DNA from: Octopus bimaculoides
Lineage: Eukaryota
Assembly (NCBI RefSeq): GCF_001194135.2
Contig: NC_068983.1
Location: 72,799,039 to 72,863,038, forward strand
Reading direction: 5' to 3'
DNA length: 64,000 bases
Shown here: positions 1 to 64,000 of the stretch, one piece after another
Position numbering within the stretch: position 1 is the stretch's first letter
How the letters are laid out: each line of letters begins with the position of its first letter
Position numbers and translations under genes: made by a program
The notes under the pieces: generated by a model
What the model saw: only the letters and a program-made list of their open reading frames with translations
Database searches by the model: none
What the model was told of the DNA's origin: nothing

Positions 1-1135
1 AAAATCAAATCAATAAAATAAAGTATACGCTGCATTCAAAATAAAATAAAATAAAATTACAATAGCATATACGTATATATGCATGTATTTTCGCCTGGTT
101 TTAACTTTTATACACCCAGCGGTTTCTTAAGAAGTTGGCTGCATATATACACTGAGATCTAATAGGTTTTTTATGTAGATGTCTGTATAGTAACAACACT
201 TACTTATTCATATGCGTGTGCCTGCGCTTACATATAGGACCTGGGTTTGCACTTGTGCATATGCAGTTATGATTTCGTGCGTGTACGTTTTTTTGTGTAT
301 ACATGGGTAAGAGTATATGCTTATATTTATTTATACATACATGCATCTATATTATATATGCGAATGTGCGCTTAGGTTCACACTCACATATACTTAAATG
401 TGTACACACGCATGTATACGGTTATGATCGTAAGTATTTGCGTACATATCAACATATGTATCTATATACGTGATGCTATATACATTTTTGTATACACATA
501 TATACGCAATCTAAATTTTATGCAGGTTTACTATATACATATGTTCTTGCTCATTTTCTCTCTCTACTTCTTCCTTCCTATTCCCAGCCTTTCTCTCTTT
601 TCTTCCCTTGCTATCTTTCTTTCTTTTTTTTCTTTCTTTCTTTCTTTTTTCTCTTTCTTTCTTTCTTTTCTCTCTTTCTTTCTTCCTTTCCTTCCTCATG
701 ACAACCACATTCCCCCACCACCCCCTTTTCTATATTATTAACGTTATTATAGATACGTTACTCTTTACCCCTCCACTCCATAGCTTAAGATACAATTTTT
801 GTTACCAGTGCATAGGTTTTTTTACGCGCAAACTTAAATGCGCGTGTGTGTATATGTGTGTAAATTTGTATTCATGTATATATCTGTGCCTTGTAAATAT
901 ATGCCTATATATGTAGATTGTCTGTGCGTATGCATCTGTGTATTTCGATGTATATGTATATATATATAGATATATATATGTTGTGGATAGCCTTGTATAT
1001 GTATATGCTATTGTAATTTTATTTTATTTTATTTTGAATGCAGCGTATACTTTATTTTATTGATTTGATTTTAATGTGTTAATTCGAATATAATTAATTA
1101 TTTACAATATGTATTTTGAGCCCATTTTTCTATTT
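1..1135. repeat. Low-complexity (TA)/(CA)/(CT)-rich tract
   Basis: Degenerate dinucleotide repeats and a pyrimidine tract at 550-700. Confidence 0.75.
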
Positions 1136-1485
1136 NNNNNNNNNNNNNNNNNNNNNNNNNNNNNNNNNNNNNNNNNNNNNNNNNNNNNNNNNNNNNNNNN
1201 NNNNNNNNNNNNNNNNNNNNNNNNNNNNNNNNNNNNNNNNNNNNNNNNNNNNNNNNNNNNNNNNNNNNNNNNNNNNNNNNNNNNNNNNNNNNNNNNNNNN
1301 NNNNNNNNNNNNNNNNNNNNNNNNNNNNNNNNNNNNNNNNNNNNNNNNNNNNNNNNNNNNNNNNNNNNNNNNNNNNNNNNNNNNNNNNNNNNNNNNNNNN
1401 NNNNNNNNNNNNNNNNNNNNNNNNNNNNNNNNNNNNNNNNNNNNNNNNNNNNNNNNNNNNNNNNNNNNNNNNNNNNNNNNNNNNN

Positions 1486-1525
<40 letters not shown>

Positions 1526-1762
1526 TACATATATATACACGTATATATATATATATATAAGTTAGGCTTTTAACATGAAAAATATTTGTGCTATTTTGAA
1601 CATGCTTATTCCTTGTTGAGAGATATGCATGTCCAGGTCTTATATGTTTTCCCTATACTCCTTTGTCATCTTCCTTTGCAATTTTTTACTCTTATTACAT
1701 TTATATAGATATATGTATGTGCATGTGTATGAAATTGAATTTTATTTTGCTCGTCACAACAG

Positions 1763-1853
1763 TTGCTTCCAAGTACTTCTACTATATATCAATGTTGGAT
1801 AAAAATGGACAAACCAAAACCTACTGAGACAGATACTAAAGAAAATTATTCAG
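1763..1853 (+). CDS. URB1: URB1 exon (LLPSTSTIYQCWIKMDKPKPTETDTKENYS), phase 0 to 1
   Basis: cacaacag acceptor, CAG|gtttgg donor; open frame; phase matches the next exon. Confidence 0.75.
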
Positions 1854-3420
1854 GTTTGGTTACTTTTTCCTATTTCTTGAAATATAAGAACATTTTCCGT
1901 CATTAGTTTTAGTTGAAGAATCAGTTCAAAGTCTGACATGTTGGTTTGCTCATATAAACAGTTTGAAATATCTGGTTTTGAAAATCTAATTGAATGCTTA
2001 GGGAAAACCTTAGATTTGACTCATCAATTATTCTAATTCTATACTTTGGATGAATCTATCATGCAGAAAGGCCATATCAAATGCAGTGTTGTAAGTTAAA
2101 GCGTTAGGTATTCATTTTACTGTTTAGTTTGTTCATATTGGCTGAACACACTAGAATTAGATACATTAGAGATTGGCATGGCAAATTATTTGAAATTCAT
2201 TAGTAGTTTGCATAGAATTTAACATCTCATCATAATGAGTAGATAGCAGAAACAGTAAAGTGTTGAAGAAATATTTTGTGGTATTTGGTTATGTTCTGAG
2301 TACTGATCCCATTCAAGTCTACTTTTCATGCTTTACTTTGCATACATTTCTTACTTAAACTAAAATCTATTAAGTTCATGAAATAAGTACCCTGATTGTA
2401 GCCTAGAAGACAGTACCCCAGCAGGGCTACAATTAAATGACTAAACAAAACGATTAAAATGAATTCAGTAAAACAAAAAAAAAAGGGAGAAAGAATTCAC
2501 CATTTTTAAGATACTGCTCTTTGGCATTGATACATCTGATCCACAAACTAAATTATGTAGAAGTTCAAAGTTATGTATGTTCTAGTTGTATTGGTGAAAG
2601 TAATGGTGGTTGTAAGGAATAGCAAAAAGTTATCTATGAGCTAAATTCAAAACTATTTCAAATTGCTTCTATTCTTCATTATTGTTGATGCTATAATTGT
2701 GAGGATGGAAGTGGCAGTTGTGGCAGTTGTGGCTGTGACTTGTAATGTTATGATATGACTGGAGTGATTGTTGTGGCAGGTTTAACAGCAGTCACTGCTA
2801 CCAGAGTTATTTATGAGAGTAATTGTGAATGTGGCAGTGGTCATGGCTGTTGCTGTGACAGTGGATACTCTCACTTGTAGTTTTGGTTGTTGCAGTTAGG
2901 ATTGAAGAAATAGTTTTTGTGATAGTTGCTTTTGTTTCTCTCTCAGGAGGATAAGACCAAACCTGGTTTCAACACCCAGTTAGAATTACCTCTCTGACAT
3001 TATTGACATCCTGAATATTGTCATGAACATTACTTCTGATTTCTCTTTCTTTAAAAGATTTTTTTTTTTTTTCTTGAAAATTGAAACTTTTTTTTTTTTT
3101 GTTTTTTTTTCAGACAAAGTTGATCCTCTTGAACATGTGGCACTCAGTATGCAGATATTTTGCCTCTATCAATCTCTGATGCCTTCTTCTCTGTCTGATG
3201 CCACCTTTGGAGAAATCATAAGTAGAATGCAGAAGCTTTTTAATCTGTGGAAAGAACACAAGGAAACTACTGAGGAAGACAACAGTGGTAATAGTTGTTC
3301 AGTGTCAGATGAGAGAAACCTGAAGATTCAATTGCAGACTAAAATAAAATTATATTTTTTCAAGTTATTTGCTGACATTGGTCTACAGTGGGCAAAGAGT
3401 GTAAGAGAATATTTGTTTTT

Positions 3421-3461
<41 letters not shown>

Positions 3462-4989
3462 GTTTGTCAATTTTGATTCTGCATCCCCTGAGACCTTAAA
3501 TTTGACCCCCCCCTATCCTTTCCATCATATCTTTCTTGGTTTTCCTTTTCATGGGTATATTTCACTGTCAGCACACTATTTTTTCCACACAATTGCCATC
3601 CATATTTGCATTGCCTTTTCATTACATTTGCTGACACCAGACTGGTAAAATCAGTGCAGATTAATTTTCAGTTTTTTTTACTGAACGGTAATGTCCTTAT
3701 GGAAAATTTAGGTAAAGATTGAGTTGACAGGTTTGCAGTTTCAAGATAGCATTTGTTGAAATGCTTAAGTGTGGGCTTCAGGATTGAGACATAGTAGGAA
3801 TGACAAAAGAACTTGTTTAGATTGAGAATCTACTATACATTTCACTACTGATATGCTATTTCAAAGTATTATGTTAAAGAGGTTCTGTTTAATTTCTCTT
3901 TATGACTTCCATTCTACTGACCATTTAATTTAATTTGTCTTCCATTCTCCCAAGGTCATCATCATCATCATCGTTTAACGTCTGCTTTCCATGCTAGCAT
4001 GGATTGGACGAGGTATTAACATTATTTAAAAATAACAATTTTAAATTACTATTTTGTCAATCCAGTAGAAGAAAATTTATTTAAAAATACAGAAATAGTT
4101 TATTCTCAAACACATGATAATGCTAATTCAATAGCATGAACAGGATAAACTATCCATATATTGCAGAAAAAATTGTTACCGGCCAGCCTGCTGTTTATTT
4201 TAAGATTTTTTTCTTTTCTGTTTTTAATCATTACTAAGTCAGGGGAATAACCCAGGGAGGAAATTATCAGATTGGAAACCTAGCTTAAATATTTGCAGTA
4301 GAGGTATTACTTGAAGCTGTTTGAGCAGTGTCATCTGCTTGGTGCTACTTTATTTGCATGTCTTTTTGTTTATAATATAATTCCTTTATGTAAATCATCC
4401 AAGTCAGAAAGATTGCTCTGATAATTATATTGACTGATTCGGTATATGAACTGGGCCTTCCCTTTAGGAAGCTGGCTGCTCTTATATGGAACATGGACAA
4501 CTTCATGCCTCTAATCTGCTTTAACACATTAATGCAGATTATGTAAGGAAGGATTCTCATGGTTAAAATTATGCAAGTACTGGTGGTAAAATGAAAAATT
4601 TACTTTGTTTTGAAGCATTTATGTCTTTGCTTTTAACCCTATTTTCTTTCTTATTTTCTAGAATGATCTGAAGCAAGCTCACATACACATTATTCTGGAT
4701 TTGTTAGTAACCATTCAAGATCCTCAACTGCTTATAATCAACAAGTCATTAGTATGTCAGGTAAATTTGTGTTACTCTTCAGATAAGTACAGGCACTGCC
4801 ACACACAGTATTTTGCAAACAATTCGATTAAAATCTTCTTGGATTAAAGTTTACATATAAGCATAACAGTGAGGAATGTACAGTTAATATTTAGAGGTGA
4901 AGGGGGTTAATCTTTTGTTTATTTTAGCCACTATATTCAAGGTATTGGGACACAACCTTGAAGAATTTTTAGTCAAATGAAACAATGCA

Positions 4990-5021
<32 letters not shown>

Positions 5022-8000
5022 CAGCTCCTCTACAAAACTGGTTTCTTTGCGGGTTTGAAAAATGAAATCCTTATATGGCTTGATTGGCTGGTTCATTTTG
5101 GTGCTGGCCAAGAAGGGGATACTTTACTCCAGTTTGTGTCAAATTTATTTATGGTTTATATTTCAAATCCTTACACACACATTGACCAAGTGATAAATGT
5201 GATCGCTAAGGCTCCCAAACTTGGAACTGAAGTCAGTGAAGATGACAAACTGAGCACATCTCTTCTTGATGCAGTTTTAGAAAGTAAGTATATTAGTGAA
5301 ATATCTTTAACCTTATAGCATTTAAACTGATTTCCAGCCCATATATTCTTCCAGTTTCATGTTCAAACCAGCCAGATCCAGCCTCTCACACCTACCTTAC
5401 AATGTCGTCCTTTAACAAAATAATCACATCAGGATAGTCTCAAAGCTATGAGATAATGCATGATTAATTTAAAACTATGCAAATAAGTATTACATTTGGC
5501 AGAGTAATCTGAATGCTAAAGGGTTATAATAGTAATGATAATAATCATCATCATTATATAACTTCTGTCTTCCATGCTGGTATGGGTTGGATGGTTTGAC
5601 AGGACAAGCTCCAGTCTTCTTTGGCGTAGATTTTACAGCTGGATGCACTTTATAGAGTGAACTGGATGCTTTTTATATGGCACCAGCACTGACAAGGTTT
5701 GCTTTGACATAGTTTTATGGATGGTTGCCCTTCTTAATGCCAACCACTTTACAGAGTGGACTCGGTGCTTTTTATGTGGAAGCAGCACCAGTAAGGTCAC
5801 TACTGTGAATAATTTTGCTAAACTGACAAACCAATATCAAATTAAACAGAATAAGAGTCCTTTTATCGAGTGCTATTTATTGTTCACAAATGCATGACAT
5901 AGGAGAAAGGTAGCATTGTAAGAGAAATAAATGAATAATCCTCTGAGTTCAACCATGCTACTTATTTTTATTCCTGGGTTTTTTTGGTTTTTTTATTGTA
6001 TTTACATGATAGCAATGGTTAGATTGTTGAGAAAATCTGGATGTATAACAAGTGTTTTATAACTAGGACAGTCCTTCTAAAACCTCTCATTTGATCATAA
6101 AGTAGAAATAGTACCAATTTTCATTTTGGTACATAGTGGTCACAAAAGCAGTACTTGCAGTTCACCATTGCATCAGTAAGCTTACTTGTATATCATCCAA
6201 CTTTTATTCTTGGTTTGTCAGAATGAAAGATTAATCCATACTTTTGGCCTAAAATTAATTTTCAGAAAATTCCCAATTCCTATTTAAATATATATTTGGG
6301 TACTTCTTTCTATTTTTATTTTATTTACTTTCCATCTAGTTTTATCTTTTTCATAATACTTGTATATTCACTTAAAAAATTATGAAAAATTTCTTTATCT
6401 CTTGATTTTGTCATGTGTTTAATAGATTTTAATGAAGCTGAATTAAATGAGGCTGAATCTGAAACTGTTGTAGCTGACAGCAACAAGAACAGCATCAGGT
6501 AAATGAAAGAAGTTTTATCCTTTTCTTTCTAAAATTTGCTTCTATATTATAATGGAGAAAGCTGCTTATTAATTAGGTATGTAACAGTTACTAAAAGTAC
6601 TAAAAGAAATCAATTATTAAAGGCTTGACTATCTGGAAATTTTTTTATAAATTCATGTTCCAAGAAATTTCCTATAATTTGGATTTCTGAACTTTATCAA
6701 ATTTTTGATCTCCAATTTTTCACAAATTTAAATATTTGTTGCATTCACTGTGGAGTATTCCATTTTCATTTTCAAAGTCTCTCACTCTTTATTTCAATGT
6801 TTTCATTTCAAGTTTTAATTTGCTATTTGGAAAACCCAGTTTATTCTGTATACATTAATATAAGAACATTATTTATTGAAGGAAAATTTTTTCATATACT
6901 GGTATAATTTTTTGGGGAAAAAAAAAGGGATTTTGTTGTTATGGCTGTTTGGAACACTATAAGCCTTACAATAATAACTATCTGGACAGATTTGGGCCAT
7001 TTTTTTAAAAATTAAAAACCATGGGAGGAGCCTTTTTTGTAAAAAAGAAAAAAAAATGTAAATATTTTCAGAGGAAGTGGTGAACAATTTAAGGGAGGTT
7101 TGGCTGTTTTTTAATATACTAGTATTAATTTTAGTAAAAAAAAATTAAGATGTGATTTTATTGTTACGGCTGTTTCGAACAGTATAGATAACTATCTGGA
7201 CTGACTTTGGTTCCCCCCACCGCCTTTTTTTATTTTTTTTTAGTGAAAAAAGAAAAAAAAAAATTGTAAATATTTTCAGAGGAAAAGATGAACAATTCAA
7301 GGGTAGTTTGACTATTGTTTCTAGCACAACCCAAACTACACTCCATTTTCACTCTCATGTGTATTGATGTTTCTTCAATATTTTTCTACCCTTAAACACA
7401 TTTTATAGAATGATGATTTCAAAGTAACACACACATGGTCCATTGGTGGAATTTAAGCAGCAAAATAAAATTGTAATTTAAATTTTTACCCCCATCTCAA
7501 TCAAGCAAAACCGTGCATGTAAGAAAGACATACAAAAGTATGCTATTAAAATGAATTATCATTTACATAACACTTATCAACTAACACTCAGCTACGACCA
7601 TCGTGTTTGGCATCTAATAACCAGGTCTAATTTATTCAGTATATTCACCTATTTTGAAGGTAATACAATAAAATTTGAAGATTATGCTGCTATTTCTAGC
7701 ATGCCAAACAGTCACAGGGAGACTTTGGTATGCTAGCCAATTACTACAGTTACTTGAGACATCATTCTCATGTTTAAATTTCTAAATATCTGAACAAAAG
7801 TCAATCACTGAGAATTACTTTTTCCTCAGTTACATTATGAGAGATTTAGGAGTCTTCATTCTTTTAAAGTCTTCCAGAATTGTTGGTACTAATATCTCAA
7901 TATCCTTGGACCAGAAATCTGTTCCCAATGTTTGCAACAGAGTTAACACTGCTAAATGCACATGAGGACTAGGTGATGTTATCGAAAAACCAAGTGGTGA

Positions 8001-11000
8001 ATGAACACTACCTCCCAAAAATAGAAACAGATCTACCCAACTTCACTGAAAAGATCAACCTGAGACTATGGTAGAAGACACTTGGCCAAAATGCCATGTA
8101 GTAGGATTGAACTCAAATTCACATAATTGCATTCAAAAGGTTATTCATCTTCTGCCTTGAGTCTTATCAAAAGAAATTATCATCATCATGTATTACATNN
8201 NNNNNNNNNNNNNNNNNNNNNNNNNNNNNNNNNNNNNNNNNNNNNNNNNNNNNNNNNNNNNNNNNNNNNNNNNNNNNNNNNNNNNNNNNNNNNNNNNNNN
8301 NNNNNNNNNNNNNNNNNNNNNNNNNNNNNNNNNNNNNNNNNNNNNNNNNNNNNNNNNNNNNNNNNNNNNNNNNNNNNNNNNNNNNNNNNNNNNNNNNNNN
8401 NNNNNNNNNNNNNNNNNNNNNNNNNNNNNNNNNNNNNNNNNNNNNNNNNNNNNNNNNNNNNNNNNNNNNNNNNNNNNNNCATGTAGTAGGATTGAACTCA
8501 AATTCACATAATTGCATTCAAAAGGTTATTCATCTTCTGCCTTGAGTCTTATCAAAAGAAATTATCATCATCATGTATTACATCTGTTTATTTAATCAAT
8601 TATTGTTCTCTTACTTTTTAAAAAATATCTAGATTACCATTCAGTCCTCTGATTATCATTGCTTCTGATCTGACTAAGGATGAACCTGCATCAAAAAATT
8701 CTGGTAACTTTTCTTATTATTCTTGCTTCAGCATCTCCATTATGTTTTGTAATTATAAAGTAACTAACACAAACATAAATACATAACGTCAGTATTTTCT
8801 GGTCTGATTTTCGTCATCTGGTGATAACTAACTGGTAATCTGAGGTTTGGATTGTCTATGTTTATTCCACTGCAGGACAAAGGCCTCAGCATGTTTTCTC
8901 CACCAATCACGGTCTGATGTGCAGGTCATGAATTTGAGCTTGAAACCATTGGTTTGATGGACCTACTCTGCTACACAGGCTCAACATGGCTTGGCAGAAG
9001 GGTGCAGTTTTTATACTCTTACCCAGATATAGTTAAGTCAATTACTTCAATTCCAGTGCTCAACTGGTACTTATTTTATTGACCCTGAAAGGATGACAGG
9101 TAAAGTCAACCTGACAGAATTTGAACTAAGAACATAAAGATGAATAAAATACCACTAAGCATTTCACCTGGTATACTCTTTTACTTGTTTCAGTCATTTG
9201 ACTGCGTCCATGCTTGGGCACCGCCTTTTAGTCGAGCAAATTGACCCCAGGACTTATTCTTTGTAAGCCTAGTACTTATTCTATCGGTCTCTTTTTGCCA
9301 AACTGCTAAGTTACGGGGGCATAAACACACCAGCCTCTGTTGTCAAGCGAAGTTGGGGGACAAACATATACACACATACACACACATATATATATATATA
9401 TATACCGGAGTAAGCACATGAAATGTGCAACAAGGTGGAAAAAAGAGTACTCAAATACCAGAGGTAGAGTAATATGCTTTTTTCCACCNNNNNNNNNNNN
9501 NNNNNNNNNNNNNNNNNNNNNNNNNNNNNNNNNNNNNNNNNNNNNNNNNNNNNNNNNNNNNNNNNNNNNNNNNNNNNNNNNNNNNNNNNNNNNNNNNNNN
9601 NNNNNNNNNNNNNNNNNNNNNNNNNNNNNNNNNNNNNNNNNNNNNNNNNNNNNNNNNNNNNNNNNNNNNNNNNNNNNNNNNNNNNNNNNNNNNNNNNNNN
9701 NNNNNNNNNNNNNNNNNNNNNNNNNNNNNNNNNNNNNNNNNNNNNNNNNNNNNNNNNNNNNNNNNNNNNNNNNNNNNNNNNNNNNNNNNNNNNNNNNNNN
9801 NNNNNNNNNNNNNNNNNNNNNNNNNNNNNNNNNNNNNNNNNNNNNNNNNNNNNNNNNNNNNNNNNNNNNNNNNNNNNNNNNNNNNNNNNNNNNNNNNNNN
9901 NNNNNNNNNNNNNACGGGCTTCTTTCAGTTTCCGTATACCAAATCCACTCACAAGGCTTTGGTCGGCCCGAGGCTATAGTAGAAGACACTTGCCCAAGGT
10001 GCCACGCAGTGGGACTGAACCCAGAACCATGTGGTTGGTAAGCAAGCTACTAACCACACAGCCACTCTTGCGCCTATACTAGCAATTCTGCCAGCTCACT
10101 GCCATATAAGGGATAATGTTCTTAAGTGGGGCTTTTTTTTTGTATCATTATGAAATACTATTTTATTTGCTTCAATCACTAGACTACACACATACTTGGG
10201 CAATTTCTCCTTTCATAATAAAATCGGTACAAAAAACATTCACTTTGCCTCTAACTACATCTTTTTTTTAGGTACTTGCAGTTAACCCTAGACCTGTCCT
10301 GATCATGCTTACTTATGATCAAATGTATTCCAGCCATAACCACCTCATCTTCTTTTAACTCTTAGAGTGATATAGTGGGGGCAATGCTAGGTGTGCACAT
10401 GTCGTAGCACTGATAAAGTGGTGTGGAAACATTGAGGGCAGCATGTTCTTGATTATGCATGTTTTGACCCTGTTTTGATCGACCAATCAAAATGTCAGTT
10501 ACATCTGAAAGTAAGAGAATATGTCTGCGACCAGTCTGATTATTTTGGTAGTGTGTTCTTAAAGGAATAGTGAGAAATTTCACAATGAAATGAGATTTGA
10601 TATGTGAAAGTGAACCTGAGCCATCAAGATCAAAACACAAAAACCAAAAGCTCTACACTGCCAGTCAAGTGCTGGACATATTGGATGAATTCAATAGCCA
10701 ATGCAGACACTACTGATTCTTCAAATTATGGGCCCCAAACATTCCAGACAGCGTAAATGGTGAGTTTAAGCCAAATGTGTTTGTAAATATATTTCTAGAT
10801 AATCAATTCTGGGAAAAACCTTGTTATGAGAGCCTTGTATCTCATCCATGTCGGTACTGGGCATAAATAGCTTGGGAGCCCGGGCACAGGATTAGAGCAT
10901 CATGGTCAGGGCTCAAAGGGTTAAGGCAGCAGTGTTATTTTAGTGAGACATGGTTGCTATTTCTAGTATTTCCTATAAACAAGTAGCAACTTCTTTTATA

Positions 11001-13620
11001 TGTTCAGTATTTTTTTTATAATGGATATTTTAATTTTTTCTACAGAAACTTGTTGCAAAATATTCTTTTTTAATTTGTTTTGAAATTTCTTCTGATTTTA
11101 ACCTTTTTATTTTCAGCCTTGAAAAATTTCTTAAGATCTGTGTTATTAGATTTGTTCCATGCTCAGTCGGATCCACTGGCTCTTTGTTCTTTTGTGCTCA
11201 ACAAAAATATCAAAGACCTCTGGTGGATGAATAAAAGAATTGTTAATTATATCAGATCGATCTTACCAGACACAAAAGTAAGTAACAGTTAGATTTCAAT
11301 ATTGTTTCAAAGCCTGTTTCTGTACCTAAATTTTAATCCTTCTTAAATCAATCATATAATTCATATTTTCAGTTGAAGATAAAAACCGATCCTGTTGACC
11401 TTGAAACTGCTGAAACAGAAACATTTTCAGATTTGTTTAAAACATTCTACCGAAATTNNNNNNNNNNNNNNNNNNNNNNNNNNNNNNNNNNNNNNNNNNN
11501 NNNNNNNNNNNNNNNNNNNNNNNNNNNNNNNNNNNNNNNNNNNNNNNNNNNNNNNNNNNNNNNNNNNNNNNNNNNNNNNNNNNNNNNNNNNNNNNNNNNN
11601 NNNNNNNNNNNNNNNNNNNNNNNNNNNNNNNNNNNNNNNNNNNNNNNNNNNNNNNNNNNNNNNNNNNNNNNNNNNNNNNNNNNNNNNNNNNNNNNNNNNN
11701 NNNNNNNNNNNNNNNNNNNNNNNNNNNNNNNNNNNNNNNNNNNNNNNNNNNNNNNNNNNNNNNNNNNNNNNNNNNNNNNNNNNNNNNNNNNNNNNNNNNN
11801 NNNNNNNNNNNNNNNNNNNNNNNNNNNNNNNNNNNNNNNNNNNNNNNNNNNNNNNNNNNNNNNNNNNNNNNNNNNNNNNNNNNNNNNNNNNNNNNNNNNN
11901 NNNNNNNNNNNNNNNNNNNNNNNNNNNNNNNNNNNNNNNNNNNNNNNNNNNNNNNNNNNNNATTATAGACTGCAGAAAAATGAAACTTATTATTTAACTA
12001 TGGTGTTTAATTTTGAATTTTTTTTCATTTTTACAGGGTACTGAAGTTTTACCTGATGCCAGAAAAACTTTAGAACTTTATTTCAAAATTATAAAGAAAA
12101 TATTAAATCATTTATTTGAGGAACTTTCAAAGGATTCCTCTGTAAATCCTTTAGAACAGTTTGCTCTGAAAGATTTTGAAATTTTTCAAATGCAGAAGAC
12201 TCCAGTAGGAGACCTCTTGAAGCAAGTCCTTGATATTCTCTCATCTCAAAGTTCTTTGCTGTATTGGTTTTTCTTTCTTGATAAAAATTCCTTAGAATCT
12301 AAATGCACCAGTGAAACTTACAGTTTTATCAAGAATCTTGTTACTGATGAATTAGTTCAGATATTTTGTCTTTTATCTAAGGTATCCAGTAAGAAAAAAA
12401 AGATCCTTCCAGAAGTTTATAGCCTGAAAATACTTCAGTCTCTAAATAACTTATGTCAGCAGTCCAAGAAAAAAGGAGTTATTAAAGCAGATGTTTTTAA
12501 AAATATAAGCAACCTTGTTGATACTCTTGATTTTATTACCATCCAAAAAATTATTACTATTTTTGTTCAATCCCCAAAGAATAGTGTAATTTATGAAGAT
12601 AGTTTGAATATTTCTGGTGAAACTTTAGTGAAGTTACTGAATCATTTATTAACAAATAATAAAAATATGGACTTAGAAATAACAAATGTAAATATTATTT
12701 TTCATCTCCTGAAATCCTCTAAACTGTTGATGGGACTCTTTACAAGATTACTTCTTTTCAAACCATATTACTGTTTAGTGTGCTCTGCCAAAACATTTAA
12801 ATATTTCCTCACTATGGAACCTCCAGATCATTTAAACCTGGTTCAGATTTTGATGAAATTTAATCCAAATTTAGATCAGGTTTTTGTTGACTGGATTCTG
12901 GAAGATGGCTTGACTAAGGACTGTTTAGAAACATATCTTGAAGTGTGTATTTGTTGGTGCCAATTGCAGAATGTACCACTTGAAGGTTTGTGGATTTCTT
13001 GAATATATTAACCTTAATCTTTTATCTAATGAAACATTTTTTTAAATAAGTAAAGTATTTATTAACTTCAATCTTTAACAGTATTTACTTCCAATCTTTG
13101 TTGTTGTTTTTTTAGACAAATTTTAGTTTTTACTTTTTACTGCCTTCCCAATATGTACTTCAGGAGACATCAATAGAGTCACCACTTCGGTTTTTTTTTT
13201 TTTTTCTTGTGACTTTTATGTGAAATTAATAGCTCTCTATCTATTTAATTTGAAGATTGTAAGTTGGCAAGTGGAAAACACCCAATATGCTTTTAAGTGT
13301 ATATTTACATAAGAAAATCAATTTCAAAACAATAGCTGTTCATGGTTTTCAGTGTAGTTGCTAGTATTAATTTGTTTAATTTTCCATGTTACAGGTGACA
13401 AAATAGTATGTCTCAAGAAAATCACTAAGATTTACCGTAAATATCTGTTTAAATGGATGAACCAACTGGGAACAACTGATCCAGAGGATAGTTCTCACAA
13501 TACCAAATGCTATAAACTTTTACAAGAATTTACTCGATTACATGTTTCTGGTATGTGTTTTATCTCTTTTTCTTTTCTTTGAAGACTTCATTTAAAAAAA
13601 GAACACGCACACGCACGCGT

Positions 13621-13651
<31 letters not shown>

Positions 13652-15181
13652 GATTATCTACATTCAGAAAAAAATTGAAGCTAACAAAATGCTTATAAAG
13701 TTAAGCAGGATTGCCTACAGACCATACACTTGCAAATTCAAACTTTACAACTTAAGCCAAGACAGTATTTTGTGTCTCTAAGCAAAGCATTTGCTTACTC
13801 CAGTTTATCTTACTGATTTGCTATTTTATGATTGAGTAGTTAGTTGTATGAAGGATATCCAGCTGTAACAATTGGTCAAACACAGAACCCATCTATTTTC
13901 CTAAACAAGCATGGAAAGATGAAAGTCCACAAGTGTGTGTGTGCATGCATTCGTGCACTCATGTCTACACTTTTACTGGTGTCAGTCATTAGATTGCAGC
14001 CATGCTTTAATCATATTGATCTCTATTTGTCAAACCACTTGGAACATACACATCAGTACCTTATGTGTGTTTGTATTCATTGGTTTTAATGAACGGGAAA
14101 AAAGTATTCAGCATAGTATTGAGTGGAGTGTACTTTTCGTTTCCATATATATATAAAAAATTAACAGAATGAGATAAAAATCCAAGGTAAATAGGTCTTA
14201 CAGCTGTTTCCAGGATATATTATATATATACCTTCATCAGAGATGGTGTAAGAAGATGGTTAAACAATAGTTAATCTAGATAAGATATGAAATAGAGAGT
14301 GGAGTGGAGGAATGAAAATAGACATGAGATATGCAGGGATATTGTATCTTTAGTTCCAAAATATATACATGTAAAACACCCACTACACTCTCGGAGTGGT
14401 TGGTGTTAGGAAGGGCATCCAGCTGTAGAAACTCTGCCAGATCAGATTGGAGCGTGGTGTAGCCATCTGGTTTCACCAGTCCTCTGTCAAATCGTCCAAC
14501 CCATGCTAGCATGGAAAGCGGACGTTAAACGATGATGATGATGATGATGATAAATATATATATATATATATATATACACATACATGTGTATATATATATA
14601 TATATATATACATTATATATATATATATATATATCATCATCATCATCGTTTAATGTCTGCTTTCCATGCTAGCATGGGTTGGACGATTTGACTGAGGACT
14701 GGTGAACCGGATGGCTGCACCAGGCTCCAATCTGATCTGGCAGAGTTTCTACAGCTGTGTGCTTTTATGTGCCACCGGCACAAGCACCTGTCTGGCGGTA
14801 CTGGCAACAGCCACGCTCAAATGGTGTTGTTACGTGCCAGCTGCACAGGAGTCAGTCCAGCGGCACTGGCAACGTCCTCGCTCGAATGTTTTGTTCACAT
14901 GCCACCGGCACAAGTGCCAGTAAGGCGATGCTGGTAATGATCATGCTCAAATGGTGCTTTTTACGTGCCACCGGCACGGAAGCCAGACCGCTGCTCTGGC
15001 AGTGATTCTCGTTCAGATGGTGCTGTTAGCGCTCCACTGGCACGAGTGCCAGTCATCAAATTTGGTTCAGTTACGATTTCACTTGTCCCAACAGGTCATC
15101 GCAAGCAGAGCTTACTGTCCAATGAAGGAAGGTTGGCATGGGTGCCAGTCGTCGAATTTGGTTCTATATATATATATACAC

Positions 15182-15223
<42 letters not shown>

Positions 15224-15656
15224 NNNNNNNNNNNNNNNNNNNNNNNNNNNNNNNNNNNNNNNNNNNNNNNNNNNNNNNNNNNNNNNNNNNNNNNNNNNNN
15301 NNNNNNNNNNNNNNNNNNNNNNNNNNNNNNNNNNNNNNNNNNNNNNNNNNNNNNNNNNNNNNNNNNNNNNNNNNNNNNNNNNNNNNNNNNNNNNNNNNNN
15401 NNNNNNNNNNNNNNNNNNNNNNNNNNNNNNNNNNNNNNNNNNNNNNNNNNNNNNNNNNNNNNNNNNNNNNNNNNNNNNNNNNNNNNNNNNNNNNNNNNNN
15501 NNNNNNNNNNNNNNNNNNNNNNNNNNNNNNNNNNNNNNNNNNNNNNNNNNNNNNNNNNNNNNNNNNNNNNNNNNNNNNNNNNNNNNNNNNNNNNNNNNNN
15601 NNNNNNNNNNNNNNNNNNNNNNNNNNNNNNNNNNNNNNNNNNNNNNNNNNNNNNNN

Positions 15657-15705
<49 letters not shown>

Positions 15706-17503
15706 ATGTTCTGAGATTATACTTAAATAGAATTTGGAGTTTTATTTCTTAAGTCTTTGATGTATGAGTGTGTGTGTAAATTCTATAACAAAATGACTTT
15801 TTAGTCTTACTGAGCATATGACAAGCTCTGGCGTTGGTGCTACAATAAAATCCAGCCATAGAAACAATATCAAGATTGGAATTTATGAGTGATGCTTGGT
15901 CTCTAACCCATCTAACAGAGCAGTATAAGGACTTGGATTATGACAACTCATCTAACCCATGCCAGCATGGAAAGCAGATACATGATACTCCTATTGATAT
16001 TGATTTCTAGCCTTATTTCAAGACAAAGGTCCAACAAGCAGTTTTGTTCTTCTTAGCTGTCATGTCATACCCAGATTTTCATTTTTAAAGTTAGTAAAAG
16101 AGAGATGGTACAATTCCCATATCTTTGTCAAGTTCTTCCAGACTAGTATATTTGTAGTTAATGCATACAGGGCAGTGTAGGCAAGGAGGAATTCCAGAAG
16201 GATGCAGTTCTAGGAATGAAAGACTGCCTGAAATTTTTCGTACGGAGTCTTGGAATGTGCATCAGTGATGGTGGCAAAGATAAGTGTGATACTTAGAGTG
16301 AGTTTGGGTAGTAGTCCAAAGAAACAAATACAGAATGTATTAATTCATATACTCTATGATGTGTTATTTAATTTTACGCACTAATTGCCAAATTAAATGG
16401 TTTAACTTGGATATTGACTATCATATAAACTGTCTGCCTCAGACAGTAAATGTTGTTTTGTGATTATCAAGACTGAGTGGGACCCAGCTCAAATATTAAA
16501 ATTAGAATTCTTGGTTATTGAATGTGTTTCTTCTCTATCAGGATAATAACCCCAGAGTTAGTTTTTAAGAGTAAGGCTTGAAATATTTTCTCAAAATTAA
16601 TTCCTTTTTAGTGTATAATTGTTTACTGTAAATATTTAATTCATCAATATATAAATAACATTCAACCCATTAGCATATTATAATGTAGTGCATATTTATT
16701 CACATTGTTTTAAATTAATCATGCATTACCCTGTAGTTTTGAGATTTTGATGAAGTGATTGCTTATTTTCAAAATGGCAATGTTGGGGAGTTATGAGAGA
16801 CCAGGTCTGGTTGCTTTGAACTTAAAACTTGAAGAATATTTGGGCTAGGTATGGCCAGTTTAAATGCTAGAGTTAAAATAATTGAGCTAAGGTACTTGAT
16901 GACTCTGTCAGTGCAAGTGCCACATAAAAAGCATCCAGTACACTGTAAAGTAGTTGCTGTTAGGAAGAGCATCCAGCTGTAGAAACCAAGCCAAAACACA
17001 GTGGAACCTGGTGTGGCTCCTGGCCTTGCCAGCTCCTGTCAAACCACTCAACCCATGCCTGCATGGAAAACGGATCTTAAAGGTTGCTGATGATGATGAT
17101 GATGACTACCATTAAAACAGAAAAAAGAGCAGACGTAATATATGGCATCAAGTCTCACCTATCTATCCTATTGCTTGTATCATTACTTCAAAGAAAATTT
17201 CAATAACTTAATTCTACTTAACAATTCATGTGTGTACATATACATACATACACATCCTACACATCCTTGTCAAGCTGTGGCGGGGGACAAACAGACACAT
17301 ACACACACATATACTTGACAGACTTCCACACAGTTTTCACCTACCAAATCCACTTACAAGGCATTGTTTGACTCAGGATTATAGTAAAAGACACTTGTTC
17401 AAGATGCCAGTCAATGGGACTGAACCTAAAACATGTGGTTGCAAAGCAAGCTTCTTAACCCACACAGTCATGCCTGCATTTATGTATGTTGTATGTATGT
17501 ATG

Positions 17504-17560
<57 letters not shown>

Positions 17561-20500
17561 TTTATTATATGTATTTATATTCTCTAAGTTAATAAATAAC
17601 CCCAACAAAATAAATTGGTTAATAGATACCAGGGTAGCAAAGATCACAAAATGACTGGTGTTACTCCTGTTTATGAGGTTGAAACTCCTTGTTATTTTGG
17701 GTACTTGAGTAAATATATAGCAATCTTCTGTAACTGCAGCTATCATATTTGGTTAAAATGTCTTACGGTTAAGCTGGTTCCTATGTATTTCCCTGAAGAG
17801 AAGATTACATCCTTATCAACAACACCTATTCCTATGGAAGGTATAATTTGTAATCTTCGAAACATATGTTGGAAATAAAAGAATTCATTTAACATATGCG
17901 TTTTACTCCATTTACTAAATTTATATATATATATGTATGTCATGTATGTATGCATGCGTATGTATGTTGGATTAAGTTATGAATAATATGAACATTTACT
18001 GTTAAAAAGATTCAGTATTGTTGGCAAAGCCTACTTTATTATATATAGGGATTGTCTGTGACTTGAAATTTGGTCTCTGAATGCTTATTCAATCTGTTTC
18101 AATGAACCTTAAGCAATAAGACTTGTCACAGCCTGTCTGTCTGTCTCTCTCTCTCTCTCTCCAAATGACTGAAACAAATAAGACAAAATATATATATATA
18201 TATATATCCATTTTCTAGAATGTGTCAACAGAGCAGTGTGATGTTCTTAAAGGAATATGGTCTTCATTCATCCAAAGCAGTCTAAGGTAAGTATGTTACC
18301 TATTTAAATATGTAGGTTGCCTCTGCTATATTCTTTTGTTTATGCTACTTCTAGAATTTATGACAATGATTTTGTTTTCATATTTCACTCGTTATGACAG
18401 GAAACACCACACTGGATTCATTGATTACATCTGTAGTTCAAAAAATGAAAAGAGGAACCTCTTTGTGATCGTTTGACCAGCTAAACATAGCAAAATCTCC
18501 TTGAAGTTACACCCAAATGTCTCAAAGTGGAAAACAGATTTCTGGATGTATTATGCCTGAAGCAAAGACAGCTTGAGCTCCTTTGATCAGAGATCTGCTG
18601 AATCAGGTTTGGAGTTGTTTTAAGATCCGAAACTCCAGATACATTATTTTTAGTGAGACAACTGCATGAAAAGTTCGTAACAAAGAACAAATCACATTGC
18701 TTTATACTTGTTGAACTAGAGCAAAATATTAACAGGTTCTATTGTTCTATTGTCTAATGAGGACATGGAATCTCTGGTTGACTGGCTTGTGAGGGCCATT
18801 CAAGCCATTTACAAGGATTTTGTAAGTAACGATAAGGCTGGCAATGACTTTAGTGAAGAATTTTGTGTACAAGTAGGTGTTCTTTACATTCAGTTCTCAG
18901 TTGCCTTACATTCATTTTAGTCTTTGAGGTTTATAACACAAGAGTACGGGATTGATTGTTTTTAAAAGGTTATATATGTTAATGATCTGGTTAAAAGCAT
19001 CAGCAGAAGTGTGCAGGAAAGCACCCCCAATCCACCCCTTACACTTGTATGGAGATGTGATGGTAGAAAATACCCTTAAAAAATAGATTTGAGAATGTGT
19101 AGTCAGATCTCAGATAGTAGATCTTGCAAAAGATTGCTATTTTAAGCAGCAGACTATGTAGTAGCTTGCCCGATGACTTATCTATATTATAGTAGATATA
19201 TTTAGTGTCTATTTTACAGTGAGATCAATGGTTTTGAACAGCCAAAATTGTTATTCTATACCAGTATGTTATAGCAAGGTCAGTAGGTCATATGCTATTA
19301 TCTTCTCTATTGCAAGTACTGAGTTGAGTTTTGCCTACATGGAGACCTACTTGCAAAAAACTTGTGCTCTCATTGAGTAATTGAACACTCAGCAGTAACA
19401 AAGGTATTCAGCTGTCAAAAAAACTTTCTATCACTCACACAAATATGCAAGCTTATAATTACTGTAAAGCAGTTTCACAAAATGTTCCTGTATATAAAAC
19501 TTCAAAAAATTATTTTTCTTACAGATTCTGTTTTACTAACCCCGTGTTGTTGCAAATCTTGGTCAATGTTCTTCCCTCTATGTATTGCAAGAAAAACAAA
19601 ACAAATGTTTCACCAACCTTGAAAGAACTTCACCAGATGCTTATTTGCCATTCTGAGTTCATGAACATTATGATGGAAAGTGACTCAGGTGTAACAAAAG
19701 GTAAACATTGATACATTATTACAATTACATCTTGAAAGAGCCATTCTAGCCATTTGATAGCACACAAAACTGTTAAATTTACTTTTCTTTCATGAGGTGT
19801 CTAAACTTCCTTTGCATGTCTGCAACCTGGTCACTGTTACAGTTCCATTGCAACTGTTTGAAAGTTTGTTAATAGCCACTTTCTTTCATAGGAAACTTAG
19901 GGACATTTGTTTGTTGCATTCATGTATATTGACTTAGATCCCCATGTCATAGGTCGGTCATCATTACTTCTTTCAATTCTTCTTTATTTGGCTGTTTATG
20001 ATATGGTATATGTACTAATGTCATCTTTCCACCTTTTTCCTTTTATATACACACACATGCACATATAAGTACATATACAGTTTTTGCATATAACACAAAA
20101 GGAGAGAAACATGAGAGCCAATATTAATACAGAGATCATTTAAATAAATTACTTATGCTAAAGTGAAAATAAGTATGTATTCTGAAACTAATTGTAGGCA
20201 TTACTCAATTAAAATTCCATTATTATAAATGCATTTAAATCAACTTCCAGTGGCTGCTCACAAGATACCGGAGGTAACACATGTATTCACTATGCATAAT
20301 CTGTATTTTCTCTTCAAAAGATTGGATGTGAAAGTAATGAAGCTAGCTCTGTATTTTTAAGTGTCATCATCATTGGCGTAATGTCTACTTTTCTGTGTTT
20401 ATATGATTGTTATAAACCCAAACTGGAATATCTAAGTTTAAATACAGCAATCTACATTACAAACAAAGATTGCTAAATTGTAAGCAAAACCAAACTTCAA

Positions 20501-23500
20501 CGTAATAACAGTTTTATGCAACAAGTTGCTACAGTCTCAACTAACTAAAAACCAACACTGAACAAATCGTGCTGCAAACAGAACAGAACTCAGCGCAGCT
20601 GCACTGCAAACAAATAACAGCAATCGAGACAATCAAAATCACGTGATCAATACTAAAATCACAACAGTGATGATTAAAGTAAGCTGTAGATCCAACAGAA
20701 AAGGAAACCCACCAAATTGACCACAAGGAATAAATTGCCAACACAGTTCTTGAAAGCCCAATCCATGTGAATACATTCCCAAGGACCATCCTTATTCTAC
20801 ATCGCTGTTAAACCTGCAATGGACTGGCAGTTTTTAATTATTTAAACAAAATATACAGCATTTGTTATATATTCATTAGGAGTTCAATACACGACAGTAT
20901 GCATCAGACAAAACTGTTTTTAGCAAATTTTCTAAAGTTGGATGCTCTTCCTGTTGCCAACTTTCACCTGTTTCCAAGTAAGGTCATAATCTTGTTCCAG
21001 TTCTTCAAACATGAACAGCTCAATAGCCAAACATGTTTTCATGGAAGATAGCAAACAAATGATATCATTTTGTTTGAATGGTGACATAATTTACAATAAA
21101 CGTGCAAATATCCAAACAAGGTGATAGAAATATGCATGCACACTCACTTGCTCTTGCATGCTTAAATTTATAAAATGAGCTTCTTATAGTTTTCATTTAT
21201 CAAGTCAACTCATAAGTCACTGGTCAATCTCCGGCTATAGTAGAAGACACTCAAGATGCCATGCAGTGAGACTGAACCTGAATCCACATGCTTGCAAAGC
21301 CAACTCCTTAACCATACGGTCATACTTGCAGCTATTTATAAATATTTTTATATGAATTCTTTGAAAACTGTTCAATAATCCTTTCAGAATGTTTATTTTG
21401 ATCAAGGTTTGTAAATGATAACATGGTGTTAATTTTTGTTTATTTTCATATGTCTTAATCAGGAAAATGTTCAGTACAACTTTTCTCATGGTTTCTGAGA
21501 CTAGTAAGAGGAACAGAAAGTTATCCTCAGACCAGAGATCTTGCTTACAACAGAGTTAACACCATATGTACATATACATTCCTCACCCTTGCATTATTTT
21601 TTTCCTATTACCACTACTATATAACACTAATGTAATTTCCATTATTGTCTTTAAATTTTAAAAAATGTTTCAAATAAAAATAAAAAAAACTTTGTTTCAG
21701 AACTTTTACTGGACATTATTCTACTTATCATGGAGATGGAACCAGAATGCTGTGTTGAAGCACATCTCAATATCTTTTTTGGAGCCTATGGAGCCACCTT
21801 ATCTCTTGAAGGTTAAATTTTATCTAAAAGATTTTTCATCTTTTCTATTAATTACCCATGCAATTTTTCTCTATCATTCCCTATATTTGTCTCAAATTAT
21901 GTATATGAAATTATTTCCATAAAAATATTAAGCTAAGTTAGCTGCATGATTATTAAGTCATTTATATATTTGTCTTTCTATGAAGTGGCTTCACAAAAAT
22001 CATAACATAAAGATGAACAGTTTTTATCACTGGAAAGAGGAAAATATATATCTATTTTTTCAGTTCATACAAGGCCTCAATCTGTAGGAGAGGAATCTAG
22101 TCACTTGAACTGACACTAGTACCTTCTTGATATTTATTTTACTGACCCCTGGATGAATGGAATGCTAACTTCATTTGCATTTCAAATTAGAATATAGAGG
22201 GAAGAAACTAAATGCTGTAAGGCATTTACTAGAGTTCTAACATTCCTGCTACTCTACCAGTTTTATATAATATTTATTATCCCAAATATTGATGCCTATT
22301 AAAAATCTTGAATGAAATATAAATGAACAAAAACAAGTAATAAGTACTTATTTTTGCACAAGATAAGCTCCCATTAGCAATGGTAATGTTAGAAAGAGAT
22401 CACAGCAAACATTTGCTGTATTACCGATAGATCAATGAGGAATTCTTTATGTGTTCATTCAACCTACTACAAATAGCAGTTAAATCAAAATTACACTCTG
22501 TCATCTTAAAAACATGGGAAATAACATGCATTAGGTAATGTAATCCTAGATAACCTTAAAAAGATAGGAGTGTCCTGGTTAAAACACTTTTGCCCATAGG
22601 TCTGTTCAGTCATAGCTGACATAGGCCTAAACATCAACAGCAGGTCTACCTTATCACTATCGTGATCATTATATACAAACCACAGAAAGTCTTACAATAA
22701 TTAGAAGCTAATGATTTCATTGTTGCCAGCGTGGACAAGGGATGTTAAATGATGATCAAATGAATGTACATTTTGGAAAAAGAACATTAAAAAAATATGC
22801 TTTTTTAAAACTTGAAGGACATTCCTATTTCTTTTTAGATACTTTGTATATCACTAGCATACTGTTTTTTCTGTATATCACAAGCTATGTTTAAGATATT
22901 AAAAAAGTTGCATAAAAAAAGTATGATACACTATTTACAAAGAAGAGAATAAAAATTCTTAGGAATGGAATGAAGTAGTTCATTATTGAGAATGTGCTAT
23001 TCAGGCTAGTGAGGTCATAAAGAAGAATTATAGTAAAAAAAACTATAATTCTTTTCATGACAGCCTGTAAGAGGAGTACTTTATGCAAGTCATTTTATTT
23101 TATTTACAAATCTTGAAATATGTTTTCAATGTTACTAAAAATGATTCTTCCACTACAATCAATAGCCTACTATAAAACAACTAAATCAGTTTAAAGATTC
23201 ACTTAATGATTCTACTTCCTTCTTTTTTCAGACCAGAAACTGTTGAAGATCATTTCACTTTATGAGAAGAATGGAATCAATCTTAATAAATTTAGGTGAG
23301 TGGGGTTAAATTTTCATTTAGTTAGTTTGTTGTTATTAAAACTAGCATCATTAATTGCAGGTTAATCCAGGCAGAGAATACTAAAGATCAGTCTTGACTG
23401 GAGTCAATGGTATTGATAAAAACCTCTTCCCTTCAATTACTGGCCTTTTGCCTGAATTAAAAACAGTTATTAGCAGCATCACTGTTGCTTCACTGAAGAC

Positions 23501-26500
23501 TTGGTCTTCAGATTTACATGTGCTACATTCTTATTTCTTTATTGCCCACAAGGGGCTAAATATAGAAGGGACAAAGGGATAAAGTCAATTACATTGACCC
23601 CAGTGCATAACTGGTACTTAATTTATCTCCCCCAAAAGGATGAAAGGCAAAGTCGACCTCGGCGGAATTTGAACTCTGAACGTAAAGACAGACGAAATAC
23701 CACTAAGCATTTCACCCGGCGTATTAACGCTTCTGCTAGCTCGCCTTGTGCTACGTTCTTAGGAATCATCATCAATTGCAACTGCTTATTCTTGGTGTGT
23801 GTATGTGTGACTCTTCTGAATTTTTTGAGATTTTCAATTATGTTTGTAGGATCACCTATCTTTTCCAATGTAGCAAACACTCTTAGTGGTCTCCCACAAC
23901 CTTTTTATGGTGAAGCATAGCCAATTCTGTGTGAATAAGAAAGAGGGAGATAGAGAAAATGAGAATTGACTTCGGTATTTGACAGGTACTTTATCTGTTG
24001 CCATTGAAGAGTTAAAGAGTAACTTAGCAGGATTTACACTTAGTGTGCAGAAAGCAGGAACAAATGCTGCAGCAATTTCTATTTGACAACAACCACTCTG
24101 CCATTTCGCCTCCTACTCCTGTGGAATAATTTAGGCTAATTCCTCTCTTGCTCCTTTATGGTAGTAAAATCAGAATTTTTGTTTTTCCCCTTGACCAAAA
24201 TCAGAAGACATCGCAAGTCAGAGACAACCTGCTCAAGAAACTGCAACCACATTAGCCATTTTACTGTTGTATTTGACTACAGTCATGTAAAAATTTCTAT
24301 ATTCTTTAATAGAGAAATTTAGGCTTTATATTGACTATTTTACCCTGACAATGAGGTTTAGAGAAAATCTGTGAGACAATGTGACACTGAAAGGGCTAAT
24401 ATCTTTCCCATCTTTGATCTCCTTCATATATTACCTAGATTCTGGCCCTGGGTTCAATACTATTAAAGTTATATATCAAAAATTTATATAGATGCAGGTG
24501 TAGCTGTGTGGTAAGAAGTTTGCTTCTGAACCACATGGTTTCAGGTTCAGTCCCACTGTGTGGTAACTTCGACAAGTGTCTTCTACTGTAGTCCAAGGCC
24601 AACCAAAGTCTTGTGATTGAATTTGGTAAATGGAAACTGAAAGCAGTTCATCGTATATATATATCATCATCATCATCATCATCGTTTTACGTCCGCTTTC
24701 CATGCTAGCATGGGTTGGACGATTTGACTGAGGACTGGTGAAACCGGATGGCAACACCAGGCTCCAGTCTGATTTGGCAGAGTTTCTACAGCTGGATGCC
24801 CTTCCTANNNNNNNNNNNNTGGGGAGAGTCAGTCAAGACTATTGATAAGGTTGCAAGACACAACAAAAATTTTAGGAAAATAAAAATAAGAAATAAGTGG
24901 AAATTTTACCGGTGAGTGTGTTAAATTTTAAGGCACAATAAGAAAATGACTCTCCCCAGACACAACAGAATATGCTTCAACACATGAAATCACATAAAAA
25001 ATCTTGCAAACCAAATCCAAAAACGATATATATATATATATATAAATGATGTTTGTGTTTTCTCCTGTACAAACCAGTGTTTGTTTGTTTACATTCCCAA
25101 AACTTATCTGCTTGGTAAAAAGTGACCAATAGACTAACTATCAGGCATTAAGAATAAGTATTGGGATCAATTTGTTCAAGGCAGTCCAATGACTGAAAGA
25201 AGTGAATGATAAATGATGTGATTCATTTTCTTTTTGTTTTTTTCTTCTAGGCCATACTTGTGGGGAACAAAATTTATGGAAGTCTATACAATGAACAGAA
25301 GCTTACAAGATGATTTAAAGGTACAAGGCAGTGCCACTGATGTATTAAACTTCATTGACAAGAATAAAATGATGAATTCTGTTTCAAATTTTCCTTTGGA
25401 GAGAAAACTATGTGTAAGTACACACTTGATTAATATCACGTAACACAATCTTGTGACTTCTGCATAAATTCTATATAAGAGAACATTGCAGTGTCACTGA
25501 TATTCCTGTATATTCTGAGTTCCAGCTGTTTCAGTTTGCCTTTCATTTTTTGGGATGCACAGACATGGTTGTATGGTTAAGAAGCTTGCTTCTCAGTCAT
25601 GTAGTTTCTGGTTCAGTTTCCACACAGCATACTGAGCAAGTGTTTTCTACTATAGTCCCAGGCCAATCAAAGCATTGAGAGCAGATATAGCAGTTGGAGA
25701 CTCAGTATGTGTGTGTTGCCTTGTTTTGATATCATGTAATGATTGTAAATGAGTATCACCATCATACAAGTATGTCATTCGTTTTCAGTCTTCCATGACA
25801 AAACATGACTGGCTAGTGGGGAAAATGCTACCTAGCTTGGAAACAAGTGAGAGTTGGCAACAGGGAGGACATTCAACTGTAGTAAGTCTGCCTCAGCAAA
25901 TTTTGTTTGACCTATGTAAGCATGGAAAAGTGGATGTTAAACAATAATCATAAAACAAACAAGTCAAGTACTGGAGTTGATTCAATTGATTACGTCCTCT
26001 CCCAAAATTTATGGCCTTATGCCAATAAATTGTTATTAAGGCAATGAATATTAGCATGCCATTCAAAATACTTAGCAGCATTTCATTTGACTCTACATTC
26101 TGGGTTCAAATATTACCTAAGTCAACATTATCCTTTCAGGATTAATAAAATAAGTACCTGTTAAGCATCAAGTCAATGTAATCAACTGACTGCCTCCCTC
26201 AAAATTTCAGGCTTTGTGCCTATAGTAGAAAGAATTATTTTATTGTTATTCTTTTATTTGTTTCACTGCATGGAGAGTCTTGTGTTGGCTTGTTTCTATT
26301 GTAGTAATGTAATGTGTGTGCTTATGCAAACATATTACTTCTACTATACACTCCTGTTCAAGGTTTGGGTTAAGTGCAACACTACAAGATGGTATGAAAG
26401 TGGGTGATATAAGTTCATCAGATGGTACACAACTTGCTATTTCAGAGAAACAAGCTATCATAATAATAGTAGAAGAGACAGGAGTAAGCAGCATGTTGGT

Positions 26501-27858
26501 GGACTAGTCTTCATAGGCTTCATTAGTGAACTAAAGGGTTAGATAAATTGCATTGTGGTATTTCTTATAACTCTTTTATTTTCTGAGTCTGAATGTTACC
26601 AGGATCAACTTTGTCTTTCATCTTCATAGGGTCAATAAAATGATGTACAAATCAAGTCCTGGAAATCATTTTGACTTCCTCCTTACCTTAAATTTGTGGC
26701 CTTGTGCCTATGTTAAATATATTATAGTTGTTAATAATTTTATTTTTCAGCCCTCCACAATTCTTCCTATGGACAAACTACAGTTGTTATCTACTTGTTA
26801 TGATCCTAGTTTTCTTCTCCCGGTGTTCAGCTGCATATTGGCACCAGGTATTTTATTTTTATTTTTCTATTTTAACATTCTCTTTTTTTTTTTTTATATA
26901 TAAAAAGCAGCAAAATTGATTGCTCTTTGTACTGTTGTTGATGTTTGCCTAATGTCAGCCCCACTTAAAGCAGACCTTATGATCAAAGGCATTTCTGTCA
27001 TACCCATCCTGTCTTTTTGCATATTAGGGACTACAATGTCCAATGCATCCTTTTTTGCCATTCTCAAGCACAGTAGAATATGCTTTAAGGGATATTTATT
27101 TTGCTATATATAGTAAGTTGAGCAACTGCATGGAGAGTCTTGTGTTGGCTTGTTTCTATTGTAGTAATGTAATGTGTGTGCTTATGCAAACATATTACTT
27201 CTACTATACACTCCTGTTCAAGGTTTGGGTTAAGTGCAACACTACAAGATGGTATGAAAGTGGGTGATATAAGTTCATCAGATGGTACACAACTTGCTNN
27301 NNNNNNNNGGTTAAGTGCAACACTACAAGATGGTATGAAAGTGGGTGATATAAGTTCATCAGATGGTACACAACTTGCTATTTCAGAGAAACAAGCTATC
27401 ATAATAATAGTAGAAGAGACAGGAGTAAGCAGCATGTTGGTGGACTAGTCTTCATAGGCTTCATTAGTGAACTAAAGGGTTTATACAGTTTGAACATATA
27501 TACTCTTGGTGATAAATTCAAAGTTCTAGGCTACCCTGCTTAGCCAAACAGTACTGGCTTCATTCTGCCATCCAGTCAAGTAAACACCAACAAAAATTAT
27601 CTGTGTTCACTCAGCCTATTAGGAAAAGCATCCCCAGGCTCCCTTTAATCACATCTTACCATCTTATAACAGGCAGGAGGTATTGCATAAATGTGTGTAG
27701 GCTTATATATATTATACTTGAAAATAAGACAGGATTGTCATGGTTCTTCTTCCCAAAATTGAATTTTATATACACACACATTGTAAAGGGAAAGAATCTC
27801 TACTCTCTCAGAAAAATCAATAAATAAAAAAAGATGAATTATGTTAAATTCTATTATA

Positions 27859-27896
<38 letters not shown>

Positions 27897-30800
27897 TTTC
27901 ATTTCTCAGAAAACCAACTGGAATGTCTCGTCTTCATTGAGAAAAATTGCTTCAATTTTTGTGTCATTGCCTTGAGTTGCTATGACGATGACTTGCGTGC
28001 AGCTGCATACCATGCACTTTTTCACTTCAAAGGTCATTTGATTAGCAACACTCAATTTTATCTACGGGACCAATTTCTTTATGTGCTGAGATTCCTAAAG
28101 AACAGCATGGTCAAAGACAATGCCAGAATCCCTTTTGTAACAAGTCTGTATTTAGTCAGAGTTTGCCAAGTTGTACTAAATAAAGGTAGAGATTTAAACA
28201 TTTTATTTCTATTTTTAATCTCCTTTGGATTTTGTTTCTTTATAAGGTGTGTTTGTTGTTTAACCCTGCTTAACTTTGTATTAAGACTTATGATGAAAAG
28301 CATTCCAGCCATGATCCACTCATCTTTTTATATACTTGAAATACTACATTGCCATGATCAAAGGCATTCTGGCCATGGCCATCAAGTTTTTTTTTGTTTT
28401 ATTTTTCTGTAGGCATCTAGGACTACATTATCAACATTATTTAGGATGTACTTCCTTTTCATTGAATATGATGTGGATGAGATTTCTATTTTAAGCAACC
28501 ATGTAGACATTCTATCACTGGTTCATTGCATGTATTTTTCAGTGAATTTTTTTTGTTATATCAACTTTTGTTTTAGGCGGATATGAAATTTATATAAAAT
28601 GCAAAATATCTGAATGATTAAAACCTCAGACAAGTGGCTGGAAATGAAAAGATTATTTTTGAATCTTGATAAATTTTCATCATTGATACAGCTCTTGTCA
28701 TGTACTTTCTCATTTAGACCTAAATACATAACAGGAATCTATCTAAGAACCAACAGTGGTATTGGTTTGTCAGCTGCCCTCCCAAAAATAGTTTGTATTT
28801 AAGACAAGCTAACAAGGAAGCCCCTACTTGTTCCCACAATCTGCTAGAAATAACATCAAAAGACCTCGTTCATAATTTATCTCATGGCCATGTTGAAAGG
28901 AAAAGAACATCAACAAACACAAGGTTCAAAGATGTTAAGCCACTAAATTGAGTTCTCAGTGTATCTTCAACTGTTAGCTAGGCAAAGACAAAGTATATCT
29001 GAAACAATAAATATGTGTGTTGCACCCTTTTATTTGCCTGATTACCTATGTATCATTGGCCTGCTCAGAGTTAACTTGAGCCAACAGCAACATTTTAAAG
29101 GCATATGTTTATCATAGACGTAAAACGCATGTTTATAACATCTATGTAAATTTAGAAAATTTTGGAAATTAGAATTCATTTCATTGTACATTGTATATTT
29201 TTATCACAATTGATTAAAATTTGCAAGCATATAAGAAATAAAGAGGCAAGAGGAGAGTAACATATTAATAGTGGTTTTCATTTTTCTTTCTTCTATTACA
29301 GGTCATGACCTTTATTTTTCTATTATTGGTTTACTTATGGTGAAGCCTTTCTTTGATCTATATACAGTGCCAGAATTTTCCCAGATGTTTAATTGTTCCT
29401 CACTTATGGTTAGTGCATATAATTTTTTTTTGTTTTTTTGTTTTTCATGTTCTATCCCCATCTTATTCTCACTGTGTATCTATCTTTCCATTTCATACAT
29501 ACACTGAGCCTATCATTTACATTAGAATTTGATTTATTAATTCCTTGTAAAGTACATCCTCTTGGTTAAACCACAGCACTCTTATATTCACAACATTCTA
29601 CCATCACCTTTTTGCACTGTTAGTAATCAGTCCCTTTACCCCTGGTCACTTGGAATTAACATCCATCATTCTCTCTTACCACCATCCACCTCTACTATTG
29701 TCTGCCTTTCTCTCACTGGCAATCATGTAGCTACCACCATTGCCTCTATTCCATTATTACCTGCTATTACTCTCTATTTCATTAGTCCTTCCTCTACCAT
29801 CTTCTCACTCTAATTATTTTGTTTCTCTTATCATGAACTTGCTTCTTTCACCATTTCACCATAATTCATCTGCTCTCATCATGCTGTCCTTGATTCATCC
29901 TCTTGATAATGTTGCTTTGAATAAATGAAGATAACCTGACGTAGTGAGAACTCATTAGTTTTGTAGAGCACAAGGCAACCTAAGTGTTTTTGGTGTCACA
30001 ATAAAGTGGGTACACCTAGTATACACTGTAAAACAGTTGATGAATGAGCAGACAACATACAGTAAAGAGAACTCTTTAATCCTGCTGAAGACATGACTTT
30101 TTTAGTGCTTGTACCACAATAAAATCCAGGTGTTAAGAAGAGCATCTAGCTGTAGACATCTTGCCAGACATTGAAGTTTATGAGCAAAATGTGGTTTTCC
30201 AATCTGTCTAGGAGAGTAGTCCCATAATCACTCTAAATGAGAACTGATTTAAAAAATGGCAATCCATCCTACACATGACAGCATAGTAAGCAGACAGAAA
30301 AACAACATTGAACAAAAGGCCATTTAAATATATATATATATATATATATATATAAACATGACTGTGTATTCTATTTAGATATTTTTCAATCTTACATATT
30401 TGAGGAGATAACATAATCTAATTTTACTTTCCAGCATTACAGAGAAAGAAAATGGATGCTCTGTCTACTTCGTGATGGTCTTCGAGGAACGACGGAACAT
30501 AAAATATATCAAAAATTTAATGTGTTCAAGATCATCATGTCTTATGCTAATTCTTCGTTATGTAACAGAGGAATTCAGGTTAGAATTTATTTTGTTTTTT
30601 CACTGATTAAGATTGAACTTGTATCATGAAAGAGCTAAAATACAAGTCCACCTCTTTCATGATTGTATTTCTACAGTAACATTGTATATGAATGTCTGTC
30701 AGTTCATTTTCAGTTTATCAAAAATTTAGAGAGTCTTAGTGAAAAAAAAAAACATTTGCATTTTACTTTACTTTATTAAATATGTTAAACTGGTGTTTGG

Positions 30801-33800
30801 AATATAACTTAACATAGATCCTTACATAAATGTATAACTGTGTGTGTGTGTGTGTCTTTGTCCCCTACCACAGCCTGACAACCAGTATTTGTTTATTTAC
30901 ATCCCTGTAACTTAGCAGTTTGACAAAAAAGACCAATAGAATAAGTACTAGTACTTAAAAAGGAGTACTAGGATTGAATTGCTTGACTAAATCCTTCAAG
31001 GCAGTAGCCCCAGCATGGCAGCAATCCAAAAACTGAAACAAGTAAGAAATTAAAGGAAAAAAATTTTACCTGCTGAAGTATTTCATTAACATATTTTTGT
31101 TGAAGCTTTAATTTAAATTTGAACAATTGAATACAAGCAGTTTAGGGCAAATGTTCAAACTGGCTAGATTCAGCCTCTCACACCTACTTTTCAATGTCAT
31201 TCTAAAAATAATCATATCACTGAAATCTCAAAGGTACAAGATAAAACCTGATTAATTCAAATCAATGCAAATAAATAAGCATTACATTTGACAGAGTAAT
31301 CTGAATGCTAAGGGGTTAAATGCATTTAGGGCTTACAAAACTTTTACTTTTATTTATTGCAGGAAATGGTGTTACGTATACTAATGCAGGCCTGTACAGA
31401 AAAGACAGCTGCTGTGATGACACGTGAATACAGCATCCTAACTTGGATTAATTCATTCATTTCTAACGTGTACGTTTTTAAATACTTTGAATTAATGTTA
31501 TTGATTTGTGTGTGATTACTTTGATTCCCCATGCTGATTCTGCCTGAGGATCACATAAAGGGTATATGTATCTAGAATACTTAACTACTTATATGTTAAT
31601 TCAAGACCAATAAATTACTTACATGTGGATACTACAATATTACATGACCAATAAATTACATGTTTTTAAGTTATGAAACAATTTGTTGTGATATTAGAAT
31701 TTTCTTATTGTTAAAATTTCATTAAACACTTTCTCTATCATTTATGACTTTATATATATATATATATACATATATGAAATTATGATCACTTAACATCTTT
31801 TATCTCATTTAATAAACCCTGTTTCACTCTGTTTTAATACATGTTGTTAGTAACCATAGGTTTGAACCCTTGGGCAGGAATGGTAAGGGACAAATTCCGT
31901 TGCAATTACTATGGGGTAGTTGGTGTTAGGCATCCAGCCATAAAGATCATGCCAAAATAGACACAGAAGTCTGTAGCCTTCTGCTTAGCCAGCTCCTTTC
32001 AAACTGCCCAACCCATGCCAGCATGGACGGTAGAGGTTAAACGGTGCTGATGATGATGATACATATATGGTAATGGGTAAAGACTCCTTTTGGTCACGAA
32101 TGACCATGGTCTTGCATCTAAAAAAGTTCCCCTTCACGGCACTAGCCTGAGCAAGGTTGTTTGTGGAAGATACCAAGCTGTATTGGCCTTTGCCTTTNNN
32201 NNNNNNNNNNNNNNNNNNNNNNNNNNNNNNNNNNNNNNNNNNNNNNNNNNNNNNNNNNNNNNNNNNNNNNNNNNNNNNNNNNNNNNNNNNNNNNNNNNNN
32301 NNNNNNNNNNNNNNNNNNNNNNNNNNNNNNNNNNNNNNNNNNNNNNNNNNNNNNNNNNNNNNNNNNNNNNNNNNNNNNNNNNNNNNNNNNNNNNNNNNNN
32401 NNNNNNNNNNNNNNNNNNNNNNNNNNNNNNNNNNNNNNNNNNNNNNNNNNNNNNNNNNNNNNNNNNNNNNNNNNNNNNNNNNNNNNNNNNNNNNNNNNNN
32501 NGACTCCTTTTGGTCACGAATGACCATGGTCTTGCATCTAAAAAAGTTCCCCTGAGCAAGGTTGTTTGTGGAAGATACCAAGCTGTATTGGCCTTTGCCT
32601 TTCCATTGGACAGCATTGGTGATATGAAGAGGGGAGACTGGTATGCTTAGGCGATGCTAGTCTTCCACAAACAACCTTGCTCAGGCTAGTGCCTTGAAGG
32701 GGAACTTTTTTAGATGCAAGACCATGGTCATTCGTGACCAAAAGGAGTCTTTACCCATTACCATATATGTATCATCATCATCAGCACCGTTTAACCTCTA
32801 CCTTCCATGCTGGCATGGGTTGGGNNNNNNNNNNNNNNNNNNNNNNNNNNNNNNNNNNNNNNNNNNNNNNNNNNNNNNNNNNNNNNNNNNNNNNNNNNNN
32901 NNNNNNNNNNNNNNNNNNNNNNNNNNNNNNNNNNNNNNNNNNNNNNNNNNNNNNNNNNNNNNNNNNNNNNNNNNNNNNNNNNNNNNNNNNNNNNNNNNNN
33001 NNNNNNNNNNNNNNNNNNNNNNNNNNNNNNNNNNNNNNNNNNNNNNNNNNNNNNNNNNNNNNNNATGATAGAGAAAGTGTTAAATGAAATTTTAACAATA
33101 AGAAAATTCTAATATCACAACAAATTGTTTCATAACTTAAAAACATGTAATTTATTGGTCATGTAATATTGTAGTATCCACATGTAAGTAATTTATTGGT
33201 CTTGAATTAACATATAAGTAGTTAAGTATTCTAGATACATATACCCTGAATGAATTGGAGCAATGTGAAATAAAGTGTCTTGTTCGAGAACACAACGCAC
33301 ATGTATAGTCACACATACACTTCTATTCACTTGTTTTTAATTTCATCTTTTGTATGTTTAACATTGTTATTTACTTTTTTCGTAGGGATCCTCATTCACA
33401 GTTGACAGTTCTCATCACAGAATTGGTAGACAAGATCTGGCATGCTCTTCAGCAGAAGAACAAATCTCAGAGTGACAACAAAAACTTCACATTGCCAAAG
33501 CCATTTTTTACTGAAATGCAGATCTTATTATTAAATCTATTGGATCATTTCAGGTAGTTATTATTGCATGCATGAATAAATGTGAAGAGAGAAAGACACA
33601 ACAAATTTAAGGGTAGCAGTTCTGATATGGTAGATTGTGTGAAATGTTTAATGCAATGTCCGACACAGTGTTGTAGGAAAGATGAGTGGGGATGCGAGAA
33701 AATGTGCAGCTACCTATTTTAGAGAAATTGATGCTAGTATGATGATGATATAGAAAGCAGGGTGAGGGCACAGTCTATAAGATAGTAGTTGAGGTGTGTT

Positions 33801-36800
33801 GGTGATTGAATTTTTGTCAATCACTCAAATGGCATCTTTGGAGGTAAGGGTTATTCAGCCTAGATTTGTGAGAAAAAACAACAGCACCATTGCATGGATA
33901 TGAGTAATACTCCACTGTGGGTTATAACTGGACTTACAGAAGCTTAGATATTCATTTTAAAGTTGAACTATTTCCTGAATCAAAAGTGGAATCCCAGTCT
34001 TTGTGTTATGTAGCTTTGACAATGTTATATATATATATATATATATATGAGATTGCCATGAAGGACAATCAAATTTTTTAAAAGAAGGCATTTATGGTGA
34101 CCTTGAGAGTTTTAGTTATGTGTTGTTCATGAGTAAAAAGAGTGAAATTCAAGATTGTTTCTCTCATATGTGTAGTTCAGTAATTTCAATCTTTGTGATT
34201 CTGGACATAAACAAAATTAAAACTACCAGCACATTTTCTATAAAAAAAAGTTTTAAAGATAGTTTGTTTCGAAGTTAAAATTTTNNNNNNNNNNNNNNNN
34301 NNNNNNNNNNNNNNNNNNNNNNNNNNNNNNNNNNNNNNNNNNNNNNNNNNNNNNNNNNNNNNNNNNNNNNNNNNNNNNNNNNNNNNNNNNNNNNNNNNNN
34401 NNNNNNNNNNNNNNNNNNNNNNNNNNNNNNNNNNNNNNNNNNNNNNNNNNNNNNNNNNNNNNNNNNNNNNNNNNNNNNNNNNNNNNNNNNNNNNNNNNNN
34501 NNNNGACAACACAAATTACTGGGTAAATAGTATCAACTAACCCTTCCTCTCAAAATTGCTGGCTTTGTGTCTAAATTAGAAACAATCACACTTTAGAATA
34601 ACATTAATGGATGTTTGGGTTTGTTTGTTTGTTTTTTTTCCAAGAGAACTCAATCATTTGTATGGCTTTTATAAAAGCTTAAAAGTTTGACATATGTAGA
34701 CACCCCTTGTGGAGCACCATTTCAGAATCACTGATGTAGTAATTGATTCTTTGTGCTGATGGAAGAGGCAGCCTTATGTTTCTAATGAAAGATGGTCTTT
34801 ATTCATAAATACAGTGTATGTCTAGCATGAAGTATTTAGGTTGCAGATGAGTAAAGAGGAGCTAAGTGTAGTATCTCCATTGGAATGTGTGTTGTTGGAA
34901 ATGACAGTAAATCATTGCTCTTAATGTACTAAAAGAATGGTGTGCAAAACATTACTGAACCTTGGCGTTCATGAAGGTTCATAGAATGGGAGACATAGTG
35001 AGATACTTGTCAGAGTACAGCAGTCTGACAGCAACTTCTAAGAAATGAGTGATTCTGCTACCAGAAACAGACGTGTGTGTGTGTGTACATCCATATTATT
35101 GCTAATACTGTCACATTGCCAAAGACTATGTTTGGATTTACTTTCACTACAGTAAGATCTAGTAGAGTAAATGCATTTTTAAGAAAACAGCATATATAAT
35201 ACCACAGGTATTGTGAAATATCCTCACTCAAGTCTTATCGTTTTACTTAAGCTTTTTCTGTGCTTGCCAGGGTCTTACATCTTGCCATCTGTTGTAGTCC
35301 TTCATCATCTGGCAAACACACAACAGAAAATAACTGGTCGATTTATGTAGACAAATAGCATTTGTTTTTGGTATGGATTTCATAGCTAGAGGCCTTTCCC
35401 ATTACCAACCACTTTACTGTGTGAACTGGATGCATTTTGTTATGCCACTGGCACGAGAAAAGTTGTCTCCAGCAAGATGAAAGTGTTCCCTTTACTCTGA
35501 GTTGTCTTCAGCTATTGTTAAGTGGTATTAACACCCTATAAATTAAGGTAACCAATAATCTATTTAGAAGACAATGATGATAATTTTCAGAAACATTAAA
35601 TTTTTAAAGATTGTTTTCATAACTACAAGTTATCAAAAATGAATACATATATGAAATCTATTTTTCTCTTTAATCCAGAGAAGGGAGTGCTGAGACAGCA
35701 ATGAAAATATTTTTGCCACTATTCAGTTCAGTTATGGAACACAAGAAAAGGATACAATCACAAGGTATTTTTTTACATCTTCGTTAAATTGCAATACAAC
35801 ATATGTAAGCTATTACCCTTTAATTACGGCAACAATACTAATGAGTGTGTGTGTGTGTGAAGGTGCGTGGCTTTGAGGTTAGGACATTCAGATCACAATC
35901 ATAAAGTTGTGAGTTCTGTTCCCGGCAGCACAACACTATATTTCACATTGCTCTTGTCTACTCAGCTAGCAAAAATGAGTTATACCTGTAATTCAAAGGG
36001 TCAGCCTTGTCACATTCTGTTTCATGGGTATGTGTCAGTGGAGAACTCAGCCACTTGTATGTTAATTTCACAAGCAAGCTGTTCCATTGATCAGATCATC
36101 TGGTACACTCTCTGTCATCTGACACAGTGCCAAAGGAAGATATATATATATTCATGTGCAACAAAGGAGACAGATTTTCTCAAATGCTCAGAAGGATCTC
36201 AAGAGGTAATAGAAAACTTCTGTTATCTGGATGACCTAATTAATAGTGGAGGAGGATGTTCTAATAGTATAGTAGCTGGAGTAAGAACAGGTTGGACAAA
36301 AGTTCAGTGAGCTGTTACCTCTGTTGACAACAAATGGTTTCTCTCTCAGAGTGAAAGATAGATTGTGTGATGCTTGTATGGATGCTACAATACTATATGA
36401 TTGTGAGACATGAGCCCTGAATGTAGAGAAATTGTGAAAACTAGAAAGAAATAAAGCTAACATGCTTTACTGAATATGCAACATCATTGTGCATAATCAA
36501 CAAAATCGAAATATGTTGAAAGAAAATGGAGCAATATGAGAGAAAACTGCAATAGCATGGGTATGTGATGCATATGGATACAGCAACTATATAAAGAAGT
36601 ACTAATTGTTAAATATTGATGGAAGTTGTGGAAGAAGGCATGGGGGCTTCACAGTGGAGGTGACAAAGGACCATAATGTGTAGCAGTACATGGTGCTCAA
36701 AAAGGGCTGCCCATTGCAGCAAAAGTGAGGTTCTGAACGCATACTGTGTATACAAACTGAGTCTCTCACCCACAAGCCTCCCTCTTCTCCCTACCACTTA

Positions 36801-38954
36801 TCCTTCCATGTCTCTCCTAATTACTGCAGTATTCTGATGCTGTAATTAAATGAGAGCAGAATCATGTATTCTATCATCCTTTTCTGTGTTACCAGTTATC
36901 TCTTCCACTCTCTGGAACCACTTTCTTTGACAGCCCTCTTTCATTCTTAGCATTGTACTTCTCCAGTCACATTTTACCATCAACCATCTCTTCACACTTC
37001 TTCATCATTTGCTACATTCATCCTCACCCTACTTCTATCACACTCTTGCAGCCTCTATCCACTTCCCCTTCTTGATCTTTTGTCCATAAACAGGACACTT
37101 TCTACTTATAACTCACCTTACTTTGTGACTAAGAATGTGGTGTTAAGGATGCATAGAATCCTTGTTGTGTTTATATTGTGGTAGATGTGAGTGCTGAACT
37201 CAACAAGAAATAAATTTTATGAGTTTCAATTCCAGCATAAGTATACACACCCCACTTATCAACAGCTGAGTGTATGTTATCAGGTTTAGATTAAACTGAG
37301 CACATGTAAACATACATAACAATTAATGACAATCAGAAACAACTGGTTGAAGCTGGTTTACAAGAAAGGAGTGGGTGGGGTATGTAAAGAAATACTTTGA
37401 ATGTTTCTAAACCTCACTCCCAAGTACTAATATCTCATCTAAAAAAATTTAGACATTCTTACTCCACCAAGAATGTCAGCCATGTTCTTGTGAATAAATA
37501 GTTTTAAAAAAATAAAGATAACTTATTTTTAATAAATCCAGAGGGATTGCTTTAATTTACTTGGATTTCATATTGTGTTTTTTTTTTATGCTGTCAGTAA
37601 GACTGAATAAAAATGATTAATGCAAATAGAATACCACAAATCCCAACTGCCATGTGACACTTCATACAAACATACACTTAATGACATGTATGCAGTGTGG
37701 CCCTATATCAGGTAGAAGCATAGTCCTTCACTGCTGGATTAATATGTTAATTCCGTACATGTCTAATATAGCAGAGCTGACTGGAGCTATTCAATATTAA
37801 CATTTAAATAGATTATTTCTATTAAAAAAGAGTCAACAAGTTTTACAACTTTCCTATAAAAAAAACAATGATAATTTTTATTTGCAACAAGAGGTGCAGC
37901 AACTGTTGATTCAAGAGACTGATGGCATGATCATAAGTCTTACTAAAGCTATTGTGGTTTTCTGGGCAAATTCACTTGACTGGAGAAAAATAGGTTGCAC
38001 TTTTACTTCACTATTTAGTGATAGGTCACAAGGAAGGTAACCAAGTGTAAATACAATTTCAAGCTAGCATTAAAAAAATACTGTAAAAAAATATTATTTC
38101 AGAGCTTTATTTTGTCTTATTTTTCAGAGGAAAGAACAACAAATATAGTATCATCAACAGACAAAAATCATGAAGACAAGAATCCAAGTCAAGATTTTGG
38201 CTTAATCACACAAAGAGACATTCTTTTATTACTATTTCAAAGTCGACAACTTATGCAATCTACTCATATTTTTCATAGAGCTCTGGACATTCTAAAACTC
38301 AAGGGATACAATTGTAGTTATCTGGCAGATGTTCCTAAGAAAAAGATGGTGTCATCAACTCAAGAAACTTCTGAAGAAACTGATATGGATGATTCCTCAT
38401 CTGTTATCTCTGAAACGGATGAGTTCAATAATATGAATGATGTTTCAGAAGCAGAACAAATTGAACTGACTAATTCCCTTATCAATATTTGTTTAGCTTG
38501 GAAGCCGTCTGTACCTACTACTGAGAATGCTAAATTAGTTTTGACTCAAACATTACAGTTAGTCATTTTGTGGCTAAGTCATGAGGTTTGCCACAAAGGG
38601 ACCATTATTTTGTTACACGATGTATTATTATGGATTGACAGAATTCTTGAAAATTGCAATTCAATCATTCCTGATCTTTTGACTGGAGAAAATTCCACAA
38701 TTTCTGTAAGAAGCTTCCCTGAAAATCTATTAGTATTTCATGGAGGAATTATTTCTATGAAAGTACCTGACAACATTAACCAGATGGAAAGCTGTCTGGA
38801 ATTAGATTCTGCATCTAATGAAACTAAACAGAAATCTCAGAAATTACTTGCTAAGCTTTGCAAAATTGTTACAGGTTTTGAAATTCAACACATTATTGAT
38901 CAACCTGTTAATTTTTATCCATTTTTAGACAAAGTTGTAAATATAACCATTTAA
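1763..38954 (+). CDS. URB1: Multi-exon gene, 5'-partial: URB1/NPA1 nucleolar pre-ribosomal-associated protein 1 (60S biogenesis factor)
   Basis: 23 GT-AG exons that splice in frame (one N gap, one unresolved phase). Peptides recall URB1 in collinear order: QIFCLYQSLMP, TGFF..EILIWL, SNPYTHID, LPFSPLI, DLFHAQSDPLALC, HSEFMNIMM, GAYGATLSLEDQKLL, LWG, YDPSFLLP, IALSCYDDDLRAAAYHAL, VPEFSQMFN, ERKWMLCLLRDGLR, YSILTWI. The C-terminal ones fit the NopRA1 domain. Recognised from memory; no search run. Confidence 0.93.
3114..3400 (+). CDS. URB1: URB1 exon (DKVDPLEHVALSMQIFCLYQSLMP...LQWAKS), phase 1 to 0
   Basis: polyT-cag acceptor, gtaaga donor; inside ORF 3023..3499. Confidence 0.88.
4662..4760 (+). 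CDS. URB1: URB1 exon (NDLKQAHIHIILDLLVTIQDPQLLIINKSLVCQ), phase 0 to 0
   Basis: ttttctag acceptor, CAG|gtaaat donor; 33 open codons. Confidence 0.85.
5025..5283 (+). CDS. URB1: URB1 exon (LLYKTGFFAGLKNEILIWLDW...SNPYTHIDQ...DAVLE), phase 0 to 1
   Basis: polyT-ccag acceptor, gtaagt donor; inside ORF 4977..5318. Confidence 0.9.
5311..5523. mobile_element. piggyBac-like MITE, opposite orientation
   Basis: TTAA|CCTTATAGCATT...AATGCTAAAGGG|TTAT; interior is the reverse complement of the 54338 copy. Confidence 0.65.
6426..6498 (+). CDS. URB1: URB1 exon (NFNEAELNEAESETVVADSNKNSI), phase 1 to 2
   Basis: ttaatag acceptor, CAG|gtaaat donor; phases fit both neighbours. Confidence 0.75.
8633..8703 (+). 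CDS. URB1: URB1 exon (RLPFSPLIIIASDLTKDEPASKNS), phase 2 to 1
   Basis: atctag acceptor, CTG|gtaact donor; PFS motif; phases fit. Confidence 0.82.
9174..10075 (-). mobile_element. tRNA-headed SINE family 1 with an internal (TA)n/(CA)n tract; carries a nested insert and an N gap
   Basis: Near-identical to copies at 44742, 48042 and 56031; head GGAGTGGCTGTGTGGTAAG...GGTTCAGTCCC. Confidence 0.8.
11117..11277 (+). CDS. URB1: URB1 exon (ALKNFLRSVLLDLFHAQSDPLALC...LPDTK), phase 1 to 0
   Basis: tttcag acceptor, gtaagt donor; inside ORF 11080..11292. Confidence 0.9.
11373..11457 (+). CDS. URB1: URB1 exon start (LKIKTDPVDLETAETETFSDLFKTFYRN), running into an N gap
   Basis: ttttcag acceptor after a 95-bp intron; phase 0; 3' end hidden in gap 11458-11961. 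Confidence 0.75.
11458..11961. other. Assembly gap interrupting URB1 coding sequence (other gaps: 1136-1485, 8199-8479, 9489-9913, 15224-15657, 24808-24819, 27299-27308, 32198-32501, 32825-33064, 34285-34504, 56207-56241, 58174-58183)
   Basis: Runs of N. Confidence 0.99.
12037..12985 (+). CDS. URB1: URB1 large internal exon (GTEVLPDARK...NVPLE), 949 nt, phase 0 to 1
   Basis: ttttacag acceptor, GAAG|gtttgt donor; longest ungapped ORF in the window (12013..13002); Leu-rich helical composition. Confidence 0.9.
13395..13550 (+). CDS. URB1: URB1 exon (GDKIVCLKKITKIYRKYLFKW...RLHVS), phase 1 to 1
   Basis: gttacag acceptor, CTG|gtatgt donor; inside ORF 13358..13582. Confidence 0.85.
14194..14243 (-). 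ncRNA. Minimal type I hammerhead-ribozyme motif (Penelope-like terminal-repeat type)
   Basis: Minus strand reads TCT-CTGATGA-AGGTATATATATAATATATCCT-G-GAAAC-AGCT-GTA-AGA: core boxes, stem II AGG/CCT, palindromic ACAGCTGT stem III, GUA site, 3-bp stem I. Confidence 0.55.
14377..14551 (+). mobile_element. RTE 3'-tail fragment ending in (GAT)n
   Basis: Matches 63465-63636. Confidence 0.78.
14633..15165 (-). mobile_element. RTE 3'UTR fragment with tandem units and (GAT)n tail
   Basis: Reverse-complement match to 63220-63636 and 14377-14551; similar tails at 5540-5800 (-), 16890-17105 (+), 24663-24807 (-). Confidence 0.75.
16011..16089 (+). CDS. Candidate URB1 exon (ALFQDKGPTSSFVLLSCHVIPRFSFL), phase 1 to 2
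   Basis: gatttctag acceptor, gttagt donor, open frame; supported by phase logic only. Confidence 0.35.
16542..16570 (+). CDS. Candidate 29-nt URB1 micro-exon (KIITPELVFK), phase 2 to 1
   Basis: tttcttctctatcag acceptor, gtaagg donor; open only in the phase that follows 16011-16089. Confidence 0.35.
16666..16872. mobile_element. piggyBac-like MITE, diverged
   Basis: CCCATTAGCAT...AATGCTAGAG|TTAA; interior matches the 54338 copy. Confidence 0.6.
17272..17470 (-). mobile_element. SINE family 1, diverged partial copy
   Basis: Matches the head and central part of the family-1 copies. Confidence 0.65.
17721..17767 (+). CDS. Candidate URB1 exon (IFCNCSYHIWLKCLT), phase 1 to 0
   Basis: atatag acceptor, ACG|gttaag donor; would repair the phase 1/0 mismatch; alternative boundaries exist (17740 start, or 17774-17840). 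Confidence 0.3.
18219..18286 (+). CDS. URB1: URB1 exon (NVSTEQCDVLKGIWSSFIQSSL), phase 0 to 2
   Basis: ttttctag acceptor, AAG|gtaagt donor; open in only one frame. Confidence 0.85.
18730..19010 (+). mobile_element. RTE-clade LINE reverse-transcriptase remnant
   Basis: Decayed WLVRAIQAIYKD...FSEEFCVQVGV...LYVNDLV, corresponding to the QG..LSP and YADD region; stops and frameshifts. Confidence 0.6.
19525..19700 (+). CDS. URB1: URB1 exon (RFCFTNPVLLQILVNVLP...HSEFMNIMMESDSGVTK), phase 2 to 1
   Basis: ttttcttacag acceptor, AAG|gtaaac donor; inside ORF 19445..19711. Confidence 0.88.
21701..21811 (+). CDS. URB1: URB1 exon (ELLLDIILLIMEMEPECCVEAHLNIFFGAYGATLSLE), phase 1 to 1
   Basis: ttgtttcag acceptor, GAAG|gttaaa donor; conserved GAYGATLS motif. 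Confidence 0.92.
23232..23295 (+). CDS. URB1: URB1 exon (DQKLLKIISLYEKNGINLNKF), phase 1 to 2
   Basis: ttttttcag acceptor, gtgagt donor; DQK-L..YE motif. Confidence 0.9.
23570..23752 (-). mobile_element. SINE family 2 copy
   Basis: Reverse complement of the 55023 copy (aaaggcaaagtcgacctcggcggaatttgaac). Confidence 0.75.
24494..24655 (+). mobile_element. SINE family 1 head/central part, abutting an RTE tail on the minus strand (24663-24807)
   Basis: gctgtgtggtaagaagtttgc...ggttcagtcccactg...gacggaaactgaaag-like. Confidence 0.7.
25251..25413 (+). CDS. URB1: URB1 exon (RPYLWGTKF...SVSNFPLERKLC), phase 2 to 0
   Basis: ttcttctag acceptor, gtaagt donor; LWG and FP motifs. Confidence 0.9.
26265..27481 (+). 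repeat. 276-bp direct repeat pair flanking a URB1 exon (26265-26540 and 27125-27481)
   Basis: No mismatch seen; second copy contains a 10-N gap with a 71-bp overlap. Confidence 0.8.
26751..26847 (+). CDS. URB1: URB1 exon (PSTILPMDKLQLLSTCYDPSFLLPVFSCILAP), phase 0 to 1
   Basis: tttttcag acceptor, CAG|gtattt donor; YDP.FLL motif at the start of NopRA1. Confidence 0.9.
27910..28185 (+). CDS. URB1: URB1 exon (ENQLECLVFIEKN...ALSCYDDDLRAAAYHAL...VCQVVLNK), phase 1 to 1
   Basis: polyT...ctcag acceptor, AAG|gtagat donor; NopRA1 core motif. Confidence 0.93.
29302..29408 (+). CDS. URB1: URB1 exon (GHDLYFSIIGLLMVKPFFDLYTVPEFSQMFNCSSLM), phase 1 to 0
   Basis: ttctattacag acceptor, ATG|gttagt donor. 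Confidence 0.9.
30435..30578 (+). CDS. URB1: URB1 exon (HYRERKWMLCLLRDGLRG...NSSLCNRGIQ), phase 0 to 0
   Basis: ctttccag acceptor, CAG|gttaga donor; ER.W.L.LL.DGLR motif. Confidence 0.92.
31363..31469 (+). CDS. URB1: URB1 exon (EMVLRILMQACTEKTAAVMTREYSILTWINSFISN), phase 0 to 2
   Basis: ttattgcag acceptor, gtacgt donor chosen by phase. Confidence 0.88.
31559..33247. repeat. Long near-perfect inverted duplication inside a URB1 intron
   Basis: 31559-31741 is the reverse complement of 33065-33247 (1 mismatch in 183); 32007-32170 is the reverse complement of 32661-32824 (2 in 164). Confidence 0.85.
33386..33553 (+). CDS. URB1: URB1 exon (DPHSQLTVLITELVDKIWHAL...LLNLLDHF), phase 2 to 2
   Basis: tttttcgtag acceptor, CAG|gtagtt donor; inside ORF 33354..33557. 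Confidence 0.87.
35679..35764 (+). CDS. URB1: URB1 exon (REGSAETAMKIFLPLFSSVMEHKKRIQSQ), phase 2 to 1
   Basis: ctctttaatccag acceptor, AAG|gtattt donor; phases fit both neighbours. Confidence 0.8.
36160..36620 (+). mobile_element. RTE-clade LINE ORF2 C-terminal remnant
   Basis: EVIENFCYLDDLINSGGGCSNSIVAGVRTGW...FSELLPLLTT...FSLRVK...ET*ALN; frameshifted. Confidence 0.75.
38128..38954 (+). CDS. URB1: Probable terminal URB1 exon (EERTTNIV...DKVVNITI*), 827 nt
   Basis: atttttcag acceptor in phase 1; 280-aa ORF ending TAA at 38954; ATTAAA about 25 bp downstream. Confidence 0.8.
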
Positions 38955-39439
38955 TAATAGAAGAAAAAATATTTTTTCAATTAAAATATTTGAGAAATTC
39001 GTTTTCAATCACATTTTTATATTTCTATTTTGTTATTTTCTTTGCTGATCTTTTTTTTTTTTTTGTATATGAGAGAGAAGGGGAGAGAGGAGTGTTGTTG
39101 ATTGATTAATCGAAAAAGATTCAGTTAATCATGCATTGAGAGAAATCTGTTTTAGCTTGGCTGAAGGATGTCTATCATATTAACAGAGACTGTTGATGGA
39201 AAATAATTTGAAACTTTCAGCAACTTCCTTGCACCTGTAACACTGTTTTCACAGCGAAGTCATTGGAGGATATTTTCATTCTTAGATAGGAATGCCAACC
39301 TGTTATATCTTGGATTTCAATTCAGCAGTGCTTGTAGACAAAAACTGGTGTATTCCACTTACATCAGAAAACAGTGCTTCCCTGTAGTAACCATTGAGAG
39401 AAAGTAGTCTTTGTATGTAACAGATGCACAGGAACAATA

Positions 39440-39860
39440 AATACTATGAATACACAGGAATTAGATTTTCTCAAATGCCCAGGAGGAACTTGAATGCAGA
39501 GGACATGCAAAAGCTGGAGAGGAATGAAGTTAGTCTGCTCCAGTGGATGTGCAACATCATTGTGCATGTACTGCAAAGTGCAAATGTGTTGAAAGAAAAG
39601 TTAGTTATAAGAGAAATCAGATGTAGCATGCAAGAGAGAAAACTATGATGATTTGGTCATGTGATGCATATTAAGGGTAGCTGTATAAACAAGTGCCAGT
39701 TACTCACTGTATGGGATCTACAGAATAAGATGACCTTGGAAGACATGGGGTGAAGTAATGAGGGCGAGTTTCAAAATTTTGAGTCTCGTAGAGGTGATGA
39801 CAGTAGACCAAGATGTCTGGCAAGTTAAGTTCTTGAGAAGACCTGCCCACCTCAACAAAA
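39440..39860 (+). mobile_element. RTE-clade LINE 3' coding remnant with internal deletion
   Basis: LNAEDMQKLERNEVSLLQWMCNI...QERKL**FGHVM. Confidence 0.72.
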
Positions 39861-40094
39861 TTGAGTTCTGGAAGCACTGTGTATTATGTGCTCTCCACCC
39901 ATACATTACATTAATTTCCTCCACACCGTGAACCAAACTGCATCTCATCACTTTTGTCCCTGCCTCTACTCTACAGCCCAACACAACTTTGTCATCTCAA
40001 TCCTGTGTACCACTCCTCTTTACATTCATCTCCTTGTACCCTGAAGGTATATCTAGGTATATCTTCACCACCATCCTCTCCCTCTCTCTATCTT

Positions 40095-40138
<44 letters not shown>

Positions 40139-41656
40139 TGGGATAGCTGTGTATCTCTTCTACTGCAAGACACTTTTCTGGTATTATGTAAAAAGCTAGT
40201 GGGAAAGGCATCCAGAAGTATAAATCATACTAAAGCTGACAGTAAAGCTTGACATAGCCTTCTGGCTTGCCATCTCTTGTCAATGATGATATACATGTAA
40301 TTTAATGTACACTATATTAAAATAAAAGCTACTAATAGTATCTCCAAGTAATCTTCAGGCACATTATAAAAATCTGCCTAACCACATGTTTCAATGGCAA
40401 GAAACTATTATTAGCTCTTATTTTAAACATTGTGATATTTTTCTCTCACTGGATGGAGTACTTATTTTTTTTGTTGATCCTATCTTAACAGAACAGTAAA
40501 TTATATATAACTTTCTTGTGGCTCTAAGGGTTTTTAACTCTTATTTCTAGCAATATAGGTGCTACCCAGCACCCTCAGTCACAATTAGTGACAACTGAAT
40601 TTTTCCTTTTTGGTTTTATTTTGCATATAGTTGCCTTCATTATTTTATATGAAGTGAACTGCTTAACTACACACCTTTGCTCCTTATTGAGATCTTTTGA
40701 AAAAGAAAGACATTTTATAATGCAATCTTCAATATATTTTTCCTGAAAAAAAGATGGGATGGCCACGGCTGGAATGATGGTGACCGTATGTCCACTGAAT
40801 CATCGACACGAGCTAAAGTATTACAGTAAAAAATTCCAATAAAAATATCATCTGCTTGAATCATGTAGGAACATTTTCTAATTCTACTCTGTATTACGCA
40901 ACAATTTTCAAGGGTCACCTCATTTTCATTATGTATTAATTAATGTATTTAACTAATCCGCGTTAATTTTTAAGTTACCAAGTCTTTAGCTTTATTTGCA
41001 AATATGTTAAGATATTAAAGCATAAAGTAAGTTATAAGACATAAATAATCGAGATTATTATCGCGAATCTAATGTAAGTTATCTACCCTTGTTACTGAGA
41101 TTCACTCGATTAGTTTAGTCGGAATAGCAATATATCCATGCTTTTCCACACGTTGTTTATCCAGAGAAATAATCCCATCAAACTTCGTCTGAGCGACTGC
41201 TTACTAAACTACAACCTATGTTTTGTTGTTTAAACCTTGGATTCTACCCTAACCATCCTATCCTTCTGTGACTATGTAGTTACTTTATTCGTACATTGTG
41301 TAATTTTAGAACATTATCTAATGTGTTCGGTCTTAATTTCAAAACAAATCAGGTGTGATTTAAGAAAGATTTGGCTGCTATTTCTAGCAAACCGAGCGAC
41401 TACGTAAGGTTTTTTTTTTTTCTTTTAGTCCCGTTATTGTTTGTTTTAACGGAACTGAGCGTAAATAATAGATGGTGTTTATTATCGAAATGAATATATT
41501 ATGAAAACGTGTTTCCCGCGTTCTATGTTATAATCTGTCGCAACATTTTTAACTGGTCGAAGACAAAACCTCAATTTTATTTCCTTTTCATTTTTAATAT
41601 AAGAAGCAAAATAGCTGAACTTTCTAGAAAATGTTGCTATAGTAAATACAAGCGTG

Positions 41657-41711
41657 ATGGAAATTGGCAATGTTACTCTCAGAACTAAAGGCCTTAATAT
41701 ACTTCAAAGTG
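41657..41711 (+). CDS. Orphan candidate first coding exon of a second gene (MEIGNVTLRTKGLNILQS), phase 1
   Basis: ATG with G at -3 and +4, open frame to a strong donor AGTG|gtgagt, inside a CpG-retaining region; no downstream exon confidently found. Confidence 0.4.
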
Positions 41712-41885
41712 GTGAGTGTTTGTTTATATTAATATTTTTTAGATAAATATTCTGAAAATTCAACATTTTGCTTTGGATCCAGAGATTTTTGTTTTTATTA
41801 CGTTGCATGTTATTTGATGTTGGCATAGAAATAGAAATTAAACCCTGAAGTTCAAAACAAAATTATGGAATATATGTGTCTGTAG

Positions 41886-41938
<53 letters not shown>

Positions 41939-42914
41939 CATATGAAATATCACCGTGTTTAAGGGATTAATGAAGTTATGCGTGGTTTTATATATATATA
42001 TAGATAGAGAGAGAGAGAGAGAGGACAAACGGAAGAAAGTTGCTCTCAGTACATTTGGAAGGAGTCACTTTTTTTTTAATAGCTTGGCTCAGCTCAAAAT
42101 CACTTAAAGTTTTGTGGGCTCATTCGACGGACTTATCTCGTCAGATATCTAGAGATAAAATGCCCCAAGATGAAATGGGTTCGCCCTACGAGTTCACGAA
42201 ACTTGGTCATGAAGCTGGGACAAACTTATATATACACAACAGGTGAGAGCTAGAAATGCTCAGTGTAGGAAACACGTAGTAGTGCTCAAATGAATTTGAA
42301 ACTCCGAAATCTTCATCCGAGACTGGGTCCGCGGCTTCAAGAGCAGCTATAAGAAAAATCCTAGGCGAGCTGTATGTCAAGCCTAATTGTTATCTGCATC
42401 ACTACATCTGTCACATATATAAAAAGAGAGAGAGGCGTGTCGTAATTTCTCAAACTCGAGCCAGGACAAACTTCGAATTACAAGTATGATAGAAATAGGT
42501 GCTTGTATGAAAAACTTTTAGGATCATTTCTTTTTTTATCTGCAATGCGTATCCTTTTCTTTTCTTTTTTTATATAAGATTCTGAACTTCAAACAGTTAG
42601 GAAATTAGAGCTTACTAAAAGTACCTATTCGTTATTTATAGGTAACAGGGAAGGAAAATAAATAAAAAATACATAAATTACATAACATATTCTGAATCCC
42701 GAAAATAAGTCATTTTTAATTCCAGAATCCAAACACAAGCAAATATATGGTTTCCCTCTTTATTACTTTGGGTCTTGACTTATTCACGTTTGGGTGACTA
42801 GTTTTAGCTATCTCAAAATAAAAACTTCCTTGGGTGGGCCTAACTTTTATACATTTTAGCTATAGTAACATTATTAGTAGTAAAAATAATTTCAGTGTAA
42901 TTATCATATACTCT

Positions 42915-43130
42915 CAGGTGGCGCGTTGGTAGGATGGTTAGCGTGTCGGGAAAATGCTTAGCAACATCTGTTTCGGCTTTACGTTTTGAATTTAAATCCC
43001 GCTGGGATCAACTTTGCCTTTCATCCTTGTAGGGTCGATAAAATAGAGCACCAGTCAAGTACTAAAGTCGATGTAATCGATTTCCCCCTTTTCGAAATTT
43101 GCTGGCCTTGTGCCAAAATTTGGAAGAATC
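42915..43130 (+). mobile_element. SINE family 2 copy
   Basis: Same head and central domain. Confidence 0.7.
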
Positions 43131-43635
43131 ATTACTTCTTATATATACGTGTTATATAGGCCTACGTAATTAATGATTTCAAATCTAAACTTCTTACAAC
43201 TATTTTCTATTTATTTTTCTTTCTTTACACAATCAAATTTACAGTTCTGGTCCGACAATCTTACAATATTTTGAAAAACTTTCTGTGTAGTCGTGTGGAA
43301 AGCTTAAAACAGTAAATTGTTTGACTCCATAGATTCTGATTGTTATCTCAGGGAAGTGAAAGTGAATAACCTGTCGGACCTGTCAGGGAGGGCAATACAA
43401 ATGTGTTACGGATGAGTTCCCAATGAAGCAAAGAACCTTCAGTGATGTCAAGCATCTTATTTTTGTTTGTTTTTGCTTTTCTGACAAGTTTAAGTGTTTT
43501 TGTTTTGCTTTGTTAAAAGAAATCATTATTATCCAAAAGAAATCGTTTTCGTTTAACATATGACACATGGTACCAAGTAATGCTTAGTTGGTGGTTGTTG
43601 GTGTTCAGCTCCAGCTCAGTTCTGATCATGTAGAC

Positions 43636-43946
43636 CAGTGGTTCTCAACCGGGGTCCACACAGCAAAACTGGGGCTTCACAATAGTATTTTAAGGGCACC
43701 CGAAAAAAAATTTGCTTTAGATGTATTTATTGGTGTGTTTTGCAAGAAACAGCTAGGTTTCCTCCTGTAACATTTTACATAGTTCATCCTACACAAATTA
43801 ATGTGTGTAAAACGAAATAGGAATTTTGAAAGAAGTGTCTATAAAACTAGTTTTTAAATATTGAATGGCTATGGGTGTCCACCAGAATAAAATAGTAATC
43901 AAAGGGGTTCATAGACAAACAAACAAAAAATGGTTGAAAACCCCTG
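43636..43946. mobile_element. hAT-like non-autonomous DNA transposon (MITE)
   Basis: TIRs CAGTGGTTCTCAACC / GGTTGAAAACCCCTG; tgtagac on both sides (imperfect TSD). Confidence 0.65.
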
Positions 43947-44741
43947 AATTGTAGACCTATGATAAAAGATCTTCCAGCCATGACTATTCTTTTCTGTTTT
44001 TTTTTTAGATGCAATATAGTTAATGTATCCTTCCTTTTTAAGAAGGTAGGGTTTAATTTGAAGGTGTAACTTGTTTTCTACTGCAGCTCCGAGTTGACCA
44101 ATCCCTTATAAGTGAAATCTGATACATGGAAACTGTTCTTGGACAACATGCTTAATTCGTAACCCACCTTTATTGGAGTCCACAGTTTCAAACATAAGAA
44201 CCAAGTCTCCTGCTTAAGGATAACCCTTGAGTTTTAATTTATTCCTTACTTTTACCCCATTGGCTTGAGAGATCCTGCAATAAGGTCATTAGCTGATTGT
44301 TAATGATTTTATCTTTTTTTAGAAAATAGTTATCTATCCAACTTAAATTGCCTGCAATGTTAAGAATTCTCTTCTCGTGGCACACAAACTTATCTTCTTA
44401 TGTGTGCCTTGAGAAGTTTATGATATAGAGATGTGTGTAGGAAAATAATTCCAACCATGAAGTAAATCTAGGAATGCACAAATATCTGAATTTGTATACC
44501 TGTTCAACCCTTTGAAGCATGATAGGGCAGTTAGAAAGGTAATATGTGAGAGAGTAAAGATAGAGTGTATGCAAGAATATCATGTGATGTATTGTGCAAT
44601 AACAGAGTGAATAAGATAGAGAATTTTAGCTGTAAAATTGGCATTCAGGTGAAGACCAAGTTAAAGTTCAAAGCTTAAAGAAAAAATTACTGTTATATAA
44701 TAATAAATAAAATATGATATATATAAAGATTCACTACTCTT

Positions 44742-44934
44742 TACTCTTTACTTGTTTCAGTCTTTTGACTGCGGCCATGCTGGAGCACCGCCTTTAGTCG
44801 AGCAAATAGACCCCAGGACTTATTCTTTAGAAGCCTAGTACTTATTCTATCGGTCTCTTTTGCCGAACCGCTAAGTTATGGGGACATAAACACACCAGCA
44901 TCGGTTGTCAAGCGATGTTGGGGGACAAACACAT

Positions 44935-44973
<39 letters not shown>

Positions 44974-45133
44974 CACGACGGGCTTCTTTCAGTTTCTGTC
45001 TACCAAATCCACTCACAAGGCTTTGGTCGGCCCGAGGCTATAGTAGAAGACACTTGCCCAAGATGCCACGCAGTGGGACTGAACCTGGGACCATGTGGTT
45101 GGTAAGCAAGCTACTTACCACACAGCCACTCCT
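44742..45133 (-). mobile_element. SINE family 1, full-length copy
   Basis: Complete head, centre, microsatellite and tail; many CpGs retained, suggesting a young copy. Confidence 0.85.
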
Positions 45134-46695
45134 ATGCTAAGTTATATTACTAAATTTGTTTTCTGCCAGTGGCAGGTGATTTTTCTGCAAATCCTATTTG
45201 CTTTTCACTTTAAACCTTAATCAACAACAGATGTAAAAAAAAAAAGACAAAAGAAAGTAATTAAATTTTTTGTTTGATTTGTTAGCAGCAAGCTAAGTTT
45301 CTCTTTTTCCTCTTCATTTCTTTATTTCTTTCTTTTTCTCTCCCTCTGGTATTATTGTAAGATTTGTTTATGATTTGGGTTGGATGATGTTATGGTGATG
45401 AGAAATATTAATTGAAGTTGTCAATAGGTTGGGTAATAAGATCAAGTTAATTAAACAGCTGGCCATATCAACAGGAATGATTTTAATAAACCAATGAGAG
45501 AGCTGCTATATGATTACTTTGACCTGGTACAAATAGCAATCAGATTTCCTTTTGAATTACACCCTATCATCTTAAAAATAGTAGAACAGTTGTGACCACC
45601 TTGTCTTTCTCAGACATAGCTGAGTCTAAGACTATATTGGCCAATGCCACCTTCTTCTAAGATGATTTGAGAGAGATTTAGCTGCTATTTCCATCACATT
45701 GCACAGAGGCAATGTAGCAGTTCCCTTGCTTGTTCATCTCATCTCTGTTATAGAAGTCTTACTGGCTTTTGGTACTTTTCCATTCCAATACTGACAATAA
45801 TTATTTCTAAACTTGGTGCAAGGCCTGCATTTTTGAGGGGATAGAATTAGTCAGTTATAGACCCAGTACTCAACTGATACCCGATTGACCCCCAGAGGAA
45901 TGAAAAACAAAGTTAGCGTCAGCAGAATTTGAACTCAGAACATGGAGTAAGGAGAAATACTGCAGGGAATTTCTTTCCAATGCTCTAACAATTCTACAAA
46001 TCCTGTAATTTTCTTTACCTGTTTATTTATTTTATGATTCAATCAAATAAAGACAGACAGCACCTATGACTTTCTTTCAGATCTGATGAAAGGATGTGTA
46101 AGATATTCTTAAACTAGAATTCATGTATGAATGTGTGTAACTAACCAAAGTGCACACCACTAATGGAGTATTTTATTTGTTTATCTATTTATTACTGTTA
46201 TTTTCATATGCTAATCAGATTAGTAATTAGCTAAGCAACTTTCTTTTATATGGCTAGGCTTATTTTTTTTTTATCTTATTAATTGTTGATTGCTTTATTT
46301 GCAATTTATTTATTTCTGCTGCATTTTGATCTTGTTGCCTCAAAAACCATATCCTCTATTATCTCTGTTGTTGTAAAGTGTACAAAACTAAATCTTATTT
46401 AATTCTACTTATGGCATTGATGTTCTTGTATAGTACTGAGATAGTAATCATAACAGTGATGTCAGAGACGATCATGTTGCTCTTTGTTTTTATTTTTACT
46501 TTTCAGTGTGTCATTCATTGTCGTTCTATTTATAGTCAAATCCTGCCACGGTCAACTTGGCCTTTATAAACCCTTCCAGGGTTTATAAAGTAACAGTCAG
46601 TACTGGAGTCCATGGAATTAGCTGATTCCTTCCTTCAAAACTGCTCACCTTGTGCCTAAATCAAAAGCCTTTATTATTATTATTATTATTATTAA

Positions 46696-47883
46696 GGTGG
46701 AGAGTTGGCAGAATCATTAGCACACTGGACGAAATGCTTAGTGGTATTTTGTCCGTCACTACATTCTGAGTTCAAATTCTGCTGAGGCCAACTTTACCTT
46801 TCACCCTTTCGGGGTCAATATGATAAGTACCAGTGGAACACTGGGGTCAATGTAATCGACTAGTTCCCTCTCCCAAAATTCCAGGCCTTGTGCCTGTAGT
46901 AGAAAGGATTATTATTATTATTATTATTATGGCAAGCTGGCAGAATTGTTAGAGCAGCAGACAAAATGCCTAATGACATTTCTTCCAGTTGATTAATATT
47001 TTGATTCATACATTCAGAGTCAATAAAATAAGTACCAGTCAATACTGGGGTTGATGAAATCAACTTACCCATTTTCCACAAAATTTTAGGCCTTGTGCCT
47101 ATAGCATAAAGGATTATTATTATTATTCAGGCAGAATCATTAGCACACCAGGCAAAATGCTTAGTGGCATTTTGTCTGTTTTTACAGTGGAGTTCAAATT
47201 CCACCAAGGTCGACTTTGCCTTGTAGCCTCAAAAAGCATATCTTCTATAATCTCTGTTGCTGTAAAGTGTACAAAATTAAATCTCATTTAATTCTCCTTA
47301 TAACATTGATGTTCTGTCATAGTACTGAGATAGTAGTCATAATAGTGAAGTCAAAACTGATCAGGGTCAATAAAGTAAGTAACAGTTGAACACTGGGGGT
47401 CGATGTTTACAACTTACCTCCTCCCTAAAATTGCTGGCCTTGTGTCAAAATTTGAAATTATTGTTATTATTATTTGGACAGTAGGCTGGCAGAAGAGTTA
47501 GAGTGCTGGAAAAAATGTTTCGTGGTATTTCTTCCAGCCCTTTACATTCTGAATTCAGATCCCCTAATGCTAACTTTGCTTTTCATCTTTTCAGGGTCAA
47601 TAGAATAAAGTAGCAGTCAAGTACTTTATCAATCTTAACCTATAGATGCAATAGACTAGTATGTCATATTAATATTTCCATCTTGGGGTAGCGAGCTGGC
47701 AGAATTGTTAGCACACCAGGCAAAATCCTTAGCAACATTTCATCCATCTTTATGTTCTGAGTTCAAATTCTGCCAAGGTTGACTTTGCCGTTCATCTTTT
47801 TGCGGTTGATAAAATAAACACCAGCTGAGCAATTTATCCCCTTTGCTGAACTTCTTGGCCTTGTGCCAAAATTTTAAACCAAT
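46696..47883 (+). repeat. Head-to-tail cluster of about 5 SINE family 2 copies separated by (ATT)n
   Basis: Repeating unit ggcagaatc-ttagc...gagttcaaattc...taagtaccag...ggccttgtgcc-(att)n. Confidence 0.8.
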
Positions 47884-48041
47884 ATTTCTATTGTGGGTGA
47901 TCTGTGGTTTGTTTGCCAAAATTACTGATACTTGGCGTGTGCATGTATACTCTTTTTTTTTATTCTTTTACTTGTTTCAGTCATTTGACTGTGGCTATGC
48001 TGGAGCACCGCCTTTAGCATTTTCTTATGAAAATATTATTT

Positions 48042-48405
48042 GCTGTGTGGTAAGTAGCTTGCTTACCTACCACATGGTTCCAGGTTCAGTCCCACTGCGT
48101 GGCACCTTGGACAAGTGTCTTCTAATATAGCCGCGGGCTGACCAAAGCCTTGTGAGTGGATTTGGTACACGGAAACTGAAAGAAGCCCGCCGTATATATA
48201 TGTATATGTATATATGTGTTTGTCCCCCCCACATCGCTTAACAACCAATGCTGGTGTGTTTACGTCCCCGTAACTTAGTGGTTCGGCAAAAGGGACCGAT
48301 AGAATAAGTACTAGGCTTCCAAAGAATAAGTCCTGGGGTTGATTTGCTCAACTAAAGGCAGTGCTCCAGCATGGCCACAGTCAAATGACTGAAACAAGTA
48401 AAAGA
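48042..48405 (+). mobile_element. SINE family 1, full-length copy
   Basis: Reverse-complement match to 44742-45133. Confidence 0.85.
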
Positions 48406-49544
48406 ATATGTTGTGTGTGAGAGAATTGAGAAGAAAGAGTAAATGAAGTTACATTATACATTTTTTCCATGAGTATATAAATTGTCTCATTTGTTGATTT
48501 CAGTAGCGTAGTAGATTATATGTAATTAGGTCAAATTCTTAATGCCTATTTATTCATACATATATATATATATATATATACATGCACAAGTGCATATAGA
48601 TATATACATACATGCACACATCTACATATGTTCAGGTGTGTGCATGCACACACACACACATATACACGCACACATTAAATTATTATGTTTGTAAAGTTGT
48701 CTCCACCTCTTTGAAATACTGAAGTTTACCAATGTCAAGATTAGGAAGGCTTTTATTAGCTAATGCTGCAGATAACATTTTGGCTTTCACTTTTAAAGGA
48801 TTAATTTAATCATAAACTGATTAATTATGGGAAGCGGAGGAAAATGACAGTAACAATTGAAATAAGTATGATTCTGAAAATGTTGATACTCTAGGGTATT
48901 TATTTATTTATTTATTTATACAGCTTTTGAAATGATCACATTTGCTTTAGTTAACTATTATGATACTGGCTGACTTTGAAATCAGTCTTTTTAGATATAT
49001 CTTACGAAATGTATTGTTGCATTGATGTAATAATGTGAAAGTATAAATATCTCTTGAATTGCTGATGTGCTGTTATAAGAGCTCTGGTTGAGCCCTGGTT
49101 TCAGGGTGTTAAAGAGATCAAGGAGGGATAGATTTCTTCCACCTGGTTATGTTATTGTTCGTTTGATGCAGTACATTTTAATTCATCACCTGGTTTAACA
49201 TCTCTGCCATTTGCAGAATTCACTCTGTTGCAAGTATTCACTCCAGGTCTCTAACTCACTGTCTTGATCTTCTGATTCCTACTACTGCAAACCATGAACT
49301 GCATTTCCTTACCACCACCACCACCACCACCACCAGTCTTGGAGATCCTGCAAGACATCTTTCTTTGACTAATCCATATAATTTGAGGCAATGTAGAATA
49401 GTTTGCCACTTATGCCTTTTTTATGGCATTAGTTACCTCAATTCAGCAAGTTATTTATTTTAATAGTTCTAATTCCATTCCATTCATTGGTAAATCAATA
49501 CCTTACTTACAGTGTCTTCTGACATTGTGAAAAAAAAAAAGTAT

Positions 49545-49985
49545 TATTATTATCATCTTCTTTCAATTTTGTTTCCATTTCTTGCGTAGTGTCTTCCCAA
49601 CACCTAGAGCAAAGAAATTCACTGGATACATTGGTAGGCCATTGAAACAAACATGCTAGATTGTTCATTTACAAAGTCATATAACAGAAAAAAAAAGGGA
49701 GAAAAGAAGGGAAAAACAACAACAAAAAAAAAAACGAAGAAAATAAGCGGTGGGGAAAGAAAATTCAGTGACAACTGGTACGTCATACGTATTGACAAGA
49801 GCATTAAGATCATTTTTTGCACTTCCTGCATAGATGGTGTAAACCAAGGATCATCCTCAAATAATTTTCAGTTCCCTTTATGATAATTTCAAGTGCTCCT
49901 ACAATCATTGCATTGTAACTGTCTTGAAATGCCACATTTTTCGATTTCAGTCAGCAAATCTTTATATTTTCTGAGCTTATCAAAT
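49545..49985 (-). mobile_element. RLE-type (R4/Dong-like) non-LTR retrotransposon 3' remnant
   Basis: Frameshifted KLRKYKDLLTEIEK/MWHFKTVT/IVGALEIIIKGTENYLRMILGL/PSMQEVQKMIL, the restriction-like endonuclease C-terminal motif; (TAA)n at both ends. Confidence 0.6.
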
Positions 49986-50847
49986 TATTATTATTATTAT
50001 TAAGGTGGCAAGCTGACAGACTCATTAGAGAATTGGAAAAAAGATTCTTTGTTATATCTTTTCCAATTTTTAATATTCTTCTGAGTTCAAATTCTGCAGA
50101 AGTCAAGTTTACTTTTCATCCTTTCAGGGGGTCAATAAAATAAAGTACCAGTCAAGTATTAGGGCAATGGCAATAACTAACCCCTCCCCTTACAATTGCA
50201 GGCCTTGAGCCTAACTCAGAAATTATTGTTATTATTTGTTGCCAGAAAGATGCAGTGCAGGCACTAGCATAGCTAGAGTGTGTGCTGCCCAAGGCGGCCT
50301 CTCTGTTTGCCAGCCCCAGACCCCACAGAAAGCACATATTGCCTACAGCAGACCGAAAAGTGCTGCCCCACTACCGTCCCCACCTCCTAGATATGCTAGT
50401 GAGTGCAGGTATCTTTCCAGGTCCTCTCAAGCTGATGAGATTAATACAGTTGTTCAGCTTAAATTTCTGCTTGCAAGATGTCTGTAGGAAGTATATGAGA
50501 AAGACAGTAGCCCTAGAATGCTGCAGTTCTGAGGAGGAAGATATACAAGCAAAGAACATTAAATAGAGTGAGGGAGAGAGAGAGAGAGAGAAGAAAGACA
50601 CAAAGTAAAAAAAAAACAATTTCTTTTCTATAGTATTATATAATTTATCAACAATACTCCTCCCTCCAAGTTATTAGAAGACCAGGAGGGGGAAGTAACA
50701 TTGTTTTTGCCAGCAATGTGACACAAATCCAAAAACCTGGCTGCCAACATGGCTAATAAAATAACATAGACATATTGGTCCCAAATCTTGTGTTTTCTAC
50801 TGTGCTTATTTGTCTGAATGATTAACAATCAAAAGAACAACCTTGCA

Positions 50848-51125
50848 CAGGCATAGCTGTGTAGTAAGAAGCTTGCTTCCCAACCACATGGTTCAGGGTT
50901 CAGTCCCACAGTGTGGCAAATCAAACAAGGGTCTTCTGCTATAACTTTGGACCAGCCATGGCTCTGTGAGTGGATTTGGTAGATAGAAACAGAATGAAGT
51001 TCATCATATATATGTGTGTGTATGTGTGTCTTTGTGTATGAGTTTGTCCACCACCACTGCTCAGCAACTGGTAGCTAGTCGTTTATAACCCCATAACTTA
51101 AAAAACTTGATAGAATAAGTATCTT
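50848..51125 (+). mobile_element. SINE family 1, diverged copy
   Basis: Same head and central motifs, decayed. Confidence 0.6.
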
Positions 51126-52379
51126 CTGACTAAATATTGGTTCCAAATTTTGGCACAAGGCCAGCAATTTCAAAGACAGGAGTAAATCTTTACATTCTGA
51201 GTTCAAATTCCACCAAGATCAACTTTGCTTTTCATCCTTTCAGGGTTGATAATATAAGTATTAGTTGAACACTGGGGTCGATGTAATAGACTTACCCCTT
51301 CCCCCAAATTTGCTGGCCTTGTGCCAAAAATTTGATATCAATATTTTTGCATACACCCACCTTCCAGCCCCTTATACCTTGTTTCCATTTGTACGGAATC
51401 AAGTTCATGTGTTAATGGATAAACAACTTAATCTAGATTAACTGACACTTAATCACTGAAATAAATCCCACCAAACTCTCCCTATTTGTTTCCCTACTTA
51501 ACACTTCTCTTGTCATCCATCAGCTTTTACATCATATCTAAATACTTTATATTAATGAAAAGAATTTCTCATTACCCCACCTCTCTCTCTCCACCTACTC
51601 CCTAACTTAATGGTATCACGTTAGTTACTTTAATTACCCTTTTAACAGTTACACCTCTTCCATTATAATATTACCTTCAATACTATACAACATTACACTG
51701 ATCTTCCATCTAAAGCTTGTTGGTTCAATTATTCCTTCTCATGTTTTTACCTCAATACTGTAACCCAGCAGGTAAATCAATATTTTTTGCTGTTTTGTTT
51801 TTCGTTACCCTTCCCTGCTAATATATATATCTTATATGAAGATATCTCTAGTTCAGTGATTTTCAATATTTAGCCACACACTTCAGTTGGCTTCACTTGT
51901 TCAGCTTTAATGAACTGCTAATTTTGTCTTTCTTTTTTCTGTTTATTGTTTACACTACATTTCAATTGATTTTTGTAAATACACTCACACACAGATACAT
52001 ATAGGAAGTGAGTATATATACAAATCTGTGTGTGTGTATTTAGAAGCTGACAATTCCTTTAGTTAGTAGTCAAAACCTTTTTATGCACATTCATCATTCA
52101 AGTGTACAGAGCAACATATATTGTACTACATTCATTGAAAACCCTTTCTTTCATTTGTACTTCTATCTGTCTGTCCATCTATCTATCTGTCTGCCCCCCC
52201 CCCTCTCTCTCTCTCTTTGAAATGGAGAGGGTCTTACATCAAGGATGTATTTCCTATTATATATTACACAATGATCTAAAATGTATGAGTTACATGCTTT
52301 CAAAATATCATTATTTAGTTTGACTTCATTATTATGACATGATGTATATATATATAAGCCAGCTTCAAGAAATATAATA

Positions 52380-52690
52380 TTGACACCAAGGACTGGGAGA
52401 GAAATACTCAGGATCAAGATCACTGGAAATCCATCATCAAAGAGGGACTAATAACTTTTGAGACTAACAGGACTGCCAAACAAGAAGAGGCACAGAAAAG
52501 ATAGACAAGAACAATCAAGAAAGGACCTTCCATCCAGAACTACATGTCTCACTTGTGGAAGGAACTTCCAAGCAAGAATTGGACTCATCAGTCACCTCAG
52601 AATCCATAAATAACTATAAAAATAAAATAAAATAAAAAGAACAAAGACCATAATCTTCTATATCAAGGGATAGCCACAATGATGATGTTG
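52380..52690 (+). mobile_element. Second RTE-type (BovB-like) LINE 3' end with CCHH zinc knuckle
   Basis: DTKDWERNTQDQDHWKSIIKEG... then CLTCGRNFQARIGLISHLRIHK*, short UTR and (GAT)n. Confidence 0.75.
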
Positions 52691-53819
52691 AAATTTATGT
52701 AACCCTGTGTGACAGGCAGTGAAAACAATGCTATACACACTCAGTATACATACATAGTTGAGTTTATATAGTCAACAGATGAGATCCCAAGATTCTCAGT
52801 ATAGAAACACTTAGTAGTGCTCAAATGATTCAAACTTAAACTACAATGCTTTTACAAGGAATCAATTCCACAGGATAAAAAATGGCTATAAGAAGGACCA
52901 AGTTGAACAGATATGGAGGCAAATATGCAAATAAACAAATTAGATATAACAGTTTGGATATGAAATACAAAATATGTATACATGCAAAATGAGAGAAAGC
53001 AAAAAGTGAAGACTTCCAGATGATGATTATTTAAGTATGGATATATAGATACTTATAGTAGTGAGGAAGGCAAACAATCAATTTGCCTTCCTCACTACTT
53101 TAACCAATACCTACTGACTCAAGCTGCAAACTGCCAGGTTTTTTTTTTTTTTCAACAAGAAATTCACGCAACCACATCTGGCCATTGTTCTACTGGAATT
53201 TTGGTGGATTACCTATTGGAGCACTCAGAACACATACCTGTTAGTTTGGGTTACCTTGACCTAAACTCCTCATATCTTCTGTATAGATATTTATATTAAT
53301 AGATCAACATAGAGTACAAATGACAGAAAAAATTAAAGAGAAGAAAGAAAGGTGTTATAAGTCCAGTAGAATTGATATATTTAGTTACTTACTGTCAAAT
53401 TTCCATGTAACCACAACTTAAAAGTTTTGTTGATGGTTATTACATAAAAGTGGGGAAAGCTTTGTTTTAAAATTCCACTTGATTGTAGCTTTTCTTAAGT
53501 TAGATAAAGTTCTCAATATATATTTGCAGAATAATGTATATTGTCTTGTAAATATGTATCTATATTTAGTAACTATACCATTAAATCTACACAATGGTTT
53601 AACAGTTACCTAGTTAACCACTTTCTACTTTAAAACATTGTATGAATTATGCTCTAATTCCATTATTCTATAGTCTTGCATTACAAAATTTGTTTACTTT
53701 TATAGAAAAGATGGCTGTACAAAGATGTATGTAGTAAATCTTTTGGGCAGTTACATCACCCTCTGATATTATGACTTACTTCCTACTTTTAATAAGGCCA
53801 TATATATTTATTGATGATT

Positions 53820-54125
53820 ATGCCTTCAATCTTACTGTGATAAGATGACTAAAAATGTTGTGTTCTTGTTTGAGCTTCTGACTGAGGAGTTTTGTGTTGG
53901 AACAATCATTATACACAATCTTAAGAAACTAGACATAATGTTGAAGTTCTACACTGTAAGTGATGAAGTGAAGTTAATGTAAAGCGGAACATTGCATAGA
54001 GCAAAACAGAAAGATCCTGATCATGTGTCGATGGAGTGGATTTATTAGAGTGAACATATGCCATTTAGGGACTAATGATTATGAAACAAGCAAAAATCTG
54101 TTGCAAATAACTGTAAAGGTTGAGA
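53820..54125 (+). mobile_element. Tigger/pogo transposase N-terminal (CENP-B-type HTH) remnant
   Basis: EEFCVGTIIIHNLKK..LKFY..SDE.KLM*..TLHRAK..D.D.V.MEWI...EHMP..GLMIMKQAKI with stops. Confidence 0.7.
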
Positions 54126-54337
54126 AAGAGAAAACATAGGAGGATCTGTTAATTATGATTTTATTCAACAGATTCCTCTCTCGCATTCACATACTTATTG
54201 CAGTAGCCCTTTAGTTTTTCTAAACCCTGTAAAAATTAACAGACACTCTTCAACCTCTGGCCCACAAGCATGCTGACTCCTCTCTCTCTCTCTCTCTCTC
54301 AACTATAATGACGTTTTTGTCATGGGTATGATTTTAA

Positions 54338-54558
54338 CTCTTTAGCATTCAAATTTCTTTATCAGATGTTACACTTATTTATTCACATTGTTTTGAATTA
54401 ATTATGTATTATCTTGTAGCTTCATGATTTCAAATGATTTGATTGTTTACTTTTAGAATGACATGGTGAGGTAGGTGTGAGAGGTCAGATCTGCTTGGTT
54501 TGAGGTAAAAACAGGTAGAATATTCCAACCAGATATGGCTGGTTTAAATGCTAAAGGG
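54338..54558. mobile_element. piggyBac-like MITE
   Basis: TTAA|CTCTTTAGCATT...AATGCTAAAGGG|TTAA; related copies at 5311-5523, 16666-16872, 31150-31315. Confidence 0.7.
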
Positions 54559-55022
54559 TTAAATTATACCAGGTAGTGGGGCCTTGGTTCAAGAGTTCCA
54601 GGGTTTTAAGGAGTGTGGAACTACCTCTTACTCCCTAGTCTTCCAAGGTCTATTCTAATTCACAGCTGCAACCCTGACAGATGCTACTACTCTGGGGTTA
54701 ATTAGCATGCTATGGAAGAAACTTTCACTGCCTTGTGAGTGTCTTGGGAAAGGAAAAGGCTAAGAGAGTCGACCATCACAGCAAATCCATCTTTGACACC
54801 CTTCCGGCAACTTCAGGGTAGGTGGAGCTCTCCAGCCCTGTAAAGCAGTTCACCTTTGAGAAGGCCACTTCAGTGTAAAACCTACAATTTATTGGTCACT
54901 GCAATTGTCTTAAGCCACTGAACCACTGAGGTCAGACCCCTAAATCTAAAGAGTAGGATCGGATTGCACACAATGATTTTTACTTTAAAACTACTAAATG
55001 CAAGCAGGAAGAAAAGCTCTTA

Positions 55023-55260
55023 GGTGGTGAGCTGGCAGAAACGTTAGCACGCCGGGGGAAATACTTAGCGGTATTTCATCTGCTGCAACGTTCTGGGTTC
55101 AAATTCCGCCGAGGTCGACTTTGCCTTTCATCCTTTCGGGGTCGATTAAATAAGTACCAGTTACGCACTGGGGTCGATATAATCGACTTAATCCGTTTGT
55201 CTGTCTTTGTTTGTCCCCTATGTGTCTAGTCCCTTGTGGGCAGTAAAAAAAAAGAAGAAA
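55023..55260 (+). mobile_element. tRNA-headed SINE family 2, best-preserved copy
   Basis: GGTGAGCTGGCAGAAACGTTAGC...GGGTTCAAATTCC head; central GGTCGACTTTGCCTTTCATCCTTTCGGGGTCGAT; A-rich end; many other copies in the window. Confidence 0.82.
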
Positions 55261-56030
55261 AGCTCTGCAGCATCAGGTGTACCACTCTGCTTCATTATAA
55301 GGGTGTGTCACTGTGCCTCATGTTTTCAGGTACAAAGAAACTTCCATCATCATAATGTCCCCTGTCCCTTCTCTACTCAGACACCTCTGACCTACTCATC
55401 TCTCTACTTCTCATCATTTTTGTTGCATCTAAGGAGAAGGTCATGGACTATTACATCTTTTCCTTGTTCTTTATGTTATTCTCCACCCCCATCCTAGGAG
55501 TGACTAGACTGGGCACTGCTACTGGTTTACGATATATATGTTTGTAGCTGTGTAAACAATATTTCCCTGTCTGTTCTATCTAGACACATCCTTTGTAAAA
55601 CCTGTCCATTTTGACATTTTCAACATCTTTGTATAACTATAATCAAAAGTCTTACAAAACTCATTTATTTGTTTTCCTTAATTGCTTTTTGAACTACCTT
55701 TTGGTTTCCCTCTTCTGCAGTTGAGTGTAGACCCAACTCTTTTTTTTCCCTTTCACCTTCTCAGTTAAGTCACTGCTTGACATGACTGTGATATACATTG
55801 CATTTTCTTTGTTATTATTGCCCCTCAAAAGTAAATGACGGGGTTTGTGTGTGCATGAACAAACTGACACATTTGGAGACTTTTAGTAGTGCATTCAAAC
55901 TACAGTGATACTTAAGGCTCGTTTTGACCACCCTGCGCAAAATGGTGGTGGTGGTGATGCAGTTGTTGTTTAACACCAGGTCAGCCCTATTTGTGTAAGC
56001 CTTTGATCAAAAATATTTCAGCCATTCTTT

Positions 56031-56462
56031 TACTCTTTTACTTATTTCAGTCATTTGACTGCGGCCATGCTGGAGCACCGCCTTTAGTCGAGAAAATCGA
56101 CCCCAGGACTTATTCTTTGTAAGCCTAGTACTTATTCTATCGGTCTCTTTTGCCGAACCGCTAAGTTACGGGAGCGTAAACACACCAGCATCAGTTGTCA
56201 AGCGATNNNNNNNNNNNNNNNNNNNNNNNNNNNNNNNNNNNGGGGGGGGGGGGACAAACACAGACACACAAACACACATACATACATATACATATACATA
56301 TATACAACGGGCTTCTTTCAGTTTCCGTCTACCAAATCCACTCACAAGGCTTTGGTTGGCCCGAGGCTATAGTGGAAGACACTTGCCCAAGGTGCCACGC
56401 AGTGGGACTGAACCCAGAACCATGTAGTTGGTAAGCAAGCTACTTACCACACAGCCACTCCT
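56031..56462 (-). mobile_element. SINE family 1, full-length copy (gap in the middle)
   Basis: Near-identical to 44742-45133. Confidence 0.85.
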
Positions 56463-58077
56463 GTGCCTACTTTAAATTTTTTTTATTATTTTAATTTTTT
56501 TTTTTTTACAAGAATACAGTATTTCTACCTGACACACAAATGTGCTCTGCTAGAAATATCAGCTAAATCCACCTCTAATGACATTGTAGTAAATTTAAAA
56601 ACAAAAAAAATAGAGAAGGGTGTGTTGGTTAATGTAACCCCAGGTAAAAAAATGTGATGGCCATGACTAGAATGTCTTTCTGTATAAGCCTATGCAGTTA
56701 GAACTGATATTAGGATAAACAACAATAGCAGCTAGCAATTAGAGCAAACAGAGAGATTTCTCTATGTGGCTGCTCAATTGGCTGGAAATAGCAGCCAAAT
56801 CTCCTTCAAGTTACACCCTCACAGTTTGTGCTAAATAGTGGTGGTTTAAAAGAGGAATTGGGATAATAGACAGGCTTTAGAAAATTGCCTGAAGTAAAAG
56901 GAAGTGGCAAGAAAATTATATCTCGAAACTATGTAGAAAAGTAAATGACAGGTTTGCATTGTCAGTGGGGAAGAAGTGGTTAGGAAATAGGAAATAGGTG
57001 GACAGGGTTGTGAAACATTGTCAGGAAAAAAAAAGTAAAAATATAAACAAGGAAAGCCAAGATGTCATTGGGAAGAAGTATATCTAGAGTGACATTGTGG
57101 GAATATTTGAATGCAGGCAGGCAATGTTCAGTGGTGAAGTTGTTTTTCTTTGAGAGGTCTATTTAGACTGTTAGACATTGTTTAGTGTGACCCTGTGGGA
57201 GTAAGTATGAAGTGGATTGGGGAAACACTGGGATGGGTGTAGCAAATAGGCTATAATAGAGGAAAGAAGAGGAGACCAGTGACTGCATCAGAGAAATGGC
57301 CATTGTAGTAATGGTGGTGGTAGTAGTAGTAGCGTCATCATCATTCATCATCATCATTCATCATCATCACATGTTTTGAAAGTATTATATTTCTGAAAAT
57401 CTTGCTGTAACATGAAACATTTCCCTGTTCACTTTCATGTTCATTGATTTCCATGTAAAATAGAAGTCAATGATGGTGTGTTTATAGTCTTTAAAAACCT
57501 TATGCTAGGCAAAATGCTTAATGGTATTTCACCCGTCGCTACATTTGAATACCACCTTTCATCCTTCCGGAGTTGATAAATTAAGTACCAGCTATGTACT
57601 GGGGTCAATATAATCAACTAGCCCTCCTCTCCACACAATTTCCGGTATTGTGCCTATAGTAGAAAGGATTATTACTATTATTATTAATTCCGCTGAGGTC
57701 GACTTTGTCTTTCATCCTTTCAGGGTCGATAAAATAAGTACCAGTTGTGTACTGAGGTCAATGTAATCAACTATCCCCCACCCCAAAATTTCAGGCCTTG
57801 TGCCTATAGTAGAAAGGATTATTATTGTTGTTGTTATTATTAAGGCAGTGAGCTGGCAGAATCATTAGCATGCCAGACAAAATGCTGCCAAGCATTTTGT
57901 CTGTCTTTACATTCTGAGTTCAAATTCCACCGAGGTCGACTTTGCCTTTCATTCTTTCAGGGTTGATAAAATAAGTACCAATTGAGCACTGGGGTCAATA
58001 TAAAGAACTTACTCCCCTCCCCCAAAATTGCTTGCCTTGTGCCAAAATTTGAAACCATTATTAATATTAAGATGGCA

Positions 58078-58846
58078 TTATTTACATTATTTACAATTGA
58101 CGGATATTTGTCCTCATCTTGTTTGTTGTTAACACAATGTTTCAGCTGATATACCCTCCAGCCTTCATCAGGTNNNNNNNNNNACACAATGTTTCAGCTG
58201 ATATACCCTCCAGCCTTCATCAGGTTCCTTGGGGAAATTTCGAACCTGGGTTCTTATTCCTAAGGTATTTTTCGATGTTATTGTTGTTATTATTATTATT
58301 ATTGAGTGAGAGAGTAGTGCATGCCATCAAGTGACACTGGGGTAAAATATACGAAGCCCAATATACCCATCATGACTACCCGTCTGATAAGGGTACACCA
58401 GGCGCATGCATCATGCATCACAACCATATGTGCACGACATGGTGATCTCATATCAAGATAAACAGCACATGACCTTGCAGGTGGAGCCCAGTTAGAATTT
58501 TGGAGTAGCCCATCCCATTCAAATGGTCCTTGAATAAGGGTTGTTTAAGGATGTTGAACGAAACACCCATATTTCCAGAGGTGAATTATTCAAACCCCAA
58601 AGAATTCCTCTCAACACATGGCTATGGTGCTCCCCCACTACTTCTGCTCGTGATCAGAGATGCACATATCATCAGCCACCAAGGGACATGCTCAACTGGT
58701 TATGGTCAAACAACTGATATGCAAGTCTGTGGTATTAAGCAGAATATTTGCTGTAGCCCATCTTTTATACCAAGACAAAACAATGTACATGATAACACTT
58801 TGAATCAGTTAAGATCAGAAGCCATGAGAGCCACTGCCTGGTACTG

Positions 58847-58887
<41 letters not shown>

Positions 58888-58928
58888 TCACTGCTTGAAA
58901 TCAAACTCGGAATCTTGAGGTTAGTAGC
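58078..58928 (-). mobile_element. Inverted second copy of the composite element, interrupted in its (ATT)n by a 544-bp insert
   Basis: 58078-58303 is the reverse complement of the tail at about 59040-59190; 58884-58928 is the reverse complement of 58963-59007. Confidence 0.55.
58304..58847. mobile_element. Unclassified interspersed repeat inserted within an (ATT)n tract
   Basis: Sharp (ATT)n boundaries on both sides; higher GC; no convincing ORF. Confidence 0.45.
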
Positions 58929-58932
58929 TAAC

Positions 58933-59003
58933 GGGCATATGGCATAGTGGTTAAGAGTGCTGGCTACTAACCCCAAGATTCCAAGTTTGATTCCAGGCAG
59001 TGA

Positions 59004-59048
<45 letters not shown>

Positions 59049-59234
59049 CAACATTGAAAAATACCCTTTGTGAACCCAGGTTCGAAATTTCCCCCAAGAC
59101 ACCTGATGAAGGCTGGAGGGTATATCAGCTGAAACATTGTGTTAACAACAAACAAGATGAGGACAAATATCCGTCAATTGTAAATAATATTAAGTAATGT
59201 ACATAATTCCTCATCTCTTAAATATAGAACTGTA
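58933..59234 (+). mobile_element. Composite element: tRNA-like head + (AAT)n + Penelope-like tail
   Basis: A-box TGGCATAGTGG and B-box-like GTTTGATTCC at 58933-59007, (AAT)n to about 59052, tail to 59234. Confidence 0.55.
59098..59143 (+). ncRNA. Degenerate hammerhead-like motif in a Penelope-like tail
   Basis: GACAC-CTGATGA-A-GGCTG-(10 nt)-CAGCT-GAAAC-ATT-GTGTT; an inverted copy lies at 58131-58173. Confidence 0.4.
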
Positions 59235-61358
59235 TTAAGGTGGCAAGCTGGCAGAATTATTAGCATGCTGGACAAAATACTTTGCAACATTTCTTTTAGT
59301 TTTACATTCTGAGTTCAATTTCCACCAAGGTTGATTTTGCCTTTGATCCTTTCAGAGTTGATAAAATAAGTACTGGGGTTGAGCACTGAGGTTGATGAAA
59401 TCAACTTACCCCCTCCTCCAAAATTTCAGGCCCTGTACCTACAACAAAAAATTATTATTATTATTTAGAGGATAAAGTACCAGTCAGTTACTGGGGTTAA
59501 TGTAATTAACTAACCCACTCTCCTCAAAACTGTTGGCTCTGTGCCTAAATTAGAAACACTTATTATTGTTGAAGGTAATGAGCTGGCAGAAATCAGTAAG
59601 AGCATTGAAAAAAGGCCTTGCAGTATAAGTTCCAGCTCTTTACTTTCTGGGTTCAAATTCCTATCATGGTTCACTTTAACTTCACCCTTTCAGTGTCAAA
59701 ATAAAGTACCAGGATCAGCGATACAGAGTAATCCCACTCTTTCAAAAATTTCTGTCCTTGTATCTGTTAGAAATTATTTAAGGCAACACACTGGCAGGAT
59801 CATTATTAGCTTACCGGACAAAATGCTTGGTGGTGGCATTTCTTGCAGCTTTATGTTCTGAGTTTAAATTCTGCCAAGGTTGACTTTGCCTTTCCTTTTT
59901 TTTTTTTTAGATCAATAAAATAAAGTACCAGTTACTGAGGTTGATGTAATGACTAGCTCCCACTCCAGTAAAAAGGATTCTTCTTCTTCTTATTATTATC
60001 TGTCCGTCCTCACATTCTGAGTTCAAATTCTGTCGAGGTCAACTTTGCCTTTCATCCTTTTGGTGTCAATGAAAAAAAAAATACCAGTTATGTACTGAGG
60101 TTGATATAATAGACTAGCCCCTGTCCCAAAATTTCACTCCAATTGTTCCAATAAAACAGGATAACAGGCACAGTTCTTAACTGCCATCATGTTCTTTTTA
60201 ATTCAACAACTAGATTGGCATAATTTCTTAGCATTTCAGCCTTCACCTGCTTGACATTCCTTGTATTCATTTAGTGTTGCCTTGTTGAAAATTAGTGCAC
60301 TATATTCATATTTTTTCTATGAAAATGTTGTCTGATTTATGCATTCTCTAGTCATCTTGTCTGTATGCTAAAGTTCACAAAGTATTTTCACATTATTGTC
60401 ATTGTCTAAGACCGGTGGAGCTTCAAATGAATAGCACAATTTTTTTTCTTATGGACGTTGAAATTGGGTTACTAGGTATATTTTGAGTAGAATTACTGTG
60501 TTATTGTGTCTCTATATTGTAGAGATAGTGTGGTGTATTGTTTCAGGAAATACACCACCCGACCATGTGGTCTTGAGTTCAATCCCACTGCACAGCACCT
60601 TGATGAAATATCTTCCACTAAAACCCTGGGCCAGTCAAAGCCTGCAGGTGAATTTTATATCCTTGATGGCAGGATACAAACAGTTGACCCTTCAACCTAT
60701 AAACCAAGACCCTAATCATTTGATTGACTATGGCTTTCATATGGTTCTTTAAATTTAACAAAGTATCTTTTGGAGCAAATAATTTCCAATTAAAGATAAG
60801 CAGTTTGCCTGGGTGAGCACTCAATATTCACTTCAAGCTAATTTTTCTCTAGTCACTTTCTTTATGACCACAAAAGTAGTCCAGACTGGCAGTCACCTAT
60901 AATATTGACCCTTTCTTTCTCTCTCTCTCTCTCTGCTAGACAACCATGCAGTTGTTTGGTCATCAACCTCATCATTATTTTATATCTACTTTCCATGCTG
61001 TCATGGGTCATATATTTTGTCATGGTCCAACAAGTTGGAGTTTCACATCTTACTACAGTATTCTAGTTTTGGCATGGTTTCTCTGGCTGTATGCATTTAA
61101 CTTATGGCACCAGCACTAATAAGATTATCTTGTAACTTGCAGGAGAAAAGAACCACCTCAACTGAAAGGGAAGATAGGAAATAGGATTGTCGCTTTAAGC
61201 GAGATGATGATGTTAGGGAATGACAGTAGGGAGCAAGAACATGATTACTGCGGTGGAGGAGATTCACAGTAACCCTGTATTTTATATTGGTAGACGGGGG
61301 AGGCTAAAGAAAGGTAAATATGGTAATGATGAGGTGCCAGAATATATGTGTTGTGTGT

Positions 61359-61710
61359 GTTCCTGTTGATCCGATGATCAATGGAACAGCCTGCTCGTGA
61401 AATTTATGTGCAAGTGGCTGAGCACTCCACAGACACGTGTACCCTTAACGTAGTTCTCGGGGATATTAAGCGTGATACAGTGTAACAAGGCTGACCCTTT
61501 TAATTACAGGCACAACAGAAACAGGAAGTAAGAGTGAGAGAAAGTTGTGGTGGAAGAGTACAGCAGGGTTCGCCACCATCCCCTGCCGGAGCCTCGTGGA
61601 GCTTTAGGTGTTTTCGCTCAATAAACACTCACAACACCTGGTCTGGGAATCGAGACCGCGATCCTATGACCGCGAGTCTGCTGCCCTAACCACTGGGCCA
61701 TTGCGCCTCC
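61359..61710 (-). mobile_element. tRNA(Arg)-like-headed SINE family 3 (possibly the octopus OR-type)
   Basis: Minus strand GGAGGCGCAATGGCCCAGTGGTTAGGGCAGCAGACTCGCGG...GGTCTCGATTCCC with TCG at the anticodon position; a diverged relative sharing the 3' half lies at 35870-36130 (+). Confidence 0.7.
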
Positions 61711-61754
61711 TGGTTTTGATGGTATTAATTACCTACTTCTCAAACACAGTGGGC

Positions 61755-62935
61755 TCTTTTTACTGCACAAGCTTTCACTTCTTTTCTGATTCTGTTTTAC
61801 TCCAGAAGAGTTGAAAATTGCCAGTGTTATTCCCCTGTTCAAAAAGGTTGAGTACACATCACCTGTCAGTTACTGTCCAGTCACTCTCACAAGCTATACA
61901 ACTAAATTAATAGAGTTTTGTGTCAGAGAGATACTTTGGAGCTTCTGGAACTCTCATAACCTTATCACCACTTCACTTACATAACCTTATTGCCACTTTA
62001 ACTCCAGCTGCTGTGACCAACTCATCAAATTTCTTGAAGACATCATCCAAATCACAGATGGTGGTTCATAGGTGGACATCATCTATTCCGACTTCACCTC
62101 AGCCTTTAACTCTGTGCCACACAAGCAACTCATAGCAAAACTCTCTAAGTGCATGAAAGTTAATCTTTATTACTGATTGAAGTCCTTCATTCTCAGTCAA
62201 AAGAAGGTCACAGTACTAGGATAACATTCTGCACTTTAAGCAATGATATCTGATATCTTGCAGGGGTCTCTTCTTGGTTCCCTGTTATTTGTTCCATACA
62301 TTAATCTAATAGATGCCGACTTGAAGTATGTTACTGTATTGACATACACAGACATTAAGTTGTACCTTGAGATAAAACAAACAACTCTTACGTGCTATAG
62401 ATTTTTCCTGCAATCTGAACTGGGCACAATGCATGGCAGAAGGTGTCTTAGCATCACTCAGCAAGATCTTTGTCAGCCATTCACCAGCTACATATTTTAT
62501 GCTATATATGGCTATGGTACATCCACACTTACAGTTTGTATCTCCAATCTGGAATTCCTGTCATATCCAGAATATTAATCTGCTGAAAGCTGTCCAGAGA
62601 CCTATAACCTGACAAATACCCTTTAATGTATTGCTTCTCTGGGCATTGACACTGTAAAACATTGACATTTAGCAGCTGAGTTGGTAGAAGTCCACAAGAT
62701 TATCCACCATCTTTCCAACAATTTTGGCCTCCTTTTCAAATTCAAAATTTCTATTACTTGTGGGCATGCTCATAAAGTCAAAAAACAGTGCAGCATCCAT
62801 GACTTTTGGAAATATTTTTTTCTTATTCAGAGTTGTTGAAGCATGGTATAAACTACCCATGTCAATTGTTAGCCATCAGGATACTGTATCCTTCAAAAAG
62901 TCCATTTCCTTTGAAATTTGCCTACACTATTCACT
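61755..62935 (+). mobile_element. CR1-clade LINE RT remnant
   Basis: PEELKIASVIPLFKK...Y.PVTLTS; VDIIYSDFTSAFNSVPHKQLIAKL; QGSLLGSLLFVPYIN; FFLFRVVEAWYKLP; many lesions. Confidence 0.8.
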
Positions 62936-63636
62936 ATGCAAGAGAGACGACTGTGTATGGATGAGGAGAGCTCTGTGAAGAGGTGTCATTCCCTAATAGT
63001 GGAAGAAGCCCAAAAGACCAAGACCTCTGGAGATATGCTATGATTGAGAAGACCCGGCAAGTAAAGTGACACCAGTGTTACATAATCAGCCCATTTAAAA
63101 AGTAATTTTGAATTGTCAGGCGACATGCCGTGCTTGAGGAGATCTATTGAGTTAAATAAAATCAAAATCAAATCAAATCTCAATCAAATGGAAATTGTAG
63201 TTGTGGCCGATTCCAGTGCTACCGGACTGGTTCCCTTGCTAGTAGAACGCAATAAGCATCATTTATGCATGGGTCGTTCCCAGTGCCAACTGACTGGCTC
63301 CCCGTGCCAGTGGCACGTAAAAAGCATCATCCGAATGTGGTCTATGCCAGCCCCCCTGCCCCAACTGGCTCCTGTGCCAGTAGCATGTAAAAAGCATCAT
63401 CCGAACGTGGCCAATGCCAGTGCCACCTGACTGGCTCCCGTGCAGGTGGCATGTAAAAAGCACCCACTACACTCTTGGAGTGGTCGGCATTAGGAAGGGC
63501 ATCCAGCTGTAGAAACATTGCCAGATCAGATTGGAGCCTGGTGCGGCCTCCTGGCTTGCCAGTCTCCAGTCAAACAATCCAGCCCATACCAGCATGGAAA
63601 ACAGATGTTAAACGATACTGATGATGATGATGATGA
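62935..63636 (+). mobile_element. RTE-clade LINE 3' end: deleted ORF2 terminus, 3'UTR tandem repeats, (GAT)n tail
   Basis: MQERRL...DQDLWRYAMIEKTRQVK*, then repeated ctggctcc(c/t)gtgcc..gcac/tgtaaaaagca units and the tail cacccactacactc...gttaaacgat(gat)n. Confidence 0.72.
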
Positions 63637-64000
63637 CTGTTTCTGATGTACCAAAGCAGCTTTTCATCTTTGTTCTTTTAATGTTCACTTTGCTGTCTTT
63701 ATTTACTTGACTTATATACCTGCTCGAGTTGCGGTGTATCTTAACAGTTCAGCAAAAAGAGACTGATAAAATAAGTACCAGACTTAAAGAAAATATAAGT
63801 ACTAGGGTCATTTTGATTGATTTAAGGCCTTCAAAGTAGCTCATGCCCCAACATAGACACAGTCTAATGGCTGAAACAAATAAAGAATAAGAGTAATTTT
63901 TTTAAATTTTTTTATAAGAAACAAAGAAACAGGTTTAGATAAAAATTGTTCAGAAATTATTATATTTGCTTTTATAATTTACTTTCTATGTTCATATCTA

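Follow-up and report, generated by a model that had tools for sequence, protein, structure and literature searches.

A probable recent inverted duplication of host DNA in an intron of the octopus URB1 gene

An intron of Octopus bimaculoides, lying within the 64-kb stretch of DNA analysed here (the window), appears in the assembly as two long reverse-complementary arms broken by two runs of Ns. The locus raises the question of whether this palindrome exists in the genome and, if so, whether it is a mobile element, a functional structure or a rearranged piece of ordinary intron DNA. The most likely answer is that the inverted duplication is real but ordinary.

The two exons flanking the intron join in frame across it, and the intron is in phase 2. 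A composite of the exons matched the Pfam family NopRA1 (PF16201; E = 3.7e-19, 69.5 bits against a cut-off of 29.6) over residues 53-217, colinearly across the intron. Because the flanking exons join in frame and match NopRA1, the host gene is identified as URB1, as the initial annotation had proposed; its distances of 89 nt from donor to stem and 138 nt from stem to acceptor were likewise recovered. A homologous protein search gave no match for the 91 aa of the two flanking exons or for the 256-aa NopRA1 composite. A contig-collection search for four window ORFs (67 aa over the loop, 67 aa over the downstream exon, and 329 and 280 aa over large exons) found none present, and a metagenome scan with a 24-nt loop sequence returned 0 matches. 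The exons and the unique ends of the intron are as follows.

31365..31469, + strand: URB1 exon 5' of the intron; in-frame junction; part of the composite matching NopRA1
31470..31558, + strand: unique 5' part of the intron, 89 nt; donor GTACGT; no second copy in the window
33248..33385, + strand: unique 3' part of the intron, 138 nt; pyrimidine-rich tract and acceptor AG; only a weak match in the window, at 35908-35953 (46 nt, 80%)
33386..33555, + strand: URB1 exon 3' of the intron; in-frame junction; entered by the NopRA1 match (composite residues 199-217)

Between these ends, the assembly contains the following arm, loop and gap segments.

31559..32170, + strand: left arm, 612 nt, complete within contig 27309-32197; GC 34%
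31742..32006, + strand: left-arm segment whose mirror is unread, 265 nt; includes (TA)n (31751-31775) and the greater part of the retroposon tail
31880..32062, + strand: old copy of a dispersed retroposon tail, 5'-truncated and ending in (GAT)n, inside the left arm
32171..32197, + strand: start of the loop, 27 nt at the end of its contig; identical to 32576-32602 in the next contig
32198..32501, no strand: gap 1, 304 N; almost certainly spurious, the contigs on either side overlapping
32502..32602, + strand: redundant copy of 32082-32197 minus 15 nt; probably the other allele of the inner left arm and loop start
32603..32660, + strand: remainder of the loop, 58 nt, single copy; loop total 85 nt
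32661..32824, + strand: inner part of the right arm, 164 nt; ends inside the conserved core of the retroposon tail
32825..33064, no strand: gap 2, 240 N; real sequence is missing, ~265 nt being expected for a complete arm
33065..33247, + strand: outer part of the right arm, 183 nt; ends just before the expected start of the (TA)n mirror

The outer arms (31559-31741 and 33065-33247) are reverse complements over 183 nt with one mismatch, at 31724 (99.5%), and the inner arms (32007-32170 and 32661-32824) over 164 nt with two, at 32028 and 32137 (98.8%). These values reproduce exactly the coordinates and the 3 mismatches in 347 bp reported in the initial annotation. Chance pairing is excluded, since by our own arithmetic a 183-nt match with one mismatch at 35% GC has a p near 1e-100. 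Where the right arm is sequenced, its two pieces run colinearly with the left arm, and the 265-nt mirror of 31742-32006 falls in the gap at 32825-33064. The hairpin inside the central contig (32502-32800) gave a minimum free energy of -165.8 kcal/mol (z = -18). All three arm differences are transversions, and two of the three are C/A at a CG. Such an all-transversion spectrum is odd for true divergence and counts against a duplication; with n = 3, it could be sequencing or allele noise.

Comparison of the flanks of gap 1 revealed two 52-nt blocks of 100% identity (32082-32133 with 32502-32553, and 32146-32197 with 32551-32602). The copy 3' of the gap lacks 15 nt (32134-32148), with CCT at each border of the missing segment. 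Because both sides carry the same sequence apart from this 15-nt indel, the Ns of gap 1 are almost certainly not real, and the sequence appears to be continuous through the overlap. Merging of the duplicated ends gives the loop of ~85 bp that had been claimed; with gap 1 read as an overlap, the spacer is short relative to the reverse-complementary arms. The contigs were probably kept unmerged by a heterozygous 15-bp slippage deletion. Duplicated exact ends also occur at 3 of the 11 other gaps in the window (104 nt at 8199, 71 nt at 27299 and 42 nt at 58174). The window has 12 gaps in 64 kb, and the gap at 8199 is sized at 281 N despite its overlap, so that gap sizes can be wrong by ~400 nt. 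The estimate of 304 N for gap 1 also disagrees with the overlap by ~400 nt, an observation that counts against a duplication.

No direct overlap was found between the flanks of gap 2 (32825-33064). These flanks mirror left-arm positions 32007 and 31741, which places 265 nt, the mirror of 31742-32006, in the missing stretch. The left arm is assembled in full, and the right arm is read only 183 nt inward from the 3' flank and 164 nt outward from the loop. One sequenced right-arm piece terminates at (TA)n, the other at the conserved repeat core. The right arm was probably assembled only up to the point where reads had an anchor in unique sequence, with repeats halting the assembly. Walks that fail at an unresolved repeat have been described for one short-read assembler (PMC3158087), which may not be the assembler used here. 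The earlier proposal of arms of ~610 bp with 265 bp hidden stands in part: the mirror arithmetic does give 265 nt, but the whole length is an extrapolation, and the agreement between 240 N and 265 nt is weak evidence because gap estimates in this assembly err by ~400 nt. The 265 unread nt of the right arm count against a duplication. We predict arms of ~612 bp that are ~99% alike, the full length of the right arm being extrapolated over these nucleotides. The corrected intron would be about 1536 nt (89 + 612 arm + 85 loop + 612 arm + 138), of which the hairpin would take up 1309 nt. By this reconstruction, the URB1 intron is ~380 nt shorter than the assembly shows, and one of its two gaps is not a gap.

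Three independent contig junctions fit one palindrome: flank to left arm (27309-32197), left arm through loop to right arm (32502-32824), and right arm to flank (33065-34284). They come from a gap-rich short-read draft: of its 12 gaps in 64 kb, 4 are flanked by duplicated ends that were not merged, and gap sizes are off by ~400 nt. The palindrome could accordingly be an assembly artefact built from a single real arm, if the assembly graph folded back where a genuine short inverted repeat lies, if chimeric fold-back reads were assembled or if separately assembled haplotypes were joined in inverted orientation. Both joins inside the palindrome coincide with gaps, its centre (the loop-to-right-arm junction) is supported by a single 323-nt contig, and the 3 transversions and 15-nt indel could be allelic rather than paralogous. 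However, one arm cannot join both unique flanks by the same outer end, and two independent chimeric junctions would therefore be needed, one at the centre and one at an outer end. Library fold-back chimeras arise at scattered sites and at low depth, and should not reach the consensus. A second fold-back palindrome of the same build lies at 58076-59199; it is older, has diverged arms around a 34-nt loop and carries a 544-nt insertion in one of them, and its divergence suggests that such structures really occur in this genome. Taken together, we regard an artefact as unlikely.

Two further rearrangements of the same contigs were considered. A flipped contig is excluded because the exon order, with the NopRA1 match, orients both outer contigs, and the overlap, which includes 27 nt of the loop, orients the middle one. 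A heterozygous inversion would explain the outer junctions but not the loop-to-right-arm junction in contig 32502-32824, and was rejected; the same shortfall speaks against an inversion polymorphism as the source of an artefact.

We consider it probable that the locus is a real, recent and local inverted duplication of ordinary URB1 intron DNA, forming a quasi-palindrome with ~612-bp arms, ~99% identical, and an 85-bp spacer. Self-comparison of the window agreed with the claim of mosaic arms, put together from intron DNA, (TA)n and a retroposon tail, the family label 'RTE' aside. The tail (31880-32062), which is diverged and ends in (GAT)n, is 72-86% identical to copies near 3956, 5538, 14458, 14623, 16950, 24657 and 63546 of the window; the remaining arm segments are single copy within it. 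Degenerate ORFs that to us resemble LINE remnants, located at 61.8-63.0 kb and at 35.9-36.3 kb, gave no match in Pfam. Rfam found no family in the whole window, ARAGORN found no tRNA or tRNA-like head, and the locus contains no ORF longer than 67 aa free of Ns.

Because the retroposon tail inside the arms is only 72-86% identical to its other copies and the arms are ~99% alike, the arms were copied from each other. Two independent transposon insertions were rejected on the same comparison. A DNA-level rearrangement may have placed an inverted copy of the adjacent 612 bp at a distance of 85 bp, with replication template switching or break repair as candidate routes. Both junctions are blunt. 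Inspection by eye, in both copying directions, found no junction microhomology and no template-switch signature, and did not tell the original arm from the copy.

A different origin would be the insertion into the intron of a mobile element whose terminal inverted repeats are very long, such as a Foldback-like element or a long MITE. The termini are perfectly inverted (AGGGTATATGTATC...), and the locus is compact and lacks coding capacity; Foldback elements can be almost wholly arm. Against this, no target-site duplication of at least 3 nt was found at either boundary or within 8 nt of it, in line with the claim that there is none. We also found no transposase ORF and no arms built of subrepeats, the only subrepeat being a 22-nt motif that is present twice in the arms without a tandem array. 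Within the 64-kb window, the only sequence searched, there are no dispersed copies with the same termini, and no part of the arms recurs except the retroposon tail and (TA)n. An arm mosaic that includes an old degenerate retroposon copy is what is expected of host intron DNA, and the two outer arms run directly into different unique flanks, as had been noted. A mobile element is thus very improbable, and the initial annotation's preference for a fold-back duplication over a transposon with terminal inverted repeats fits better.

For a duplication of intron DNA, the main expected consequence is at the level of RNA. Both arms lie within one URB1 intron, between in-frame exons of the + strand, and hence in the same pre-mRNA. 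Because they share one pre-mRNA, the intron would be expected to fold co-transcriptionally into a near-perfect duplex of ~600 bp. This duplex would leave the donor, branch region and acceptor single-stranded and within ~230 nt of each other. In Drosophila, endo-siRNAs arise from long inverted repeats, and in yeast, splicing is helped by stems within introns. If selected for a function, the palindrome might act as a hairpin-RNA source of endogenous small RNAs, or its stem might shorten the intron and so promote or regulate the splicing of URB1. The stem does spare the splice sites, with 89 nt and 138 nt left free, and would cut the effective intron from ~1536 to ~230 nt. Several features argue against selection: an arm identity of 99% points to a very young structure, too recent for conservation to show; the arms are junk-like and have no similarity to exons within the window; Rfam finds nothing; the 15-nt indel suggests drift; and comparable inverted repeats are frequent in the window. 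We consider a selected function quite improbable, and the net effect on URB1 is most likely neutral or slight.

ADAR would be expected to hyper-edit the duplex promiscuously (A-to-I) and unwind it, after which it would decay along with the excised intron. Hyper-editing by ADAR falls mainly on near-perfect local inverted repeats (PMC5625713). The sequence criterion for an ADAR substrate was taken from the same work (Porath 2017: a reverse-oriented match of >95%, at least 40 bp long, within 2 kb), and the URB1 arms form such a match.

At the DNA level, the palindrome had been proposed to be a cruciform-prone fragile site. Inverted repeats in yeast break ~80% less often once the spacer reaches 9 bp (PMC8053094). 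The 85-bp spacer at URB1 weakens the proposal by this comparison, and cruciform extrusion should be rare here.

Octopus bimaculoides has been reported to be exceptionally rich in near-perfect local inverted repeats, which make up 0.44% of loci (PMC5625713). The window contains several, which cover 1.9% of its bases, compared with the 0.44% reported genome-wide for octopus. The class being this common, the case for the URB1 repeat as something unusual is weakened. The window also holds two short-loop palindromes, one young and one decayed, consisting largely of sequence that occurs nowhere else in it. It is conceivable, although we think it doubtful, that fold-back duplication of host DNA is a recurrent and still active mutational process in this genome. 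If it were, such duplications could, in addition to transposon pairs, contribute to the exceptional dsRNA load of cephalopod transcriptomes and to their hyper-editing. The young URB1 copy might still be polymorphic, offering a natural test of a 600-bp intronic dsRNA in an essential gene.

If the duplication is real, this intron of URB1, an essential gene for ribosome biogenesis, would form a dsRNA that is unusually long and clean, and the locus may be polymorphic. In an animal that edits its RNA heavily, it would provide a convenient single locus at which to test hyper-editing, how dsRNA is handled in the nucleus and how splicing responds to a stem that spans the intron. It would also indicate that inverted duplication of host DNA, besides transposon pairs, can generate ADAR substrates. 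For annotation, reads are expected to mis-map between the two arms of the intron.

Several known systems resemble this locus in part. Drosophila hpRNA loci, which give endo-siRNAs, are separate transcription units with arms derived from their target genes. They share with URB1 a long inverted duplication, a short loop and an origin by local duplication, whereas the URB1 arms are intron filler inside a host gene and match no exon in the window. On the assembly side, gap 1 and three other gaps of the window, with the same sequence on both sides, resemble the unmerged contig overlaps, or 'negative gaps', of the Meraculous paper (PMC3158087), but the URB1 copies differ by a 15-nt indel that probably blocked merging. 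Fragile quasi-palindromes, such as the yeast Alu quasi-palindromes (PMC8053094) and human PATRRs, likewise have long, AT-rich and nearly identical arms; PATRRs are essentially free of a spacer, in contrast to the 85 bp at URB1.

One self-palindromic repeat, the ~200-bp Harbinger-derived element of Xenopus tropicalis (PMC5625713), also folds within one locus through a short loop and needs no partner copy. That element belongs to a multi-copy transposon family, whereas the URB1 locus lacks a target-site duplication and other copies in the window. A further likeness is to ADAR-edited intronic inverted pairs, namely human inverted Alu and those of Octopus bimaculoides (Porath et al. 2017, PMC5625713), in which opposite copies >95% alike lie <2 kb apart in one non-coding part of a pre-mRNA. 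Those are two independent insertions of one repeat family, whereas the URB1 arms reproduce neighbouring host DNA that is mostly single copy. The URB1 arms are also far longer (~612 bp) and more alike (~99%) than typical pairs, with a short loop. On its own, the URB1 repeat is another case of a known class that is common in octopus.

The URB1 intron most likely contains a palindrome of two inverted arms of a predicted ~612 nt around an 85-nt loop, interrupted by two runs of N:

31365-31469, + strand, upstream exon
31470-33385, + strand, intron (GTACGT...AG)
31559-32170, left arm
32198-32501, gap 1 (304 N)
32661-33247, right arm, the inverted copy
32825-33064, gap 2 (240 N), inside the right arm
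33386-33555, + strand, downstream exon

The outer arms (31559-31741 versus 33065-33247) are reverse complements over 183 nt with one mismatch (31724), and the inner arms (32007-32170 versus 32661-32824) over 164 nt with two (32028, 32137), reproducing the coordinates and the three mismatches of the near-perfect arms described in the initial annotation. The two pairs are colinear; across gap 2 the mirrored coordinate drops from 32007 to 31741, the absent piece being the mirror of 31742-32006 (265 nt). GC content of the window is 35%, and chance cannot give arm matches so long in 64 kb.

The two exons join in frame over the intron. A composite of nearby + strand exons matched Pfam NopRA1 (PF16201, E = 3.7e-19, above the curated cut-off), and this match spans the exon junction, identifying the host gene as URB1, as had been proposed. 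Given the URB1 exon order, contigs 27309-32197 and 33065-34284 can have only one orientation; contig 32502-32824 is anchored by the stretch it shares with contig 27309-32197, 27 nt of the loop included. A misoriented contig as the source of the palindrome is ruled out by exon order and contig overlap. Two further stop-free + strand stretches (11998-12999, 334 aa; 38025-38951, 309 aa; lengths untrimmed) are presumably large URB1 exons; their trimmed versions (316 and 269 aa) had no Pfam match. Within the window, URB1 appears to span 3-39 kb or more.

With 12 runs of N, the window is a gap-rich draft assembly. The flanks of gap 1 are identical (32082-32133 = 32502-32553 and 32146-32197 = 32551-32602, both 100%), except that exactly 15 nt (32134-32148), with CCT on either side, are absent from the copy 3' of the gap. 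These 15 nt are found in both the left arm and the right arm (32683-32697), so the shorter version is derived; most simply, it would be a slippage allele. Merging gap 1, which is almost certainly spurious, gives a loop of 85 nt (32171-32197 + 32603-32660), bearing out the earlier suggestion of a loop of about 85 bp. Besides gap 1, exact duplicated ends were found at 3 of the other 11 gaps:

8199-8479 (281 N), exact repeat of 104 nt
27299-27308, exact repeat of 71 nt
58174-58183, exact repeat of 42 nt

By their end sequences, these are unmerged contig overlaps. The duplicated ends indicate that contigs which overlap were often left unmerged in this assembly, and that gap lengths can be off by ~400 nt. 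"Negative gaps", together with gap-closing walks failing at an unresolved repeat, are known for one short-read assembler, which may not be the one used here (PMC3158087). Comparison of the gap 2 flanks revealed no overlap, so sequence is truly missing there. If 265 nt are assigned to gap 2 and gap 1 is merged, the intron length comes to 89 + 612 + 85 + 612 + 138 = 1536 nt, versus 1916 nt as assembled.

A single palindrome is consistent with three contig-level junctions: left flank/arm, arm-loop-inverted arm (in the 323-nt contig) and inverted arm/right flank. Part of the 323-nt contig (32502-32800) folds as a hairpin (MFE -165.8 kcal/mol, z = -18 versus shuffles). The right arm is read for 183 nt inward of the unique flank and 164 nt outward of the unique loop, and the reading ends right before the (TA)n mirror and at a point inside a dispersed repeat where that repeat is most conserved. 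To us, this pattern of breaks is how a two-copy repeat usually looks, at its second copy, in a short-read assembly. An assembly artefact is unlikely, since the same end of a single-copy arm cannot adjoin both unique flanks; an inversion polymorphism would account for the outer junctions but not the centre, and a de Bruijn fold-back at a short inverted repeat for the centre but not the outer junction. Weak points of this case, which is drawn from the assembly, are the one small contig that carries the centre and the 265 nt of the right arm that are unseen. The arm differences are another: all three are transversions, C versus A at a CG dinucleotide in two cases, a spectrum unusual for true or neutral divergence, though n = 3. 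Either sequencing error of the damage type or allelic noise could account for them.

Just two parts of the arms recur elsewhere in the window, the (TA)n tract and 31916-32068; there is no second copy in it of the outer 187 nt, of 31776-31915 or 32063-32197, or of the loop. The segment 31916-32068 derives from a dispersed retroposon, whose tail it represents, with (GAT)n at its end; it shares 72-86% identity with copies at ~3956, 5538, 14458, 14623, 16950, 24657 and 63546, in agreement with the mosaic of intron DNA, (TA)n and retroposon tail described initially. We take this repeat to be octopod in look. Although this retroposon copy is old and diverged, its two versions in the arms are ~99% identical, so one arm must have been copied from the other as DNA, and two separate insertions were rejected as their source. 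As annotated, no target-site duplication was found at the arm boundaries (at least 3 nt, shifts of up to 8 nt allowed), and no microhomology was seen at either junction, whichever the direction of copying. The palindrome region contained no ORF longer than 67 aa, no Rfam family and no tRNA-like sequence. A Foldback- or MITE-type element is highly improbable given these results and the restriction of other arm copies in the window to the retroposon tail and (TA)n. A recent fold-back duplication of host DNA, as originally put forward, is supported to the extent that an assembly allows.

Elsewhere, degenerate + strand ORFs at 61790-62975, which in our view resemble a LINE remnant, lie ~500 nt upstream of a copy of the (GAT)n-tailed repeat (63440-63643). 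Pfam gave no match for these ORFs. The arrangement suggests that the repeat is the 3' tail of a putative LINE family.

A published criterion for inverted repeats asks for >95% identity over at least 40 bp, in inverted orientation and no more than 2 kb apart; in the window it picks out 1.9% of the non-N bases (1159 of 61176), at four non-microsatellite loci. The URB1-intron palindrome belongs to this known, locally common class, and is its longest and youngest example within the window. A second fold-back palindrome (58076-59199) has a 34-nt loop and arm segments 88-100% identical:

58076-58303 + 58848-58928, left arm, split by a 544-nt insertion in an (ATT)n tract
58963-59199, right arm, contiguous

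Neither this palindrome nor its insertion has a further copy in the window. Its divergence suggests that it is real and older, apparently the decayed product of a similar event, and in our view this makes a real palindrome in the URB1 intron more likely a priori; it also hints that fold-back duplication recurs in this genome. Three other inverted pairs were observed:

1-77 / 996-1072, 77 nt, 99% complementary, cut by the window start, no other window copy; its arms may reach past the window
14472-14564 / 14614-14706, (GAT)n-tailed retroposons, tail-to-tail, 91% complementary, 49 nt (TA)n-rich between; could also form dsRNA, as an ordinary pair of two insertions
44747-45135 / 48033-48402, another dispersed repeat family, 90-92% complementary, further copies near 9173, 30998, 56025 and 63844

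Computed folding gave -345 kcal/mol for the inner arms and loop as observed, and -1119 kcal/mol for the full 1309-nt model, in which 265 nt are imputed and hence paired by construction. The stem begins 89 nt past the donor and ends 138 nt before the acceptor, as first noted, leaving both flanks, the acceptor side pyrimidine-rich, outside it. In all Metazoa examined, the main targets of ADAR hyper-editing are long near-perfect intramolecular duplexes of nearby inverted copies, with editing at 10% or more of base pairs (mean 16%) in hyper-edited transcripts; Octopus bimaculoides showed the strongest signal, with near-perfect local inverted repeats at an exceptionally high fraction of loci, 4.4e-3 (PMC5625713). 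Most likely, the URB1-intron duplex would be hyper-edited in the nucleus and then decay with the intron, with a small effect on URB1. The stem may bridge the splice sites, and the putative hairpin may yield small RNAs.

At the DNA level, a hairpin on single-stranded DNA in replication is possible. The further proposal of a cruciform-prone fragile site is weakened by comparison with yeast Alu inverted repeats, in which a spacer of 9 bp is enough to bring breaks down by ~80% (PMC8053094), whereas the spacer of the URB1-intron palindrome is 85 bp.
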